IMG/VR virus record: IMGVR_UViG_2802428822_000002
Location: 37,398 to 101,397 of that record
Length of the DNA stretch: 64,000 nt
Strand: one strand, 5' to 3'
Source of the DNA: a virus
Taxonomy: Duplodnaviria > Caudoviricetes
The notes under the pieces are model-generated. The model was given only the letters and a program-made list of their open reading frames with translations. It was not told the DNA's origin and searched no databases. A program made the translations under genes and the position numbers. This document shows positions 1-64,000 of this stretch, in pieces. How positions within the stretch are numbered: position 1 is the first letter of the stretch; each line of letters starts with the position of its first letter.

Positions 1-1125
1 CCCATCGAGCTCCTCAATCGAGCGCAGGCAGCGGCGCGCCAGCTGGCCTGTGCCAGCGGACGGCTCAAGAATGCGCATCTGCGGCTCATCGCGCTTGCGT
101 AGCAGCGAAACCTGGCGGAAAACCTCGTCAACCGTCTTGTCTGGTGTCGGGAAAAAGCCGAAACGCTTAGCAGGCGTGACAGCCTTGCTCTGCAACGGAT
201 CTTCCTCTGCCTGGCCGCCGTCAGGCAGAACCTCGCCGTAATAGAAAGCGAGCGCCTTGTTGACGTCCTTCACCAAATCCTTGCGGATCATCCAAAGATG
301 CGCGTTGCCGTTCTTGAACACGCGGATCTTGAAATATGGCGTCTCAACCTCGCACTGAGCCGGACGATTGAAACCAAGACGGATAGCGTCGATCGATCCG
401 ATGGCGCCTGCATAAGTGGCACGTGGAGGCTTCTTGCCGTCCATGATGGTGAAGACGCGCTCGATATCGATCAGCGTATCGCGCGCCGTGTTGCCGCGTC
501 CGCTTCCCCAATTCCAGCCGCCGCTGTCGGTGAAAGCATAGGTGAGGATGATGCGGGCGCCGATCTTGAAACCGTCATGGCTCTTGAAGCGGCGATCTAG
601 TTTCGAAAAAGCGTTGGCGATGCCGCGTAGCCAAATCGTGCCGGCGTCCGCCATGAACTGGTCAAGCGTTGCATTCAGATTTTCGACGGTGACGGGCGGC
701 ATTCCTGCATCGATCTCATCCTGATTAATGATTGCGCCCGTGGTGTAATCGCGCCTCTCAGGAACATAGGCCATCTGCTTGCGTAGCTTGTTCTTCGCCT
801 CGATGTCCATCAGCGCTTCAAGTTCGGTGCGCTCGATCAGATACGCCCAGGTCTTCAACTGCATGATGCGTCGCGCCGCGCGCATGTAATCCTCGCGCTC
901 CGGAAGCTGGAGAGCATGAGCGAAAGCCTTGATTTCATTGATGTGATTGCTGGTGTAGCCGTTGCGGTCAAGCGTCGGGGAAATGGTGCGTTCGATCGCG
1001 TTCGCAGCGCATAGCGCCTGCTGAGCTATTTCCATCTTCGCATAAGCGTCTGCGTAAAGTTCAATCGTCTTGTCGTGCGCTGCGACGATTGCTTCGATGT
1101 TCGGGCGGACTGCGATCTGGTTCAA
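1..1125 (-). CDS. DUF4942-domain protein fused to a class I SAM-dependent (DNA) methyltransferase; runs off the window edge
   Basis: Manual translation from TTG at 1125 (SD AGGAGA upstream) gives RGIANAFSKLDRRFKSHDGFKIG, YFKIRVFKNGNAHLW, FGFFPTP and ILEPSAGTG (MTase motif I). Absent from the ORF track because the gene is truncated by the window. Confidence 0.85.
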   Translation of the reverse strand, partial: MNQIAVRPNIEAIVAAHDKTIELYADAYAKMEIAQQALCAANAIERTISPTLDRNGYTSNHINEIKAFAHALQLPEREDYMRAARRIMQLKTWAYLIERTELEALMDIEAKNKLRKQMAYVPERRDYTTGAIINQDEIDAGMPPVTVENLNATLDQFMADAGTIWLRGIANAFSKLDRRFKSHDGFKIGARIILTYAFTDSGGWNWGSGRGNTARDTLIDIERVFTIMDGKKPPRATYAGAIGSIDAIRLGFNRPAQCEVETPYFKIRVFKNGNAHLWMIRKDLVKDVNKALAFYYGEVLPDGGQAEEDPLQSKAVTPAKRFGFFPTPDKTVDEVFRQVSLLRKRDEPQMRILEPSAGTGQLARRCLRSIEELDG

Positions 1126-1297
1126 TTTCAATCTCCTTCAGTGCCACGATTGGCTGATCAGGCTTCCCAATCCACGCCGGCAGAGAACCGCCGCCATGGT
1201 TTCCATTTCCAGTAATTGCCCTTGAGATGGCACCACATCATCCAGAATGGGCCGATCTGGAATTCGTAGGCGGTTGCGCCTCGGAACCATATAATCT

Positions 1298-2428
1298 TCA
1301 TTTGGGACCATTCGTTGCGGTGGCGGCAAAGGCAGAGACGATTCCCTCAGGTAGGAGGACGTTGGGCATCCAGCACAACGGCTTGACGTCGCCGCGATGA
1401 ACCGCGTTCCACTGCCCATTCTGGAAAGCGCCCTGCACGGAATAGATGAAGGCACCTTCCTTCACCGCGAGAATGCAATGCTTTCCGTCCTTCGGCGCGG
1501 TATCCATTGACTGCCACGCCACCGGCTCGGCTACCGCTGGCTGCGGGGTTGCGTAGTAAGCTTGCGCAGGGAACTCGTCCTGACCGAACGCCATAAGGTC
1601 CGGTGCTTCTTTCCCATTCAGCAGCCAGTCGTACAGGGCGACGTGGTAAGCTGCCTTGTACTCTTCGCGGAACATGTGCGGCGTGACCTCACGATCTCCC
1701 TTTCGGATCGATACGAAGTAATCAGTGCGCCCATCAGACAAGCGCATCGGCTTGACGCTGCATGCCACCGGCTCCGCCTCTACAGTGTGTGTCTGTGCGG
1801 GAGCGGCCATCCGCAAATGGTGAGCGAAAGAACGGTTTAATGAGGCGACTAATGCCTCCGCTCTTTCCCTGGTATCCAGTGGGAGTGTAACGCCAGAAGC
1901 AGCATCCCTCGCGCTGAACCAATGACGTTCTCCGTCCGATGAACGCGACACGTGGAAAGGTCCGTCAGACTCTTCCGCCTCTACAGGGTGTGGAGCGGCG
2001 AGGGCGGAGAGGATGGCATGCCAGACGTTATGAACGGTGGCCTCCTCGCTCTCATTCGACCAATCAACAGCTAGCGCGGCGGCAACCATTTCTGGCGTAG
2101 CATCTTCCGGCACCTTCACCGCCTCACGTTGCTGGGACGCGGCGGCCGCTGGCATTTCCATTTCAACGATCTCGACAAAGCCGTCACGATCGTCGCTCAA
2201 TTCGTCCGTCTCGGGATCGAGTCCCAACTCTTCCATGCGGGCGGCGCGAGCTTCTTCGAGGCTCGCCTTCCAATTGGCAGCCGTCGCGCTGTTATCCAGG
2301 TCAACTTCCTCTCGCAGGATATTGACCATTGAAGCGGCTTCCGCGTTCGCTTGTTCGAGTGACGGGAACGGCTTCATCGGTTTTCCTGGAACGGTGAAGC
2401 TTCCACCCGTGACGAGATAGATTTTCAT
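1298..2428 (-). CDS. Multi-domain phage hypothetical protein with a C-terminal DUF551-like domain
   Basis: 376 aa ORF with SD; C-terminal WQSMDTAPKDG...PLCWMP pattern. Confidence 0.65.
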   Translation of the reverse strand: MKIYLVTGGSFTVPGKPMKPFPSLEQANAEAASMVNILREEVDLDNSATAANWKASLEEARAARMEELGLDPETDELSDDRDGFVEIVEMEMPAAAASQQREAVKVPEDATPEMVAAALAVDWSNESEEATVHNVWHAILSALAAPHPVEAEESDGPFHVSRSSDGERHWFSARDAASGVTLPLDTRERAEALVASLNRSFAHHLRMAAPAQTHTVEAEPVACSVKPMRLSDGRTDYFVSIRKGDREVTPHMFREEYKAAYHVALYDWLLNGKEAPDLMAFGQDEFPAQAYYATPQPAVAEPVAWQSMDTAPKDGKHCILAVKEGAFIYSVQGAFQNGQWNAVHRGDVKPLCWMPNVLLPEGIVSAFAATATNGPK

Positions 2429-2648
2429 AGCGTCGGTCTCCTAATGTGAGCACGGTTGCTCGTGTTGGTTAGTCACCAAAGACGCCTTTGCGGACGTCTT
2501 CCCAATACATCGCGCAATGGCGGCAGTGCGGACCGTCGCCATGCTCTTCAATCATCTTGTCGCATGACTCGCATTTCCATGACCGCTCTTCAGCGGCCAC
2601 AGATTCAGCGTCTTGACGGCGGATCTTGATTGCCTGGCGCATGGATGG

Positions 2649-2921
2649 CTAGCCGCCGCAGCGCCCTTTGAGTTTGGCGATCTCCTGCTTGTGATCCTTC
2701 TGGCCCATGCTGCCGACTGGCAGGCCGATGATGAAGACGCCGAGAGCATCATTGCGCGCCATTTTCCCCTGCTGTTCCGAAAGCTGATTGAGGCGCTTCA
2801 TGTCAGCTGGAGAACACGGCTGGCCATCGGAGGCAGACGGTTTGATGCGGTCAGGCGGAGTCGCGCAGGCAGCAAGGCTGGCCATAAGTGACATTGTGAG
2901 GATTAGAGAGATTTTTTTCAT
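2649..2921 (-). CDS. Small lipoprotein
   Basis: MKKISLILTMSLMASLAAC signal peptide with lipobox; SD AAGGAG. Confidence 0.75.
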   Translation of the reverse strand: MKKISLILTMSLMASLAACATPPDRIKPSASDGQPCSPADMKRLNQLSEQQGKMARNDALGVFIIGLPVGSMGQKDHKQEIAKLKGRCGG

Positions 2922-3032
2922 GAGGTAAAACTCCTTTCGTTGCGAGTGCGCGCGAATCCATCCGCCCGGGCGCCTGGCGGCATCTGATAAGAGTGGCGGC
3001 GCGTTTGGTGCGCCGCCGGGTGGCTGCAACTG

Positions 3033-4394
3033 TTAAACGCGCATCGGCATAAGGCAGGACATCCAGCCGGCGCGATCGCCAGTAACGAGAGCGGGCGATC
3101 CTGCATCCGAAAACTTCATGGTGAAACTTGAGCCGTTGCCGCGAGCGTCTTCGATGATGGCCATCGTGTAGCCGGCGTTGAAACCGATCTCGAATTCATC
3201 GCCATCATAGTCGCAAGCGATGTCAGCGACGGCGCTGCCAGAGTCCGGATTGTTGACGGTGAGGCGGCAATTCCCGGCAGTGAACGTGAATTTCGCCGAC
3301 CTACCTCGCTCTCTGGAAATCAGCGATATGAGCGATACAGCTCGGATAGCTTCAATCGCCCCATCCGCATCCATGGTTGCTGTCTTGTCGTTCCATGCTG
3401 GAATGACGCGCTGATAGTCGGGGAACGTGCCGTCGACCGTCTTCGAGGTGATGACGATATCGTCAAAGGAAAGGCGCACCTTGGTTTCGGTCACAGCAAT
3501 GGTGACGCTTTCCGGGCACGCCTTGCCCTTCATGAGTTTATGGAAGAGAGAGACCGTCTTGCGCGGAATGATGACATCCGGCATCCCGGCGGAACCTTCC
3601 GGCGCGTCGATATCCTGGCGATAGAGGCGATGGCCGTCGGTTGCGACCATGCGGAGCTGCGACCCGCCTTCGGTCTCAACGGTATGGAGATAGATCCCGT
3701 TCAGGTAATAGCGGGTTTCCTCCGTTGATACCGCGCCCATGGTTGAATCGATACCATCCCAGAACGCTTTGCCGGGAAGCTGGAATGTGAAGGCTGAAGC
3801 AGCCGGGCCGGCAAGGTGTGGCCAATCATTCAGCGAAAGTGGCTGCAGATGATACTGCACGCGTTCGAAGTCGAGAGAGTCCCGGTCTTCGCCGGTTGTG
3901 ATCGCCACGAAATCGCTTGCCGTCGCCTTCTTGAGCAAATCCTTGAGGAGATGCGCGGGCAGTGTTGTTCCGAATTCACGGTCCGCGGCCGCTGGGATAG
4001 TTACCGCGATCTCGATATCCAAATCTGTGCCGGTCAGGCTAAGTGCCTCGCCGGTGCCGACAAGCGCGACATTCGAAAGGATCGGGATCGTATTGCGCTT
4101 TTCGATCACGCTGTTGACGATTTCAACTGCGCGCGTCAGGCGAGCGCGTTCGATCAATGCAGATGCGCCGACAACCGGTTCGGCTGAAGGCAGACCGACG
4201 GGTGCGTTGTCGTTTTTAGCGACGATTGCCAGCTCGACGGGTTCGAGCTCGACTGACACGGCCTCGGCTTCGGCTTCCGGCTGCTTTCCACGTGCCGGGA
4301 AGGGGATGATATCAGCGGAAATTTTCTGGCTTGTCGCCGTCTCGATGGAAATCTCCGAAGCTGACTGCATAGCGCGTGCAATGTGTGCGTTCAT
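3033..4394 (-). CDS. dnaN: DNA polymerase III beta sliding clamp with an N-terminal extension
   Basis: RNTIPILSNV, TGTDLDIEI, STEETRYYLNGI, VATDGHRL, GTFPDYQRVIP, IGFNAGY and LMPMRV motifs. Confidence 0.93.
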   Translation of the reverse strand: MNAHIARAMQSASEISIETATSQKISADIIPFPARGKQPEAEAEAVSVELEPVELAIVAKNDNAPVGLPSAEPVVGASALIERARLTRAVEIVNSVIEKRNTIPILSNVALVGTGEALSLTGTDLDIEIAVTIPAAADREFGTTLPAHLLKDLLKKATASDFVAITTGEDRDSLDFERVQYHLQPLSLNDWPHLAGPAASAFTFQLPGKAFWDGIDSTMGAVSTEETRYYLNGIYLHTVETEGGSQLRMVATDGHRLYRQDIDAPEGSAGMPDVIIPRKTVSLFHKLMKGKACPESVTIAVTETKVRLSFDDIVITSKTVDGTFPDYQRVIPAWNDKTATMDADGAIEAIRAVSLISLISRERGRSAKFTFTAGNCRLTVNNPDSGSAVADIACDYDGDEFEIGFNAGYTMAIIEDARGNGSSFTMKFSDAGSPALVTGDRAGWMSCLMPMRV

Positions 4395-4487
4395 TCGTTC
4401 ATTCTCCTTTGCGATCACAATTGATCTATTGGTGGCGATTCCACCTCGCACCGGCTGCGAGAGCCGGTGAAAGCTGAAATCGATCAG

Positions 4488-4817
4488 TCAACCGTCTTCG
4501 TCATCATCGAAAACCGGCAAGCCTTCGATGACATCCGCGTCCGCGTCGAATAGGATGTAATGGCAAGCATTCGCGTGAGCGTGCCGGATGATTGGGAAAA
4601 GGTCCTCCGGCATCCCATAGTCCATCCCGCCATCATCTGGCAGTTTTGGCGCGTGAATGAACCATCCGGTCATGGTAGCGCCAAGCGTGCTCATGAGCGC
4701 GCCGCCACCAAATCCGTAGTAGCTCACGGCGTGATTCATCGTTGCGCTTTCTGACAGCCATGCCTTAGCGGCTGGTGTCAGGTGGGCGGTTGAAAGGTAG
4801 AGAAACTTCCTGATCAT
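4488..4817 (-). CDS. Hypothetical protein of the mobile-element family with LSTAHL...ILFDAD motifs
   Basis: ORF with SD and upstream hairpin. Confidence 0.65.
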   Translation of the reverse strand: MIRKFLYLSTAHLTPAAKAWLSESATMNHAVSYYGFGGGALMSTLGATMTGWFIHAPKLPDDGGMDYGMPEDLFPIIRHAHANACHYILFDADADVIEGLPVFDDDEDG

Positions 4818-4860
4818 TCTTCATTCTCCTATCGTGGCCACGCGTAGCCTATGGCTTGCC

Positions 4861-5127
4861 TTACACGCACTTCGTGAAGTCGCGCTTTGTGATCTTCTTG
4901 CCCTTCTTGTTTTGCACAAGGAGAGTCATGTACGGCGAAATTGACAACTCCGGCAAATCTTCGGAGTCGAGCGGGAGACCGGAAACCTCGATTTCATTGA
5001 TCACTTGATTCCTGAATTCAACCGAACTGGAATCGTGGGTGATCAGTTTTTCAAAGGCTTCCTGCTTCGACTTAGCCTTGACGTAAGCCGTGGTGTAGAT
5101 CATGACGTCCGTTTGATAGATCGGCAT
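4861..5127 (-). CDS. Hypothetical protein
   Basis: Start overlaps the stop of the upstream gene. Confidence 0.6.
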   Translation of the reverse strand: MPIYQTDVMIYTTAYVKAKSKQEAFEKLITHDSSSVEFRNQVINEIEVSGLPLDSEDLPELSISPYMTLLVQNKKGKKITKRDFTKCV

Positions 5128-5345
5128 CAGACCTCATCCCCATCGATCGCCACGGCGCTCCACTCGGTTGATCCTGATGCGTCCTCAATGGTCTCCAGAC
5201 GGGCCACAATCGGCGATCCGTCCGGCAGGGTTCCCAAGTTTCCAGTGTCCATCTCCGCATCCTCCAAGGCAGCAATTGCTTCTTCTTCGGATTCGGCTTC
5301 GATCTCGAATGCGCAATAAATGCGCGCAGCAAATTTGTAACGCAT
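5127..5345 (-). CDS. Acidic hypothetical protein
   Basis: SD AGGAGG and upstream hairpin; IEAESEEEA motif. Confidence 0.65.
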   Translation of the reverse strand: MRYKFAARIYCAFEIEAESEEEAIAALEDAEMDTGNLGTLPDGSPIVARLETIEDASGSTEWSAVAIDGDEV

Positions 5346-5467
5346 GCTCTTGACCTCCTGAGTGCCACGATTGGCTGGTTTGCCGCCCTATGCGGCTTGT
5401 ACGTCATCGACTTCGACGTCCTGGTTGTTGCCGTCAATATCCTCGGACGGGATTTCCGATTGCGCTG

Positions 5468-5737
5468 TCATGCAGCGTGGCCCAGATACTTTGCATTTCG
5501 CAGCCTCAACAATCCGAGCCGCCAATTGATCCGGTAGCCAATGCCACCAGAAAGAATGGTGAAATGTCCTTGCGTGCCGACAGCAAGCAAAGCCTGCTTA
5601 ATCAAAGCAGGAGAGCATGGGGCTATAACAAATTCCCCATCTCTCTTTTTGAAAACAACCCAGTCACGCCGACCGTATCGCGATTTCCGTGCGGCGTCCT
5701 GAAAGGTGAGTGCACCTTCTTTCATCAGGCCACGCAA
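5468..5737 (-). CDS. Hypothetical protein
   Basis: ORF coupled to the upstream gene. Confidence 0.55.
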   Translation of the reverse strand: MRGLMKEGALTFQDAARKSRYGRRDWVVFKKRDGEFVIAPCSPALIKQALLAVGTQGHFTILSGGIGYRINWRLGLLRLRNAKYLGHAA

Positions 5738-6036
5738 GCGATGCGATAATTGATGGAAAGCGGGCTCCAGACGAAATCTGCCGGAACATCGCCGTTATGC
5801 ACCCATGCACGCATTCCGCCTTGGATCTTCTGGAATGCTTCGTGGTGGGTGAGTGCCTTGCACGGCATGCCTTTGCCGGTGAAGGCCTCGATTGCCCGTT
5901 GCCGATCATCGGGAGACTGAAAGGCGAATAGCTCTTCGCCATTGCCCCAGTCGGACAGGACAAAGAAGGTATCGAACACCGGCGAACCGGATGCATCGGA
6001 ATAGGTGGCAAAGTTAGAGGGTTGATGAGTGAGCAT
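5725..6036 (-). CDS. Hypothetical protein
   Basis: SD AGGAGA and upstream hairpin. Confidence 0.65.
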   Translation of the reverse strand: MLTHQPSNFATYSDASGSPVFDTFFVLSDWGNGEELFAFQSPDDRQRAIEAFTGKGMPCKALTHHEAFQKIQGGMRAWVHNGDVPADFVWSPLSINYRIACVA

Positions 6037-6077
6037 CGATCGATCTCCTATAGTGGCACAATTGCCGGTGAAAGAAT

Positions 6078-6398
6078 TCAGGTGCGAGCGTAGCGCCGGA
6101 CGGCGATCCGAAATTGCATATGGAGCGCGTGCAACGTGTCGCGGATCACCTTGCCAAGGGGAATGTTGATCTCATGCGACTCGTGAGACCACGTGTCCAG
6201 GTCGGGCTTGTAGCGTTCGATCACATCATAAGGATCATCATCGAATTCATGCCCGATTTCCTTTAACCTTGAGTCATGAACATGAGGCGCGACCGCGCGG
6301 TTGAACATGTTAGTCAAAGCCGCTTCCTCGGTCATGAAGACGGCGCATTCGGTTGCGAAATTCGTGTCGGAAACGACTGTCCAGATGACTGCTTTCAT
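6078..6398 (-). CDS. Hypothetical protein
   Basis: ATG at 6398 with SD GAGGAG and upstream hairpin. Confidence 0.65.
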   Translation of the reverse strand: MKAVIWTVVSDTNFATECAVFMTEEAALTNMFNRAVAPHVHDSRLKEIGHEFDDDPYDVIERYKPDLDTWSHESHEINIPLGKVIRDTLHALHMQFRIAVRRYART

Positions 6399-6440
6399 GG
6401 TCTTGATCTCCTCTTGTGCCACACTTGGCAGTTGGACTTC

Positions 6441-6898
6441 GATTGTTCATTGATCACGCTCCGAGTTGGCTTAGCGTCTCCGCCGCTTAGGCGCGGTTGG
6501 TCCATTGCATCCAAGAAGGGAGCGGATCGTGAGCAATCAAGCGATTGTCATGCGCCGAATGTGTTCGCCGCTCTTATGTCGGCTACTGGCAAGCATGGCG
6601 CGCTTAGGATGAGTTCACCTAGTCTACCCATTACGGGCGAGGCGACAGGAACAAGATTAAATCACCGGTCAATTAGGCTGTTACTCCAGCGGGAGCCACC
6701 CGCAAGCATCTTGCCGGTTTTAGTATCCCGGCGCATGACTGCCTCCTATATTGCCGTTCAAGGCGTCCCGTTCGGGTATCCCTATGGGAATTTCATCAGG
6801 CGGCCTTGTCGCCTTGATTGGTATGTGCTGCTAGATCGTCCTGGCGTCGGCCACCAATGCAGGACGATTATGCGGAGGGCGGCGACTAACGCCGCCCA
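6441..6898 (-). ncRNA. Candidate structured non-coding RNA inside the leftward operon
   Basis: No credible ORF. Long-range stems 6441-6462/6519-6538 and 6547-6557/6729-6739, plus several nested hairpins. Confidence 0.45.
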
Positions 6899-6904
6899 AT
6901 CTGG

Positions 6905-8143
6905 TTAAACCGCGAGGTGAAGGACTTCACCAAAGGGCACTTTCGCAGCAAGGCGTGCGATGGTCTTTCGCTCTCCATATGCCGCCCAAATGACCGGCGC
7001 GGCGGGTTGCTCTCCGAAATGTTCCGGTTTGCAATCCAAGTCTGTCAAATAGACGATTGCCGACGCGTCAGGCGCATTGTCTTCGATCCATTCGAAGGCT
7101 GGAGCAAATCGCGTGCCGCCGCTTCCGCGCGCCTTGATCTGCATTTCCTCGCCCCGTTCAAATGTAAGGACCTGATGCACAGCGACATTGCAAAAGATCA
7201 CTGTGATCTTGTCCGCCGCTCCTTCATCAAGCGCGGCCTTGGCTTCCGCTGAACATGCGGCGAAAGCATCTTGATCGATGGAACTGGAGTCATCGACCAC
7301 ATAGACCACATGCGAAAGCGAGTCCGCCACGAGTCCGGGAAGGATCAAACCCGCGCCGATATAGCGCCGGTTTGGGTTCATCCACGAATAATCCTTGACG
7401 GAAGATTGATCGATGAAAGCCCGCAATTCTTCTTTCCAGTTATAGCGAGGCGCGATTGTCACCGCGTCTATTTCTTGAAGAAATCCCGGAATGCTTCCCG
7501 CATTATGAGCCTTGGCCACGGCGAGCGCTTGCCGAACGTTTGCTTTCCATTCGTTTTCGCTTGCTGTCAGCTTGCCGGGCTCATGAGCGGGCGCGGCATC
7601 CCTGATTTCCACCATTGCCGCGCTAGGCTGATCGCCGGGCGCGCCTGTCTGGTTTCCGTCCGGCTTGCCGCTTGCCGATGACGGCGAGGGCTGTTGATGG
7701 CCGGCGCCTTGCTGATCGTTCGGCTTGCCTTTGTCGCCGTCCTGCTTGGCCTTCTGGAGGCGTTGGAAAATCTCCTCCTCCGAAAGGTCCGTGTAAGCTG
7801 GATTGATCAATGCGCCTTCCGGCAGATTGAACCCGGCTTCCTTTAGTTCGGGGTTGACCGAATAGGCACACGCCTTTTTCCATTCTTCCGGCGCACGGTT
7901 GCCGCGCCGGACATGATGGAGCCTTGCGCAACTCGAAACCGCGCTGGCGACATAGCCGCGCAAGACGGAAGGCTTCAACCCCTCGACAAACGAAGGATTG
8001 AAGCCAAGGGACGCGCCGTCCGTCCACATTTCCTTGCATGCCGGATCCTCGACAAGCTCCAGATGCAACGAAAGCGTTGCATAGAACGGTTGCTCCGTCA
8101 TCAAGACGGCGCGCGCGTTATCGACTAGCTGAAACGCGCTCAT
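6905..8143 (-). CDS. DUF2201-type metallopeptidase-like / VWA domain protein
   Basis: N-terminal PFYATL..TDG..FNP; C-terminal MIDAS-like DDSSSI, GGTRFAPAF and YLTD. Confidence 0.85.
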   Translation of the reverse strand: MSAFQLVDNARAVLMTEQPFYATLSLHLELVEDPACKEMWTDGASLGFNPSFVEGLKPSVLRGYVASAVSSCARLHHVRRGNRAPEEWKKACAYSVNPELKEAGFNLPEGALINPAYTDLSEEEIFQRLQKAKQDGDKGKPNDQQGAGHQQPSPSSASGKPDGNQTGAPGDQPSAAMVEIRDAAPAHEPGKLTASENEWKANVRQALAVAKAHNAGSIPGFLQEIDAVTIAPRYNWKEELRAFIDQSSVKDYSWMNPNRRYIGAGLILPGLVADSLSHVVYVVDDSSSIDQDAFAACSAEAKAALDEGAADKITVIFCNVAVHQVLTFERGEEMQIKARGSGGTRFAPAFEWIEDNAPDASAIVYLTDLDCKPEHFGEQPAAPVIWAAYGERKTIARLAAKVPFGEVLHLAV

Positions 8144-9189
8144 GCAAAAACTGCCGTGTTGCGACCGCACCAGCTAACCCACGCGCCTGTTTCAGCAAGG
8201 GATTTGTTGCGCTTTTGAGAGTCGACCGCCGTTAGGACTTCATAGGCTTTGGGAATACGCTTGATGTATTCCATGATTGCGCCGTAATTGATCGGCGTTG
8301 CAGCCCGGGCGAGGGCGGCGGAAACCGCGAAAAGCGCGCCCGGGCCTTGCGGAACCTTTGCGCCCGCAGGATCGGCAAGGATCGTTTTGATCGAAGGAAC
8401 GTCAAGAAACGTCCGAATAAAGCCCTCGAATTCGACCGACGGACCGACGCCGACGCGCCCGGCGATGAGCGGTTGCCTCATCTCCGCGTCACGGTCCGCA
8501 TAATTGGCCGCGTCCGTCCAAGAGCGCGGAGTCGGAAAGGCGCGGGCATCAGCTGGCATGGAAAGCTTGATATCGCCGTCATCGAGCGCAACGCCAGGCA
8601 TCAGGTGAAAGAGTTGTGGCCGGAAGCGGAGGAAGGCAATCATTGCCGGATGGCGATTAGTGGCAATCGCCCAATCGGCCCACGGCGCAACATCTGGCAC
8701 AACGTCGATATGCGCGAAACGGTTCGCGAGCGCGGAAGGCATTCTTTGCGCGCTGGCGCGGTCGGACTGCCGATTGCCGGCGGCCGCAATCCTCCATCCC
8801 GGCGGCAATCTGTATTCGCCAATGCGGCGATTCAGGATGAGCTGATAGCACGCGGCTTGCGTGGATGCAGGCGCGGCGTTGATTTCATCGAGGAAGAGAA
8901 TTCCGCGTGGGCCATCGCGCTTTTCATCTGGCAGAATCGACGGGTTCGCCCAAATCGCCGCGCCGTCTTTGATGTGCGGCAAGCCACGCAGGTCAACCGG
9001 CTCAAGGGTCGTAAGCCGCTGGTCGATAAGTGCTAGACCCAATTTGTCGGCAGTTTGCGCGACAATGTCAGATTTGCCGCAACCGGGAGGACCCCAAAGC
9101 ATGGCGGGCGTATCGCCTTCAATATAAGCCTCCAGCATCTTGGCCGCGAAGTCGATTTTGACGCCTTTGTCTTGAATGTGCATGTTCAT
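8140..9189 (-). CDS. MoxR-like AAA+ ATPase
   Basis: Walker A GPPGCGKS, Walker B LFLDEIN, AAGN, ALANRF, PTPRSW. Confidence 0.92.
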   Translation of the reverse strand: MNMHIQDKGVKIDFAAKMLEAYIEGDTPAMLWGPPGCGKSDIVAQTADKLGLALIDQRLTTLEPVDLRGLPHIKDGAAIWANPSILPDEKRDGPRGILFLDEINAAPASTQAACYQLILNRRIGEYRLPPGWRIAAAGNRQSDRASAQRMPSALANRFAHIDVVPDVAPWADWAIATNRHPAMIAFLRFRPQLFHLMPGVALDDGDIKLSMPADARAFPTPRSWTDAANYADRDAEMRQPLIAGRVGVGPSVEFEGFIRTFLDVPSIKTILADPAGAKVPQGPGALFAVSAALARAATPINYGAIMEYIKRIPKAYEVLTAVDSQKRNKSLAETGAWVSWCGRNTAVFA

Positions 9190-9231
9190 TTTTTCAATCT
9201 CCAGAATGTGCCACGATTGGCGAATTGATGA

Positions 9232-10107
9232 TTATGCGAGGAAATCGGAGACGTCCGCGAGGATCGCGGCGGCGGCATCCGCCACGCTTTCCCGCAAGTC
9301 TTCGTTTTCCCGGAGTGTGTCCGCATCATGCCGCACAAGTTCGCGCCGCATGCGTTCAGCGATCTCCGAAAGCCTTGGATCGCTGGTAATGTTCAACGCA
9401 GGCAGAACAAGCGCCAGGTCGCGCACATTCTCGACAAGAGAGTCGCGAAATATGCCTTGCGCTTTCACGTTGTCATTGCCGGGAATATAGTTGCGGAGCT
9501 TTTCCACCATGCGTTCACAGACTTCCGAAACGCGGCGGTAGACGTCGCGCACGGCTTCCTGCAATTGCTCTTTTGCCCGTTCTTCGATCTCTGCGCGGAT
9601 GATTTCCGCTTGAGCGTCACCAACGGCCACGCGGAAATCTTCGGCAGCTGGAACCGGATTGATGATTGTTTTGAAATCAAACCGGGCGCGGATTTCTGCC
9701 TCGCCCGGATAATCTTCCGGCTTGAACAGGTCCCCAAGGCGCTTTTTCGCGTCCTCGACATGCTTCGAATAGCCTTTGATGAATTCATCCACGGCATTGT
9801 CAAAGTCCGCCCTGATACCGCGCAAACGCGCCGTATAGTCGAGATAGGCGGCAGCAGGAAGAAGACGGGCGCCGTCATCCTGCCAAGGGAGAGTCCGCGA
9901 GTAGTGGAACGTCCGCGCTGCGCTGATAGCCGATTGGATAGGCGCAAGCGCCTCTTTGTTCACCAGCAGCTTGTTATAGCGTCCGGCATCATTGGCCGCG
10001 CCATGAGATTCATTCACCTCATCCGTTACTTTACGGTCGATGCGGCGTGCGGTCCAAGCGGAAACGCGGACGTGAGAAAGCATTGCTTTTTCAGACAGGA
10101 CAGACAT
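9232..10107 (-). CDS. Conserved helical protein that usually accompanies the AAA/VWA pair (DUF3150-like)
   Basis: AML..V.VSAWTARR.DRKVT, TLPW.DDGARLLP, LNIT.DP; operon position. Confidence 0.7.
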   Translation of the reverse strand: MSVLSEKAMLSHVRVSAWTARRIDRKVTDEVNESHGAANDAGRYNKLLVNKEALAPIQSAISAARTFHYSRTLPWQDDGARLLPAAAYLDYTARLRGIRADFDNAVDEFIKGYSKHVEDAKKRLGDLFKPEDYPGEAEIRARFDFKTIINPVPAAEDFRVAVGDAQAEIIRAEIEERAKEQLQEAVRDVYRRVSEVCERMVEKLRNYIPGNDNVKAQGIFRDSLVENVRDLALVLPALNITSDPRLSEIAERMRRELVRHDADTLRENEDLRESVADAAAAILADVSDFLA

Positions 10108-10163
10108 TTTCAAGCTCCGTTGTGCCACTATTGGCGAGGGGTGGCCTTAAGGCCGGTTGATGA

Positions 10164-10346
10164 TCAGTTCAGGAATTCACGCTTGCGGGCGATGGCCTTG
10201 CGGCGCTGATCGCGGCGCTTGCGGCCGTCTTCCGTTTTCGAGAACGGCGCGGCATGCTTGCCAGCGACTTCACGGCGCGGCTGAAAGAAGTCTTCGAGGT
10301 TAACCGAGAGACGGCGGATTGCTTCGGCGGAAAGCGGCTTGTTCAT
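10164..10346 (-). CDS. Small basic hypothetical protein
   Basis: SD GAGGAG; 60 aa. Confidence 0.55.
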   Translation of the reverse strand: MNKPLSAEAIRRLSVNLEDFFQPRREVAGKHAAPFSKTEDGRKRRDQRRKAIARKREFLN

Positions 10347-10391
10347 ATGTTCAAATCTCCTCTTGTTGCGCCTCAAGGGCGAGGGGTTGAC

Positions 10392-10562
10392 TTAGTAACC
10401 GTTGCCAGAGAGAAGGCGGACCTTTTCCTGAAACTCACGCGCCGCCAAAACCTTAACCAAGCCTTGAAGCTGGAAACGCAGGTTGGACTTGCGAAGAGGG
10501 TTTGCTTCGCGTTCGATTGCGGCTTTCAGAATGCGGACTTTCTTTTCCGTCTCGGTTGACAT
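10392..10562 (-). CDS. Small hypothetical protein (MSTETEKKVRILK...)
   Basis: Manual translation, 56 aa; SD GGAG and upstream hairpin. Confidence 0.6.
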   Translation of the reverse strand: MSTETEKKVRILKAAIEREANPLRKSNLRFQLQGLVKVLAAREFQEKVRLLSGNGY

Positions 10563-10646
10563 GGTTTGATCTCCGTTGCGGCCACCATTGGCCAGGACAC
10601 TAGCGCCCGGATATCGGCACGGCTGAGCGTGTCGATACGCAAGAGG

Positions 10647-10814
10647 CTAGGCTTTGCTTGCTGCAATCGAACGGTTGAGCTCTTGCAGATATTGCATGAT
10701 TGGAACGGCTTCATATTTCGCCGTGTCCACCCGCTCGACAAAGGCGCGGCTGAACGTCTCGAGGATGGCCGCTTTCGTTTCGCGGTCTCGGATAACCCAG
10801 CTAGCGGTCCGCAT
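10647..10814 (-). CDS. Small hypothetical protein (MRTASWVIRDRETK...)
   Basis: Manual translation, 55 aa; directly follows the upstream gene. Confidence 0.55.
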   Translation of the reverse strand: MRTASWVIRDRETKAAILETFSRAFVERVDTAKYEAVPIMQYLQELNRSIAASKA

Positions 10815-10816
10815 GG

Positions 10817-11035
10817 TTATTCGCCAGCAGCGGCGACCGTCACGGCGGGCGCGGTTTCCAGTTCACACACAAGCGGCGCGCCTGAAAGGTCGATAGTCAC
10901 GCCGGGAATGATTTCCGCCGCTTTGACGCCTTTGTGGATAGCCGTCTGGCAGTCGGAATAGCTCAAGTGCTGATCAAGCACGAATGTATGGATCTCGCCA
11001 TTGATTGCGAGGAACGCGAGGAATGCGAACGTCAT
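10817..11035 (-). CDS. Small hypothetical protein
   Basis: SD GGAGG and upstream hairpin. Confidence 0.6.
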   Translation of the reverse strand: MTFAFLAFLAINGEIHTFVLDQHLSYSDCQTAIHKGVKAAEIIPGVTIDLSGAPLVCELETAPAVTVAAAGE

Positions 11036-11151
11036 GGCCTTTCAACCTCCGATATGGTCACGATTGACCTGGCATTTCGAAAAGGGCGAACGCGCGCCCT
11101 TGCCGAAAAGTCAGTGTGTCGCTTAGAGCGTCCACCCCATGATTGACGCGG

Positions 11152-11433
11152 TTACTCCGTGACCGGACGAACGGCGAAACAGTGAATGAACGCGAGGCTT
11201 TCGCGATAGAGCCAGCGCGCGCCTTTGGCTTTCCAGATGGTTGCGCCCGGTGCGGTGCGGCGTTCGATGAGTTCGGCTTGCGCGGCGCGTCGACCATTGC
11301 GGCCAAGCGGTGCGGCGCTTCCGTCCGGTGCTGCTATTCCGATAATGTGCCCGGCTATGTCCTCGACGATCTGGCGAGCGCCAGTCCGGCGAGCTGCAGC
11401 GCGTGCGGCTTTCCAAGTAAGGCGAGCATTCAT
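11152..11433 (-). CDS. Hypothetical protein
   Basis: ATG at 11433 with SD GGAG and upstream hairpin. Confidence 0.6.
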   Translation of the reverse strand: MNARLTWKAARAAARRTGARQIVEDIAGHIIGIAAPDGSAAPLGRNGRRAAQAELIERRTAPGATIWKAKGARWLYRESLAFIHCFAVRPVTE

Positions 11434-11504
11434 TTCGATCTCCAATGTGTCACAGTTGACGGTCTGGCATTTCCATGTCCGCCGCGAGGGCGGACGCGGA
11501 AAGG

Positions 11505-11894
11505 TCACGCGGCTTTGAAAGCTTGGCTCATGATTGCATCTGCCGCGCATTTGGCGCGGTATGCGTCCATAACGGCAGCTGGCCATTTCCGCTTGTCTGA
11601 GTAGCGATCGATGCTTTGCGCATTCAGCTGCCGCTGGAAATGATCGTCCGCGATCTGCGCATTCTCGCATGCGCTGGCCTTGTCGGTTGCCGCGTGCCAG
11701 ATTGCGAACTTGTAGACGGCGGCGCGGTCGAATGTGCCTGAACCGGTCTTGAGATTGCGAAGGAAGATTGTTGCGCCCTTGCCAGCGCCTTGGATAGTCG
11801 CGAGGTAGGGAACGCCGACGCTCGCATATGATCCGTTAGGAACGCGGTCAAACACGATGATTGAACCGGACTCGGGAATATTGAGATTGCACAT
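11505..11894 (-). CDS. Hypothetical protein
   Basis: ATG at 11894 with SD GGAG and upstream hairpin. Confidence 0.6.
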   Translation of the reverse strand: MCNLNIPESGSIIVFDRVPNGSYASVGVPYLATIQGAGKGATIFLRNLKTGSGTFDRAAVYKFAIWHAATDKASACENAQIADDHFQRQLNAQSIDRYSDKRKWPAAVMDAYRAKCAADAIMSQAFKAA

Positions 11895-12156
11895 TGTCAG
11901 TCTCCAGTTGTGCCACGATTGGCGGTTTGGGAAACCGGCGAACAAGTCCGCCGGAAACCAAAGCCGTCATGCGGTTTCGGTTATTGTTGCCTCCGTTATT
12001 CCGTGCGCACGGTGGGCTAGCGCTATGATCGGTCCGCCATGGTGCGGGCGATATTTGTCAAAGAACTGAGGCAGCGCCTCGCATGCGGTATGTTTCGGAA
12101 TGCTGGCTTGTCAGGCTGGCATTTCGATAAGGGCGGCTAGCGCCCTTGCCGAAAGG

Positions 12157-12477
12157 TCAGAGAACAACGTTGACGCAAACCAGTTCGCGCCAGTCATCGG
12201 GATAAACAGCGCCCTTGAAGGCGTCCGGGCAGGTGTCGCCGATACCGACCACAAACACCTCGCCGCTGTTCGTAATGGCCTGAAGCTCGACATGCGGGTT
12301 GATCGAGAGGAGAGCGGCCATAGCGAGGGCGCCGCATGCTGCCATGCCGAAGAAGTCCGCCTTGATCGCTTCCCGGCGAGTGGCGCGGGCCTTGCCGCAA
12401 GAGACGTTGGCGTAAAAGCCAAAGGCCTTGACTGTCAGGATAGACATGCCGGACTTGGTACGGGTGAGCTTGAACAT
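12157..12477 (-). CDS. Hypothetical protein with one TM segment
   Basis: ATG at 12477, SD GGAG, upstream hairpin. Confidence 0.6.
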   Translation of the reverse strand: MFKLTRTKSGMSILTVKAFGFYANVSCGKARATRREAIKADFFGMAACGALAMAALLSINPHVELQAITNSGEVFVVGIGDTCPDAFKGAVYPDDWRELVCVNVVL

Positions 12478-12570
12478 TGTATCGGTCTCCGAGGGTGCCA
12501 CGATTGGCGGGTTGAAGCTGGCGACTGGATAGCGGCCCGTAGGCCGCCACCTAGGCGTCAGGGGCGGCCC

Positions 12571-12726
12571 TCAGGCCACCGCTACGATTTGACGACGGTA
12601 AGCACGTGCGGTTTGGCGATTGTATTCCGCCCGGTCAGCATCACCTTCGCTGTCGTACTTAGCGGCGCGGCGCTCATGGTAAGCCGCAAGGCGTTCGTTC
12701 TGTTCGTTGCGTTCGGTGGCGGTCAT
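12571..12726 (-). CDS. First gene of the leftward operon, 51 aa hypothetical protein
   Basis: ATG at 12726, SD GGAG, upstream hairpin, promoter immediately upstream. Confidence 0.65.
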   Translation of the reverse strand: MTATERNEQNERLAAYHERRAAKYDSEGDADRAEYNRQTARAYRRQIVAVA

Positions 12727-12764
12727 TGGGTCGGTCTCCGTTGCGATCACGATTGATCTGACTA

Positions 12765-12816
12765 CCAAGATAGACATTCGCATAAGCATGTCAACTATAA
12801 AAATGCGCATGAGAAT
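12765..12816 (-). promoter_or_regulatory. Leftward sigma70-type promoter with two 14-bp operator-like boxes
   Basis: TTGACA (complement of 12789-12794) and a TATCTT -10-like hexamer; boxes at 12803-12816 and 12776-12789. Confidence 0.7.
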
Positions 12817-13256
12817 ATTTTATTGGGAAGCGAGGATATCAGCACGCGCGCATGAGGGGCTGGCCTAAAGGAGGGGTGTCGCCCTGTACCATTGGCGTAC
12901 ACCTCGCGAGTCGGCTTGCCGGGATGTGTCACCCGCTGGCCAGGTGCGGACCGTGGGCGGATCGATAGTGGACCATGGCCGGCCAGCTGATCGGCGGACA
13001 ACAAGCACCATGCACGCGCCTATCTCTTTCACCCCTCCCCATTGCCGCGCCAGCGGGCGAGGGGAAGGGCAAGGCGTGCCGTCGCCACCATGCCAGCGCC
13101 GACCGTCTCGGCCACCCCTCGCCATGCGCTCATGTTCCCCTCACACAAAGACACACACAAGCGCACTGGCACGCGTCAGCCGTTGGCCGGTGTCGACGGC
13201 CACGCGGTGCCACCGTCGCGCCCCTCGGCCACGGTAGGCCGCGCCCTGATCGGATC

Positions 13257-13352
13257 GAGGGGTATGGGGTGGTTTCTTAAGAAAAACGGCCTTTTGGACC
13301 GCGACCGCGTTGGCAGTCGTTTTCCCGCGTTGGCAACAAACGAAAATTTTGA
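13257..13352. other. Possible cos / packaging-site region
   Basis: G-rich GAGGGGTATGGGGTGG followed by A/T tracts, repeated CCGCGTTGGCA and AAAATTTT, in an ORF-free gap next to HNH genes; resembles cos regions of HK97-like phages. Confidence 0.4.
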
Positions 13353-13470
13353 GCGCGTTTGTAAATGTGCCCGTTTTGTTCTATGTGATGAATAGATAAA
13401 ACGGCCCGAGAAGGCGCGCCAACGCCGGTCCCGGGCCTGACCAAACATAGAGCCTGTTGTGGAGGCGTGA

Positions 13471-14460
13471 ATGATGGCTGAAAGCCAACTTAGCTTATTG
13501 CAGCTTTTTGAAAAGAACGATCGTGCATCTAACGGTCTCTGTTTAGATTGTAGTGCGGCAACTCCGTTGAAGCCACCGAGTACAGTAATACACAAAAAGC
13601 GTTGTGACGAATGCGCTCGCAAATTTCGAAACCTTCGACGTGCAGAAAGGTTTCGGGAAGCCCGCTCAGGTGTGTCGATGGTAAAGCGCGGCGACATTGC
13701 TTCGAAGTTATGCGGTCGTTGCGGATGCGAATTTCGATATAAGGTCTTCAGCAGGCCACCGCGGTGGTGTGATCCCTGCCGGCCTTTGGCTGAATGCGAG
13801 GCTAAAAAGGCAGTTCGGGTTAGTTCAGATCCTGTCGATATGGCGCGAGCTGAGATCGCACGAAAAGCATCTGGCAGAGCGGATTCCTTGAAACGGAAGA
13901 AGAGAAGATCCGAATGGAGATGCCTAAAGTGCAACGATCCTGTTCCTGGTATACGAAAGAAATTCTGCTCTCCCACGTGTCAAAAGGCTTTCGAGGAGCA
14001 GCGACGGCACGAGAAAAGGCTTCAGAAGCGTGGTCTTGAACAGTGGCCGGAACTCGTTTGTGCCGAATGCGACCAAAGATTCGTAGCTCGTCCACACAGC
14101 AATCAGGATCGAAAGTTTTGCGGCCAGGACTGTGGTCATCGATGGCATCTCCGCGAGAAAACCAAACGCCGGCGTGCGAGGATGACAACGCTGGCAGTCG
14201 TAAATTTCACGGTGGATTCAATCCTCGAGCGCGACGGCTGGACATGCCAAGCGTGTTTCATCTCGACGCCTAAGTCAGTTCGCGGCACGAACGCGGCTAA
14301 CGAGCCTCACATGGATCACATCGTTCCATTGTCACGGGGTGGTGACCATGCTCCATCGAACTGCAGATGCTTATGCCGCAAGTGTAACCTAGACAAAGGT
14401 TCACTGACCGATCGGGAGTGGCAAGCCAAGAAACGAAAGCGAGAGAAGTTAGCCGCATGA
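13471..14460 (+). CDS. HNH endonuclease with multiple N-terminal Cys (zinc-binding) motifs
   Basis: Many CxxC pairs; ILERDGWTCQAC...HMDHIVPLSRGGDHAPSNCRCLCRKCNLDKG. Confidence 0.9.
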   Translation: MMAESQLSLLQLFEKNDRASNGLCLDCSAATPLKPPSTVIHKKRCDECARKFRNLRRAERFREARSGVSMVKRGDIASKLCGRCGCEFRYKVFSRPPRWCDPCRPLAECEAKKAVRVSSDPVDMARAEIARKASGRADSLKRKKRRSEWRCLKCNDPVPGIRKKFCSPTCQKAFEEQRRHEKRLQKRGLEQWPELVCAECDQRFVARPHSNQDRKFCGQDCGHRWHLREKTKRRRARMTTLAVVNFTVDSILERDGWTCQACFISTPKSVRGTNAANEPHMDHIVPLSRGGDHAPSNCRCLCRKCNLDKGSLTDREWQAKKRKREKLAA

Positions 14461-14861
14461 CAAAGAACGGACTACCGCCTCGATTTAAAATCGCGAAGCA
14501 GGCTCCGATGGCTGTTGCAGCTCAGAAAATAGCGAAAGTGGGGAGGTTCCGCGGTTCGCCGGCTGAGCGAGGATATGACGCCCGGTGGAACGCGATTAGC
14601 CTGCGTTTTAGACGTCTCAACCCTTTTTGCATGTGGTGCAGCCAGGAGGGGCGGGACACATTAACGGATCTCGTCGACCACATGATCCCCGTCCAGGATC
14701 GTCCTGATCTAATTCATGATTTCAAAAATTTATGGGCGCTCTGCACTTATCATCACGGCCGTAAATTCAGCCTCGAAGTCTATGCTCGGGACAACGGTCT
14801 GCTTCATAGGCTCCCGACCTGGTGCAAAGATCGGGATAGTCGGCCGCAGCAATTCAAATAA
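14457..14861 (+). CDS. Packaging-associated HNH endonuclease (HK97 gp74-like)
   Basis: RGYDARW...NPFCMWC...VDHMIP...NLWALCTYHH. Confidence 0.85.
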   Translation: MTKNGLPPRFKIAKQAPMAVAAQKIAKVGRFRGSPAERGYDARWNAISLRFRRLNPFCMWCSQEGRDTLTDLVDHMIPVQDRPDLIHDFKNLWALCTYHHGRKFSLEVYARDNGLLHRLPTWCKDRDSRPQQFK

Positions 14862-15081
14862 CTGTTTGTTGGTGGCTTCGGATATCAAATGTCTCTCGAT
14901 CTTCCTGCCAGTGCGCTAGGCCGTTGAGGTAATAGACGCCGAACCGTCCCAGATCGTGCATTCCCCAATGAAAGATAGACATCGGGCCGCCGTCGATCGT
15001 TACCTTGATAGTCGGCATCGCCGTTTCGTTTCCATCATGTTCTCCGTTGCCGCGTATATACACATCGTGCGTATATACAAT

Positions 15082-15405
15082 TCAATCCGAAAGGCTCGCA
15101 CTCTTGCGGAGTGCCGCGTTGATCCTAGACTGCCAACCTTCGCCCCCAGATTTGAAATGGTCGATGACTTCCTGGTCGAGGCGGATTGATATTGCCCTCT
15201 TCGGACGCTGTTTTGGTGCCTGGGCGGCCTCTTGGACTTTCTGTCGAGAGCCTTTGGCAGGGTCGATCAAACGCTTGCCGGCGCGCTTTGGCTTTTCCAG
15301 TTTCGTTTCGACCGCCCGCGTGCTTCGCGCGGACTTCAATTCCTCTGCGATTTCATGTGCCGACTTCAATCCACCTGACCGGCCGAGTTGTTGTGCAATC
15401 CCCAT
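15082..15405 (-). CDS. BrnA-family antitoxin / ribbon-helix-helix DNA-binding protein with no adjacent toxin
   Basis: KRAISIRLDQEVIDHFKSGGEGWQSRINAALRK; SD GGAGGAG. Confidence 0.85.
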   Translation of the reverse strand: MGIAQQLGRSGGLKSAHEIAEELKSARSTRAVETKLEKPKRAGKRLIDPAKGSRQKVQEAAQAPKQRPKRAISIRLDQEVIDHFKSGGEGWQSRINAALRKSASLSD

Positions 15406-15430
15406 GTTCTCCTCCACTTGGATAAATTAC

Positions 15431-15485
15431 ATTCTCATACGCATTTTATTATTGACATGCTCAGAAGAATTTGGCAATGATAGGC
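15431..15485 (+). promoter_or_regulatory. Rightward promoter with two 14-bp operator-like boxes
   Basis: TTGACA at 15452-15457, flanked by ATTCTCATACGCAT (15431-15444) and ATGCTCAGAAGAAT (15457-15470). Confidence 0.65.
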
Positions 15486-15489
15486 CATC

Positions 15490-16540
15490 CTGAGAGATCG
15501 GGACACGGTCGGTGACGGAGCGGTTCCTACGGTCACGGGATTAAGGCGCGGAACTCCGAAACGTTAGCCGCGGGCGTGCTTCAGCCATACCAAACGATAT
15601 TCGGGCTTGGCTAATTACCAAGTGTTTATCGGAGCCCCAGGCAGACAGGGTCACAAATAGCGGAAAGCCGGACTCTACGCCGGTATGCCCATGGTTCAGA
15701 TCCGGACGATCCGGCACGAGTCATGGGCGAGAAGGTTTCAGATCTCGTCCATACGCAAGACAGGGACGCGGCGGGATCATTGGGAAGGGCGAAGAGGCTA
15801 CGGGAAAGCTGTCTTGGAACCGTAGTTATCGACGTTCGACCGGGCGGAGAGCCTGGGGAGTGGGTGCAAGCCCCACATTTAGTCTCGCCCAACTGGGCAG
15901 TGATTGTGTGCCGAACGTGCGGAATGTTGAAGCCTCTGGTGGAGCAGCGCACGACAGGCCCACCCCGGCACTCCTACGGGAGGCGACACCGGGGCGCCAA
16001 CCGGACCGTCCACGATTGGGGGGGGTATTCCGGCAGACGCTAATAGGCCGGCGTGGTGTGGGTCAAATTTTGCCCGAGTGGGCATCCGAGGAGGGGGATC
16101 GGTCTTATCAGCCGATCGCGCCGGCAGGATTGATAACCTGGTGGCACCCCGCGAGAAGGGAAGGCGATACGGTAAGGTTCGTCCAGCTCAGGCTGAGTAG
16201 TTGCTCTCAGTATTCCCCAGTTCAAGGTGGGAGGCTTTCTGGTTGCTGTAACGCCTTGCCGCGGCGGGCATGGTTCGCCGAGTAGAGGAAACCAGCGCTC
16301 AATCCCGAGAGCGAGAAAGAATGGGAGGCGGGGAGTGCCGAAGATAGTTCCGCCTAAAGCTACAGTTCGGTCGCATGGTCCCGGCGTTACGGGCCAACGA
16401 ATTCGCCGAAAGGCAACGAGGTCTTGGCCCTGAACTGACAGGGTGAGTAATGGCAGAGCGGAGAGGTCTTCGATAAATCTTTTCTGCTGAGAAAGGGCGG
16501 CTGACCACTGTCCCAACGACGAAGTGTCGCTCGAAAGAGC
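15490..16540 (+). ncRNA. Long structured non-coding region (RNA array part 1)
   Basis: No credible ORF with an SD; dense hairpins with GNRA/UNCG loops and T-loop-like arms. Confidence 0.6.
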
Positions 16541-16544
16541 ATGT

Positions 16545-16606
16545 TGCAGGGTGGAGGCTCGCCAGGCTCATGGAGGCCGACGGTTCAAATCCGCCCCCTG
16601 CAACCA
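16545..16606 (+). pseudogene. tRNA-Met(CAT)-derived RNA lacking the D-loop and the 3' side of the anticodon arm
   Basis: Acceptor TGCAGGG/CCCTGCA + ACCA, T-arm with TTCAAAT loop, CCAGGCTCAT remnant. Confidence 0.7.
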
Positions 16607-16623
16607 AATTTGAAAGGACGGCA

Positions 16624-16926
16624 ATGGCGAAGAAGGGCGACTACCAGATCCCGTTTTCCTCGAAAGGTGATCAGCTTCACTACCCAGATTGGGGGCATGT
16701 GATGCTCGACAATTTCGAGTTCGAGGACACCTTGAAGTTCTCTACCATGGCGCGCGGTCGAAGCGCTGCCTACTTCTATTTCAAGCGATCGAACGGCGCG
16801 AAGGTTGTTGTCTTCATGAAAGACCTCTGCGAGATGATGCCTCACATCAACAAGGGAAAGATCACCGGGAAATTCACGTTCACCAAGCGTGGGCAGAATT
16901 ACGGCGCCATCTTCCTCGCCGCCTGA
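16624..16926 (+). CDS. Hypothetical protein embedded in the RNA array
   Basis: SD AAGGA; 100 aa with typical coding composition. Confidence 0.75.
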   Translation: MAKKGDYQIPFSSKGDQLHYPDWGHVMLDNFEFEDTLKFSTMARGRSAAYFYFKRSNGAKVVVFMKDLCEMMPHINKGKITGKFTFTKRGQNYGAIFLAA

Positions 16927-16929
16927 CTG

Positions 16930-18110
16930 AGGCCATGCCTCATATGGATGCGGTGCGCATCTCGAAAGGTGCCGACAAACCGGGAGTAGCCAGGTGCCAT
17001 GGTTCAGCCTGGAGAGGACAGCCAGCGCTGCTGAATACCGACCTTTGAATTTAGTAACCGGCACGGCGGAACCGTGCAGAGTCAGCGTCGTTCTCCAAGC
17101 GACGTGCCCTAACTGTCGGCGCCGAGCAGTGGCTCATTCGGGCAATGAATTCCGCGGAAGGCGGATCGAGGCAGGCCGGTTCAATTCCGGCTCGGTGGCT
17201 GAGATCGTGGTCGAAGGACACGGTTCAAATCCGTGACGGGCGTAAGCCTAAGACAGTGCTCCAGTTGGTGTGGAGAAGCCCGCGTGGCCCCGGCGATACG
17301 GGGCATGGAATTCGAGGCTAATGCCTCACAATTATGGGAGGCCGGAACACCAACCGGTATCGCTGTAGCTCAAGGGTAGAGCGCTGGGCCATTCCTGTGA
17401 TGCCGTGGTGGGCGGAGGAAACCAGAGGATGCCGGTTCGAATCCGGTCAGCTCCCACCAGTTCTGGAAGGCGCTTTTGCGCTGATCCGATCCCGCGATGT
17501 TGGATAGGCCATCTGACGGACGGACGATCGAGGGTAGGGCTCCGCTAGAAAGGCACCAAGTGCTGGCGGTCTATCTCCCTCTTCCAGATTCAATCGCTGG
17601 CGCCGCAATGGCGACGGCACACAGTTGCGAGGCGGACCCGGCGCGCGTTCGGGCGAGCACCAGGTTATCCGGGATTGCATGCACCCGGTCTGGCACGGCG
17701 GACTGAAGTACAGGGCGAGGTCGCGAACGGACCCTGGAAAAGGTTGAAACCCGTCTCGCATTCAGATCTCTCGCCGTCCGGCCGTATTGGCATCGCCAGT
17801 CGGGTGAAAGGTCGAGAGATGCGAGGCGGCGTGGAAGGAACACGCAGACTGTGACGAAGTACAAGTCACGGCGAACGGTGCGGCCAGGGAAGACCGCTTA
17901 AAGCGATGAAAGCCAAATAGCCGGTGTCGAGCCCGGCCCTCGCATTCAATGAACATCAAGATCGGGCGGCCTCCCGTTGCAAGAATACGGTCTGGCGAGG
18001 AGCGGCCTGATGGCCAGACCAGGTGGAACCCTGCGGCCTCCGCCATCCAACATGAACAGGAATGGAAGCAACCCAACACGGCGGGCGAGAAGACGACCGC
18101 CGGCGTAAAA
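16930..18110 (+). ncRNA. Tandem tRNA-like structured RNA modules (RNA array part 2)
   Basis: Closed modules at 17336-17459, 17462-17592, 17626-17764, 17820-17948 and 17993-18049 ending in ACCA/TTCA/TCCA; free T-arms at 17175-17191 and 17219-17235. Confidence 0.7.
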
Positions 18111-18132
18111 TAAGCAGAGAAGGGCGATCGTA

Positions 18133-18420
18133 ATGGCACAAGCTTTCAACAAGGCGACGATCGCCTTCTCCACCACACTGACACTCAACGAGGTCGAGAT
18201 CCAAGCATTGGAGGCACTTGTCTGCTACGGCGCCGACTCCTTCCTGGAAGTCTTTAAGAAGAATCTCGGCACCGTTTACATTCGAGATCATGAAGACGGT
18301 ATCCGCTCTTTGTTTAAGGCGATCGGCAGAGATGTCCTGCCAGCGCACCGCGCTATTGAAATCGCGCGGAGAGATTTGCTCGATGCAGCCAAACGGCGGT
18401 TGGAGGTATCCAAAAAATGA
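18133..18420 (+). CDS. Hypothetical protein
   Basis: First ORF of a translationally coupled run. Confidence 0.7.
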   Translation: MAQAFNKATIAFSTTLTLNEVEIQALEALVCYGADSFLEVFKKNLGTVYIRDHEDGIRSLFKAIGRDVLPAHRAIEIARRDLLDAAKRRLEVSKK

Positions 18421-18878
18421 CGATCGACGAGATGATTAGCGGGCTTGAAAGCCTGACTGAGAATAGCCGGGTGCTTCGAAAGTCCCTTGAAAAGGTTATG
18501 GTTGAAGAGCTCGTTGGGCCCCAGAATGTAGAGGCTTGGATGCAGCGCCATCCATTCGGAATGATCACGACATCGCTCGATTGCGCGCGCGATCTGTTCT
18601 ACAGCGCCTTCCCCGGTTGGCTATATCGCGTCATGGAATGCTCCGTCAGTGACGATGCTCTCGTTACCCCTGACTTCAACCACCCTGAACACGGCGCCGA
18701 TCTGCAGTATCAGTTCCCTCTGGCGCTGAATGATCCTGTCGAATGGTTTGGGACCGATGTCGATCTTCGCCCGTCGGGGAGGCCGGCACTTGCCTTATGT
18801 ATTTCAATGCTACTGGCGAAGAAGAGAATTAACGAGACGAATGAACCGCTGGAGTTGGTTAGTGGCCAACCAGAGTGA
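18417..18878 (+). CDS. Hypothetical protein
   Basis: ATGA overlap with the upstream gene. Confidence 0.7.
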   Translation: MTIDEMISGLESLTENSRVLRKSLEKVMVEELVGPQNVEAWMQRHPFGMITTSLDCARDLFYSAFPGWLYRVMECSVSDDALVTPDFNHPEHGADLQYQFPLALNDPVEWFGTDVDLRPSGRPALALCISMLLAKKRINETNEPLELVSGQPE

Positions 18879-19113
18879 AGTCCACAACGAGAACGTCGGC
18901 AAGATCGTCAAGTCGATCATTAGTCCGGTGATCATGGGAGGCGGATCGCTGACGGATGTCATGGTTCTCATGGAAAGCGTTATCGTCGGAGTCAGTCTCG
19001 CATGCATCAAGCTCGGTGGTGATGAATTGGTGTTGGACATCATGCTGAAAGGCGCCAAAGCGCGACTGGCTGAAATCCGCTTGAAGAATATCGAAACGAA
19101 GGGTGAAGCATGA
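18862..19113 (+). CDS. Hypothetical protein
   Basis: GTG start with SD GGAG. Confidence 0.6.
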   Translation: MANQSEVHNENVGKIVKSIISPVIMGGGSLTDVMVLMESVIVGVSLACIKLGGDELVLDIMLKGAKARLAEIRLKNIETKGEA

Positions 19114-19661
19114 CTTCAGTCGTTACAGCGCACATTATCGGAATTGATTTGTCTTCCGGACCAGATGTGCATTCGGAGTTGGTCTGGATCTCCCGGGAAA
19201 AATACGACCAGATGCTTCGTCGCGAGAAAGAGTTGCTTGAAGCGAACAATCGATATCTGGAGCGAGCTCGTATTGCGGAAGGTGAGGAGCGGAAGGTTCG
19301 TGATGCTCGCCAGGCTGCCATAATGGCATGGGCGCACCAGGCTTTCGGTGGGATCGACGGTTTCGATCCGTGTACTGTTGAGGAACGTGCTCGACGGTTC
19401 ATTGAAGAGTCGCTCGAGCTCGTCCAGTCCTTAGACGTCACCAAGGAAGAGTGCCAGAAGGTTCTCGACTATGTGTTCGATCGTCCTGCTGGCGAGCCAT
19501 TTCAGGAGGCTGGCGGCGTCGCTCTTACGTTCGCATGCCTAGCCGAGGTGCTGAATATCTCGATCTGTGAAGCCGAGATCGCTGAATTTGACCGCGTCCA
19601 GTCGAAGAGCCGCGAGCATTTCGAAGCGCGTCATCGCGCCAAGATGGAGGTGGGTCTTTGA
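19110..19661 (+). CDS. MazG-like all-alpha NTP pyrophosphohydrolase
   Basis: ERARRFIEESLELVQS...QEAGGV acidic helical motifs. Confidence 0.6.
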   Translation: MTSVVTAHIIGIDLSSGPDVHSELVWISREKYDQMLRREKELLEANNRYLERARIAEGEERKVRDARQAAIMAWAHQAFGGIDGFDPCTVEERARRFIEESLELVQSLDVTKEECQKVLDYVFDRPAGEPFQEAGGVALTFACLAEVLNISICEAEIAEFDRVQSKSREHFEARHRAKMEVGL

Positions 19662-19978
19662 GACTCGTGATTATTGAAAGTCCGTTTGCCGGAGATATTC
19701 AAGCGAACTTGGAATATGCACGAGCTGCTATGTGGGATTGCCTGGAGAGAGGGGAGGCGCCTTACGCGTCCCACTTACTCTACACGCAGGTCGGCGTTCT
19801 CGACGACAGCGATCCTGTCCAGCGCGCCCGCGGCATCGAAGCCGGGCTTCTATGGGGTAAGCATGCCGAGGCGACGGTGGTTTACACCGATCGGGGCATC
19901 TCCGGCGGCATGAGGCAGGGCATCCAGCGTGCGATTAATGAGGGACGTCCAGTTGAATACCGGACGCTTGGTGACTGA
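19658..19978 (+). CDS. Nucleoside deoxyribosyltransferase-like small Rossmann protein
   Basis: VIIESPFAGD...GEAPYASHLLY...GISGGM. Confidence 0.65.
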   Translation: MRLVIIESPFAGDIQANLEYARAAMWDCLERGEAPYASHLLYTQVGVLDDSDPVQRARGIEAGLLWGKHAEATVVYTDRGISGGMRQGIQRAINEGRPVEYRTLGD

Positions 19979-20421
19979 TGAGCTGGGATTCCTACTTCAT
20001 TCAGATGTCAAAGCTCGTTGCCAGCAAGAGCAAGGACCGATCGACAAAGGTCGGGTGTGTGATCGTCGGGCCCGATAACGAGGTCCGCTCGACTGGATTT
20101 AACGGCTTTCCGCGGGGGATTGACGACGAAGTTGAGGCGCGACACGAGCGCCCGGCCAAATACCAATGGTCGGAACACGCCGAACGCAATGCGATCTATA
20201 ACGCAGCCCGTGCCGGCATAGCGACTGCTGGCTGCCGGATCTTCCTTCAGTGGTTTCCATGTGTCGACTGTGCGCGTGCGATCATTCAGGCCGGAATTCA
20301 TGAAGTCGTGGCGTTGCCAGTTGATCTCGATAATCCGCGATGGGCCGAAAGTTTTCGGATCTCCCGGGAGATGCTCGACGAGGCGGGAGTGACGCTTCGC
20401 TATGTAGCGGAGGAATGCTGA
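19978..20421 (+). CDS. dCMP deaminase
   Basis: STKVGCVIV, GFNGFPRG, HAERNAI and PCVDC zinc motifs. Confidence 0.92.
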   Translation: MSWDSYFIQMSKLVASKSKDRSTKVGCVIVGPDNEVRSTGFNGFPRGIDDEVEARHERPAKYQWSEHAERNAIYNAARAGIATAGCRIFLQWFPCVDCARAIIQAGIHEVVALPVDLDNPRWAESFRISREMLDEAGVTLRYVAEEC

Positions 20422-20639
20422 TGTCTTGGCTCGAACTGATCGGTGCCAGCACGATCTACATGATTGCCGTGTTATTCGGCAGCTACGCTGCATTTGGTAT
20501 CGCTTTTCTCATTGGGGACAGGATCAATCCGCATGCTGGCCTTGAAACTGCGATCCTTCCAGTCATCCTTGCTATCGCAATATTGGTTCTTGGCGCTTTC
20601 GGCGGCATCTTTCTTCTAGGAGCGATGGCTGTATCATGA
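20421..20639 (+). CDS. Small membrane protein (2 TM)
   Basis: Two hydrophobic segments. Confidence 0.65.
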   Translation: MSWLELIGASTIYMIAVLFGSYAAFGIAFLIGDRINPHAGLETAILPVILAIAILVLGAFGGIFLLGAMAVS

Positions 20640-20920
20640 GCACCGTCACCATCAGCGAAGAAGAGTTCTACCGGCTGAAAGAGAAGGCTGGTGAGATCAC
20701 GAATCCCGATCCGGCGCAATGCCGCGAGAAGGGCCACACCTGGAAATTCTTGGGCTGCACGAATGCCGGTTGCAATCGCGACTGTGGGTGCTCGGTCGAT
20801 GTCCATCAATGCATCGTCTGCGGCGATTGTGACTACGGCGAAACCGATGCCGCCGATGACGTTCGGAAGGCCTGTGAGGTCGAGTATGGACCATGGCCGG
20901 AAGAGGAAACAGCAGGATGA
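20636..20920 (+). CDS. Cys-rich hypothetical protein
   Basis: ATGA overlap; many Cys residues. Confidence 0.65.
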   Translation: MSTVTISEEEFYRLKEKAGEITNPDPAQCREKGHTWKFLGCTNAGCNRDCGCSVDVHQCIVCGDCDYGETDAADDVRKACEVEYGPWPEEETAG

Positions 20921-21333
20921 ACGACTTCCAATTCGGCGACGTCATTGAAAACGGTTGGGCATCAGACGACAATCCGACGAAGCGTGGCGTCTTCCTTTAT
21001 TACAAGGTCCGGACCGGACGATTGAACCCAGGTAAGCACGCTGTGCTTCGATCTGATGGCGGATCGTTGGGTGAATTCCGGATCGGCAAGGATTCGAAAC
21101 TGACGAAAGTTGGGACGATCTTCGATAGTCCCGCAGAACCGATAGACTGTCGAAGCGATATTGGTATCACGATGGGAATGATCGACGGGATCATTGCATC
21201 CGCTCGTGTGCTCTCACAGCGCGATCTCTCCCATCAAGCAATCCAAGAGGCGCTCAAGGACATCAGATCTGATGAGGATGTCCTAGCGTTATTGGCTATT
21301 TCTCCGGCGGCTTCACGATCGCCGCTATCATGA
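20917..21333 (+). CDS. Hypothetical protein
   Basis: ATGA overlap. Confidence 0.65.
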   Translation: MNDFQFGDVIENGWASDDNPTKRGVFLYYKVRTGRLNPGKHAVLRSDGGSLGEFRIGKDSKLTKVGTIFDSPAEPIDCRSDIGITMGMIDGIIASARVLSQRDLSHQAIQEALKDIRSDEDVLALLAISPAASRSPLS

Positions 21334-21400
21334 TCCTCCTGACGATCCGCGGCCAGGTGAAGGCCATCCGTCGTCAACACAATGAAGGTCACTACTAAAC

Positions 21401-21892
21401 ATGGCAATTGAGAAATTCCTCCCGCTCTCCGTGATGGGCATTAGCCAGAATGACGGAAGCATTTCTTTCGGATGCCCGGACATGAGGATGGTTCTCGGCT
21501 ACATCACCAACGCATGTTCGCTCACAGATTTTATCTCCGCCGCCATGAAGCGTAGCGCCAGGAGCGGCGGTGATGTCGAATTCGGCAATCAGGAAGACGC
21601 GGTGACGCAGTATGACGTTGCCAACGAGATCGTCGGGATCCTGAACCGATCGCAATGGAAGGCCATTTCGACAGCGCCGAAGACTCGCGATGATTTCGTC
21701 GGCGGGGCTATCGAAGTCCTCGCGTGGTGCCCAGATTCGGAAGCCAGGAGCGGCGGTGACAAGCGCATCGTATGGTGGGAGCCCGGGATTAACGGCGGTT
21801 GCTGGTGGTCAGAGCGTGATCGGCAGGAGCATCCAGCTGCATGGCTCGATGTGACAGATGTGCCTGATACGATCAAAGGCGCATCAGCATGA
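21401..21892 (+). CDS. Hypothetical protein with a DUF551-like C-terminus
   Basis: WKAISTAPK...PAAW. Confidence 0.6.
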   Translation: MAIEKFLPLSVMGISQNDGSISFGCPDMRMVLGYITNACSLTDFISAAMKRSARSGGDVEFGNQEDAVTQYDVANEIVGILNRSQWKAISTAPKTRDDFVGGAIEVLAWCPDSEARSGGDKRIVWWEPGINGGCWWSERDRQEHPAAWLDVTDVPDTIKGASA

Positions 21893-22203
21893 TGAATGAG
21901 TTGATCGCCGAAGCAAAGGGCGCGCTCGGTCTCCGCTCTGTCTGGATCGATGACGAAGAGTACGAGAAGATCATCAATGCGGTCCTCGCGAAAGTCGCCA
22001 CTTATGATGACAATGACTCGAGGACATTGGCGATTGCATCGTCTGCCAGGCTCAATCGCCTGCTGAGGATCTGCCGGGAGATCAAATGGAATGATCTTGG
22101 CGAACCGGCGATGAAGGCGAATTCAACGAAAGCGGCGATGTACGAGCTCGCTTGCTTTGTTCTGCAGGACGCGTTGGCACAGAAATCTGCCAGCGCGAGT
22201 TAA
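21889..22203 (+). CDS. Hypothetical protein
   Basis: ATGA overlap. Confidence 0.65.
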   Translation: MMNELIAEAKGALGLRSVWIDDEEYEKIINAVLAKVATYDDNDSRTLAIASSARLNRLLRICREIKWNDLGEPAMKANSTKAAMYELACFVLQDALAQKSASAS

Positions 22204-22274
22204 CGAGGAAAATAAAACTTCCGTCTTCAAGATGCGGCCCAAGCAGTTTGTTTTACGTCACTTGGGAGTGAAAC

Positions 22275-23147
22275 TTGAATACAGCTTATCATCCGTTTTC
22301 GATAGTTCCGACATCATCCAACTACCTTGTAGGAAAGACATTCAAGGAGGTTGCTGACAGTTACGTGAACCATGGTGGAGATCGCAGATATCTAAGGAAA
22401 ATCATCCAGGAGATTGGTGATCAAAGCATGGCAACTCTACATCCATTCGATATTCAGCAGGTAGCAATTCGATTGTATCCGGAGCACTCTGCTGCGACCA
22501 GAAATCGGCAAGCGCTGACTCCGATAAGAGCGGTAATGAACCATGGATATGATCGTGGCTGGTGCCCGCTCGTGCGGTTGCGCCGGTTCAAGGAAGAAAA
22601 GCCGAAGAGGGCGGAGCCGCCAGGTGATGGTTGGATGTTCGCATTCATTCGGCAGTGCGAGGCTGACAACTTACCGCATCTGGCTGCCATTGCGGTTTTC
22701 ATGAGCCAAACCGGGGCGCGCGTTTCAGAAGCAGTTGCTCTTATGTGGGATCAAGTGGATTTGGTAGGCAGGACTGCCCTGCTTTTGAAAACCAAGACAT
22801 CGACCCATAGCTCAAGGCATCTGACTGACGAGATTATAAGCCGGTTTTACGCTCTTGGCCCGAGGAATGGAATGAGAGTGTTCAGGTTCACCAATCGCCA
22901 TTCGGTAAATGAGCGAATTCGTGCCGTCTGCCGCCGTGCGAAGATCAAGTACAAGCCGAGCCATGCAATTGGGCGGCGCAAATTCGCGACATCGCTCATG
23001 GCTATGGGTGTCGACGTAAAGACTGCCATGGATGCGGGTGGATGGGTAAGCGCAAGTGTCTTTCTAGGGACGTATGTATTCACGAAGAATGCCGGAAGGG
23101 TCGTATCCGAGAAGTTCAACATGCTTCGATACGACGAGGCAGTTTAG
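22275..23147 (+). CDS. Tyrosine recombinase/integrase (short, no obvious arm-binding domain)
   Basis: TGARVSEA, KTKT, HAIGRR, GGW and downstream Tyr catalytic pattern. Confidence 0.88.
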   Translation: MNTAYHPFSIVPTSSNYLVGKTFKEVADSYVNHGGDRRYLRKIIQEIGDQSMATLHPFDIQQVAIRLYPEHSAATRNRQALTPIRAVMNHGYDRGWCPLVRLRRFKEEKPKRAEPPGDGWMFAFIRQCEADNLPHLAAIAVFMSQTGARVSEAVALMWDQVDLVGRTALLLKTKTSTHSSRHLTDEIISRFYALGPRNGMRVFRFTNRHSVNERIRAVCRRAKIKYKPSHAIGRRKFATSLMAMGVDVKTAMDAGGWVSASVFLGTYVFTKNAGRVVSEKFNMLRYDEAV

Positions 23148-23157
23148 AAGGTAAGAC

Positions 23158-23646
23158 GTGAGCGACGAGAATAGCGATCATCGAAACAACCCAATCGAAG
23201 AGCGATCGGACGCGACGCCATACAGTTCGCCGGTGATCGATTTCGGCGAAATGCGCATCGCGTTCGGTCTTCCGAAATTTCACCACAAGGTCTGCAAGCA
23301 CCGTCGGCTTACCTACAACGTCGCTGAGCGTCGCGTGTGGTGCCAGGAATGCGAGAGCACGGTCGATGGCTTCGATGCGTTCATGTTAATTGCGAACCAT
23401 TTCCACGCGATGGAGCGCGCTGCGCAAGCCAAACTGGCAAGAGCCGCCGAGATCGAAAATGCCACGCTGGTCAAGCGTGCCGCCAAGAACCTAGACCGTT
23501 CGTGGAATGGCAAAAATCCGATGGCTGTCTGTTGCCCGCATTGCCGCGGCGGGCTTCTCCCGGAAGATTTTCAATCGGGCGGATCCGCCGTCTCACGAGA
23601 AATCGAAATAGCGCGAAGAAAGCGCCTGAAAGCAGAAAAGGAATAG
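23158..23646 (+). CDS. Zinc-binding hypothetical protein
   Basis: CKH..CQEC and CPHC motifs. Confidence 0.7.
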   Translation: MSDENSDHRNNPIEERSDATPYSSPVIDFGEMRIAFGLPKFHHKVCKHRRLTYNVAERRVWCQECESTVDGFDAFMLIANHFHAMERAAQAKLARAAEIENATLVKRAAKNLDRSWNGKNPMAVCCPHCRGGLLPEDFQSGGSAVSREIEIARRKRLKAEKE

Positions 23647-23648
23647 AG

Positions 23649-23864
23649 ATGACTCCGCACTACACCATGCAGTTCTTTGCCTATGAGCATCTTCCGCAGC
23701 ATCTGCAGGCGGTAAGCAAGCCATTCGGCGACCTAGCCCGGCAGATGGATGAACAACTGCCGAATAATCCGGAGAAATCGACGATGCTTCGGAAGCTTCT
23801 CGAAAGCAAGGATTGTGCCGTCCGTGCTCTGCTCTTCAAAGCCGATCGACCGGAGGGGTTGTGA
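23649..23864 (+). CDS. Small helical-hairpin protein, possibly an Acb2/Tad1-like nucleotide sponge
   Basis: FFAYEHLP...LPNNPEKSTMLRKLLESKDCAVRA. Confidence 0.55.
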   Translation: MTPHYTMQFFAYEHLPQHLQAVSKPFGDLARQMDEQLPNNPEKSTMLRKLLESKDCAVRALLFKADRPEGL

Positions 23865-24003
23865 TGCTTCCTGACCTTACCGCGTTTTTCTATTTCGCGA
23901 TCTTTGGAATGATTTGCGGGGCGCTCGTGATTTTGATCGGCGCCCCATGGGCTGGCTATCACCTGTTCATGGCGCTGTGCCAGTATGCGGAGTTCTGCGC
24001 TCG

Positions 24004-24249
24004 ATGACGGAGCTTCGCTGGGAGCCATTCGGCGGACCGAAATCGTGGGCAGCCAAATGCGGTGAAGGAACAGTGGCCTTGGTCACGGAACGCATCGACG
24101 GGAAGTTCGCCTGGCAGATTACCGCGGTCCAAATGGGCTGGGTAGGAAACGGCTTCGGCGAAGCGTCTCAATCCTCCACCGCAAAGAAGGCTGTTGAGCG
24201 CAATTGGCGCCGATGGTTGGAACATTACGGGATTATCTGTCATGTCTGA
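24004..24249 (+). CDS. Hypothetical protein
   Basis: Coupled ORF. Confidence 0.6.
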   Translation: MTELRWEPFGGPKSWAAKCGEGTVALVTERIDGKFAWQITAVQMGWVGNGFGEASQSSTAKKAVERNWRRWLEHYGIICHV

Positions 24250-24775
24250 TCTCTTCATGCGCCGATCGGCCATCATCTCGATCTGCAAGATGTACCGTTA
24301 CGAGCTGCGGCGCATATGGGACGATCGACTTCCTCTCCTCGTTGTCTGCATGCTCAATCCGAGTCTCGCTGACGATCAGGTAGAGGATCCAACTCTGCGT
24401 GAACTGATCCATTTCGCCAAAATGTGGGGTTACGGCGGCCTGTTGATCGTGAATTTCTATGCGTTCCGCTCGCCATCGCCGAAGGAGATGTTTGCTCAGG
24501 GGTGCAAAGCGTTCGGTCCGGAGAACGACGCGTATATCAAAGGCGCGATCGCCTACGCCAGAAACCATGGTGGCAAACTACTTGCGGCATGGGGCAATGA
24601 TGGTCATGTCGGTGGATACCACATGTATTTTACTACCTTGGCTGCCGAGCAAAAGGTCGATCTCGTCTGCCTTGGAAAAACGAATTCGGGGCAACCGAAG
24701 CATCCGATGGCGCGCGGAAAACACCGCATACCACGTTCTCAGATGCCGATCATCTGGAAGGAGGCGGCACTGTGA
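24242..24775 (+). CDS. DUF1643 family protein
   Basis: YRYELRRIW..MLNPSLAD..DPT..AAWG..G.PKHP. Confidence 0.88.
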   Translation: MSDLFMRRSAIISICKMYRYELRRIWDDRLPLLVVCMLNPSLADDQVEDPTLRELIHFAKMWGYGGLLIVNFYAFRSPSPKEMFAQGCKAFGPENDAYIKGAIAYARNHGGKLLAAWGNDGHVGGYHMYFTTLAAEQKVDLVCLGKTNSGQPKHPMARGKHRIPRSQMPIIWKEAAL

Positions 24776-25421
24776 AACGAGTTCTTCCTTCCGACCGAAA
24801 TGACTGGACGCCTGAAGAGAGGCAAGATTTCCTCAATTTTTATGCCGGCGTCTTGGAACGTGAGGCAGTGGCACGATCCGACCGCCAACCAGCCTTTGCT
24901 AAAAATCTCCAATCATGGGCAGACGAAGCACGCAAAGAAGCGGGGTCTATTGATCTTAGGTCGCCGCAGATGGAGCTTTTTTGATGAATTTCATCCGTCT
25001 TACACCTGAGGCGCATGCCAGAGCCGTGGAGACTAGGCGTTGGCAAGAAGAAAAGGTGGCGCAATTCGCGAGCATGACGAACGAGAGTCTTGCTGCCAAC
25101 GCCAAGTTCTACGCCCGACAGATGGAGCCGGTGCGGTTCGCGCCAGGCGAGCCGATTTATGACGCAACGATGTGGCATGTGATCCTGCCGGAACTGATCC
25201 GCAGATTAGATAACAAGGCGTGACCAATGAACACGAATGATATCGATAAAGCGCTCGAGGTTGTTCTCCGAAAGCTAAAAGAAATCAATTCACAGCAATA
25301 TTCCCACAGTGCTGCACCGCACGTTGATGCTGACGAAGCGCTGAAGGACTTCTTCGTCGACATCGGCCGACAGGATATCGCTGATGAATACGAGAAGGTG
25401 GAGCCGAAGTGGTACGAGTGA
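24772..25421 (+). CDS. Three small hypothetical genes (24772-24984, 24981-25223, 25227-25421)
   Basis: Translationally coupled ORFs. Confidence 0.55.
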
Positions 25422-25774
25422 ACGAGATATTCGTGTTCGGATCGAACGAGGCTGGCCGGCACGGAAAAGGTGCGGCTCTTTACGCGCGGCGTCACCACGG
25501 CGCTATCTACGGGCAAGGGGAGGGTCTGCAGGGGAATTCCTACGCCATCCCGACGAAGGACGCTAACCTTCGAACACTATCGCTCGACGCGATCGCCAAC
25601 CACATCGTGACATTCCTTGAATTCGCACTGGAGCATCCGGACATGACGTTCCTGATCACGCCGGTCGGTTGCGGACTCGCCGGATATCGTCGCGAACAGA
25701 TCAAGCCGCTATTCGAAGGGCACGGGACTTTACCGCGGAACTGCCGGTATGCTGAAACATGGAATGAGCAATGA
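25418..25774 (+). CDS. Macro-domain-like phage protein (A1S_2505-type)
   Basis: IFVFGSNEAGRHGKGAA...SYAIPT...VGCGLAG. Confidence 0.8.
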   Translation: MNEIFVFGSNEAGRHGKGAALYARRHHGAIYGQGEGLQGNSYAIPTKDANLRTLSLDAIANHIVTFLEFALEHPDMTFLITPVGCGLAGYRREQIKPLFEGHGTLPRNCRYAETWNEQ

Positions 25775-26658
25775 GAGAAGCCTACAAGATAGTGCGAGAC
25801 ACTATCGTCGCTATGACAGGCGATGAATTCCTTACCACAGCGAAGCGCTTCCCATCGCGAGCTGCTATGGCGAGGTCATTTGGCCTTGGTCGAACAGACA
25901 TCAGAATGATCAACCGAAAGATCTCCGGACTGGGACTGGAAGCTGATGAGATTTGGCCCGCCGCCCGGGATCGTCGCCGAGAGAGTATCGCGAGGTTCGA
26001 TTTAATGAATGAGACTCACGCCTATTTCTACGGTCTGGCGCTAGCTGATGGCAGTATACGAGGCAGGAATGGAGATGCGCGTCTAAGTGGCGCGGTTTCG
26101 ATAGAGATCAAGCAAGCGGATCGCGAGGTGTTGGATATTTTGCGTGAACGTCTGCCATGGCAGTTTCGAATTACAGACAGAACTCGACCGTCACCATTCA
26201 ATTTGGTGCATGGGACTTTCTCTGCCCTTGTTTGTCACGCCTTCGATCTCCGTGGCCAAATGATGGATGCCGGGTTTCCTGTTGGGAAGAAATCCAGGAT
26301 CTGTGCACCCCCCAAAAGCGACTACGACGCTAAGGCATTCTGGCGTGGGTTCCTTGATGGCGACGGATCTATCGGATTTACGGCGACCGGAATCCCCTTC
26401 GTTTCTTTGGTCACAGTGAGTGAATCGATATTCACCTCCTACTGTAATTTCATCGAATCTGTGCTGGGCTGGCGCCCGGCGCCTTCGCGAAACACTCGCG
26501 ATAACGCCTGGAATATCACGTTATACCGGGGAAAGGCGGTCCGCTTCGCAGAATTCCTCTACAGTGGTGCCGTGATTAGCATGCGCCGTAAAGCGGAAGC
26601 TGCGGCCGCGATCATGGCCGGCGACTGGGAAAAGAACGCGCCGTGGAGGCGTAAATGA
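25771..26658 (+). CDS. Free-standing LAGLIDADG homing endonuclease
   Basis: Two motifs: YFYGLALADG and FWRGFLDGDG. Confidence 0.85.
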   Translation: MREAYKIVRDTIVAMTGDEFLTTAKRFPSRAAMARSFGLGRTDIRMINRKISGLGLEADEIWPAARDRRRESIARFDLMNETHAYFYGLALADGSIRGRNGDARLSGAVSIEIKQADREVLDILRERLPWQFRITDRTRPSPFNLVHGTFSALVCHAFDLRGQMMDAGFPVGKKSRICAPPKSDYDAKAFWRGFLDGDGSIGFTATGIPFVSLVTVSESIFTSYCNFIESVLGWRPAPSRNTRDNAWNITLYRGKAVRFAEFLYSGAVISMRRKAEAAAAIMAGDWEKNAPWRRK

Positions 26659-26915
26659 ATAAGAGTGGTGTAACTCCATCGTACATCACGTCCGAAGAGC
26701 GCAGCGAACTGCAAGACCTGCACGGGCTCTGCTGGAATACGGATGACAAGTTTGACGAGGAAGAGCCCGACTACGCGGAGATAATGGAGTATCACCGCAG
26801 GATCGCGCCAAGCCACTGGTATCTGCCTTTCCACGCTACTCTACAACACGAGCAATTCGCAACGGAGCTCGAAGCCTATCAAGCTGCCAGCCGTGTTGGC
26901 GGAAAGGTCAACTAA
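26655..26915 (+). CDS. Hypothetical protein
   Basis: Coupled ORF. Confidence 0.55.
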   Translation: MNKSGVTPSYITSEERSELQDLHGLCWNTDDKFDEEEPDYAEIMEYHRRIAPSHWYLPFHATLQHEQFATELEAYQAASRVGGKVN

Positions 26916-27934
26916 TGAGAAATCGCACCATCGTCCGCCTGAAATTTGGTAGCCACCTCTACGGTACAGCGACACCCGCATCCGATCTCGACTTCAAGAG
27001 CGTGTTCGTGCCGTCGGCGCGATCGATCCTGATGCAATCGGCGCCAAAGACGATCAGCCATTCCAGGCCCAAGGGCATCGGTGAGAAGAACTACGCCGGC
27101 GAAGTCGATGAGGAGCAGATCAGCATCCAGAAGTTCCTGCATCTCGCGGCGGAAGGCCAGACGATGGCCCTCGACATGCTATTTGCTCCTGATTACGCGA
27201 TCATCGGAGATCCGGCATGGGAGTGGCGAGAGATTATCGCGAACCGCCGCCGCCTACTGACTCGGAAGTCGGCTGCCTTCATCGGTTACGCGCGTCAGCA
27301 ATCCGCCAAATATGGTTTGAAGGGCTCAAGAGTGGCTGCCTCACGCGACGCGTTGTCAGTACTCAACACTGCAATGGAAGAGCACGGATCAACAGCAAAA
27401 TTGCAAGTTCTTTCCGACGACATCATCTTCATGTGCACGATGAGAGAGCATATGTCGGTGATGGAGGACGTCACTCCGCACGGCCAGACCGTCTTTCTAT
27501 GGGAAGTCTGTGATCGAAAGATGCCGTTCACTGCGTCGATCAAGAACGCCCGCGATATCATGCAGCGCGTCGTCGACGAGTACGGCCGGCGGGCGCTTAT
27601 GGCGGAGACACAACAGGGGATTGACTGGAAAGCCCTCTCGCATGCCGTGCGCGTCGGGGAGGAGGCCGTCGAGCTCCTGCAGACCGGGCACATCACGTTC
27701 CCTCTGCCCAACGCTACCCACATCGTCGATATAAAGCTTGGAAAATTGCTGTATCAGGATGTTGCCGCTGAGATTGAAGGCTTGCTCGAGCGGGTTGAAC
27801 AAGCCGCGACAGAGTCGACTCTGCCGGATGAACCCGATCATGGGTGGATCGCCGATTTTGTCGAATATGTTCATGAATCAGCGGTATTGGCGCGGGCACC
27901 GCGAGCCTATCCTGTTTCCGAGTTCAATGCCTGA
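26915..27934 (+). CDS. Pol-beta superfamily nucleotidyltransferase (RlaP / T4 NrdC.11-like)
   Basis: FGSHLYGT.TP.SDLDFKSVF, GYARQQ..KY, DWKALSHAVR. Confidence 0.88.
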   Translation: MRNRTIVRLKFGSHLYGTATPASDLDFKSVFVPSARSILMQSAPKTISHSRPKGIGEKNYAGEVDEEQISIQKFLHLAAEGQTMALDMLFAPDYAIIGDPAWEWREIIANRRRLLTRKSAAFIGYARQQSAKYGLKGSRVAASRDALSVLNTAMEEHGSTAKLQVLSDDIIFMCTMREHMSVMEDVTPHGQTVFLWEVCDRKMPFTASIKNARDIMQRVVDEYGRRALMAETQQGIDWKALSHAVRVGEEAVELLQTGHITFPLPNATHIVDIKLGKLLYQDVAAEIEGLLERVEQAATESTLPDEPDHGWIADFVEYVHESAVLARAPRAYPVSEFNA

Positions 27935-28314
27935 TGATCGTATTAGTCTGCGGTGGCCGCGAATTCGACGATCGCGATTTTCTCTTCTCGGTCCTCGATC
28001 GGGTGCATGCCAAATACGGCGACGATCTCGTCATCATCACCGGTGCGCAGCGAAAGCGGAAACCAGATGACAGTTATTGCGGCGCCGATTATCTCGCACA
28101 GGAATGGGCGATAGATCGTGAAGTTGAATACATGGGCTTTCCGGCTAGGTGGAAGAAACTTGGATCTCCAGCGGCCGGCGGTGAGCGTAATCGCCGGATG
28201 CGGGACAAAGCAAAGCCGGATGCCGCAGTGGCTTTCGAAGGCGGACGTGGCACGGAACTTATGTGCAATCTAATGCTGGAGATTGGTATCAAGCCGTGGC
28301 GGCCAAAACCTTGA
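27934..28314 (+). CDS. SLOG-family (DUF2493/YspA-like) protein
   Basis: VLVCGGREF...GAD..A..WA...A.W...AG..RN..M...VAF.GGRGT. Confidence 0.85.
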   Translation: MIVLVCGGREFDDRDFLFSVLDRVHAKYGDDLVIITGAQRKRKPDDSYCGADYLAQEWAIDREVEYMGFPARWKKLGSPAAGGERNRRMRDKAKPDAAVAFEGGRGTELMCNLMLEIGIKPWRPKP

Positions 28315-28330
28315 CAAATAGGAGATTGAG

Positions 28331-28525
28331 ATGATTGACATTGATATCAAACAGCGGGCCGCCAACGGTCCTAATTACAAACTGTTTAAGAAAAAGGTTC
28401 CCGCACTGCCTCGCGAAGGCGATCATATGTCTTCCGACATGGATGGCTTCAGCGGCTACGTTAAGCGCACCATGTTTTGGTGGAATGAGCAAGGAAAGCT
28501 GGTGATTGAAGTGGAGATCAAGTGA
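28331..28525 (+). CDS. Hypothetical protein
   Basis: SD AGGAG. Confidence 0.6.
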
Positions 28526-28526
28526 G

Positions 28527-29015
28527 ATGGAGCAACATGCTCTGAGATTCGCCACACGTGCTCACGGTAGCCAACTCAGAAAATATACTCTCGAGCCGTA
28601 TATCGTGCATCCGATCGCCGTAGCCGAGATCGTGCGTAGTGTGACGCATACGCCAGAGATGATTGTTGCTGCTCTGCTTCACGACATAATCGAAGACACG
28701 CCAGTCCAGTTGCTCGACATCAAGATTAAATTCGGCGCCAACGTTGCGCAACTTGTCGCATGGCTCACCGATATCTCGACGCCGTTCCATGGCAACCGTG
28801 CGGTCCGAAAGGAACTCGATCGTCAGCATCTCGCATTGGCGCCGGCTGAGGCGAAGACGATCAAACTTGCCGATCTGATCGACAATTCTGTATCGATCAA
28901 AGCGAGTGATCCCGACTTCTGGAAAGTTTTCCGCGCCGAAAAGATCAGACTGCTTGATGTGTTGAAGGAAGGCGACAAGACCTTATGGGATCGCGCCGCC
29001 TCTTTGGTAGAATAA
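28527..29015 (+). CDS. HD-domain small alarmone hydrolase ((p)ppGpp hydrolase, Mesh1/SpoT-HD-like)
   Basis: [36 protein letters not shown]. Confidence 0.9.
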
Positions 29016-29336
29016 TCAGGACCGCGGCTTCTTGAGATATCGTCCCGGCTGGAATGATCCGTGCTCGTCGACCAGGACATTCCGGATGCGATCCGGTAAG
29101 CGACTGAGGCCGTTGAGCTCCTGGATTGCGTCCATCATCTTGTCGAATGCGGACTGCGCCAAAAGAAGATCTTTCTCGCGTTGCTTCTCCGCTTCAACGG
29201 CGGCGATCTTCTCTTTCGCCATCAGGAGCTCGGCGATCTTTCTATCAATCTCATTGACGGAAAGGTTCATCAGTTCCGGACGCAGCTTTTCGATGTCGGT
29301 GACTTCGACCTTCTTCTTATCTTCGAGGACAGCCAT
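29016..29336 (-). CDS. Coiled-coil hypothetical protein
   Basis: 106 aa, convergent with the HD gene. Confidence 0.65.
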   Translation of the reverse strand: MAVLEDKKKVEVTDIEKLRPELMNLSVNEIDRKIAELLMAKEKIAAVEAEKQREKDLLLAQSAFDKMMDAIQELNGLSRLPDRIRNVLVDEHGSFQPGRYLKKPRS

Positions 29337-29664
29337 TTTATTTCTTCCCTGTTGTCGATGGGGGATTGAAAACACCCCGGAAAGAATCAGTCAACAAGAA
29401 TCGGGCTTTTTCAGATCGGATGGTTATCGTGAAATTGAGGGAATGATCTGGGTGCTTGGCAAATATGAATGCTAAAAGCGTGCAGGGAGAATGTCGATGA
29501 AGGGCAAAAATCAGTTGGTTAATTAGAAGAAATTTTGAGGGGCATCAGTTGCGGCAATAATTCAAAGCCGGACTCAGATTACTGTCTACGCAATATCTAG
29601 TTAAGTAAAATTAATTGCACACAGCCTGTTGACGATTTCGAATTTTTCGACTCAGATTATGGAC

Positions 29665-29983
29665 GAATCTACTGGTTCCCAAGGGGACCGAATCAACAAA
29701 TTCCCCCATACATCGTGAGAGAAAGGGGCGACCGATGGGATCGGTGTTGATCACCCGATCGCTATGAAGTCGCCCCATGATTTCGGGCGGCCTGTATCGG
29801 CAGGCAACGGCTATCGAGGCGCGGTTACATGCGCCAGCGTCGCGAAGGCTTCGGCCAATGTGCTACGTCCCGACCGTGGACAGCAAGCCCGACTACGTGG
29901 AGCCCTCGTGGCGGTTAAGCCCTCGACCACGCGAAAGATGTGAGGGTGGCATGCCGGCAATGCCTCAGTAGGAACCGGCTATC
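29665..29983 (+). ncRNA. Structured non-coding leader or RNA(s) upstream of tRNA-Gly
   Basis: TTGACG at 29629; stems such as GGGGCGAC/GTCGCCCC; GGCTATCG occurs twice. Confidence 0.45.
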
Positions 29984-30057
29984 GCGGATGTAGCTTAATG
30001 GTAGAGCCACAGCCTTCCAAGCTGAGGACGTGAGTTCGATTCTCACTATCCGCTCCA
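29984..30057 (+). tRNA. tRNA-Gly (TCC)
   Basis: Full cloverleaf: GCGGATG/TATCCGC acceptor, CAGC-CTTCCAA-GCTG anticodon arm, GTGAG-TTCGATT-CTCAC T-arm, encoded CCA. Confidence 0.93.
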
Positions 30058-30103
30058 GTTTCCGCGTCCGGCGGTACACCCGGACCAACAAAGGAGAAAG
30101 CGC

Positions 30104-30328
30104 ATGAACGCACCCATCTGCACTGCGAAGTTCAAACTGATCAGCCGCGTTGAAAATCAGGCTGGATTTACCATGACATTCGAGCCTGTGACGTCCGGAA
30201 GCAAGGAGAACGATCAGTTCTTCAAGTACACGCCATGGGGAAAGTTGGAATTGGGGACGATAAACCCCGAAGCTGCGAATGGCTTCGTTGTTGGTGGCGA
30301 ATATCTGCTGCCATTCATTCCGGCTTGA
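30104..30328 (+). CDS. Hypothetical protein
   Basis: SD AAGGAG; EN..FFKYTP.G motif. Confidence 0.75.
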   Translation: MNAPICTAKFKLISRVENQAGFTMTFEPVTSGSKENDQFFKYTPWGKLELGTINPEAANGFVVGGEYLLPFIPA

Positions 30329-30368
30329 GCGGACAGACCGATTCATCAGTGAGTACCTGGAGATACGA

Positions 30369-30569
30369 ATGAGCTTTGGATCTGCAGGCCTTGGGAGCGT
30401 TGGATTTGGTGCGAAGGTTGGTGCAGCCCTAGCTAAGGGCGGCGGGGTGCCTGTTGGCTACACTCTCCTCTTTGCTCGAAACCCATCCACGGGAAATTAT
30501 GAACCCGTCATGGCTCGTAATTCGCTCACCGGGAACTACGAACTCGTCGTCACAAGGATGGCAGCATGA
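30369..30569 (+). CDS. Small Gly-rich protein
   Basis: SD GGAG; ATGA overlap with the next gene. Confidence 0.6.
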   Translation: MSFGSAGLGSVGFGAKVGAALAKGGGVPVGYTLLFARNPSTGNYEPVMARNSLTGNYELVVTRMAA

Positions 30570-31942
30570 CGCTCTATATTGAAAATGTTGTCCCGACGCG
30601 CGGCCGACGGCTTGGTGTCATCGGCACATCGCTTGTCCAGCAAAATGACCTTGGGGCGACTGGCTCGAGCAACAAGGCCTCACACTCCAGCCGCGGATGG
30701 TTGTCATGGGCTCGCTTCTACGGCCAAGGCCTCTTCGATTGCCCCATCTGGTACGACCCAGGGGTCTATGTCGGTTGGGAGCCATCCGGCGTTGCCGGAA
30801 CGTCCAGACTCTTCCAGGGTCTCAATGCCGGCGTGTCCGGCCAGACTATCTCAGAGATCGACGCGCGCAAGAGCTTCTTGGTGGAGAACGTCGACTGCGA
30901 CATCGTGCTGATCGACGCAGGCACTAACGACGCAGCCAGCCTTGCCAAGGAGGTTAACCAGGCGGGCCGTGAGGCGCTAGCGGACTACTACTTGTCCTAC
31001 GGCAAGATTGTCGTCCTGCTTCCCATCCTGGCGCGGACGACTGCCCCATGGCCTGGCGGCGGAACGACTCGAGCACGTGCCAACTGGATTAACGCCAAGT
31101 CCAGGGACTTCTGTCGCACGCGCCGGAACTGCTACCACTTCGATTGGAACGAACCGTGGGTGGATGCCGCCTCACAGTACGGAACCCCCATCGCCGGCTA
31201 CACGGCCGACGGCACCCATACCGTTCCCAAGGGCGGCGAGGCGATCGGCAAGGCCCTTGTCGAGTTCCTTAAGACCATCCTGCCAGCTGGATCAAAGCGC
31301 GTCAGCTCGCCAGACGACAAGTACAGCGCGGCCGACAATCCTAGGGGAAATCTCCTGGCCAACCCGTTCCTTACCGGCACGACGGGCACCAACGGTACCG
31401 GCTCATCGGGCACGGTGGCCGACGGAATGCGGGTGGAGCGGGCGCTCGGCGCGTCTACCGTCGTCGCTTCACTCGAGGCACGGCCAAACCGTGGCTTCTG
31501 GCAGGTCATGACGATCACCCCGTCCGGCGGGGCGGAGGACAAGATCTATTTCCGGACAAACTCGGCCGATACGCCCCACTCGTTCCCCAACACGGAATGG
31601 GTGCAGGCGTCTTGCGAACTGGAAACCAACGACTACGCCGGCTTTGTGGGCGCAACCCTCGCCCTCCTAGACATGAACGGCGGTACCGCGCTCCAGTATT
31701 CTTATGGCATGGAGGTCTACAACAACGGATCGGCCAACGAGAAGTGGGCGGCACAGGCTCGCTCAGGTCTGCTGCTCACGCCTCCGATGAAGATTGCCAC
31801 AGGTTCTACCGCCCTCCGCTGGCGGTTGGAAGTGACATTCGATGCGTCCGTCGCAGGCACACCGATAGTCAAGTGCGGCGCCGTCGAGCTGCGTCCGGTG
31901 CAAGACCCACGCACGCTACTGAACTGGTCGGCTCCGATTTAA
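30566..31942 (+). CDS. SGNH/GDSL esterase fused to a beta-sandwich (carbohydrate-binding-like) domain, probably virion-associated
   Basis: GTSL (block I), NAGVSGQT, AGTND and DGTH blocks. Confidence 0.8.
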   Translation: MTLYIENVVPTRGRRLGVIGTSLVQQNDLGATGSSNKASHSSRGWLSWARFYGQGLFDCPIWYDPGVYVGWEPSGVAGTSRLFQGLNAGVSGQTISEIDARKSFLVENVDCDIVLIDAGTNDAASLAKEVNQAGREALADYYLSYGKIVVLLPILARTTAPWPGGGTTRARANWINAKSRDFCRTRRNCYHFDWNEPWVDAASQYGTPIAGYTADGTHTVPKGGEAIGKALVEFLKTILPAGSKRVSSPDDKYSAADNPRGNLLANPFLTGTTGTNGTGSSGTVADGMRVERALGASTVVASLEARPNRGFWQVMTITPSGGAEDKIYFRTNSADTPHSFPNTEWVQASCELETNDYAGFVGATLALLDMNGGTALQYSYGMEVYNNGSANEKWAAQARSGLLLTPPMKIATGSTALRWRLEVTFDASVAGTPIVKCGAVELRPVQDPRTLLNWSAPI

Positions 31943-31994
31943 CGCCATATCCTGTGTCCTTGAGCTGCTTGTCGCGGTGCGATAAGCTCAAGAA

Positions 31995-32083
31995 GGCCGG
32001 CGCGTCATAACGTAAGCCAGTGGACGAGCTCTCGTGAAAACGAGGTGGCGTTGGTTCGAATCCAACCGGAAGACGCGCCGGTC
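31995..32083 (+). ncRNA. tRNA-like RNA with a 12-bp terminal stem
   Basis: GGCCGGCGCGTC/GACGCGCCGGTC stem, CTCG-TGAAAA-CGAG arm, GTTGG-TTCGAAT-CCAAC T-arm. Confidence 0.6.
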
Positions 32084-32860
32084 CTAAAAATAACCAAGCT
32101 CGTAGCCATATGAAAGCTGACGTAGTTGTTCATCGTCGATCTTGGTGACGGTGGGCCACTCTATGCTTTGCTCGAATGGCCAGATCTGCATCATATTTAA
32201 TGGAGACATCTTTTCGACAACCGTCGGTGCGTTATCGGCAGTAGAGCTTACGGTGAGAACTACGGCATTCATCATTCCGATGATCGTCTTCTGAGTATTA
32301 AACGAAGTTGGTGCTGTGCCGCCGATCGCATGAACCTTCATCCCACGGTGGAACATTCTCGTTCGCCACCCTTCGCCTTGGTAGCGCGCTAAAAATATCC
32401 GCCAGTTTGGTGGAGGTTCACGCTGTGCGGCAATGTGTCGATACTCCGCTGCGGTCATGCTGGCATATGATACGTCGTCTCGCTCAAATACACCCGTCTT
32501 TATGGCGGACCAGAGTGCAAGTCTTCGTTGTTCTGGCGCATCTAGCCCAAAAGGCGTCGCGTTTATTAATGCTGTCAGCATCGGCTTGCATGCAGACTCT
32601 GCGGAGCTCATCCAGCCGCTATTGCAGCCACGACACACCACTCTGAGCCGCTTGTTGAACACGTAGCCCTGCCTCTCATCGAACGGAGTGTCGATTGTGA
32701 CGGCATTCATAAACGAGATTTGTTGAACTCTGGTGCGAAGGTTTGTGTGAGCAGGATCCGCGTCAGTCTCCAAGAAAGGCCGCATCCACTTCGGCCAAAG
32801 ATGTTCTTTCGTGAGGCCGTGGCCGCCACAGAAAATGCACCTACCTTGCGCCTTAGCCAT
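32084..32860 (-). CDS. HNH-like Zn-binding protein (moron in opposite orientation)
   Basis: CIFC..TKEHLWP.W...VCRGCNSGWMS. Confidence 0.7.
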   Translation of the reverse strand: MAKAQGRCIFCGGHGLTKEHLWPKWMRPFLETDADPAHTNLRTRVQQISFMNAVTIDTPFDERQGYVFNKRLRVVCRGCNSGWMSSAESACKPMLTALINATPFGLDAPEQRRLALWSAIKTGVFERDDVSYASMTAAEYRHIAAQREPPPNWRIFLARYQGEGWRTRMFHRGMKVHAIGGTAPTSFNTQKTIIGMMNAVVLTVSSTADNAPTVVEKMSPLNMMQIWPFEQSIEWPTVTKIDDEQLRQLSYGYELGYF

Positions 32861-32994
32861 TCTGCGATCTCCGGTTGCCGTTTTAGGAGCATACCGTTAC
32901 CGCAGGAGTCAATGGCTTACTAATACCCCACACCGCCCCATAATCTTCTGGCGGGTACTCCGCTTTCAAAACTATCGTCAAATCAGGAGCCGTT

Positions 32995-33360
32995 ATGACA
33001 GACCAAACCAAGGTTTTGACTGAAGACCGCGGCGCGGTCGAACTTTCTAGTCTGACGGCCGCGCAGGGAACTAAGCTCTTCACAATCGGTGCGAGCTCGA
33101 TAACGGCAACGCGCGATTGGCAAGGTCAACTGGTAAGATTCACTGGAGAGTGTTCGGTCACTATTCCCGCGGATCTTCCGGATGATTTCTCGTGTGGCTG
33201 GAGCCAAGATGGTGCGGACCCGGTTACGTTTGTTGCTGGCGCCGGTGCGACGGTTCAATCCGTAGACGGAAACCTTGTTTCTGGCGGGCAGTATGCGATC
33301 GGCGGGATCGCTGGCATGGGTGCTGGTGTTGTCCGCCTGTACGGCCAACTCACCGCTTAA
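32995..33360 (+). CDS. Putative virion accessory protein
   Basis: SD AGGAG; beta-rich composition. Confidence 0.6.
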   Translation: MTDQTKVLTEDRGAVELSSLTAAQGTKLFTIGASSITATRDWQGQLVRFTGECSVTIPADLPDDFSCGWSQDGADPVTFVAGAGATVQSVDGNLVSGGQYAIGGIAGMGAGVVRLYGQLTA

Positions 33361-33364
33361 CACC

Positions 33365-33946
33365 GTGGAGAATATCGTTGTTATCGTCGCCGGCGGCCCA
33401 TCGGTTACCGTTAGTGACGTTCGAACGATCGGCATGGCACGAGCCGCCGGAAAATGCACCGTAATTGCAGTGAACGATGCGGTTTTTCCATGTTGGTTTG
33501 CCGATCATTTGCATGCATGTGATCGTCGCTGGTGGATAGAAAACTCTGGAGTGCCGGGTTTCCGCGGATTTAAGACCTCGCTTGAGACGGTCCCATTCCA
33601 TGACGTGAAAGTGCTGCGAAATACTGGAATCGATGGCTATGATCCGCAGCTCGGATGTCTGCGCAGCGGCTCAAACTCTGGCTATCAGGCTGTGCATCTT
33701 GCCGCTCATTTGGGAGCGAAGAAGATCATTCTTCTCGGGCTGGATTACAGCGACGACGGCGCTCGAATGCATTGGTTCGGGCACCATAGGCCCGGCATGG
33801 ATAAGCATTCCAATGTCGTCGAGTGGCGGCGACTTTTGCAGGATCTGACTGAAATACTGAACGGCATGGGGATTCAGATCCTGAATGCCGGCATCAAATC
33901 CACATTGACGTGGCTGCCGCGGATTGATCTCGGGCAGGAACTCTAA
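33365..33946 (+). CDS. Maf/DUF115-like (sialyltransferase-fold) glycosyltransferase-like protein
   Basis: IVAGGPS..IAVND..D..WW..NSGYQAVHLA.HLGAKKIILLGLD. Confidence 0.7.
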   Translation: MENIVVIVAGGPSVTVSDVRTIGMARAAGKCTVIAVNDAVFPCWFADHLHACDRRWWIENSGVPGFRGFKTSLETVPFHDVKVLRNTGIDGYDPQLGCLRSGSNSGYQAVHLAAHLGAKKIILLGLDYSDDGARMHWFGHHRPGMDKHSNVVEWRRLLQDLTEILNGMGIQILNAGIKSTLTWLPRIDLGQEL

Positions 33947-33957
33947 GGAGATTTCCA

Positions 33958-34314
33958 ATGGCAACTATCGCTCCCAAGGTACTCAGCATCGCCGGTGCAA
34001 TCGCTGCATTTGCCGCATCGGCTCCGGCAGGCGACGAAGTCACTTATGGTGGTGGCGATCTTCTGATCGAATTCCGCAACGGTCACAATGCTTCGATCAC
34101 GGTCAATATCGCACCGACGAAAACAACGGGTGTCGCACCTGGTGCCGGTCCGGTGGCAATCCCGACCCGCAGCCTTGCGATCGCGGCCGGCGCCGATGGA
34201 GCCTTCATTCTGAAGTCGAGCGAGATCAGCTCGTATGTCAACGCCAACGGACGCGTGCCGATCACCTACACCGGTGGCAACGTCGCAATGCTGGTACGAG
34301 CCATTCGCCTGTAA
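33958..34314 (+). CDS. Putative structural/decoration protein
   Basis: Strong SD; Ala/Gly/Thr-rich beta protein. Confidence 0.6.
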   Translation: MATIAPKVLSIAGAIAAFAASAPAGDEVTYGGGDLLIEFRNGHNASITVNIAPTKTTGVAPGAGPVAIPTRSLAIAAGADGAFILKSSEISSYVNANGRVPITYTGGNVAMLVRAIRL

Positions 34315-34330
34315 TTTTCCGAGGTCTATC

Positions 34331-34930
34331 TTGACGGAACTGAAAACCAGGTCGGGAAGACCTGCCTCTCAGCGTGCCGATGAACTGCTTCCATTCATTG
34401 ATTTGCTGAAAAGCCGAAAGGTTGCCTCCTACCTCGAGATAGGCGCCAGACACGGCGACACGTTCTACGAAGTGATGAAGTCACTGCCGAAAGGATCGCT
34501 AGGCATTGCCGTCGATCTTCCTGGCGGAGCGTGGGGAGTTTCCTCTAGCCGTAAAGCGCTCGACGAAGCCGTCTCCGACCTGAGGAACGATGGCTATCGA
34601 GCCATTGCGCACTACGGAGACTCAACGTCGGACGAGATTGTTGGATCTGTCGTTGAAACGGCGAGCTGGTATCTCGGTCAGAAGAAGTTCGGAGCGATCC
34701 TAATCGACGGAGATCATCGATATGATGGCGTATCCGCTGATTGGCGGACATGGGGCGGCATGTCGAGGATAGTCGGTTTCCACGACATCGCCGGTGAAGG
34801 CGTTCGGCAGAAAACCTCTGGGGATCTGGTCGAGGTTCCGCGTCTCTGGCGTGAGCTAAAAGACCAGTATGAGACGATCGAATTCGTCGGTCCAGAAAGC
34901 GCAATGGGAATTGGAGTTATTCTGAAGTGA
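34331..34930 (+). CDS. Class I SAM methyltransferase (Methyltransf_24-like, sugar O-MTase type)
   Basis: YLEIGARHG, GDS, ILIDGDHRY..V..D, FHDI. Confidence 0.85.
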   Translation: MTELKTRSGRPASQRADELLPFIDLLKSRKVASYLEIGARHGDTFYEVMKSLPKGSLGIAVDLPGGAWGVSSSRKALDEAVSDLRNDGYRAIAHYGDSTSDEIVGSVVETASWYLGQKKFGAILIDGDHRYDGVSADWRTWGGMSRIVGFHDIAGEGVRQKTSGDLVEVPRLWRELKDQYETIEFVGPESAMGIGVILK

Positions 34931-35727
34931 AAGCCGGCGTTTACCGGGTCGAAGGCCGGTCTCACTTCGATCATCTCACCGCCATGTCGCAAGGTCTTCA
35001 TGAACATGGCATCGCATTCGAATATTTCAGCTCCATTCCATCGCAGAACGTTGATTTTTGTGTGGTCTGGTCCTTTCGCGTTGCGCTTCGGGTGAAGCAA
35101 TACTTCTCCGGTCCGATCCTTGTCATGGAACGTGGCTATCTCGGCAATCGCTTCGAGTGGACGTCGCTTGGATGGGACGGCCTCAATGGTCGAGCTCGTT
35201 TCACGAGGAAAGATGACTCCTGTCGCTTCGAAAAGCACTTCGGTCATCTTCTGAAGCCTTGGAGGGAAACGAGTGGGTACGCCCTCATCGTTGGTCAGGT
35301 TGTCGGTGACTCGGCACTGATAGGGACGGACATTCACAAATGGTATCGCGACGTCGGCGTTGCTCTTTGGAAACAAGGATGGGACGTTAAGTTCCGTCAA
35401 CACCCGGTCGAAGCGGAGCGCGGAATAAAGACGCCGCATGTGCCGTTCGCGGAAACGCTGAACGGGTATCTCGACGATGCTCTTTCAGGAGCCGGGTTAG
35501 TAGTGTCCTTCAATTCGAATTCGGGAGTTGATGCCATCCTGGCCGGTGTTCCGGTTCATGCTCAAGACTCTGGATCAATGGTCTTCGATCTCGCCTCGCA
35601 TGATCTGCAGGTGACCAAACCGGACCGCGAAAAGCGGCTTCATGAGATGGCTTGGATGCAGTTCCAAATCGAAGAAATTAAATCCGGCGCTGCGTGGGAA
35701 ATCGCACGGGAGTCGATGCAAGCATGA
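34927..35727 (+). CDS. GT-B fold glycosyltransferase-like protein (capsule-biosynthesis type)
   Basis: MERGYL, GQV.GD, FRQHP, NSNSGVDAILAGVPV. Confidence 0.75.
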   Translation: MKAGVYRVEGRSHFDHLTAMSQGLHEHGIAFEYFSSIPSQNVDFCVVWSFRVALRVKQYFSGPILVMERGYLGNRFEWTSLGWDGLNGRARFTRKDDSCRFEKHFGHLLKPWRETSGYALIVGQVVGDSALIGTDIHKWYRDVGVALWKQGWDVKFRQHPVEAERGIKTPHVPFAETLNGYLDDALSGAGLVVSFNSNSGVDAILAGVPVHAQDSGSMVFDLASHDLQVTKPDREKRLHEMAWMQFQIEEIKSGAAWEIARESMQA

Positions 35728-35939
35728 CGCCATCCGGATATCGATCTCCGCTCCGCGGTCCGAACAGCGTCGACTACGATGCCATCAAGAAGAACGCATT
35801 CCATGACCAAAGCGTTCTTATTGTGAATATCAACGATACCAAGCTGCCGTGGCAGGATCGCGAGTTGCTGAAGGTTATCGGCGAGCGCTTGTACGGCAAG
35901 AAGCCGGCGAGGGCGCAAGATGGCCGGAAACAAGAATAG
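35724..35939 (+). CDS. Hypothetical protein
   Basis: ATGA overlap. Confidence 0.6.
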   Translation: MTPSGYRSPLRGPNSVDYDAIKKNAFHDQSVLIVNINDTKLPWQDRELLKVIGERLYGKKPARAQDGRKQE

Positions 35940-36414
35940 CGGCGGCTCAAATAAACTATCTGACGCGGAGAAGATTCGACGCGGCACGTTTCGACCTGAC
36001 CGATCGGAAGCGGCATACAATGAGCGCGCGGCCGCCAATGTCGTTACCGGCGTATTCCTCTCGGATATCCCGGTTCCAACGTTCCCGCTCAATGAGTTTG
36101 GCAAGAAGACATACGAAAAGTTCGCTCAGCTTCTTCTTGATCAAGGAAAGCTAACGTCGGTCACGGCGGCTCATTGTGAGTCCCTTGGCATGATCGACAT
36201 GCGCATCAATGGGAAAATCACCGCCGGCAAGATCCCGACGGCGGATGACATGAAGCAGCGCACATCAATAATCAGGATGCTCGGAGTTGCAGAAAACGCG
36301 CCAGTCATCGCGGGCGGGACGAAAAACCGGTTCGAAGGCGCAGGATTCAGTAATTCTCGCTCTTCGCCGTATCGACTGCGCCCATATCGAGCCATTGATA
36401 CTGGAAAACTCTGA
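35920..36414 (+). CDS. terS: Terminase small subunit
   Basis: K.RRGTFRPDR N-terminal motif; position immediately before TerL. Confidence 0.8.
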   Translation: MAGNKNSGGSNKLSDAEKIRRGTFRPDRSEAAYNERAAANVVTGVFLSDIPVPTFPLNEFGKKTYEKFAQLLLDQGKLTSVTAAHCESLGMIDMRINGKITAGKIPTADDMKQRTSIIRMLGVAENAPVIAGGTKNRFEGAGFSNSRSSPYRLRPYRAIDTGKL

Positions 36415-38245
36415 GACAGGCGAAGAGGAAGAAGTACCCAACTATCCGGCCATTGGCCACTTCTATGCCGAGTGTGTCGCATCCGGCCGGCTGCCGACGA
36501 ATAAGCTGCTGGTCGCTGCGGCAAAGCGCTACCTCCGAATGCTGGAGATGGCAAAGGATCCGAAGTGCGAATTCTACTATTCGCCGGAGCACGTCGTCGA
36601 CTTCTGCCGGTTTGGTGAGCGCCTTCGACACTTTGAAAGCGGCAACTGGGAAATCAACCAGGTAGACGCAGACGGCAATCCTGATCCGAGCATCATCCTC
36701 GAGCCTTTCGAGATCTGGATCGAATCCGCATGCCAAGGGTTTCGTCGACGGTTGAATGGCACGAGGCTGGTCGAAACGGCTTTCGAGATCATTCCTCGAA
36801 AGAACGCGAAGAGCTTGCGTGCCGCACGTGCTGCGCTCTTCGAATTGTGCTGCTCTGGCACGCTGGGACCGGAAATTCCGATCGCCGCAGCGACGGCAAA
36901 GCAAGCTGACGACACGCTATTCGGCGACATCGTCAAGATGGTCAACAATGACGAGGATCTGCGGGAGCAGTACGGGCTTCGCGTCACAAAGGACGAGATC
37001 ACCCGCGGTGAAGGCAAGATCTTCAAGCTTTCATCGCAGGGCGAACGCCAGGACGGTCTGAACCCGAGCTTGGCGCTCTTCGAAGAAGGTCACGCCGGCG
37101 CTGCAAGCGTCTACAAGGTCGTCGACTCTGCCTTTGGCGCGCGGCCGAACGCACAACGTCGCATGATCACGACGGCGGGTTATCGCGCCGAGGGACCGGC
37201 CTTCGATCTGCTTAAGCAGGCGGAGATGGTGCTGATCGGCGGGATGGAGGATTATACCCTCTTCGCCGCTGTATATACGCTTGATCCGGAGGACTATCAG
37301 AATCCAGAGACAAAGGCGATCGACTGGGAACGTCTTCTCACGCGGCCTGAATTGATCGCCAAGGCAAACCCGATGTACGGGGTCAGCCTTGATCCGGTGA
37401 AGATCAACGCTTCCGTGCTCCAGGCATTCAAGATGCGACCCGACAAGCGGGGCGAGGTGGCGCGAACGAGGTTCAACCTCTGGACCGGCGCCGGCTTAAC
37501 GCTTATCGAGCCAGCCGCTTGGTCGTCTTGCTATCACAAGGGCCTCGATCTTTCGCAGTTCATTGGCATGAAGTGCTGGATCGGCGTCGACCTTGGCCAA
37601 GTGCTCGACATGTGCGCGATCGTACTGTTGTTCGAGTTGCCAAACGACTGTCTCGCGGTCTTCGGCCAATTCTACCTTCCGGAAGCCTCGCCGACGGCGG
37701 AAAATCCGGATCTGATCGATCATTTGGCGCTTTGGGAAGAGCAAGGGTTCTTGTATCTCACGCCTGGTCCCTTGGCTGACCATGATCTCGTCAGAAGTCA
37801 CGTCGAGCAGTTTTGCGAGATGTTCGAGGTGCAGGTGATCGCGTGCGACCCGCATCAGGCTCACAACACGGTAAAGCACCTGTGGGACGGCAATAAGCCC
37901 GTCATGATTTACCCGAACAGCGCGAAGACAATGACGCCGCCGACGGACGATATCATCGGCCGCGTGGCAACACAGCGGATCCTGCATGACAACAATCCGG
38001 TCTTGTCCTGGATGGTTGGCAACACTCATGGCGATCGTTGGCCGAATGGGACGATCTTGCCCCGGAAAGAAAAGAAGGACTCGCCGCGGAAGATTGATGG
38101 CTTCGTGGCGATGTGCTTCGCCAATGGCTGCCGTCTTGATCCGACTGAGGCGAAATCCGCCGGCGAGGCTCAGGGCATCAATACTGATCCCTACTTTCAC
38201 CGCGGCATCATCGGCTTCGACAATCTGGTAGGTGAGAATGGCTGA
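36395..38245 (+). CDS. terL: Terminase large subunit (start uncertain; frame open from 36287)
   Basis: IPRKNAKS, ITTAG, KANP, GVDL, KIDGFVA. Confidence 0.93.
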   Translation: MILENSETGEEEEVPNYPAIGHFYAECVASGRLPTNKLLVAAAKRYLRMLEMAKDPKCEFYYSPEHVVDFCRFGERLRHFESGNWEINQVDADGNPDPSIILEPFEIWIESACQGFRRRLNGTRLVETAFEIIPRKNAKSLRAARAALFELCCSGTLGPEIPIAAATAKQADDTLFGDIVKMVNNDEDLREQYGLRVTKDEITRGEGKIFKLSSQGERQDGLNPSLALFEEGHAGAASVYKVVDSAFGARPNAQRRMITTAGYRAEGPAFDLLKQAEMVLIGGMEDYTLFAAVYTLDPEDYQNPETKAIDWERLLTRPELIAKANPMYGVSLDPVKINASVLQAFKMRPDKRGEVARTRFNLWTGAGLTLIEPAAWSSCYHKGLDLSQFIGMKCWIGVDLGQVLDMCAIVLLFELPNDCLAVFGQFYLPEASPTAENPDLIDHLALWEEQGFLYLTPGPLADHDLVRSHVEQFCEMFEVQVIACDPHQAHNTVKHLWDGNKPVMIYPNSAKTMTPPTDDIIGRVATQRILHDNNPVLSWMVGNTHGDRWPNGTILPRKEKKDSPRKIDGFVAMCFANGCRLDPTEAKSAGEAQGINTDPYFHRGIIGFDNLVGENG

Positions 38246-39608
38246 AGATCTGATCGTCCAGAAAGATGTCGAGGGCGGCCACCAACTGGAGATGTTCGAA
38301 AAGAGCCATGGCGAAGAAATGACCATGACTCAGTTCGCGCAGTGGGTGGAAAGCAACCTTGCTGGCACTGGTGTTGTTGGCGCGCTGCAGATCGGCGCGC
38401 TGATGCTTTGCTGCGACGTCATCGCCCAGGACATTTCGAAGGCGACTTTCCGTTATCGTCAGCTGCTTGAGAACGGCACGTCGAAGATTGTCGATCCGCG
38501 CAAGAACGACATGGCGGCATTCCTGAAATTGGAACCGAACCGTCGTCATACCTGGCGAAATTTCATCGAGATGATGGTCTATTGGTCGTGCTTGACCGAT
38601 AACGCCTACGCCGGCGTGATCCGCGCGAACGATGACACAGTCCTGGAATTGATCCCGTTCCAGACGGGCAGGGTGCAGGAGAAGATCTTTGGCCGTGACG
38701 TCTACTACGAAGTCACGGCATCAACGATGCAGGAACAGGCCCTTCTTGGATCCTCGTTCCGGGTGTTTGCTGAACGTGACATGATCCACGTGCGCACGCG
38801 CATGCTCGACGGGATGGACGGCTACTCAACGCTAACAGCTGGCCGTAAGACACTGGAGATCATGAACAATCTTTCGGACTACCGAAAGAACCTATTCGGC
38901 GAAGAAGGCCAGATGCGCGGTGTCTTTACGCGCGACAACCTTGAACCGATCCCTGAGGAGATCTTCCAGCGGCTAAGGCAGCAGTTCAAGATCCTGATGA
39001 ACAAGTTCCGTACTTTGACGGAACCGATTGTTCTGGAAGGTGGAGTGAAGTTCAACACTATCTCCTCGAATCCGAAGGAGATGGAACTAGCAGCTCAGTT
39101 CGAGGCGCAGATTAATGAGGTATGCCGGCTGTTCCGCATGCCGCCTCACAAGATCTTCCTGCTTTCAGGCTCGAAATATGAGAATCTTGAAACGCAAGAG
39201 AAGATGTACGTCGGCGACACGCTGATCCCGCGCGCCGAGGCATTCGAGGAGCAGTTCGCAAAGACGCTTCTATCTCGCAAGGACCGTCTCGGCTTCTTTT
39301 ACGAATTCGATCGCAATGAGATGACGCTCCGCGACACCAAAGCGGAGACGGAACGCACAATCAAGGCGCTGGAACGCGGTGCAATTACCCGAGACGAAGC
39401 AAGGGCTGTGTTCGGATACAACCCGTTGCCGGGCGAGGCGGGGCAGACTTTCCTCATCCCGGTCAACATGGCTGTTGTCAACGACAAGAACGAGGTTCTC
39501 ATCGGAGGCGCATCAACGCCGACCGATGATTCAAAGACTGAAGATCCCGAACAGGAAACAGAAGAGACGCCGGCTGAGAAGGCTGTTGCTCTCCGTATCG
39601 TGAAATAG
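38238..39608 (+). CDS. HK97-family portal protein
   Basis: L..EPN, MIHVR, VLEGGVKF, VCRLFRMPP, T.DEAR...YNPLPG. Confidence 0.92.
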   Translation: MAEDLIVQKDVEGGHQLEMFEKSHGEEMTMTQFAQWVESNLAGTGVVGALQIGALMLCCDVIAQDISKATFRYRQLLENGTSKIVDPRKNDMAAFLKLEPNRRHTWRNFIEMMVYWSCLTDNAYAGVIRANDDTVLELIPFQTGRVQEKIFGRDVYYEVTASTMQEQALLGSSFRVFAERDMIHVRTRMLDGMDGYSTLTAGRKTLEIMNNLSDYRKNLFGEEGQMRGVFTRDNLEPIPEEIFQRLRQQFKILMNKFRTLTEPIVLEGGVKFNTISSNPKEMELAAQFEAQINEVCRLFRMPPHKIFLLSGSKYENLETQEKMYVGDTLIPRAEAFEEQFAKTLLSRKDRLGFFYEFDRNEMTLRDTKAETERTIKALERGAITRDEARAVFGYNPLPGEAGQTFLIPVNMAVVNDKNEVLIGGASTPTDDSKTEDPEQETEETPAEKAVALRIVK

Positions 39609-39614
39609 GAGGCG

Positions 39615-41000
39615 ATGATGCCGGTATTAAAGCGCGTTTCAGCCGATGAGGCACACGCCAAGGCTACTGAAAAGCGTAAGGACATTCTGCGCGATACCGC
39701 GGCCGGTGTGTCCATCATGAAGGCTGCAAAGGCTCCCGCGAGCTGGAATGAAGAGCAGCGTTCTGCACGCTTCGTCATGACAACCCAACAGATCGATCGC
39801 TATGGCGACATCGTTGTCACCGCCGGCGGCGACTTGACGGAATTCCTTCGAAATCCGGTCGGACTTTTGTTTCACAATTCCAGGTCCTGGCCCGTCGCCA
39901 GTTGGGCCAATGTCGAAGTTCTCAGCCGGACACGGCCGCCGCGGATGGAGGGTGATTTTGCACTTCTTCCCGAGGGTGGCCCGGTCAAGGAAGTCGACGA
40001 ATGCGCATGGATGATCGCCAACGGCGGGATCCGAGCATGCTCCATCGGCTTCATTCCGGACTGGGATGATATAGAGCTTATCTACGACGACGATGAAGGT
40101 TGGTTGACCGGGTTTCAGTTCAATAAGTGGGAGCTCACCGAGTGCTCTGTCTGCGCGGTTCCGGCAAACGCCGGCGCGCTCATCAAGTCCGCACATGGCG
40201 ACATGAATCTCGCCAAGGAACTGCTCGAGGACGTTCTCGATAACTGGGTCAAGACACCCGAGGGTCTTCTTCTCTCTCGCGCTGATTTCGAAGCGACCCA
40301 CAAAGACATCACCGCCGATCGCACCCACTTCATCGTCAACAAGGATCTTGCGCCGACGGTCGGCAAGTTCATCGAACGAGATAAGGCGACTGTTTCCGCC
40401 GAAACTGAAGACGAAGCGCGAGAATATGTCGGTGCCTGGGTTGTTCTTGATCCGGCTCATCCTGAGAATAAGGATTATCCGTTCGACGTCCTCGCTCGCT
40501 CGCGTGGCGAAGTCATCGCCAGCTTCATCGTCGATGACGGGCCGAAGAAGGGCGTACACGGGCTGGCAGTTGAATTTCTGACTGACGATTGGTCCGGAAT
40601 GTTCCGCGGAATCGAGGCATCTCGCTTCCTGCTTGCCAAGAAGAAGATTGAAGATGCCGACGTACAGGATGAGCAGTCGGAGAAAGACATCAATACGGTC
40701 GAACTTACCGTCGATGTCGATACGTCTTCGATCGAAAAGGCAACTGAAGCCACCGGCAATCTGGAGACAACAATCGATCGCGTCGAAAAGCGCCTTGATG
40801 GTTTGATGCTCAAGATTTCAAAGTTCTTCGGCGCTGATCGACACAAGGACGTCGAAACCGTCTTGGCCCGTGTCGAGCCGGAGATGGAGGTCGAACAAGA
40901 GGTCAAATCCCCACCGACTGAAGAAGACATTGAGTCCGCCAGAGCGAAAGCTGCCGCGGTTCGCGAACGTCTGATCCAGAAAGGAATGATCGCGGCCTAA
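39615..41000 (+). CDS. HK97-type prohead protease with a long C-terminal extension
   Basis: DRYGDIV, NPVGLLFH, SIGFIP, ELTECSVCAVPANAGA. Confidence 0.9.
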   Translation: MMPVLKRVSADEAHAKATEKRKDILRDTAAGVSIMKAAKAPASWNEEQRSARFVMTTQQIDRYGDIVVTAGGDLTEFLRNPVGLLFHNSRSWPVASWANVEVLSRTRPPRMEGDFALLPEGGPVKEVDECAWMIANGGIRACSIGFIPDWDDIELIYDDDEGWLTGFQFNKWELTECSVCAVPANAGALIKSAHGDMNLAKELLEDVLDNWVKTPEGLLLSRADFEATHKDITADRTHFIVNKDLAPTVGKFIERDKATVSAETEDEAREYVGAWVVLDPAHPENKDYPFDVLARSRGEVIASFIVDDGPKKGVHGLAVEFLTDDWSGMFRGIEASRFLLAKKKIEDADVQDEQSEKDINTVELTVDVDTSSIEKATEATGNLETTIDRVEKRLDGLMLKISKFFGADRHKDVETVLARVEPEMEVEQEVKSPPTEEDIESARAKAAAVRERLIQKGMIAA

Positions 41001-41047
41001 ACACCGCGTCACAGAGATCCCTACCGGGCACACCGAAGGGACCAACA

Positions 41048-41071
41048 GGCTGCCGAAAGGCGGCCTTTTTT
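41048..41071 (+). terminator. Rho-independent terminator-like hairpin before the capsid gene
   Basis: GGCTGCC-GAAA-GGCGGCC followed by TTTTTT. Confidence 0.7.
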
Positions 41072-41094
41072 ATTGCCAACCAGGAGAACATTCC

Positions 41095-42411
41095 ATGAAT
41101 CTGGCACAGCTTCGCGCCCGGCTGAAAGAACTCGCGGGCGAAATCGATGTCCTTACCAAGAAGGACACCATCTCCGCCGAAGATCTCACGCAGATCGACG
41201 CAAAGACCAAGGAACTGGAGGAGGTCGAGAAGAATATCGAAATCCTCCAGCGCGCCGACGCCGCACGCGTTCGATCTGCCGCTCCGGCTGATGCGCATAT
41301 CACCGAGCGCACGACCGTTCCGGCCGCTGTCACGCAGAAGATGACCACTGCCGAAAAGATCGGCACGATGGTCTTCTGCATGGCGAAGACCTACAAGGAC
41401 GATGGTGCCCGCGGCGCCAAGGCAACGTTCAAGGCAATGGAAGAAGTTGGCTATGGCGAAGTCGCCAAGGAGTTTGCCGGCGCACAGGCTCGTGCCCTGA
41501 ACTCCGGATCTGCGTCTGCCGGCGGCGTTCTGCTTCCGGAAGAAATGTCGTCCGAAATCATCGACATTCTCCGTCCGTCGACGACCTTCCTCCGCGGTGG
41601 TCCGCGCCGCATCTCGCTTGCGGCCGGCGCTTATAAGCTCTCCGCAGCTGCTTCCGGCGCAACGGCGAACTGGCGCGGTGAAGGCGAGGCGATCGAGACC
41701 AGCCAGCCTACCTTCAAGGACATCAACCTGACGGCCAAGTTCCTGGACGCCATGGTTCCTCTGACCAACCAGCTCATTCGTTGGTCGCTCGCCGATGTCC
41801 GCCAGTGGGTCGAGCGAGACATGTCGCTCGAGATGGGCACCAAGCTCGACTACGCCGCTTACTTCGGTTCCGGTACTGCGCACATGCCGCTCGGTATCAC
41901 CAAGATCCCGGGCGTCTTCAGCGTTGCAGCGCAGGGTGGTCTGACGCCGACAATCGCTCAGATCGAAACTGCGGCTCGTGCAGCTGAACTCGCCATGGAA
42001 GGCAAAAACCTTCCGATGATGAGCACTGCCTGGGTCATGGCGCCGCGCAGCCGCACCTACCTCGCGGACCTTCGCGACGGCAACGGCAACCGGTACTTCC
42101 CGGAATTGCAGGGTGATAATCCGCGCTGGCGCGGTCGCCCGGTTCTGTCCACGACGCAGGTTAGCATTGTGGGCGGCGGCACGACGGACGAGTCTTCGAT
42201 CATGCTCGTCAACTTCGACGACGTTCTCTACGGCGAAGGCGCCGGCATCAGCTTCGGTGTCTCCACCGAAGCGACGTATGTCAAGAACGGCGTCACCGTC
42301 TCGGCATTCCAGAATGACCTCACGCTGATCAAGGCCTCGCTCGAGGCTGACGTCGACATGCGGTATCTGGAAGCCGTCTCCGTCATCTCGGGAGTTCGTT
42401 GGGGTGCGTAA
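41095..42411 (+). CDS. Major capsid protein (HK97 fold, N-terminal delta domain)
   Basis: Coiled-coil N-terminus, GGVLLPEE, GSG...PLGI, L.DGNG.Y. Confidence 0.95.
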   Translation: MNLAQLRARLKELAGEIDVLTKKDTISAEDLTQIDAKTKELEEVEKNIEILQRADAARVRSAAPADAHITERTTVPAAVTQKMTTAEKIGTMVFCMAKTYKDDGARGAKATFKAMEEVGYGEVAKEFAGAQARALNSGSASAGGVLLPEEMSSEIIDILRPSTTFLRGGPRRISLAAGAYKLSAAASGATANWRGEGEAIETSQPTFKDINLTAKFLDAMVPLTNQLIRWSLADVRQWVERDMSLEMGTKLDYAAYFGSGTAHMPLGITKIPGVFSVAAQGGLTPTIAQIETAARAAELAMEGKNLPMMSTAWVMAPRSRTYLADLRDGNGNRYFPELQGDNPRWRGRPVLSTTQVSIVGGGTTDESSIMLVNFDDVLYGEGAGISFGVSTEATYVKNGVTVSAFQNDLTLIKASLEADVDMRYLEAVSVISGVRWGA

Positions 42412-42446
42412 GCGCTCCTTCTGACTTTCCATTGAAGGAGTAAACG

Positions 42447-42833
42447 ATGAAGGTCGTGAAGAAGACGGGGCTGGTTCCGGTTCATACGAAGATCGACAAG
42501 ACTGTTTTCGGCGTAGCGCCGGCCGTCGCTGTGAAGGGTGTCAAGCAGGGCACCCTTTTCCTGGTCGACATTCCGGAAGGTGTTGAAACCGTCGAGTTCG
42601 ATGTCCCGGCCGCTCCAAAGGCCGAACAGCCCGCGGACGTCGATGGCGTTGTCCAGATCCCCGCGGATTGGGAAACTCTCCACTACGCAAAGATCATTGT
42701 CCTCGCCAAGAATCTCCTCGGCGCGGATCTCCCGGAAATTGAGGAAAAGAAGCCGGCTGAAGTCGCCCGCGACATCATCCGCGAAGAGTTGAGCCGCCGG
42801 GCCGCCGGCAATTCCGAAAATGAGGCTGAATAA
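42447..42833 (+). CDS. Hypothetical head-region protein
   Basis: SD AAGGAG; position. Confidence 0.65.
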   Translation: MKVVKKTGLVPVHTKIDKTVFGVAPAVAVKGVKQGTLFLVDIPEGVETVEFDVPAAPKAEQPADVDGVVQIPADWETLHYAKIIVLAKNLLGADLPEIEEKKPAEVARDIIREELSRRAAGNSENEAE

Positions 42834-42860
42834 GCCACTATCTCATGAAGGAGAATACCC

Positions 42861-43367
42861 ATGAGGGATAAGTTTCTGAACGGCGGCGCTTTTGCACGTT
42901 CCGCCCGTGGTTCTGGCAACAACACCGCAACGGCCGGTGGCGCCGGTGACGCAACCGAGGTCAATGGTGCATACCAGTCGCGCATGAGCGACAATGGGAT
43001 CGCCCTGTCGGCGAAACTGATTGTCAGTTTCACGGCAACTCTGGCTGCTGGTGCAACTCTGACCTTCGCCGGCAATTTCCAGGACGCTCTTACGAGCGGT
43101 GGTTCCGGTGTCGCTGACTTCGGCGATGCTGTCGCCGCGACTGTCGTTGCAACTGGTGGCGCGGGTGGATCGACGGAAACTGGGACGTTCGAGATCGACG
43201 TCGATCTCTCCGGCGCCCGCGAATACATCCGTGCTCAGATCACTCCGAACCTCTCGGCCGGCGCAACTGACACCTGCGCCTGGCATATGGATTACGTATT
43301 CTTCGGCGATCATCGTCAGCCGATCACGAAGTCCGCCGTCAATATCGGTTCCGCAGACGACATCTGA
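42861..43367 (+). CDS. Putative capsid decoration protein
   Basis: Ala/Gly/Thr-rich; REYIRAQIT motif; strong SD. Confidence 0.6.
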   Translation: MRDKFLNGGAFARSARGSGNNTATAGGAGDATEVNGAYQSRMSDNGIALSAKLIVSFTATLAAGATLTFAGNFQDALTSGGSGVADFGDAVAATVVATGGAGGSTETGTFEIDVDLSGAREYIRAQITPNLSAGATDTCAWHMDYVFFGDHRQPITKSAVNIGSADDI

Positions 43368-43545
43368 TCGTGAAAAGCCATCGGAAGGGCGGATCAATCC
43401 GCCCTTCAACATCTAGGAGGTGGCAATGGCTCCTGAAAAGACTCCAAACACGCCAAAGCCTGTTCAGCCGGTCAAGGATATTCCGCGGCTAACGCGGGAT
43501 ATGGTCGCTGGCCGCCGCAATGGTTCGTACACCACTCGGTGACCT

Positions 43546-44169
43546 ATGCTTGATATCGAAATAGTCACTCCTCCGTCGCAGACTGCGCTCGACGTTGTCT
43601 CCGTTGCTGAGTTTGCTCGTCATCTTCACCTTTCCGCGACGTTGCGCAATAACGCCGATTGGATTGCGAACATGACTGACGTTCTCAAAGAGGCGTTGGA
43701 CAAAATTCATGGTCTTAGCGGTGAATTGAACCGCATGGTGCTTCCTTGCACCATAAAACGGTATTTGACGTCATTCCCGAAAGACGGATGCCCAATCTAC
43801 CTTCCGTATCCCGATCTGATCTCACTTGATGCGATAACGATCGAAGATGGGTCTAGCCCTGCGAATAATCTCGATCCAGCCTCTTACATCAAAACCAATA
43901 CCCTGGTTCCGGAGATCTATGCCGTCGGTTCATGGCCGACCGTTGTGGCTGCGCCTCGCGCAGTATCAGTGACCTACAAAGCCGGTTACGAGACATATCC
44001 GTTCAACATCAAGCGCTACGTCAAAATCCTTGCAGCGCACATGATGGAAAATCCGGAAGCGACCATCCTCGAGCCCAGGCAAATGCAAATCAACCGCAAG
44101 GTTGAGTTCGGCGTCGAAAGTCTTCGCGCCGCGCTTCGTATTCCCGTCTCTTATGACGACTGGGTCTGA
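43546..44169 (+). CDS. Head-tail connector/adaptor
   Basis: VSVAEFARHL...V.VTYKAGY..P..IK..V..LAAH..ENPEA. Confidence 0.85.
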   Translation: MLDIEIVTPPSQTALDVVSVAEFARHLHLSATLRNNADWIANMTDVLKEALDKIHGLSGELNRMVLPCTIKRYLTSFPKDGCPIYLPYPDLISLDAITIEDGSSPANNLDPASYIKTNTLVPEIYAVGSWPTVVAAPRAVSVTYKAGYETYPFNIKRYVKILAAHMMENPEATILEPRQMQINRKVEFGVESLRAALRIPVSYDDWV

Positions 44170-44178
44170 AAGGAAAAA

Positions 44179-45489
44179 TTGATGGCGCCGCGTACGGATA
44201 AGACTGTTCTCGAAGCGTGGGCAAGGCGTATCGGTGAACTGGTCCGAGAAGGTTATGCATCGCCTGGTGCGCATGTTGCAGCCGGCGAGATCAACGCCAC
44301 TACGGCCTTGGCTCGAGAACTTGGCGTGCACGTGTCGACGCTGCAAAAGCACGTGATAACGATGAAAAAGGAAGGTCTTTCGATCATCTGGGGTGGAAAT
44401 TCCGCGAGCACCAAATCGCCACCCCAACCGGAGTTAACGCGATCCGAGGCATATGACGCCGACTTCTGGCGCAAGAAGTACAATTCGCTCGCCAAGGAGC
44501 TCGGCGAAACGGAGCATCTTGTCTCTGAACTTTCCGGCATCCGTGGAATTCCGTTCACTATCCCTGACTGGATAATGGACACACGAACTGGGAAGCGCGG
44601 CAATTCAGTTGTCGGCTGCCTCCTTTCCGATATCCACATGGGTGAAGTGATCTCGGCCGAAGAGATCCTTGGCATCAATGCCTTCAACCCAGGTATCTGT
44701 CGCGATCGCCTTCGGCGGTATTTTTCGGCCGTGTGCACAATCGGCCAGAGATGGGCATCAGATACTGATTGCGAAGGTGTTTTGCTGGCGCTTGCCGGTG
44801 ATCTTATCAGTGGCGATATTCACGAAGAGCTTCGCATCACAAATGCCCTAACGTCACACGAGCAATGCCTTGCCGTTGCCGAGGAAGTATCTTCCGGCAT
44901 TCGTCACCTTGTGGAGACATTCGGCCGCGTTCATGTCGTTGTGGTGCCTGGCAATCACGGTCGGACCACACATAAGCCGACGGCCAAGCTCTATTCCAGA
45001 CTTTCCTATGATACGCTGATCGGCGCCATGATCGCGCAGCGTTTCGAAGTGGACGCGAGGGTGACTTTTCAGCAATCCGCTGCCAAGGACCAGATCACGC
45101 CAATATTCGGGCGATCTGTCTTCGTCACGCATGGCGATAAAATTGGAACGAGGGGTGGAATGGGCTTTGCTGGCCCAATGCTTCCGATCGTTCGAGGCTC
45201 GAAGAAAATCGATGCCCAGCAGTCTGGCATCGGCCGTAAACCGGATCTTATCCAGTTCGGGCATTACCACACGACCGGAAACCCGGGGATGGTCTTAGCC
45301 AACGGTTCAGTCCCTGGATATTCGGAATACGCGGACGATCTTCGCGCCGTCGTGGAACCTCCACAGCAGTGGGCCTATTTGCTTCACTCGAAATGGTGGC
45401 TCCGGGAACGGATGCCTATCCAACTTGAAGAGCCTCGCACGCCAGAAAAACCGCGCGTCGTCGTTCCCGCTGGATGGCAAGTTACATGA
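44179..45489 (+). CDS. Calcineurin-like metallophosphoesterase with an N-terminal HTH
   Basis: SDIHMG, GDLISG, GNHGR, THGD, GHYHT. Confidence 0.88.
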   Translation: MMAPRTDKTVLEAWARRIGELVREGYASPGAHVAAGEINATTALARELGVHVSTLQKHVITMKKEGLSIIWGGNSASTKSPPQPELTRSEAYDADFWRKKYNSLAKELGETEHLVSELSGIRGIPFTIPDWIMDTRTGKRGNSVVGCLLSDIHMGEVISAEEILGINAFNPGICRDRLRRYFSAVCTIGQRWASDTDCEGVLLALAGDLISGDIHEELRITNALTSHEQCLAVAEEVSSGIRHLVETFGRVHVVVVPGNHGRTTHKPTAKLYSRLSYDTLIGAMIAQRFEVDARVTFQQSAAKDQITPIFGRSVFVTHGDKIGTRGGMGFAGPMLPIVRGSKKIDAQQSGIGRKPDLIQFGHYHTTGNPGMVLANGSVPGYSEYADDLRAVVEPPQQWAYLLHSKWWLRERMPIQLEEPRTPEKPRVVVPAGWQVT

Positions 45490-45917
45490 CTGCGGAAACC
45501 ACAGGGAATCCGAAACAAGCAAACGGCGAAAAGAAGCCGCCGCTCGCATACGTACCCATGGTCGCCAATCTGGCGATGCTCGAGGCGCTCTATGACGGCG
45601 CCTTGAAATATGAGCCGCATAACTGGCGAGACCATCCGGTCAAGGCCATGACCTATGTGCACGCCGCGGAGCGGCATTTGAAGCTGTTCTCTGTCGGTGA
45701 GGAACTGACGAGAGACACGCTCGTGAAGAACCTCGGCGCCGTGATGGCCTCCTGCGCAATTCTTCTGGATGCGCATGCGCACGACACCTTGATAGATGAC
45801 CGTCGACACAGCCAGGTGGATGCTGACGCGCTCTACGCTGCTGAAGCTTGGGTCAACCGTCTGCAACAAAAGCAGCGAGAACGAGAACAGGCGGCCGCGA
45901 AGAGCGCCGACACCTGA
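45486..45917 (+). CDS. dATP/dGTP diphosphohydrolase-like protein (DUF5664)
   Basis: NPKQ..G..K.PL..VP, GALKYEPHNWR, Y..AAERHL. Confidence 0.82.
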   Translation: MTAETTGNPKQANGEKKPPLAYVPMVANLAMLEALYDGALKYEPHNWRDHPVKAMTYVHAAERHLKLFSVGEELTRDTLVKNLGAVMASCAILLDAHAHDTLIDDRRHSQVDADALYAAEAWVNRLQQKQREREQAAAKSADT

Positions 45918-45928
45918 AGGAATGATCC

Positions 45929-46561
45929 ATGCGCATCGGCGGCCAATGGAATCTGATGACGGTTCAACGCCGCGTTCAGATCGGAACGACTGCTGCCAAT
46001 GAGCCGAACTTCGTCTGGCAGAATTGGCGGCCTGACATCTTCTGCGAAGTTACCGTCAAGCGCGGCAAAGAGCAGTTCGATCCGGTCGGAAAGAAGCGCT
46101 ATTCGGAGGATGTTTGGCAGTTCCGCACTCGCTACGACGAGGTTAGGGGTCTCGACGCAACGATGAAGATCGTTCACGAGGGCAACACTTATGACATCAA
46201 GGCGATCTTGCCCGATGGGCAGAAGCAGTGGGATTGCGTGATCGAAGCCGTTCTCCAGGACGGAGCGTTGGGTGGCAAGGCTCTCATCGTAGCGATCACT
46301 GACTTCATCGAGTTAGGAATTGTTGGTGAAGCCTTCCCTGCGTTGCAGATAAACGCCTCGGGAGGAACTTCTCCATATTCCTTCACCGCCGAAAGCGGAA
46401 TGATGGTTCCAGGGCTTTCAATCAACGCCGGTACAGGTTCGATCACAGGTACTCCGACGAACGCCGGCACCTTTCCAGTGTCGATCGAAGTCGTTGACGC
46501 GGCTGGAGCGCGCGAGACGCTCCCGACATTCGATATCACGGTGGAAGAGGCTGATCCGTAA
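45929..46561 (+). CDS. Head-closure protein fused to an Ig-like domain
   Basis: MRIG...TYDIKAILPD followed by ASGGTSPYSF..PGLSIN..TGSITGTPT. Confidence 0.82.
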   Translation: MRIGGQWNLMTVQRRVQIGTTAANEPNFVWQNWRPDIFCEVTVKRGKEQFDPVGKKRYSEDVWQFRTRYDEVRGLDATMKIVHEGNTYDIKAILPDGQKQWDCVIEAVLQDGALGGKALIVAITDFIELGIVGEAFPALQINASGGTSPYSFTAESGMMVPGLSINAGTGSITGTPTNAGTFPVSIEVVDAAGARETLPTFDITVEEADP

Positions 46562-46965
46562 TGTCTTCCATCATCATTGTGAACTACTTGCTGGCTCGCG
46601 ATGCCGGCGTGAAGGCGCTTGTGTCAAACAGGATCTATCCGATCCAGGCGCCGCAAGCGATCGATCAGGCCTACATCGTCACGAACAAGGTTTCCGGACG
46701 CGATCATCCGCTAACGAGCGGCGGTGGTCAGAATTATCGCGACCGAGTCTCAATTGAAGCTATCGCCCCAACAGGCGACATGGCAATTGCGATCAGCCAA
46801 GCCGCAATGAAATGCCTCGACGACGTGATTAATCGGACGTTCACGAACTACAAGGACGTGAACTGCCTGTATGCCGGCGTCGGGATCAGCGATCCTGACA
46901 ACATCAACAATGAAGCTCGCCGCGTTCTAGAGCAGTATTTCGTCTGGTGGAAATTCAAGGATTAG
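46561..46965 (+). CDS. Tail terminator/completion protein (DUF3168-like)
   Basis: LL.RD.GV.ALV.NRIYP..APQ. Confidence 0.8.
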   Translation: MSSIIIVNYLLARDAGVKALVSNRIYPIQAPQAIDQAYIVTNKVSGRDHPLTSGGGQNYRDRVSIEAIAPTGDMAIAISQAAMKCLDDVINRTFTNYKDVNCLYAGVGISDPDNINNEARRVLEQYFVWWKFKD

Positions 46966-46968
46966 CCA

Positions 46969-47490
46969 ATGGCACCATTCCGAAGATCCGGAGTCACCGG
47001 CGATAAGGAATTGATCGCCAACCTTCGTGAACTGGCAAAAGGCCCTAGCAATGCAGAGGTCGACCAGGCAGCGACACAATCTCTTCGCCCGATGCTTTCG
47101 AAGACGAAAGAGCGCCTGAAGGCAGCTCGAAACTACATCGGCAAATATCCCGGATTTCCACAGCCGAAAGTGCCGCGATCCGGAGGTCACGTTGACCAGG
47201 GTATCGTCATCCGGAAGAGCAAGGTCTCTTCCAAGTCGAAACGTTCTTACAAGCTCGGCGCAACGCGTCGATCTCGGTTCCTGCTTCATTTGGTCGAATT
47301 CGGAACGGCTCCTCATTATCAACCGCTGTTCCGAGGTGGTTGGCAACATCCAGGAGCTAAAGCTCACCCTTCATTGACGCCTTCCTTCGATGAAGAAGCC
47401 GGCAATGTTCCCAACACCTTCGGGAGACTCATATGGAACACGATGTCGAACAAGATATCGAAGATGAAAAAGGGGCCTCGCCGGAAGTAG
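46969..47490 (+). CDS. HK97 gp10-like tail component
   Basis: G.KELIANL..L...HLVEFGT...AHP.L.PSFD. Confidence 0.82.
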   Translation: MAPFRRSGVTGDKELIANLRELAKGPSNAEVDQAATQSLRPMLSKTKERLKAARNYIGKYPGFPQPKVPRSGGHVDQGIVIRKSKVSSKSKRSYKLGATRRSRFLLHLVEFGTAPHYQPLFRGGWQHPGAKAHPSLTPSFDEEAGNVPNTFGRLIWNTMSNKISKMKKGPRRK

Positions 47491-47640
47491 CCGAAAGGAA
47501 GCGACGGGGCAGGAAGCCGAAGGTTTCTGAACCTGTCGTGGAAAGCCGCGATCACGGCGAATGGAAATTCAAGCCCTGGAATGGTCTTGACCATTGGGTT
47601 CATGAGCGCACCGGCGCCAGCACGTTCCATCTGAAGAAGG

Positions 47641-48249
47641 TCAAGTAGGAGTTACGAGCCAAGCCCAAGTCCGACCGTTCATGATGTCATTGATGCACGA
47701 CGGATGGACATGAAAGCGTTCGGCTAACTGTTTGAATGTGGCGAAACCGCGAAGGCGACGAATTTCGTGAACATCATCATCAGTAAGAATGGAATGGCCA
47801 TTCTTAGATCCTCGCCCCTGCGTGCCGTGCAACGTCCGATCGGCGGCGTTCTCCTTCTTCGTCGCCCAACGAAGGTGATTTTGATTGCAGCACGCTAGAT
47901 GGCCATTGCCACATGAATGAGCGGCTTCGAAAACATGAGATGGCGGATCGCCGTGGGCGAGTATGCACATCATACGGGAAGCAGGGATATTCCCATCTCC
48001 TTGTCTCAACTGACCCTGACCGTGTTCGTTCTTATTGTATGGCCAAGGAAGGCACTCGTCGCCTTGGAAATCGCGGTGCCGCAATAGCCATTCCATTGGT
48101 TCTCCGTCCATCGTGCGGCCTACCAATGGATCGCCATAAATGCGAAGCCGACGGTAATGTGCTTTGCACATTCCGTTTCGTCCCTGCTTATCACGGTGTG
48201 CATTCCTATTGCAGCCGTCAATCGAACATGCTTTGAATCGAGTAGCCAT
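47641..48249 (-). CDS. HNH homing endonuclease inserted in the tail region
   Basis: CSIDGC, ECLPWP, AAHSCGN..CCN.NHLRWAT.KEN..D, C-terminal HTH. Confidence 0.88.
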   Translation of the reverse strand: MATRFKACSIDGCNRNAHRDKQGRNGMCKAHYRRLRIYGDPLVGRTMDGEPMEWLLRHRDFQGDECLPWPYNKNEHGQGQLRQGDGNIPASRMMCILAHGDPPSHVFEAAHSCGNGHLACCNQNHLRWATKKENAADRTLHGTQGRGSKNGHSILTDDDVHEIRRLRGFATFKQLAERFHVHPSCINDIMNGRTWAWLVTPT

Positions 48250-48437
48250 TCGCTGATCTCCTGCTGATCGCGTTGGTTAGAACCCGCCGCAATCTGCCAG
48301 GATTCGGCGGGTTCGCTGTATGTATGGTTTCCCTTCAAAGCAAACAAGAGTCACGCATCTGCTAGCCATCATGGCGGCCGATGCATCGCCCTAGTCATGC
48401 CGTTTGGGCACCGGCATTTCCTCTGAAGGAGAATAAC

Positions 48438-48893
48438 ATGCCTGTAAAGTCGACGGCAAAGGCCGGCATTGGCGTCATCTTGCAGCGGGGCAATGGAGCC
48501 TCGCCGGAAGTCTTCGCTACCATCGCAAACGTATCACAGATTTCTGCTGGTGGCGTTACGGTCAACATGATCGACGCGACGCATCTCGACTCGCCGGACT
48601 TCTATGCCGAATTCATTCCCGGCCTGAAGACGGCAGACGAATGGACCGCGACCATTGGCTGGGATCCTTCTGACCCGACGCAGAACGGCACGACTGGTCT
48701 GCGCAAGCAGATGGAAGACCGGACGAGCGCGACGTTCCGCATGAACACTGCGGCAATCGGCCTTTCGGAGTCGCTCTATGCTGAGTGCTTTGTTTCTCAG
48801 CTCGGCAACATCGAAATCACTCCCGATGGCCTTATGACGCAGTCCTTGACGCTGCGTCCGACCGGTGCGCCATATATGGTCGCCAACGCATAA
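48438..48893 (+). CDS. Major tail tube protein
   Basis: IDATHLDSPD.Y.EFIPGL...TG.P; strong SD. Confidence 0.88.
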   Translation: MPVKSTAKAGIGVILQRGNGASPEVFATIANVSQISAGGVTVNMIDATHLDSPDFYAEFIPGLKTADEWTATIGWDPSDPTQNGTTGLRKQMEDRTSATFRMNTAAIGLSESLYAECFVSQLGNIEITPDGLMTQSLTLRPTGAPYMVANA

Positions 48894-48901
48894 GGTGATT
48901 G

Positions 48902-49345
48902 ATGTCCGACAAGATTATTAGCCGGACTGAAGGTACAGTCGCTCTTCCCGAAGCCGGGGAGGGCGCCTACCTTCAATTCACGGTGCGGTCGTTTGAGATT
49001 CTCGAGACTGCCTTTCCCGATAAGGACGATCACATCAGCTTCATTATGAAGTCGATGGTGAACATGAAAGCCTCGGTTTTCGCGAAGGTAGTAGGTGCAA
49101 CACTTCAGAACTCGACCAATGGGGATATCCCGTATGGTTTGAAGTGGGAAGAGCTTACCGACCGGATCATGGATGCTCTCTGCCTTTCCATCCATGGGCG
49201 CACCGGCGAAGAGCAGAAGGCTTTCGAGCAGGAGCAGATCAACAAGCAGATCATCGATCGCTTGAAGGGAATTGAGGCAAACCCTCAACTGGCGGCGCTT
49301 CTCTCCTCGATGTCTCCTGGACAGCAGGAACAAGGGCAGGGCTGA
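48902..49345 (+). CDS. Tail assembly chaperone, with probable -1 frameshift extension to 49644
   Basis: Lies between tail tube and tape measure; -1 frame is open from 49276 to 49644. Confidence 0.75.
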   Translation: MSDKIISRTEGTVALPEAGEGAYLQFTVRSFEILETAFPDKDDHISFIMKSMVNMKASVFAKVVGATLQNSTNGDIPYGLKWEELTDRIMDALCLSIHGRTGEEQKAFEQEQINKQIIDRLKGIEANPQLAALLSSMSPGQQEQGQG

Positions 49346-49644
49346 AGCCCGATGAGATCCGTCGCCTAACCCCATTCGACATTCTGCAGTTCGCCAAACG
49401 TCGAGGCGACGTGCGGCACGAAGAGATCGTGCACCTGGCATGGCTCACAGGCATGCTTACCGGGACCGCCACAAACGCTCCGAAAAGCTTCCCGAAATCG
49501 CCGAATGAACTTCTCAAGAAATCGGAGCCGGTCAAGCCGATGACTCCGAAGCAGTGGGAAGTCATGGTCAAATATTTGAGCGGCGGAAATCGACAAAAGC
49601 CGAAGAAAAAGAACAGCATCAAATACCCGCCAAGGCAGGATTAA

Positions 49645-52600
49645 ATGGCTACTGAAGTCGGCAATATCCACATCGGTCTATATGTGGATGTGGGCGAAAG
49701 CCGCCGATTCACCGACGTCGCGAATATCGTTGAAAAGAGCTCAATGCGGATGAATTCCGCATTGGGCCATACGTCGACGGCTGTCCGCGCGTTGCGGGGT
49801 CAGATGAGCCAAAACTTGCAGTTCCGGGTGGCTCAGAACTCGCTTCGTGACCTGACTCGAGCAACCGACGCTACGACACAGTTGCGTGCTGCAATCGTCG
49901 GCCTGTCGTCGGTCGCAACGGGCAGCCTGACTGGCGCATTCTCCGCGGCGTATCTCATACAAATGGCGGACAAAGCCCGCCTGCTGAATAACCAGATCAA
50001 GACTGTAACGAGCAGTTCGACCGAGTTCGGCGCGATCCAGGAGTCGTTGTTCCAGGTGTCGCAGAGAACGAGATCTTCGTTCGAAGCTACAACGACCCTG
50101 TATGCCCGCATGGCGCGAGCAACTGATCATTTCGGTCTGTCGCAGGAGAGGCTTCTTCGCACAACCGAGACGATCCAGAAGGCATTTGCGATCGGCGGCG
50201 CTTCACCTCAGGAAGCCCAGGGCGCCGCAATCCAGCTCTCGCAGGGTATCGCTTCTGACCGCCTAGGTGGTGAAGAATTCCGGTCGGTCGCTGAAAACGC
50301 GCCGGTACTTCTGAAAGGCATCGCTGCTGCTTTGGGCGTTAATATCGGCAAGCTCCGCGAGATGGCGCACGCCGGCGAACTGACGGCGCAGGTTGTCACT
50401 GAAGCTATCCTGAAGTCGAGCGAAGACATCGACAAAGCTTTCGGCAAAATGGTTCCGACTGTTGCTCAATCCTGGACCATGCTGAACAACGCGATCCTTC
50501 GCTACACCGGTGAATCCGATGAAGCATATGGCATAACGAAGAATATCGCTTCTGCGATCGCGGGCCTGGCTGAGAACCTCGAAGACGTGATGTATTGGGT
50601 CACGCGCGTTACGGCTGGCCTTGGGCTGCTTTATGCTGCCCGAAAGGTTACGCTGAGCGCTCAAGGATTTGTCGGAGGCGTTCGCGCAAACAACGCTGCT
50701 GCTGCCGATTTCGCATCGGGTTTGACTGATCAGGGCCAAGCGATATCCAAGCGGCTTGTTGATCTCGACAAAGAGCGAGCAACCGTCACGCAGAAAGTCG
50801 CGAGCGCCAATGCTGCCGTTGTCTCCAGCCTTCAGCGTCAGGTCGACGAAGGCAAGAAGCTCGTCCGTGATAATGCTCTGCGCATTCTTCAGACGCGCGA
50901 CGGAAGCAAGGCGCAATTGCAGGCGATTGAGAGGTACGAACGTTCCGTCGCCAGCCTTCAGTCGAGAGTGCAAAAGCTCGCATCGACGCCGCTGGTTTCG
51001 AATGAATCGGCTGATGTTCAACGCCGACTCGCTGACATTGACTCGGAACGCGCTGTTCTGATCGAGAAGCAGGTTCAAAATACCGCGAAACTTGAGGCCG
51101 CCCAGAAGCGCATGAGCGCTCTTCGTCGAGGTGGCGCTAATATCCTTGGCGCCTTTGGCGGCGTATCGGGATTGGCTGTTACGCTGGGTATCATGGGCGT
51201 CGTCGCTGCAGTTGGTTCATATGCGGCGAGCCTACAGCGGTCGGCAGAAGCGACGCAGAACATGAAGGACGAGCTCAACGCGCTGGGACTTCTATCTGAC
51301 GAAGCGGCCGGCAAGATCGACAAGACGACGAAGTCGCTCAAAGAGCTGTCTGCTGACGAGCTCCGCGACAAACTGCGCGGGGTGAATGAGGAGATCCAGA
51401 AGCTTTCCAGCCAGGACTCCACGGTAAAGAACGTCTGGGACAGTCTCTTCGGCGAAGGGGAATTGTCCATCGGCGAGATCCAGAGGCAGCTAGAGTCCGT
51501 CATCAATAATCCGTCACGCGCAGTTGGTGGCGTGAACCGGAACGCTGCTTCGCAGATCAAGGAGCTCATCGATCAGGCAAAGGCCGGCTCAGTCACGCTT
51601 GAAGAGGCGCAGAGCCGCCTCGATAAGATCGCCGCTGTCAAGCTTTCTCCGGAGATGGATAAGCTCATAGGGGCGACAAGGTCTGCACTTCCGTATTTTG
51701 ATGCTCTGATCGAGCGCCAAAAGCAACTGAACGAGGAGATCAGTGCGCCAACGAAGCGCCCGGAAGAGCGGTATTGGAATACGAGGACACTCGCTGCTCA
51801 AAATCAGCAAAAGATCCAGGCGGCGCAGGACTCCGTCGTCACCACGTTGGTCGATGAAGCGAACCTCAATGAGTCGGAAAAGCGTATCAAGGCGATCATG
51901 GATCAGATCGTCAAAGATATGGAGAAGGCCGGGCAGACGATAAACAGTGCGGCCGTCCGCGCAGACGCAGAACGCGTCTATGCGACGGAGCAAAGAACGT
52001 CTGATATCGGAAACGCGACTGAGCTGATTAAGGGATTTGAGAGTTTCAGGTCCACCCCATACTGGGACGTGAACGCTTATCGCGTCGGTTATGGCTCTGA
52101 TACCGTCACGCTTTCAGATGGATCAATCCAGAAGGTAACTCAGGGCATCTCGGTAACCATGGCCGATGCCAATAGGGACCTGGAACGGCGGATAGGGGAG
52201 TTTCAAGACACAATCCGTTCGCAAATAGGCGCTGGCACCTTCGAGTCGATGGACAAGAGCCAGCAGGCAGCGCTGACGTCCATAGCGTACAATTATGGTG
52301 ATCTACCGGATCGCATCGTTGAAGCTATTCGCTCTGGCGATCAGCGGACTGTCTATAACGCGATTAAGGGGCTCGGCTCAGACAACGGTGGCGTCAATCG
52401 CGGTCGGCGCAATCAGGAGGCGGAACTTTACCTTTCCGGCACTTCAAAGATCACCCAGTCCACCGTCGGGTTTGATAAGACTTTAGAATCCCAGCAGCGA
52501 ATGCTTGATGCACTGTTGGCTGAGACAGGCATTCGACAGCAGCTTAATCCGCTGGTCAATGATTATGGGAAGGCGTTGTCGACGCTCGAAGCTGCGCAGC

Positions 52601-53493
52601 AGTTGCTGAATGCAGCGCAAGAGCAGGGAACCGCGGCCGGAAATGAGCTGAAAAATGTTCAGCAACTCCTGAAAGGTGATTTCAGTAGCCTGACGCCAGA
52701 AGCCAGGGCTCAAGCCGAAGCAATGCTCGCTCTTGCGCAAAAGACGGGAGAAGCGACGGCGTCTGGCAACCGTATGGAGGAGTCTCAAGAAAGGCTACGC
52801 AATCGTCTTCAGCAATCGTCCGAGCTCGGCAAAAGCGTATTCGGCGGCATCATCGATGACATCCGTAGCGGTGCGTCCGCCGGCGAGATCCTGAACAACG
52901 TCTTCGACAAACTTCTCGACAAGATGATCGAGATGTCGCTGACCAGCATCTTCGATGGAACATCGGGTGTCGCTGGCGGCGGTCCGTTGGGAGGCTTATT
53001 CAGCGGTCTGTTCAGCCTCTTCGGGTTCGACGACGGCGGCTACACAGGCCCGGGTGGTAAGAAGAAGCCAGCCGGTGTGGTCCACGCCGGTGAATTCGTC
53101 TTCGACGCTGAGGCGACTCGAAAGGCTGGCGTTGAAAACCTTTATCGCATGATGGACATGCTGAAGGGCAACAGCCTGCTGTCCATGCCTGGTTATGACA
53201 TGGGGGGATTCGTCGGCCGCGTGAGCATGCCGTCGTTCGATGTCGGAGGCTATGCCAATGACAATTCGACGCTCTCGACCATGGCCGGTGGTCTCCAGCG
53301 CGTTCAGCCCATGAAGGTGATCATCGAATCCAACGATGAGAAGTTTCGTGTGTTTGTTCGCGATGAAGCGACCGGCGTTGTCGAAGAGGCATCGCCACAA
53401 ATCATCAAGACTTCGGTTCAAGCGTCGTCACAGAATGTTATGCCAACAGTCGCAAAATATAACAGCGAGAAGGCCGGAGCGGAGTGGCGTTAA
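49645..53493 (+). CDS. Tape measure protein with an embedded lysozyme-like domain
   Basis: 1282 aa; QLSQG...GEEFRSVAENAP tape-measure domain; IKGFE.FR..PYWD...YRVGYG..RR.QEA muramidase motifs. Confidence 0.93.
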   Translation: MATEVGNIHIGLYVDVGESRRFTDVANIVEKSSMRMNSALGHTSTAVRALRGQMSQNLQFRVAQNSLRDLTRATDATTQLRAAIVGLSSVATGSLTGAFSAAYLIQMADKARLLNNQIKTVTSSSTEFGAIQESLFQVSQRTRSSFEATTTLYARMARATDHFGLSQERLLRTTETIQKAFAIGGASPQEAQGAAIQLSQGIASDRLGGEEFRSVAENAPVLLKGIAAALGVNIGKLREMAHAGELTAQVVTEAILKSSEDIDKAFGKMVPTVAQSWTMLNNAILRYTGESDEAYGITKNIASAIAGLAENLEDVMYWVTRVTAGLGLLYAARKVTLSAQGFVGGVRANNAAAADFASGLTDQGQAISKRLVDLDKERATVTQKVASANAAVVSSLQRQVDEGKKLVRDNALRILQTRDGSKAQLQAIERYERSVASLQSRVQKLASTPLVSNESADVQRRLADIDSERAVLIEKQVQNTAKLEAAQKRMSALRRGGANILGAFGGVSGLAVTLGIMGVVAAVGSYAASLQRSAEATQNMKDELNALGLLSDEAAGKIDKTTKSLKELSADELRDKLRGVNEEIQKLSSQDSTVKNVWDSLFGEGELSIGEIQRQLESVINNPSRAVGGVNRNAASQIKELIDQAKAGSVTLEEAQSRLDKIAAVKLSPEMDKLIGATRSALPYFDALIERQKQLNEEISAPTKRPEERYWNTRTLAAQNQQKIQAAQDSVVTTLVDEANLNESEKRIKAIMDQIVKDMEKAGQTINSAAVRADAERVYATEQRTSDIGNATELIKGFESFRSTPYWDVNAYRVGYGSDTVTLSDGSIQKVTQGISVTMADANRDLERRIGEFQDTIRSQIGAGTFESMDKSQQAALTSIAYNYGDLPDRIVEAIRSGDQRTVYNAIKGLGSDNGGVNRGRRNQEAELYLSGTSKITQSTVGFDKTLESQQRMLDALLAETGIRQQLNPLVNDYGKALSTLEAAQQLLNAAQEQGTAAGNELKNVQQLLKGDFSSLTPEARAQAEAMLALAQKTGEATASGNRMEESQERLRNRLQQSSELGKSVFGGIIDDIRSGASAGEILNNVFDKLLDKMIEMSLTSIFDGTSGVAGGGPLGGLFSGLFSLFGFDDGGYTGPGGKKKPAGVVHAGEFVFDAEATRKAGVENLYRMMDMLKGNSLLSMPGYDMGGFVGRVSMPSFDVGGYANDNSTLSTMAGGLQRVQPMKVIIESNDEKFRVFVRDEATGVVEEASPQIIKTSVQASSQNVMPTVAKYNSEKAGAEWR

Positions 53494-54191
53494 TGGCTGA
53501 TTTCATCGAATGGCCGCGCCTTCTCGCCCCGGCCGAATGCCGACCAAACCCGGTGCCTTTCACTCGAGGCGGCCGCACTCTCGGAGGTGTCAATCCGAGC
53601 GTGCGTACCGACCTTGGATTTTGGTCCATTGAACTGAAGAACATCCCGGTTCACTCGCGGGAGCAGAGACAGACATGGCAGGCGATACGGAGATACCTTG
53701 GCGGTAAAGCCGGAGTTATCGCTGTGCCGGCATGGTCAAGAGATACAGCGCCATATGTTTCCGGTGAGTACGAGCCGCCGGGTGAAACGACCCACGACGA
53801 TGACACGCTATTCGACGACGGCACGCCATATACGCAGGGTGCCATATCGGTAGTCACCGATGGCGTAACCCCTCTTAGCGCAACGTCGATACGGCTCCGT
53901 ATCATCCAAGCTGACACAAACCTTGTGGGGGTCAGGTTCTCATACGCGCATGCTCTCTATGAGACAGGACCAGTTATCTCGATCGATGGCGACATTTGGG
54001 AAGTAACTATCTCGCCGTCGGTACGGGCCTTGATTCCGGCTGGCTCTGATCTGGAATTCGACTTTCCAACATGCCTTTGTAATCTCGAAGATGACCGCGG
54101 CATGGATGGCGGACTGGACACCACCGGATTTGAGTCTCGGTCTGTTACGTTTGTCGAGGCCGTTGATTACTGGTCCAATGTAGACGCCTAG
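53493..54191 (+). CDS. Distal tail protein (putative)
   Basis: Position after the tape measure gene. Confidence 0.7.
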   Translation: MADFIEWPRLLAPAECRPNPVPFTRGGRTLGGVNPSVRTDLGFWSIELKNIPVHSREQRQTWQAIRRYLGGKAGVIAVPAWSRDTAPYVSGEYEPPGETTHDDDTLFDDGTPYTQGAISVVTDGVTPLSATSIRLRIIQADTNLVGVRFSYAHALYETGPVISIDGDIWEVTISPSVRALIPAGSDLEFDFPTCLCNLEDDRGMDGGLDTTGFESRSVTFVEAVDYWSNVDA

Positions 54192-54244
54192 CTGCAAGAT
54201 AGAAACATCAACAGCTTTCCGCCAACACAATCATCTCGAAATCA

Positions 54245-54268
54245 AAGCTCGCTCTGGCGGGCTTTTTT
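54245..54268 (+). terminator. Rho-independent terminator
   Basis: AAGCTCGC-TCTG-GCGGGCTT followed by a T tract. Confidence 0.65.
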
Positions 54269-54283
54269 GTTTTTGGGCGCCCA

Positions 54284-54859
54284 ATGGCCAAAAAGAAGTC
54301 CCTGCGCATCCTGTGCGATGTCGTCTTGCCGGAAGATACCATTCTTATCTGGGATGGATCTGGCGGCCGGTTTGTCGATGGAGACGGCAACATTTATCGG
54401 CCGGCGCAATTCAATGAAGATGCGCTGCAGTCAATACAGGCGGCCATCAATGGCGAAGCTTACACGCTTTCGTTGTCTCTCATCAGTATCTCGCAGTCCG
54501 CTGCCGATCAGATCTGGGATTATGATGAAACGAATAGCGTTCAGGGATCGCCGTTCATTGTTAAGCTTCAGTTTCTTGATTGGAACGACCAGCCCGACGG
54601 TGATCCTGAAGTGGTTTTTTCTGGTGTTATCGACAACCTCGATGTCGCGGATGAGGCCGATCAAAACGGGATACGATCCACCGTCAACATCGAAATCACC
54701 AACCGCTTCACGCTACGCACCGTCACGAACGGCGCTGTTCTGTCTGACGTCGACCAGCGAGCTCGATCGGCGATCTTGAATCCATCAGCCGCCGACGACG
54801 AGTTTTGCAAGCGCGTGCCGCTGATGCGGGATCAAACGATAAAATGGCCCAATTGGTAG
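54284..54859 (+). CDS. Tail tip protein
   Basis: Position; F.G.ID, SD.DQ..R...D.FC..V pattern. Confidence 0.7.
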   Translation: MAKKKSLRILCDVVLPEDTILIWDGSGGRFVDGDGNIYRPAQFNEDALQSIQAAINGEAYTLSLSLISISQSAADQIWDYDETNSVQGSPFIVKLQFLDWNDQPDGDPEVVFSGVIDNLDVADEADQNGIRSTVNIEITNRFTLRTVTNGAVLSDVDQRARSAILNPSAADDEFCKRVPLMRDQTIKWPNW

Positions 54860-55251
54860 TCAACACGCTGGGCTCCTTCCTCGCTGACAACAATGCGCGC
54901 CCATGGCAACCTGGCAAAGTCGACTGCTGCATTGTTTTAGCAGACTGGGCAATCTGGCTTGGCCATAGCGATCCGGCCGCCCACCTGCGGGGTGCCTACG
55001 ATAACGACGAAGGCTTTCGAGCCATCATAGCGGCACACCAAGGTGCCGTTCCTGTCGTGTCTGTCTGCGTTGCCAATATAGGTGGCCAGCCAACCAGTAA
55101 GCCAGAGCGCGGCGACATCGGCGTAATTGGCAGCACAACCAACATTCACCGGCAATTCGGAGCGATCCACGACGGCAAATCGTGGCTCGTCAGAATGCAC
55201 GGCGGCTTTGGTCAGATGACGGCCAAAATTCTAGCAGCCTGGAAAATCTGA
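54844..55251 (+). CDS. NlpC/P60-like tail tip assembly protein
   Basis: PWQPGKVDCC..LADW, P.RGDIG. Confidence 0.75.
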   Translation: MAQLVVNTLGSFLADNNARPWQPGKVDCCIVLADWAIWLGHSDPAAHLRGAYDNDEGFRAIIAAHQGAVPVVSVCVANIGGQPTSKPERGDIGVIGSTTNIHRQFGAIHDGKSWLVRMHGGFGQMTAKILAAWKI

Positions 55252-57363
55252 ATGCCCGGAGTTATCGAGACCATTGCGCTGATCGTTTCATCGGTCGCGA
55301 CGACGACGCTTGCCGCGAATGCGCTTTACCTTGGCACCTATGCGCTAGCGCTGGGCGGCCTGGCGTTCGGCGCGCAGGCTCTTCAAAGCTTGTTCGTACA
55401 GAAACCCTCAGTGCCTAGGCCAGACGACGGCAGTTACAATCTCAAGCAGAGCGTTCCGTCGCTTTCCTATGTGCTTGGCACGACCAAGAAGGGTGGAGAT
55501 TACGTCTTTCTCGAGGAACACAGAGGCACTGCGTACCACATCATTGTCTGGGCCGGTCATCGCATCCAAGGCTATGTGCAGCACTATCTGCATGACGACA
55601 GGGTAACGCTAGATGGCTCCGGCGATGTTACCTCTCCCTCGCATTATGATGAAAAGGTAAGAATTCTAACCAAGCTCGGCCTAAACGCCGAGACCGCCTA
55701 CGCCGATATTGTTGCGAGATTCCCGACAATCTGGAACAACAATTGCCGGGGCGACGGCCTCGCGTCAGTGTTGATGCGGGTTCTAACCGTAGATTCCGAA
55801 GACTATCTCGACACTTTCCCCAACCAGATGCCGGAGCATTCGGTGGTCGGCAACGGCGCGCTTCTTTACGATCCTCGTAAAGACAGCACACAAGGTGGCT
55901 CAGGTTCCCATCGGTACAACAATCCATCGACGTGGGAATTTTCGAAGAACATCGCGCTCATGCGCCTCTGGCATCTCTGCCACCCAGTCGGCGGCAAGAT
56001 GGCCTACGAGAACATGTATCTGCCGGACTGGATCAATGCGGCCACGGTCTGCGATCAGAACGTCACAAACCGCACGGGCGGTACGGAGAAGCGCTATAAC
56101 GGTGGCTTCTGGTTCCGCGCGAGCAATGATCCGATCGAGGTTGGACGCGTCATGGACGAGGCGGCCGAAATGGTCGTCTACGAGCGCGCTGACGGCAAGA
56201 TAGGCGTACACGCCGGTGAATATGTTGCGCCAGACATCACGCTGACGGCTATTAACACCTACAGCATTCGTGTCGACAAGAACAAGCGTCGCTCGGCGAC
56301 GGTGCTCGGTGTTCGCGGTAGGTATGTCAATACGGCGAAGGATTACATCACGGAAGACGCCGCTATCTATGGTGATCCTTACGGTGATATCGACGACAAC
56401 ACCGAGCGAACGAAGACATTCGAAAACGCCCTAATCCAGAGCCACAATCACTGCCAGCGCAAACAGAAGCTTGTTTATATACGTGCCAATGCGCGCAAGG
56501 TTTCAGTTGTAGCTGACTACACAGCAGACGACGTTCGCAAGGTTCCTTACCGGCGCTTCGTGACGGTTCACTATCCTTCTAGGGGGCTCACTAACGCAAC
56601 GATTGAGATCACATCGAGCGTGAGCATCGATCTGCGCAACATGCGCGTCTCGTTCTCGGGTATTCTGGTGGATTCGACGCTGTACGATTTCGACGCAGCA
56701 ACAGAGGAGGGCGTGCCTGGCGAGTCCGTCGAGCCGTTGCCGGATGAAGGCGTTCCTGAACCGGTCGACTTCGCGGCGACGATTCAGACGGAAGTGGTCT
56801 CAGGCGGCGCAACAGCCGCCTTTATTCTGGCCACATGGGACTTCGAAGCCGATACCCTGACTTACGAGTTGGAGTACGATCGCACGAGTGGATCGACCGG
56901 GGTGCAACAGGCGTTTTCAAATGCCGGCGATACGCAGGTGCGCTCTGGCTACCTTGTCGACGGCGAAGAGTACAAATGCAGGCTGAGAGCCTACGGCGGC
57001 GGATCTAAGTCTAATTGGACGGATTACATCCTCCTGACGGCGACAGCCGATCCTGTGTCGCCTGGGCCGGTAACCTCGGTCAGTGTGGATGTGTCGACTC
57101 CAGGAGAGGCGACGTTCCAGTGGACGGCGCCGAACAGCAGTAACTATTACGCCTGCCGCGTGTACATCAACACGGTGAACAATCTTGGAACAGCAACGCT
57201 AGTGGCGACTGAATATGGTCCGCCTAGCGCTGTTGATGCGCGCACAGCCACCAGTTTGTCGCCCAACAATTACTACGGCTGGCTTGTGGCAATAAATCCG
57301 TCAGGCAAGCCTAGCAATCCAGCCGACAATGATGTCGCGACTGGCCTCTTCGTCGTCACCTAA
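55252..57363 (+). CDS. Central tail / host-specificity protein with C-terminal FN3-like domains
   Basis: G.LLYDPRKDST..GSG.HR...STW.FS.N; C-terminal FN3-like repeats. Confidence 0.85.
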   Translation: MPGVIETIALIVSSVATTTLAANALYLGTYALALGGLAFGAQALQSLFVQKPSVPRPDDGSYNLKQSVPSLSYVLGTTKKGGDYVFLEEHRGTAYHIIVWAGHRIQGYVQHYLHDDRVTLDGSGDVTSPSHYDEKVRILTKLGLNAETAYADIVARFPTIWNNNCRGDGLASVLMRVLTVDSEDYLDTFPNQMPEHSVVGNGALLYDPRKDSTQGGSGSHRYNNPSTWEFSKNIALMRLWHLCHPVGGKMAYENMYLPDWINAATVCDQNVTNRTGGTEKRYNGGFWFRASNDPIEVGRVMDEAAEMVVYERADGKIGVHAGEYVAPDITLTAINTYSIRVDKNKRRSATVLGVRGRYVNTAKDYITEDAAIYGDPYGDIDDNTERTKTFENALIQSHNHCQRKQKLVYIRANARKVSVVADYTADDVRKVPYRRFVTVHYPSRGLTNATIEITSSVSIDLRNMRVSFSGILVDSTLYDFDAATEEGVPGESVEPLPDEGVPEPVDFAATIQTEVVSGGATAAFILATWDFEADTLTYELEYDRTSGSTGVQQAFSNAGDTQVRSGYLVDGEEYKCRLRAYGGGSKSNWTDYILLTATADPVSPGPVTSVSVDVSTPGEATFQWTAPNSSNYYACRVYINTVNNLGTATLVATEYGPPSAVDARTATSLSPNNYYGWLVAINPSGKPSNPADNDVATGLFVVT

Positions 57364-57424
57364 TCCAACGAAAATTCCTGGAATTCCAACCCGCATCGCG
57401 CGGTTGTTCTTATGTGGAGATCCC

Positions 57425-60400
57425 ATGCCAACACCTTTAGCTTCTGTCGTGTTCGACGACTTCAACACCTCAGGCGTGCCGTCCTCTGGCAATAAGAAGG
57501 TAAAGAAGAGAGAAGCTCGTGCATGGGGCGCGTGGCTTGAATCGATCATTACCGCCTTCACGTCGAATGGCGGGCTGATCTATTCGTCCAAGGCCGAAAT
57601 GGATGCCGACCTGGCGCACGATGCCAAATCCATGGCGTGGGTGCTTGGCGACGCTACCGTTGCCAATAATGGCATTTACAAGAAGAACGGCGCATCGGGC
57701 GCCGGTTCGTGGACGCGCGTCGCCGATCTGCCGTTCTCGTTCATCATCGCAAGCGACGTCGGCGCCGGCACATCGAATGCAATTCAGGCAACAACGAGCA
57801 TTCCGGTAACTGAATCGGCGCTCGTCCTGATGAATGTATTCGAGGCGAACACGTCTTCACCTGTCACTGTTAGTTTGAACGGCGGCGCTGCGCTTAACAT
57901 CCTTTCCGCGTCTGGTCAGCAGATTAAAGCCGGCGATCTGAAATCCGGCATGTTTGTTGCTGGGCGCGTTTCCGGCTCGAACTTCAGGCTCATCAATGAC
58001 TTTGGCCTTCAATTCTTGACCGGTACTAATACCGGCGGAACGAATGCTATAACGGCCACTACGCCTTTTTCCATACCATCAGGGGATAGTCAGGCGCTTA
58101 TCATCCTGCCAATTCTGAGCAGCAACACGGCAAGCCCCGTCACCGTGTCCTTCAATGGCGGCACTGCTCTCACACTCAAGACGAACACGGGAAATGATGT
58201 TGCTGCAGGTGGCTTGGTACCGGGCATGCGACTGCTCGGGATGATCTCCGGATCAACGTTCAGGCTCATTAACGACCAGGTTAGTGCTGCGATTGTTGCT
58301 GCTGCTGAAGCTGCGCAGGCTGCGGCAGAGGCTGCGGCAACGAGTATCAACATTAAGAACGTCGAAGACAGAACTGCTCTAAAATCTCTCGACACCTCAG
58401 TAACCACGCTGGTCTTCCTGCGTGAGCAAGGTCGCGAGGGACTGTTCAAGTGGACGGCAGGCAATTTTTCCACGCTGGTTGCTGCTGATACCGGCGAGGG
58501 CGTTTACATCAAGGCGAGCGCGATTTCCTCTTCGGCCGGCGCTTGGGTACGCGAGTACGATGGCTTCCTTCAGGTTGAATGGTTCGGGGCCATTTCAGGC
58601 CTGAGTAAGTCCAACACGACAGCGAACAACACCGCATTCGCGGCGGCAGACGCTCTTTGCTATGCTCTTGGCGGCGGGACCATACAGGCGCTGGCCCAAT
58701 ATTACACCCTGAGCAAATTCCGCTGGTCCCCAGGTGTCTACCTTGAAGGGTCGGGGCATGGCAAGTGGATGCCTTCGTTCCCGACGCAGAGCAAGACATG
58801 GGAAGGGACAAATTTTGTTGCTGCCTCCGCCACCAAGGACTACCAGGTCCGCGGCGTTACTTCGATGCGATACGCGGGTGGATGGCGTGAAGACCCAGAC
58901 AGTGCAGGTCGCTATTTTAAACTGACCTCGCTCATGAACGCTGACGCTGCCGGCACTGCGGCGGCCACTCCGCGTGACATGCAGGTTTTCATGGCGAATA
59001 AGGAGCTAGGTAAAGACAAGGGCGGTGTCCGTAACTGCCGTATTGTTCCGTGGATCGGGGCCGATGGCAAATCGGACTATGGCAACACAGCAAACACCAG
59101 TCTCGGAGATGACGTGGATGTTGGCCTGATGGTCAACACGATGGAAGGTGGACGGTTCGAGAACCTGCAGATACGCGGGTATTGGCGCGTCGCTGGCCTG
59201 GCGGAAATCTGCCCGGACTTCAGCGATTATGGGCGGAACGAAAACAACGTTTTCGTGAACGTCTCGGCACAAGGTTTCGTCGGCATTATGGTGCGATCGG
59301 GCGACACCTGGGCTGTTCAGTCTGCGACATCGAGCACTTTGACAATCAGATGGTCCGAAGAAAGCTTCTGGCCGTCCAACGGCCAGTTTGACGCTCTCGG
59401 CGTCGGTTATGTGACCTATACAGGAATTTCGCGTTCTGGCTCCAATCTGACATTTACCGGATGTAGCGCCAATGTCTCAGGAGTCTCGATTATTCGAGCG
59501 CCTTTCCGCGGTACGGGATTTTCGACCGGCCGCTTTGTTGGGTGCGAGGGATGGGCTCTCTACCACCACTCGTCGCAAGGTGCAGAATCGCTCGGCTTCC
59601 CGTCACCTTCCAAGGGCACTGAGGTCAGCGGCTTCCCGATGCGAGGCATTCACTGGTTTGACTGCAGCAGCTTCGGCGAGGCGAGCAACTCTTGTTGCGT
59701 TTTCCTTCACGATTGCCAAGACTTCACGTTTGCAGGCGGCAAGTGGGAAATCGGACATGCTATCGCAAGTCCAATTGCGTCCAGCTCGACTGCTGCTGCG
59801 CCGTCGGGCGATACGCGTAATCTTTCCCTGCTAGGACTCTTCTGGTCCTCCACTACTGACACCCGATTGTTCACGCCGCGTTCGCTCACGGATCTGCAAA
59901 GGCAGTTAAATCCTGCTAGTCGGCTGTCAGGTAACCTGCTGATCGAAGCACTGACAGGCCAAGATTGGCAGGCTCGCATGGCGTCTGGGCAAACATTCCA
60001 GGTGCTGAAGTCAGATGGGGCGGTTGCGGTCGTTACCACAGACAGCGGCAATACCGAACTCAGAGGTTCTTTGACTGTAGGGCCGACAGGGGCCGCCGGC
60101 TTCATTAACAGCCAAAGCGGTCATGGCCTGACCCTTAGAGAGGGCACAACGTCACGCCTGGCCATCCAGGCTTCCACAGGTCATTGGTGGCCAGGCGCAG
60201 ACAATGCACAGAACGTCGGTAGCGGCGCGCTTCGCATGGCAACCGTCTTCGCCGGGACGGGATCCATAAATACGTCCTCGGAAGAAGAGAAACAGCAGAT
60301 CGATGCTATTCGTGAAGCCGTTCTAGATGCCTGGGGCGATGTCGAGTGGTCTGAGTTCAGGTTCAACGACGCTGTCGAAGCAAAGGGAGATAGCGCGCGT

Positions 60401-60745
60401 GTTCACTTTGGGCTTGTTGCGCAGCGGGTGGTTGCTGCTTTCGAAGCTCACGGGCTCAACCCCTTCGATTTCGGGCCGATTTGTTTCGATGAGTGGGATG
60501 ATCAGTATGAACCGGTGTATGAGAAGAAGTTTCTCCTTCAGCCGATAGTGAATGAAGCAGGTGAGACAGTGGGGCATATTGAGGTTGTTGATATGGTTCC
60601 AAGCGGGGAGGAAAGATTGGTCGTCAAAGCCGGCAGCCGATACGGACTCCGCTACAGCGAGTGTCTGGCTATTGAGGCAGCCTACCAGCGCCGCCGCATT
60701 GCGCGATTGGAGGAAGCGGTGAAATCTTTGATCGCACCGAACTGA
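57425..60745 (+). CDS. Tail spike/fibre: beta-helix depolymerase-like core and C-terminal S74-type intramolecular chaperone
   Basis: VEWFGA..NNTAFAAA..GGGT; INTSSEEEK cleavage-type motif; HFGLVAQ; YGLRYSE. Confidence 0.88.
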   Translation: MPTPLASVVFDDFNTSGVPSSGNKKVKKREARAWGAWLESIITAFTSNGGLIYSSKAEMDADLAHDAKSMAWVLGDATVANNGIYKKNGASGAGSWTRVADLPFSFIIASDVGAGTSNAIQATTSIPVTESALVLMNVFEANTSSPVTVSLNGGAALNILSASGQQIKAGDLKSGMFVAGRVSGSNFRLINDFGLQFLTGTNTGGTNAITATTPFSIPSGDSQALIILPILSSNTASPVTVSFNGGTALTLKTNTGNDVAAGGLVPGMRLLGMISGSTFRLINDQVSAAIVAAAEAAQAAAEAAATSINIKNVEDRTALKSLDTSVTTLVFLREQGREGLFKWTAGNFSTLVAADTGEGVYIKASAISSSAGAWVREYDGFLQVEWFGAISGLSKSNTTANNTAFAAADALCYALGGGTIQALAQYYTLSKFRWSPGVYLEGSGHGKWMPSFPTQSKTWEGTNFVAASATKDYQVRGVTSMRYAGGWREDPDSAGRYFKLTSLMNADAAGTAAATPRDMQVFMANKELGKDKGGVRNCRIVPWIGADGKSDYGNTANTSLGDDVDVGLMVNTMEGGRFENLQIRGYWRVAGLAEICPDFSDYGRNENNVFVNVSAQGFVGIMVRSGDTWAVQSATSSTLTIRWSEESFWPSNGQFDALGVGYVTYTGISRSGSNLTFTGCSANVSGVSIIRAPFRGTGFSTGRFVGCEGWALYHHSSQGAESLGFPSPSKGTEVSGFPMRGIHWFDCSSFGEASNSCCVFLHDCQDFTFAGGKWEIGHAIASPIASSSTAAAPSGDTRNLSLLGLFWSSTTDTRLFTPRSLTDLQRQLNPASRLSGNLLIEALTGQDWQARMASGQTFQVLKSDGAVAVVTTDSGNTELRGSLTVGPTGAAGFINSQSGHGLTLREGTTSRLAIQASTGHWWPGADNAQNVGSGALRMATVFAGTGSINTSSEEEKQQIDAIREAVLDAWGDVEWSEFRFNDAVEAKGDSARVHFGLVAQRVVAAFEAHGLNPFDFGPICFDEWDDQYEPVYEKKFLLQPIVNEAGETVGHIEVVDMVPSGEERLVVKAGSRYGLRYSECLAIEAAYQRRRIARLEEAVKSLIAPN

Positions 60746-61502
60746 TGCCCGCCCGGGGCCTTCGTTCCTTCGTTGACATGATCTGATGCACCATCCCCGA
60801 ATAGACGTAGTAAAAATCTCGCGCGAAGTGGGATGGCGTGTCTTCGATCTGAAGCGATTTTGGGACATGCAACGGCGGAATGACCGGTATCTCTAGTTGT
60901 AGATGATATTGGAATGCCTCGGCCCATTCCTTCCGGCCGCTTGTCTCAGGGTAAGTGTTCCAAGGGAATACCGAAAATACAATTTCGGTCCTCGGCGATC
61001 TCGAGCGGATGAACTGTACAAGTTCAGCCGTTCGGGCGGCTGACACCTCTGGCTTCAGTTTCGGCATGATGTCCAGAGAGTTGCCGTCGGCCGCCTTTAT
61101 CCGGGAGAAGAACCGATACGTCTTACCGCCAACGGAGCCAATCTTCAACGCCGCGCCGGAGTCAATGAAATTATCCATGAGCAGCAGATCGAGCGAATTG
61201 GACGAAATCGCGTCGAGAAACGGGAGGCCCGAGACTAACAGATGCTTCCCCATCGACGAGCGTACTTGGTTCTTGAGGATATTAGCCTCATCAAGCTGTG
61301 CCCTATCCTCCTGAGAGGTAACATTTGTGAGGTGCATCAGGACTTCTAGAGTAGGCTCCGGGGTGACCGCCTTAACGAAGACATCAAGGAATTGGTCGGT
61401 GCGATTGTGATAGACGGAAGTCGTTATTTTGCCACCGAATGCCTCGACATAACGCTCAGCAATGCCTCGCGACAGGCATGACCCGAATGTCCCGATTATC
61501 AA
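60669..61502 (-). CDS. Hypothetical SGNH-like (DUF6270-like) protein; moron
   Basis: N-terminal FGSCLSR, C-terminal PSHF..DFY; opposite strand. Confidence 0.6.
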   Translation of the reverse strand: MIIGTFGSCLSRGIAERYVEAFGGKITTSVYHNRTDQFLDVFVKAVTPEPTLEVLMHLTNVTSQEDRAQLDEANILKNQVRSSMGKHLLVSGLPFLDAISSNSLDLLLMDNFIDSGAALKIGSVGGKTYRFFSRIKAADGNSLDIMPKLKPEVSAARTAELVQFIRSRSPRTEIVFSVFPWNTYPETSGRKEWAEAFQYHLQLEIPVIPPLHVPKSLQIEDTPSHFARDFYYVYSGMVHQIMSTKERRPRAGISSVRSKISPLPPIAQCGGAGRLPQ

Positions 61503-61736
61503 AGCACATCTCCCTTCCGCACTAAAACCAAGGTGACAATACCTCCTTTAGTTGAAAAAGGAAACTGTACGTCAGGACTTGCCTCCGGCGGGGCAATCCC
61601 GGTCGCCATCATCCGTGAACGGAGTACCCGCGCGAGCCGTCCTACGACGTGACTACGCCAATGAGCGGCCCGGCATTCAACTCAGGTTTCCCATTAACCG
61701 ACTACGCTAACTCAACAATACATCGGAGACTTCCCA

Positions 61737-62237
61737 ATGTCTGAACCGCACTGGATCACCAGGGCGCGCAGCTTTATTGGCATGCGCGAAATTCCCGGCC
61801 CGAAGCATGAGCCCCGCATCCTGAAATTCTGGGAGCTGATCAAGGCGCCCTTCCGCGACGACGAGACAAGCTGGTGCGGCGCCTTCGTTGGTGGCGTCCT
61901 CTCGGCCTCCGGCCTGCCGATTGTCGGCGGGGCCGCAGCGGCGCGTTCGTGGCTTAAGCTGCCGGCGAAGCTTGCCGGTCCCGTCGCCGGTTGCGTCGTC
62001 GTCTTCTGGCGCGGTTCTCCGCAAGGGTGGTCTGGTCATGTTGGGTTCGTCGTCGGCCGAGATGCTGCCGGAAACCTGATGGTGCTCGGCGGCAATCAGG
62101 GCGATGCGGTGAATATCAAGCCCTTCGCCAAGGCGCGCGTGCTCGGCTACCGCTGGCCGGATCAGAACACGAAGCCACCGACCGTCCCGCTGCCTCTCCT
62201 GACGAGCGACGGGCGAGTGTCCACCAATGAAGCGTGA
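61737..62237 (+). CDS. Endolysin, NlpC/P60/CHAP type (TIGR02594-like)
   Basis: DDETSWCGAFV, GHVGFV, VLGGNQGDAV. Confidence 0.9.
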   Translation: MSEPHWITRARSFIGMREIPGPKHEPRILKFWELIKAPFRDDETSWCGAFVGGVLSASGLPIVGGAAAARSWLKLPAKLAGPVAGCVVVFWRGSPQGWSGHVGFVVGRDAAGNLMVLGGNQGDAVNIKPFAKARVLGYRWPDQNTKPPTVPLPLLTSDGRVSTNEA

Positions 62238-62514
62238 AAACCCTCACGGCCTCTTTGAGTGGCGTCGGCGTCGGCTGCTGATCTATCTGACACTGCTGTT
62301 CTGCGGGATTGCCGCAACGGCCATTATCATTGCTGCCCTTCAAGGCATGAGTACGGCGCTCCTGATCACGCTCGTCGGGGCAATTTTCGGCCTCGCGGGG
62401 GCGACGCTCGGTTCGTACATCTTCGGCGCCCAATGGGACACCAACAATGCCCGCAACGCCGGCGTGACCGAGCTGACTGTCGGCGACGACCCTCCGGAAG
62501 GATATGCAGGATGA
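62227..62514 (+). CDS. Holin (2 TM)
   Basis: WRRRR followed by two TM helices; YIFGA.WD. Confidence 0.75.
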   Translation: MKRENPHGLFEWRRRRLLIYLTLLFCGIAATAIIIAALQGMSTALLITLVGAIFGLAGATLGSYIFGAQWDTNNARNAGVTELTVGDDPPEGYAG

Positions 62515-62981
62515 CGGCGAAGATACTCATGTGGCTGACGATCGCGCTGGCGGCCGTCGCCCTCGGTCTCGGCGTCTCGCTCGCGATTAGTCGGAGCAAC
62601 GCCGACAGGCTCGAGGCGGAGAAGGCCGCCATTCGGCGGGAGCTCGATGAGACGGCGGCCGATCTCAAGGTATCGATCGACAATCACAATCGGATGCTGT
62701 CCGAGAAGAACCGCATGCTGGCGGCCGAACGCGAACGCGCCGCCGCTGAACAGAGCGCCGCCGTCGAGAGCGCGCGTATAGCCAAGGATATCGAATATGC
62801 GACTGACGGTACGGAATGCCGTGACAGCGATCCTGTGCAGCGCGTTCTGCGCGGGCTGTGGAACGCCGAACATCGTCAACGAGCCGGAGGCATCGATCCG
62901 CTACGAGACGCAGGACGATCCGGAAGTGCAGTTGGTGTGTCCGGAGCCGCCGGCGGCGATCAATCCCGAGACGGCAACTGA
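62511..62981 (+). CDS. Inner-membrane spanin (Rz-like)
   Basis: N-terminal TM followed by a coiled coil. Confidence 0.75.
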   Translation: MTAKILMWLTIALAAVALGLGVSLAISRSNADRLEAEKAAIRRELDETAADLKVSIDNHNRMLSEKNRMLAAERERAAAEQSAAVESARIAKDIEYATDGTECRDSDPVQRVLRGLWNAEHRQRAGGIDPLRDAGRSGSAVGVSGAAGGDQSRDGN

Positions 62982-63093
62982 CCGCCAGGTCGCAGGCTAC
63001 GTGCTCGGTTTGCGCGACGGATACGGTACTTGCTACCGCTCAACCACGACATACAAAACCTATCGCAGGGGAATAGCGAATGTCGCCAACTGA
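62797..63093 (+). CDS. Outer-membrane spanin lipoprotein (Rz1-like), overlapping
   Basis: Lipobox FCAGC, CPEPP; overlaps the Rz-like gene in another frame. Confidence 0.75.
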   Translation: MRLTVRNAVTAILCSAFCAGCGTPNIVNEPEASIRYETQDDPEVQLVCPEPPAAINPETATDRQVAGYVLGLRDGYGTCYRSTTTYKTYRRGIANVAN

Positions 63094-63430
63094 ATTTGAT
63101 CCCCGCATGCATCAGCAGATGGGTGAAGTACTTGCCGAAATTCGCAACCTCCGTGAGGCCTTTCGACAGTCGGAGATCAAGTCGGACAATAGTCGTGCCA
63201 CCATGCATCAGCGCATGGACATGCTCGTCGATCGCGTCGGGAAGGTCGAAGGCAATGTCGCAGCCGTCCAGGAAGACATTTCAGAGATGCGGCCGATAAC
63301 CGACGACGTCAAACGGTGGAAACTGATGGGAATCGGTGCGCTCGCCGTCATCGGCATTGGTGGGATGGCGATGGGCGTGACCTTCGCAGATGCCATCCGG
63401 CGGATCGGCGCGATCATTATTGGGCGGTAG
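63080..63430 (+). CDS. DUF1515-like membrane protein
   Basis: SRA.MH.R.D...EM.P.TDDVKRWKLMG.GAL. Confidence 0.75.
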   Translation: MSPTEFDPRMHQQMGEVLAEIRNLREAFRQSEIKSDNSRATMHQRMDMLVDRVGKVEGNVAAVQEDISEMRPITDDVKRWKLMGIGALAVIGIGGMAMGVTFADAIRRIGAIIIGR

Positions 63431-63529
63431 CTTCGTCTTTGTGCGCCTCAAAAAAGGCGTAAGAGTCGGGCCCGGACCGCACTACGTCTGCTGGTTGCTA
63501 ATGCGATAACTCCGCGCTAAAACACGTGC

Positions 63530-63715
63530 ATGATTTATGAAGACGACGGCACGCTCGACAAGATCGGCCTCAGGCCAGCCACCTTAAGCGTACTGCGGAA
63601 CGCGGGTTTCAAGAGCGTCCGAGATTTTGAGGGGATGTCGGATATCGATATTCTACGTCGGGCGAACGTCAAACTGAGGGACGTTCAGAAGATATTGCAG
63701 GCGCTATCTCATTGA
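63530..63715 (+). CDS. Stand-alone RNA polymerase alpha-CTD-like (HhH) protein
   Basis: LDKIGL...TLSVLRNAG..SV.D...SD.DILR..NV..I..AL. Confidence 0.6.
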   Translation: MIYEDDGTLDKIGLRPATLSVLRNAGFKSVRDFEGMSDIDILRRANVKLRDVQKILQALSH

Positions 63716-63718
63716 CGG

Positions 63719-64000
63719 TTAGCGGCCATGAAGCCCTTTGATCTGCTCGTATAGCTCTTCGACCTTTCTCGATGCCTCTCGCGCCGTGGGTGCCCAGCCG
63801 TTGTGCGGTAGAATGTTCTGCCTCTGCCAAGGGATAGTATTGATCGCCCATCGCCACTGGCGGGCGCGCGATCCGCTGGTAAGGTCGAGATAGATGCGAC
63901 CGAATTGTAAATCGTCATCCCAGGAAACAAAGTCCTGGTGGCCTTCGCCTGGCCATGTCTCCCGCCATTTGTATTTCGGCTGATATTCTTCCGTCGCCAT
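63719..64000 (-). CDS. Hypothetical protein
   Basis: WRETWP..DF..GRI..WRW pattern. Confidence 0.65.
   Translation of the reverse strand: MATEEYQPKYKWRETWPGEGHQDFVSWDDDLQFGRIYLDLTSGSRARQWRWAINTIPWQRQNILPHNGWAPTAREASRKVEELYEQIKGLHGR

Follow-up and report, generated by a model that had tools for sequence, protein, structure and literature searches.

Hairpin copies in the leftward operon

Small hairpins recur just upstream of ribosome-binding sites on the minus strand of a single 14-kb early leftward operon in a 101-kb rhizobial provirus (IMG/VR record IMGVR_UViG_2802428822_000002, here G000). Do they work as folded RNA, and on which process would they act? We analyzed a window of 64,000 nucleotides (record positions 37,398 to 101,397), and coordinates below are minus-strand features numbered within this window. 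All 15 hairpins listed in an earlier note were recovered when the sequence was re-checked. Fourteen of these read NNCA-ANNG-TGNN with both outer pairs Watson-Crick, and the remaining one, GGCTA-CGCG-TGGCC (4836-4849), is deviant as had been noted, with U.G in place of C-G and a CGCG loop. A sixteenth, canonical hairpin lies 1.2 kb to the left of the window (record 36198-36209, minus strand).

The form GCCA-ATCG-TGGC precedes a 106-aa gene (12157-12477) as copy 2 (12497-12508), a 129-aa gene (11505-11894) as copy 3 (11912-11923), a MoxR-type AAA ATPase (8140-9189) as copy 8 (9210-9221), a 72-aa gene (5127-5345) as copy 11 (5364-5375) and, as copy 14 (1143-1154), a 525-aa gene which starts with TTG at 1125 and extends past the left window end. 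Stems of five base pairs are found in copy 1 (GATCA-ATCG-TGATC, 12745-12758) before a 51-aa gene (12571-12726), copy 5 (GGTCA-ATCG-TGACC, 11056-11069) before a 72-aa gene (10817-11035), copy 6 (GGCCA-ATGG-TGGCC, 10580-10593) before a 56-aa basic protein (10392-10562), copy 12 (GATCA-ATTG-TGATC, 4413-4426) before a 453-aa DnaN sliding-clamp homolog (3033-4394) and copy 13 (GAGCA-ACCG-TGCTC, 2448-2461) before a 376-aa gene (1298-2428). Copy 4 (GTCA-ACTG-TGAC, 11449-11460) precedes a 93-aa gene found in this phage only (11152-11433), copy 7 (GCCA-ATAG-TGGC, 10124-10135) a 291-aa protein with a weak DUF3150 match (9232-10107), copy 9 (GCCA-AGTG-TGGC, 6418-6429) a 106-aa gene (6078-6398), copy 10 (GGCA-ATTG-TGCC, 6055-6066) a 103-aa gene (5725-6036), and the deviant copy a 109-aa gene (4488-4817, phrog_5003). 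A decayed copy at approximately 10370-10380 (GCC-CTTGA-GGC, then CGCAAC..GGAGATTTGA) precedes the gene of a 60-aa protein whose arginine-rich C-terminal helix is invariant (10164-10346); a canonical copy stands at its orthologs in G001, G006, G009, G416, L066 and L067.

We searched for CA-N4-TG followed by GGAG 4-14 nt later, without demanding outer pairing. The minus strand of the window holds 20 such seeds; both outer pairs are formed in all 14 that lie within 1152-12755, and the other six have no outer pair at all. On the plus strand both pairs occur in 1 of 11 seeds. Of the seeds in the full 101,397-bp record, 17 form both pairs; 15 of these lie on the minus strand at record 36209-50152. 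No rightward gene is preceded by a copy. With a covariance model built on all 81 sites of the comparison set described below, the 15 canonical copies reached 21.9-33.4 bits, the deviant 14.0 bits (E 0.19) and the top non-copy match in the genome 12.6 bits. The copies match this model by construction, so the informative part is the empty score gap beneath them. The motif is confined to the leftward operon, and the rest of the genome holds no copy. A literature search found no published description of the hairpin module.

Covariation of the stem in related operons

Four related proviruses carry 11-17 copies of the module per operon, and it also occurs on two metagenome fragments; in all, it is conserved in five proviruses, where the genes that follow it are unrelated. 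We compared 81 sites (80 distinct). At the pair of positions 9 and 20, GC occurs 57 times, CG 14 and AU 9, and at 10 and 19, CG 50 times, UA 18 and GC 12, with no unpaired case at either. The covariation score of 0.508 compares with 0.166 in shuffles, none of 500 of which reach it; with the partner shifted along the sequence it stays at or below 0.16. RNAalifold, run unguided, found this hairpin as the sole structure. Both outer pairs are present in 78 of 141 pairing-free seeds on the operon strand versus 4 of 67 on the opposite strand, and the outer pairing is therefore not an artefact of selection.

Orthologous sites give the same picture. Upstream of dnaN, the ATCA/TGAT of copy 12 corresponds to GCCA-ATTG-TGGC in G001, G006 and G009, with two pairs swapped on both sides, and the G001 counterpart of copy 6 is GGTCA..TGACC, a compensatory change. 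The copy 7 loop, ATAG, is the same at the G001 site, and the copy 10 stem (GGCA/TGCC) is unchanged in G001, G006 and G009. The covariation first noticed in one operon is real, and reaches orthologous sites and a distant lineage.

Whereas the lower stem is variable, the hairpin top (C, A/G, loop A..G, U, G) is nearly invariant: T17 and G18 do not vary, and C11, A13 and G16 are conserved at 90% or more. The closing pair is A-U at 65 sites, G.U at 15 and broken at none. The G.U form is confined to G416, the distant lineage, where it occupies 15 of 17 sites; the complementary strand would have C.A there. A fifth pair extends 20 of 23 stems with at most two G-C pairs versus 22 of 58 stronger stems (Fisher p 6e-5), so that stem stability is compensated, weak stems gaining a fifth pair. 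Hairpin energies are -2.7 to -5 kcal/mol.

The covariation argues for a folded single strand, in line with the earlier preference for structure over a double-stranded DNA operator. The G.U pairs, the restriction to one strand and the constant spacing to the ribosome-binding site favor RNA over single-stranded DNA; combined with the extra pair of weak stems, the uniform orientation and the 5-7 nt to GGAG, they favor a structure in mRNA.

Possible link to translation

The GGAG Shine-Dalgarno sequence does follow closely, as had been described: 5-7 nt behind the hairpin and 6-11 nt before the start codon in the G000 copies. Over the comparison set the distance from the 12-mer to GGAG is 5-7 nt at 68 of 75 sites, and 69 of 73 motif-preceded genes start with ATG. 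Genes of the G000 operon that lack the motif mostly overlap or abut the upstream gene, and one G000 gene has kept the ribosome-binding site and lost the hairpin. The fixed spacing, ATG bias and arrangement of motif-less genes tie the module to translation. A pentamer 3' of GGAG is as conserved as the hairpin top and specific to lineage, with AYYGA at 58 sites of the four close proviruses (G000, G001, G006, G009) and TCCC at the 17 G416 sites; it is absent from other genes of the phage.

An invariant top and a lineage-specific pentamer, set against a free lower stem, point to a sequence-specific reader. We tentatively prefer, at somewhat below an even chance, an RNA operator that would control translation or mRNA fate across the operon through a putative factor. 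The conserved top could instead stem from concerted evolution, by copying of the module between sites.

Alternative explanations

The predicted early-left promoter (12767-12794, minus strand; TTGACA, 16-nt spacer, TATCTT; 10 of 12 consensus matches) lies 8 nt, measured from its -10 element, ahead of the first hairpin, with identical layout and distance in G001, G006, G009 and L067. Copy 1 thus probably forms the 5' end of the predicted transcript, a position equally compatible with a factor-independent 5'-terminal stabilizer or translation-initiation platform. The primary transcript would then begin with the hairpin, endonucleolytic processing would make internal copies into 5' ends, and each cistron would thereby become a protected mRNA with a standard leader. 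The exact 8-nt distance at all five loci with a recognizable promoter leaves 0-2 unpaired nucleotides ahead of the hairpin, selection maintains stem stability, and isolated copies at host-type genes suggest that a phage factor is dispensable. The long GC-rich hairpins upstream of the module in many intergenic regions could shield the 3' end of the preceding cistron; a terminator scan found no qualifying T-run at them. However, a stabilizer has no need for the invariant A..G loop, the C-G/U-G top or the pentamer after GGAG. RNase E is expected to act on AU-rich single strands, whereas the flank 5' of the hairpin is C-rich, including at internal copies. Nor does the native hairpin improve predicted GGAG accessibility over a shuffled hairpin (0.328 vs 0.341, p 0.39); the native value is the higher one for 32 of 75 sites. 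We regard this explanation as unlikely, while giving it real weight.

The ~35-nt modules might alternatively exist chiefly as sites at which an annealing protein of the phage exchanges gene cassettes, as for the promoter early stem-loop (PeSL) elements (PMC2839356). The earlier suggestion of cassette boundaries has gained comparative support. The module stands ahead of 25 unrelated protein families, many of which occur in one phage only, and 65 of 224 homology-block ends in the operons fall within 35 nt of a hairpin versus 18.5 +/- 4.2 at random positions, a baseline against which block ends would gather at any conserved island at gene boundaries. The 93-aa gene cassette, present in G000 only, lies between direct repeats consisting of GAAATGCCAG and the hairpin (copy 4 left, copy 5 right), and G001 has a single hybrid junction in its place. 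A RecT-like annealing protein is encoded in the record. Yet exchange by homology needs identity, and leaves unexplained the compensatory stems, G.U pairs, fifth pairs and strict GGAG spacing; as the primary role it seems improbable.

A nut/boxB-like signal, loading a phage antiterminator on RNA polymerase and reloading it per gene past intergenic hairpins, would suit the promoter-proximal copy 1, the strong hairpins in several intergenic regions and the conserved 60-aa protein with its arginine-rich helix. But antitermination does not need 11-17 copies per operon, each 5-7 nt from a Shine-Dalgarno sequence, the intergenic hairpins have no T-runs, the 60-aa protein has no Pfam match, and the A-Y-N-G tetraloop is not of the boxB loop type; we consider it very improbable. 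Least probable is a DNA site, whether a stoperator-like duplex operator bound by a dimeric regulator or a single-stranded hairpin in replication or recombination: the arms are palindromic, multi-copy, intergenic and in one orientation as in stoperators and cluster K ESAS, for which Pope et al. prefer DNA binding (PMC3203893), and three typical copies still fold with DNA parameters (-2.1 to -3.1 kcal/mol), but a dimer reading CA/TG alone cannot account for the symmetric outer-arm changes (no mismatch among 160 cells), a hairpin in DNA is weakened by G.T pairs, the set GGAG distance and conserved 3' bases indicate mRNA, and the promoter's own operator-like repeats (ATTCTCATGCGCAT type) share no sequence with the hairpin.

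Comparison with known phage systems

The earlier analogy to the start-associated sequences (SAS) of cluster K mycobacteriophages is apt, yet the hairpin is not a member. As described by Pope et al. (2011, PMC3203893), SAS share with the module a GGAG-bearing motif a few bases 5' of the start codon of 11-19 genes, a single orientation confined to the non-structural part of a temperate genome, a strong ATG association, unrelated gene families downstream, conserved bases 3' of GGAG without rRNA complementarity and, in about half of cases, an inverted repeat just upstream (ESAS). The sequence and the host phylum differ, and the SAS 13-mer has no match in the window at up to two mismatches. ESAS have 17-bp arms and 4-13 bp spacers that, by that account, do not covary and leave RNA pairing unsupported, whereas the module has 4-5 bp arms, a loop of always 4 nt and clean covariation. 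The passages on SAS and ESAS in PMC12699233 assign them no role as of 2025.

The regulators Aca1 and Aca2 of anti-CRISPR operons bind small covarying hairpins in the 5'-UTR, just past the transcription start and ~20 nt before the start codon; in this account, a small phage regulator bound to the hairpin of an early accessory operon represses translation (Feussner et al. 2026, PMC13551039). Copy 1 has this geometry. Aca motifs are reported there once, in the operon leader, whereas the module has 11-17 copies, one per cistron, and its hairpin is dissimilar to the promoter's operator-like repeats. The PeSL of T4-type phages (Arbiol et al. 2010, PMC2839356) are likewise described as short regulatory cassettes between small non-essential early genes of a hyperplastic region shuffled by recombination between copies. 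They combine a sigma-70-like promoter with a terminator stem-loop; internal module copies have no conserved promoter, and their hairpin is too short, and without a T-run, for termination.

In T4, RegB and RegA target the ribosome-binding regions of numerous early transcripts (Uzan and Miller 2010, PMC3014915), a phage-wide tag on early-gene ribosome-binding sites that is read by one phage protein. As in the RegB consensus GG*AGRAYARAA, conservation continues 3' of GGAG, here as AYYGA, and a hairpin likewise lies upstream in the T4 gene 43 operator. By the same review, RegA and RegB sites are without secondary structure and gp43 controls its own mRNA only, unlike the module. No RegA or RegB homolog was found in the record, and the 72 motif-preceded proteins contain no known RNA-binding, HTH or RHH domain, the latter two a difference from the Aca systems.

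Proposed role of the module

For the RNA operator that we prefer, the 60-aa arginine-rich protein, with zero Pfam family matches, is a speculative candidate reader. Against such an operator, two Neorhizobium genomes have an isolated copy ahead of higA and a Shinella genome has one ahead of purM, a hint that this phage is not needed for the module to work.

We propose that this cis-acting RNA module would form the leader of almost all cistrons that are translated on their own in the early leftward accessory operon, running 5' to 3' from a C-rich flank through the hairpin, a 5-7 nt spacer, and GGAG with its lineage pentamer to a start codon 6-9 nt past GGAG. The hairpin has 4-5 bp; its lower stem is free to vary, its top is fixed as C-G followed by A-U or G.U, and its tetraloop is A-Y-N-G. 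It would fold in the mRNA and be recognized by a sequence-specific trans-acting factor, probably phage-encoded, which would contact the top of the hairpin and possibly also the nucleotides immediately 3' of GGAG. Whether incidentally or as a second function, the repeated ~35-nt modules may also provide crossover points at which gene cassettes are swapped.

The hairpin module in the leftward operon

We read the minus strand of the window, which is the right-hand 64 kb of a 101,397-bp provirus record (G000), and found the motif of the earlier note at 1–12,800 as it had been described. The search seed was CA-N4-TG followed by GGAG within 4–14 nt, with outer pairing left free. The window has 20 such seeds on its minus strand; both outer pairs are Watson-Crick in 14/14 of those within 1152–12755 and in 0/6 of the remainder, and on the plus strand one of 11 seeds is paired. 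Extended to the whole genome, as the earlier note had proposed, the pattern search gave 17 paired seeds in the record, 15 of them on the minus strand at record positions 36209–50152. The operon total is 16 copies, including a deviant copy at 4836–4849 (minus strand) and one copy located 1.2 kb left of the window. On a crude gene map all copies fall within a single leftward gene block at 35.6–50.2 kb of the record, the start of which is marked by a promoter-like site (TTGACA-16-TATCTT, window 12794–12767, minus strand). The copies share one orientation, are limited to non-structural genes and sit directly upstream of start codons.

Each module consists of a mini-hairpin, a GGAG ribosome-binding site and a start codon, separated in the G000 copies by 5–7 nt and 6–11 nt, respectively. 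Across five proviruses, the distance from the 12-mer to GGAG is 5–7 nt in 68 of 75 copies, GGAG is 6–9 nt from the start in 68 of 73, and 69 of 73 starts use ATG. In the four close proviruses the pentamer 3' of GGAG is A-Y-Y-G-A (A in 48, Y in 47, Y in 57, G in 47 and A in 52 of 58 copies), an extension absent from the ordinary, varied ribosome-binding sites of the remaining phage genes. Crude calls place ~24 gene starts in the G000 operon, with a module at 16 and a decayed copy at one. By the same crude calls, most module-less genes overlap or abut the gene before them, and two have a gap and a ribosome-binding site with no hairpin, one encoding a 90-aa lipoprotein-like protein (2649–2921) and the other a 93-aa protein, left of the window.

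Covariation and the nature of the hairpin

We aligned 81 copies (alignment A3), curated with the two lower pairs required. Each of these two pairs occurs as three Watson-Crick types with 0 unpaired, the third pair is C-G in 79 copies and U.G in one, and the stem closes with A-U in 65 copies and with G.U in 15. The observed covariation was far above that of controls made by shuffling or by sliding. Since the curated copies were preselected for lower pairing, the unfiltered seed count matters: 78 of 141 seeds are paired on the operon strand versus 4 of 67 on the opposite strand. The covariation described in the earlier note was borne out, with symmetric pair changes that are also seen at orthologous sites. 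The dnaN site has GATCA..TGATC in G000 and GCCA..TGGC in three relatives, and the site before a 56-aa gene has GGCCA..TGGCC in G000 and GGTCA..TGACC in the proviruses G001 and G009, both changes being compensatory. A fifth pair is found in 20 of 23 stems with at most two G-C pairs, compared to 22 of 58 stronger stems. Predicted RNA hairpin energies are ~ -2.7 to -5 kcal/mol. RNAalifold on 62-nt windows returned the module hairpin only, with no further structure, and an Rfam scan of window 1–13500 (E up to 5) gave one chance-level match (sR20, E 2).

A duplex DNA operator, tested on the model of the cluster A stoperators, did not fit, as two stem positions carry three pair types with no mismatch and G.U pairs are present. 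In the distant provirus G416, G.U stands in place of A-U in 15 of 17 copies, a change that would give C.A on the opposite strand. Together with the single orientation, the fixed GGAG distance and the conserved 3' extension, this G.U replacement points, on sequence grounds, to the transcript as the probable form of the hairpin, with ssDNA as a less likely one. The support is strong that these hairpins, placed at ribosome-binding sites, are a real family of RNA-type modules not described before, whose function we infer. Our search of a limited set of literature returned no description of the module.

Relatives and distribution

Megablast with window 1–12000 gave no close relatives in the phage collection. 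A DnaN protein search found relatives of at most 42% identity, the best being Rhizobium phage 16-3, whose 25-kb locus has no module copy, and a related-locus search with the ATPase alone returned no locus. Pattern scans identified module clusters in three further records, each on one strand of a syntenic operon. These are a 113-kb IMG/VR provirus (G001, 14 copies), a contig titled Rhizobiales bacterium AFS084561 (G006, 11 copies) and a record titled Rhizobium lusitanum JHI1118 (G009, 17 copies). A search with aligned sequences of a small protein of the operon (A2) led to the 112-kb provirus G416, whose copy of this protein is 40% identical, and to two metagenome fragments (L066 and L067). These three were reached through the protein and not the motif, and the module is present in 3/3. 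The G416 variant (L069/L070, G416:C1:42067-58044) comprises 17 copies of NNNCG-ATTG-TGNNN, always with 5 bp and with a loop that is mostly ATTG, preceded by a C-rich tract and followed by GGAGTCCC. The five proviral operons contain 11–17 sites each.

Within a 401-genome sample of the family of G009, the cluster occurred in G009 only (11 matches), four other genomes had one match each, and a reversed-pattern control over the same sample gave 8 matches. Thus, the module was not found as a host motif in this sample.

Single copies were also observed. In each of two Neorhizobium genomes (L057:5536-5873 and L054:6923-7260, the latter with a higB seemingly split over two frames), one canonical module (GCCAATCGTGGC .. 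GGAGATCGATATG) separates higB from higA. A single module-like copy, which may be a chance match, precedes a 357-aa gene in a Shinella MAG (L045:2641-3753), the product of which has an N-terminus that we take to resemble PurM. The frequency of single copies is about that of the reversed-pattern control, yet Rhizobiales titles seem over-represented (10 of 24 loci).

Probable cassette exchange at the modules

Modules precede 25 unrelated protein families in the four proviruses. The idea that they form cassette boundaries gained comparative support from gene-content breakpoints, both from the ends of homology blocks and from the junction at one gene. Between proviruses, 65 of 224 homology-block ends lie at most 35 nt from a hairpin versus 18.5 expected, the control being random positions and not gene boundaries. 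A 93-aa gene found only in G000 (11152–11433) has one copy of GAAATGCCAG with a hairpin on either side, and G001 has at this position a single junction, its left half corresponding to the first copy and its right half to the second. The record also encodes a RecT-like protein. Taken together, these features indicate that the modules are, at the least, sites of past cassette gain and loss.

Gene reshuffling between copies resembles that of PeSL, with the difference that cassette gain or loss at PeSL copies was shown experimentally, according to the account in PMC2839356, and is here a comparative inference. Unlike PeSL as described there, where each copy has a strong sigma-70-like promoter, the module has a promoter-like site ahead of it on the operon strand at the first copy only, and the alignment shows no conservation over the 10 columns before the hairpin. 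The PeSL terminator stem-loop of that account differs too, since the module has a 4–5 bp stem with no T-run and no copy was called in the terminator scan.

At 10600–12600 (minus strand), a long GC-rich hairpin precedes the mini-hairpin in several intergenic regions, downstream of the preceding gene's stop codon; none has the T-run used in the terminator scan, and two have GAAATGCCAG at their 3' foot. There are genes for two homologs of the DnaN sliding clamp in the record. The product of the one in the motif operon (3033–4394) is 453 aa long and extended by ~80 aa at its N-terminus, and that of the other, located elsewhere (L062:11017-12126), has 369 aa. A MoxR-type AAA ATPase gene overlaps the following DUF2201 metallopeptidase/VWA gene (6905–9189), and the motif-preceded genes of the five operons also include DUF932, DUF3150, DUF4942, DUF5983 and DUF6197. 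This set is often encountered in accessory or anti-restriction regions of mobile elements.

Candidate readers and rival explanations

Positions T17 and G18 of the module are invariant, C11, A13 and G16 are at least 90% conserved, and the lower stem is free to vary. In the G416 lineage the entire module has changed in concert. A conserved top combined with concerted change is the pattern that a sequence-specific reader would produce, as judged from the alignment, and could alternatively result from module copying between sites. We tentatively favour an RNA operator read by a trans-acting factor, at a little less than an even chance.

Among 72 motif-preceded proteins, no known RNA-binding, HTH or RHH domain was found (Pfam, E up to 0.001); the domains matched were DnaN, MoxR-type ATPase, DUF5983, DUF4942, DUF3150, DUF932 and DUF6197. 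The 20 proteins of the G000 operon region gave no HTH or RHH match (Pfam, E up to 0.01) except for a BrnA-like RHH protein upstream of the operon, and no RegB or RegA homolog (PF10715, PF01818; E up to 1) was found in the record, rated by CheckV as 83% complete. A 60-aa arginine-rich protein (10164–10346, minus strand) occurs in all seven loci with context, and a module precedes its own gene in six of the seven, the G000 copy (10370–10380, minus strand) having decayed. The protein has 9 members among 5.8 billion clusters, no homologs in 50,697 phage records and no Pfam family; PDB matches are at chance level (E 0.16 or worse) and atlas matches are all <0.9. Its arginine- and lysine-rich C-terminal stretch is invariant and forms a confident helix in the AlphaFold model, a helix that does not in itself imply RNA binding. 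Co-occurrence within one lineage makes the 60-aa protein a speculative lead for the reader.

In its most elaborate form, which we consider improbable, the operator would be an operon-wide translational switch. One small phage protein, with the 60-aa protein as candidate, would bind all ~15 hairpins and so control the access of ribosomes to all cistrons together, and the modules would double as plug-in leaders for RecT-type insertion of accessory or anti-defence genes wired into the switch. Such a system would be the equivalent of T4 RegA for structured RNA.

The first copy bears on the operator and on its main rival. In G000, G001, G006, G009 and L067 it is always the 5-bp GATCA..TGATC and starts exactly 8 nt past the -10 hexamer, with differing intervening bases. 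The G000 copy (12745–12758, minus strand) is 8 nt after the predicted -10 and 19 nt before the ATG, the transcription start being a prediction. With transcription starting at the usual distance, the hairpin would therefore form the 5' end of the RNA. This 5'-end position fits both an Aca-like leader operator and a hairpin that stabilises the 5' end, or acts as an initiation platform, independently of any factor. We regard the factor-independent stabiliser as unlikely, and retain it mainly on account of the position of the first copy at the predicted 5' end.

A role of the hairpin in insulating the ribosome-binding site against the sequence before it gained no support, as predicted GGAG accessibility was not higher with native than with shuffled hairpins. 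An antisense RNA, suggested by a non-coding 10-nt complement of the hairpin at about window 16018, was rejected because this complement is not kept in G001, G006 and G009.

On either side of the -35 of the leftward promoter we observed operator-like repeats of the ATTCTCATGCGCAT type (window 12790–12850). Divergent promoter-like sites lie at 15448–15481 (region ~15440–15490), and a BrnA-type RHH protein (15082–15405) is encoded between the two regions. The first gene after the promoter varies, with an identical hairpin before it in all cases. It encodes a 51-aa soluble-looking protein in G000 (12571–12726) and proteins of 48–64 aa with a basic N-terminus and a hydrophobic tail in G001, G009 and G006 (L032:16754-16900, L059:3173-3319 and L058:14122-14316).

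Comparison with known systems

Lambda-type nut sites (boxA/boxB) have a boxB loop of a different type from the A-Y-N-G tetraloop of the module, and occur as one or two promoter-proximal sites per operon, unlike the 11–17 sites found here.

The closest described phenomenon is the SAS/ESAS of cluster K mycobacteriophages, to which the earlier note had called the motif analogous but distinct. That judgement held: the copy layout is alike, the sequence is unrelated and the covariation differs. SAS is described as a 13-bp consensus, GGGATAGGAGCCC, with up to 2 deviations and 3–7 bp before start codons (PMC3203893), and a search of the window for this consensus with up to 2 mismatches gave 0 matches. 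Like SAS/ESAS in that description, the module is multi-copy and of one orientation, and lies directly upstream of the starts of non-structural genes. ESAS is presented in the same account as inverted repeats of 17 bp, imperfect, variably spaced and without RNA-type covariation (PMC3203893), whereas the module has arms of 4–5 bp, a loop fixed at 4 nt and clean covariation. The role of SAS/ESAS was still unverified in 2025, according to PMC12699233.

The Aca-type RNA motif is the closest mechanism with experimental support. Aca1 and Aca2 are reported to bind hairpins directly after the transcription start that end ~20 nt before the start codon (PMC13551039). Compared with the motif as described there, the hairpin here is multiplied across the operon, and we recognised no Aca (HTH/RHH) regulator, although one with a novel fold may be present. 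In the account of PMC3014915, a hairpin on the upstream side is part of the operator of T4 gene 43, T4 RegA and RegB illustrate that a single phage protein can target some ~30 early mRNAs at their initiation regions, and the consensus for RegB reaches 3' of GGAG. In Aca1/Aca2, gene 43 and RegA/RegB as described there, the geometry of the module has experimentally supported precedents for repression.

Repeated start-associated motifs of temperate phages have been without a mechanism since 2011, and the cluster K motif could be assigned to neither RNA nor DNA. The module family is a cleaner system, with a minimal hairpin of 12–14 nt that covaries unambiguously, includes G.U pairs and keeps a fixed spacing from the ribosome-binding site, with a distant and differently tuned lineage, and with natural 'mutants' in the decayed and deviant copies. 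A question that thereby becomes directly testable is how a phage could use one tag to set translation or mRNA stability across an entire mosaic operon and still leave that operon open to cassette exchange. If a reader protein exists, the protein and its hairpin would also offer a portable and compact part for post-transcriptional control in alphaproteobacteria.

Follow-up and report, generated by a model that had tools for sequence, protein, structure and literature searches.

What does a phage keep in more than a kilobase of DNA that follows a strong promoter, runs up to a tRNA-derived sequence and encodes no credible protein? This question is raised by a locus in the window, as we call the whole stretch of 64,000 nucleotides that was analysed, which belongs to an IMG/VR provirus record of 101 kb. 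In the window, a gap of 1,218 nt without a credible gene separates a BrnA antitoxin gene, which is divergent, from P0002, a small phage gene. A preliminary description had read most of this gap (15490-16540) as a hairpin-dense non-coding RNA, either one large new RNA or further tRNA-like modules, and had named GOLLD, ROOL and OLE as families for comparison. Unless a locus or the record is named, coordinates are those of the window.

Genomic setting of the element

To the left of the element the record carries DnaN, DnaB, methylase and SNF2-type genes, and to the right it carries large terminase, integrase and tail genes, with the integrase gene 5.7 kb from the element. No host genes were seen in the annotated parts of the record, and a blastn search of phage and plasmid collections at the DNA level found no relative of the phage. 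Its DnaN best matches the DnaN of Rhizobiaceae (57%). Bases 1-37400 of the record (L020, L021) encode the phage's own sliding clamp (DnaN), a DnaB helicase, a C5 cytosine methylase, an SNF2 helicase and a DUF5131 protein, a replication module that is large for a temperate phage. Farther right, a 458-aa lipase/esterase-like gene (30566-31942, + strand; phrog_6102, E 8e-54) adjoins a tRNA-Gly gene at 29984-30057.

Immediately left of brnA lie two adjacent HNH endonuclease genes on the + strand (13471-14460 and 14418-14861). A homologue search with an HNH gene gave no relatives, and the protein encoded by 13471-14460 matches the HNH domain only of the IscB and Cas9d models, far under their cut-offs. 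An IscB-type guide RNA was rejected, the match to IscB being confined to the HNH domain at 28 bits against a cut-off of 175. A defence-system setting was likewise rejected, since PADLOC run on ten neighbours returned only restriction-enzyme (REase) models, on this same HNH protein, and so was a retron, DGR or Y-RNA setting, with no RT, TROVE or RtcB found in the record. Ahead of brnA, where a gene for the BrnT toxin would be expected, none is detectable, and the site is occupied by the promoter and the non-coding element. A degraded brnT ahead of brnA on the - strand was considered and dropped, because the - strand ORFs in 15541-15952 have no match in Pfam or PHROG.

On the other side, P0002 has relatives at four loci (L002-L005; 42-49% identical). 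The upstream DNA of all four is unlike the window and holds no such leader. We found no terminator-like site between the element and P0002, and the gene is probably co-transcribed with the element.

A promoter without a reading frame

The TTGACA that had been placed at 15452 was confirmed at 15452-57, and the promoter to which it belongs is of sigma-70 type (Table 1), which would put the start of a transcript near 15488. A divergent promoter-like site for brnA overlaps it. The earlier observation that no credible ORF follows the promoter also stood up: we tested eight ORFs and none had family support, with no match in PHROG and only two sub-threshold matches in Pfam (E 0.06 and 0.01). An ORF in the + frame at 16227-16430 has no homologue. 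The profile of GC by codon phase over the stretch was uninformative on coding.

Table 1. Coordinates of the element, its parts and its neighbours in the window
Feature	Position	Strand	Basis
BrnA-type antitoxin gene, left neighbour, reads away from the element	15082-15405	-	Pfam PF14384, E 8e-18
Sigma-70-like promoter, TTGACA-18-AATGAT	15452-15481	+	10/12 match to consensus
Conserved 5' block a	15484-15598	+	no difference listed in X3 over 15544-15598; X7 aligned over 15476-15540; P0003 and P0006 share the translation of 15483-15509
5'-terminal hairpin CUGA-GAGA-UCGG, in block a	15490-15501	+	listing of tetraloop hairpins
Hypervariable segment, predicted hairpin in the window	15599-15631	+	X3 substituted at nearly every position
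Conserved 5' block b	15632-15695	+	X3 aligned to 15695; substitutions at 15643, 15646, 15652 and 15654
Lineage-specific 528-nt insert	15696-16223	+	62 nt in X3; fold z -1.08
Conserved 3' block	16224-16416	+	X3, X7, X9, P0003, P0006
8-bp hairpin with two G-U pairs	16262-16280 (16262-69/16273-80)	+	only helix with a compensatory change
Variable linker	16417-16526	+	X3 rewrites 16401-16526; P0003 not similar beyond 16416
GCUC-GAAA-GAGC hairpin immediately 5' of the tRNA-like element	16527-16540	+	X3 aligns over 16527-16556, 1 difference
Decayed copy of an initiator-type tRNA-Met	16543-16609	+	alignment with three intact phage tRNA-Met genes
Small phage gene P0002, right neighbour	16624-16926	+	phrog_22450, E 1e-30

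Conserved blocks in environmental relatives

One public sequencing run, probably the source of the stretch, contains all of it and ten others contain small shares of it. Four runs (X2, X3, X7 and X9) were aligned at 80% likeness. X2 bears the same organism label as the window, has low depth and covers only 16448-16620, without a difference; it is not independent. The three runs from other sources (three of the four aligned) share a block pattern with sharp edges. The most informative is an 852-nt contig from X3, which aligns to 15544-15695, 16224-16400 and 16527-16556 and has no listed difference over 15544-15598, 15655-15695 and 16224-16306. In this contig 62 letters stand for the 528 nt of 15696-16223 and 123 letters for the 126 nt of 16401-16526, and 15 nt of insertions fall between 15594 and 15631. 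Contigs of X7 align to 15476-15540 and to 16224-16318, with five differences over the latter, and a contig of X9 has one difference over 16224-16292. X3, X7 and X9 all break exactly at 16224 and are unrelated upstream of it. The 83 identical nt of 16224-16306 are the most conserved core. No RNA run is listed among those sharing the stretch; X9 carries a metatranscriptome label, and its status as RNA is a guess.

Further relatives came from the antisense strand. A full HMMER search of 1.84 billion representatives with the 158-aa antisense ORF of the window returned one true relative, P0003 (210 aa, E 5e-17), the sole member of its 50%-identity cluster, from one 14.5-kb contig, and a word search with P0003 added P0006 (155 aa), which is carried on a contig of 10.4 kb. 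The HMMER search also gave matches in several stretches of very long proteins (P0004 and P0005). P0003 has 26 identical residues over 16224-16303, after which its alignment continues to 16414 with a 54-nt insertion, and its C-terminus matches the translation of 15450-15524, a span that takes in the -35 element and the beginning of the transcript. P0003 and P0006 each read antisense through the whole element of a relative. In these relatives the distance from the -35 element to the position equivalent to 16224 is only about 330 nt against 772 nt in the window, some 440 nt less over the same span, and they therefore represent a short form like X3. The promoter region is retained as well: at the loose end of an X7 contig before 15476 the TTGACA is kept and is followed by an 18-nt spacer of different sequence, and the antisense translations P0003 and P0006 likewise preserve the -35 element and the transcript start (the first ~25 nt). 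The 528-nt segment of the window, either a lineage-specific expansion or a disruptive insertion, has no match in any collection searched.

The blocks do not behave as a protein gene. Three indels (1, 2 and 1 nt) shorten the 3' block of X3 by a net 2 nt, and the frame in which P0003 reads the core differs from that of P0006 on the same strand, the P0006 frame being closed in the window. A conserved protein is thereby excluded. The core itself is unchanged between samples, synonymous positions included, and thus has no synonymous drift, and the adjoining residues change radically (Cys to Arg, Ile to Glu, Phe to Asp). Neither P0003 nor P0006 matches Pfam or NCBIfam. We conclude that the stretch is real and non-coding. 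The main new result of this work is conservation: two blocks of sequence recur in a small number of environmental relatives, and no reading frame stays stable across them. No more than five relatives of the element are known, and they may not all be independent. If they are close kin, as they may be, the identity of their blocks would be a product of recent ancestry and phage mosaicism and not of selection.

Rarity of the element

Exact patterns drawn from the conserved core gave no match in viral contigs, and their seven metagenome and four genome matches all had unlike flanks and are therefore taken as chance. Seven viral matches to the 5' motif were all coding and were also read as chance. 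A gapped two-motif pattern gave no match, and back-translated searches gave 46 and 102 candidate stretches, none of which was confirmed. With blastn, 401 genomes of the class of G001 yielded nothing and 401 genomes of its phylum yielded 11 short matches (24-50 nt, E 0.001-0.01), again read as chance. IMG/VR, the JGI metagenomes, phages, plasmids, the pattern-scanned GTDB representative genomes and the 802 genomes searched with blastn therefore contain no true homologue that we could find, which makes the family very rare. In the literature searched, titles and abstracts hold no description of a comparable element, which is weak evidence of its absence from print.

Folding energy and visible hairpins

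The preliminary description had pointed to many hairpins. The motifs that it quoted are where it put them: the complementary 9-mers at 15724-32 and 15883-91, the hairpin at 15860-76 and three tetraloop hairpins. The claim of an unusual density of hairpins failed. Minimum free energies (MFE) were compared with those of dinucleotide shuffles, and the stretch 15545-16540 folds no better than they do, with a z of -0.85 for the + strand, where 3 of 20 shuffles do as well, and of -0.32 for the - strand. By part, z is +0.14 for 15476-15695, -1.08 for 15696-16223 and +0.80 for 16224-16400; the core 16235-16320 taken alone gives -1.88 (7 of 200 shuffles). Hairpins closed by GNRA or UNCG loops are mildly and not significantly enriched: with stems of at least 3 bp there are 7 against 3.55 +/- 1.94 expected, a number reached in 40 of 500 shuffles, and with stems of at least 4 bp there are 4 against 1.44 +/- 1.20 (31 of 500 shuffles).

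Position tells against several of the individual motifs. The proposed long-range stem between the two 9-mers is real as complementarity, and the T-like arm at 15860-76 is real as a hairpin; like the CTCC-TACG-GGAG hairpin they lie inside the 528-nt insert. Because this segment is replaced or shortened in relatives, all three fall outside the conserved element, and the MFE structure pairs 15723-32 locally. The hairpin at 15860-76 also looks like a terminator, and one such hairpin found against 2.7 expected is within chance. Long-range pairing of the 5' with the 3' block is no better than in shuffles (66 of 200).

A motif had been noted as shared by the element and the module at 17336. The exact 11-mer GAGGAAACCAG does occur at 16285 and at 17415; 0.04 copies are expected in the window, and two copies arose in none of 100 shuffles. 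It does not extend to significant similarity between the regions: the best local alignment of the two is the 11-mer alone, with a score of 22, which 52 of 1000 shuffles and 90 of 1540 other windows also attain. A shared module joining 16239-16296 to the insert of the tRNA-like gene (17385-17425) was attractive by eye and was dropped as not significant.

Comparative evidence on a possible folded core

The test of structure used the differences listed in the aligned contigs together with the positions fixed by the residues of P0003 and P0006 (back-translated), and the helices that it judged were single-sequence predictions. The hairpin at 16262-16280 is where a compensatory change was found. In P0006, C16265 is replaced by A and G16277, its predicted partner, by T, which turns a C-G into an A-U pair. 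Of five definite changes that P0006 has in the 95-nt core, three are located in this 19-nt hairpin; another change there, T16275 to A, has a partner position that is unreadable. The G-U pairs of the hairpin work on the + strand only.

Other helices gave mixed results. Two one-sided changes of P0003 in the helix 16366-71/16405-10, C16368 to T and T16371 to C, keep the pairing, and the 54-nt insertion of P0003 sits apical to this helix. In the hairpin 16296-16313, C16312 to T (X3 and X7) turns G-C into G-U, the other changes there being in the loop. P0003 disrupts the closing helix 16235-40/16314-19, which in X3 is shortened or broken; P0006 breaks 15484-86/15545-47 and the end of 15487-92/15536-41, and C15652 to A in X3 breaks a predicted pair. 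Altogether, one pair is compensated and three one-sided changes leave pairing intact; at least four changes disrupt it. We estimate about one chance in ten that the compensatory pair, which is read from a back-translated protein, arose by luck, and the predicted helices as a whole lean no more than tentatively towards structure in the 3' core.

A tRNA-derived 3' end

The alternative offered in the preliminary description, a row of further tRNA-like modules within 15490-16540, found no tRNA-clan match at E<=10. The sole tRNA-derived piece lies just outside these coordinates, at 16543-16609. Its last 25 nt (16585-16609) match the 3' ends of three intact phage tRNA-Met genes without a difference. 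Deletions have removed 10 nt from the D-loop and 5 nt from the 3' half of the anticodon arm, and the acceptor stem, the T arm with its GGTTCAAATCC loop and the 3' CCA are retained, with a 9-bp acceptor helix in the fold (z -1.85). As a complete cloverleaf it is called neither by ARAGORN nor by the Rfam tRNA model RF00005. The retained half is the part of a tRNA that is recognised by RNase P and the CCA-adding enzyme. At the same place in X3, the loose end past 16556 carries an intact initiator-tRNA D-loop. In the window and in X3 alike, the element is linked with a tRNA of initiator type.

Several other tRNA-like sequences lie nearby. An odd tRNA-like gene at 17336-17457 (+ strand) scores 38.5 bits with the Rfam tRNA model over 17362-17451; 34 nt replace the nine central anticodon-arm positions of the model, and inspection by eye suggests that the 5' strand of the acceptor (GGGAG ... 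GCTG) is interrupted by a 21-nt hairpin. This gene ends in CCACCA, is uncalled by ARAGORN and has a fold z of -2.15. Two lone T-arm-like hairpins (17175-17191 and 17219-17235, + strand, 44 nt apart), with weak tmRNA/T-arm matches, sit in a second ORF-free stretch past P0002 (16927-17360), and a fifth T-loop-like 14-mer is found at 15691-15704, on the edge of the variable insert. Among the relatives of P0002, L003 has at 5641-5725 an 85-nt match to the tRNA model (42.9 bits, uncalled by ARAGORN), about 280 nt upstream of its P0002 homologue.

Comparison with known RNAs

We scanned three ranges with Rfam release 15, at the gathering score and, on 3 kb and on 1,076 nt alone, at E<=10. GOLLD (which we take to be RF01998 and to be present in the library), ROOL (presumably RF03087) and OLE had been the suggested kin. 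No family matches within 15470-16545, even at E<=10, so that by model the element is not GOLLD, ROOL, OLE, an intron, RNase P RNA, tmRNA or a row of tRNA-like units. ARAGORN called only the tRNA-Gly at 29984 and no tmRNA; the tmRNA model RF00023 gave only the 17-nt T-arm at 17175-17191, at 12.6 bits against a threshold of 47.

The comparison with these RNAs is instructive all the same. In the published account, GOLLD and ROOL are phage- or prophage-encoded and often lie near tRNA islands, one studied GOLLD adjoins a Met-tRNA, GOLLD is several hundred nt long with a universally conserved 3' region, a less conserved 5' region and a function that is unknown, and ROOL has no known protein partner (10.1101/2024.12.08.627333). 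Our element resembles GOLLD in its phage or prophage location (terminase and integrase in the record), in its place beside a tRNA-Met-derived sequence, in a length of several hundred nt and in combining conserved with variable parts, and ROOL in its phage or prophage setting near a tRNA. It differs from both in having no covariance-model match. Unlike GOLLD as described there, it has both ends conserved and the middle variable, and it has no excess folding stability; compared with ROOL it is far rarer in public data.

Two other systems invite comparison. The tRNA-like modules of MALAT1/mascRNA and of plant-virus RNA ends serve 3' processing in eukaryotic or RNA-virus systems. The likeness is that of a long non-coding transcript ending in a tRNA-like fold, with a possible RNase P site defining its 3' end; the module here is a decayed real initiator tRNA, intact in a relative, and its cleavage is putative. 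T4-type phage tRNA clusters are promoter-driven precursors with tRNA and other stable RNA that are matured by host RNases. Compared with these, the non-tRNA part of our element is far longer (0.6-1.05 kb).

Interpretation and alternatives

We tentatively read the stretch as a non-coding RNA gene from a small and so far undescribed family of tRNA-linked phage RNAs, at a probability of about 0.45. The observations behind this reading are the promoter match, the non-coding character of the DNA, the conservation in blocks, the tRNA linkage and one compensatory pair. The earlier idea of one large new RNA fits the promoter, the frame-free conserved blocks and the tRNA at the 3' end, whereas its structural arguments fail. 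Transcription of the + strand would start near 15488 from the sigma-70-type promoter. A conserved 5' part would reach to 15695 and be followed by a middle that can expand (528 nt here and about 60-110 nt in relatives) and by the conserved 3' part (16224-16416), after which the transcript would continue by way of the variable linker into the initiator-type tRNA. In this prophage the tRNA has shrunk to an acceptor/T-arm 'top half' with an encoded CCA, its decoding half being lost. RNase P may cut at the 5' side of the tRNA-like element (~16543) and so free the upstream RNA, which would be about 1,055 nt long here and about 600 nt in the short form. The conserved blocks would be its working part, perhaps a folded core or binding platform that acts, possibly in trans, in an early or lysogenic programme. 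Speaking against this reading, neither the whole stretch nor either conserved block has a thermodynamic signal. The present copy may itself be decaying, because its linked tRNA is damaged and its insert carries the terminator-like hairpin (at chance level).

It is unlikely that the stretch is instead a long 5' leader or spacer of an operon of the tRNA and P0002, in which the promoter, the processing signals and the tRNA matter and the remainder is filler. The promoter and the tRNA are indeed the parts of clearest meaning, no terminator-like site separates the element from P0002, there is no excess of folding energy, and the length of the middle is highly variable (528 against 62 nt). Filler would, however, hardly keep 83, 55 and 41 nt identical across samples beside segments that are wholly replaced; the compensatory pair also argues against it, as do the four relatives of P0002 that lack any such leader.

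Decaying, non-functional DNA, the remnant of a gene or tRNA in a mosaic early region whose shared blocks reflect recent descent and recombination, is quite unlikely. It would suit the two internal deletions of the adjacent tRNA copy, the two HNH homing-type endonuclease genes just upstream, the T-arm fragments and the odd tRNA-like gene just downstream, the rarity of the element in all collections searched and the missing folding signal. Decay does not explain why the -35 element, the spacer length and the transcript start are kept in more distant relatives despite a diverged spacer, or why all relatives break at identical coordinates, and no remnant of a protein or tRNA is detectable within the stretch.

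We regard as highly unlikely a role at the level of DNA, as a platform for recombination, replication or repression beside a tRNA-type attachment site. The element adjoins tRNA-derived sequence and has the integrase gene to its right, and a compensatory change in a palindrome fits a DNA inverted repeat as well. Yet the tRNA copy has its 5' half both here and in X3, so the DNA upstream belongs to the transcription unit of the tRNA itself and is no scar of integration. No internal repeats or iterons were found in the stretch and no att-type repeats elsewhere in the record, the 101 kb of which hold no second copy of the tRNA end, and the supported hairpin requires G-U pairs.

An antisense protein gene like that of P0003 (~210 aa, ahead of brnA on the - strand), broken here by the 528-nt insertion, is very improbable. 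Its attraction is that a 210-aa ORF is open across the whole element of a relative, that the 158-aa ORF of the window shares 49 of 82 residues with P0003 and that the 54-nt length difference between them is in frame. It is contradicted by P0006, which reads the core in another frame that is closed in the window, and by the net loss of 2 nt within the block of X3; such a protein would moreover form one single-member 50%-identity cluster among 1.84 billion representatives, lack any Pfam or NCBIfam match, be rich in Pro, Arg, Gly, Cys and Trp and change radically outside the identical core.

A highly divergent GOLLD or ROOL missed by the Rfam models is barely credible, since the shared setting (a phage, a Met-type tRNA neighbour, several hundred nt and a conserved 3' part) is offset by the absence of any Rfam family at E<=10 on 1,076 nt, even at the laxest filter setting, and by the different layout, with both ends conserved and the middle variable.

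The non-coding RNA gene that we favour can be taken further. The element would then found a new class, that of large phage RNAs linked to tRNAs, with a two-part core that tolerates an expansion of ~60 to more than 500 nt, release by RNase P at a tRNA top half and a folded scaffold, possibly multimeric in the manner of the homo-oligomeric nanocages of GOLLD and ROOL, that acts on the host's translation or tRNA machinery. We consider this extended proposal unlikely.

To our knowledge, the large phage non-coding RNAs found beside tRNA genes, such as GOLLD and ROOL, are among the least understood RNAs, and few classes of them are known. Should the stretch prove to be filler or decaying DNA, it would serve as a caution that a GC-rich, ORF-free kilobase of phage DNA with tetraloops visible to the eye can fold like its shuffles. 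If the reading as a non-coding RNA is true, the element would provide a natural example of a decayed tRNA retained as a processing module, and would add another class, unrelated in sequence, whose natural short and long forms would offer a new handle on function.
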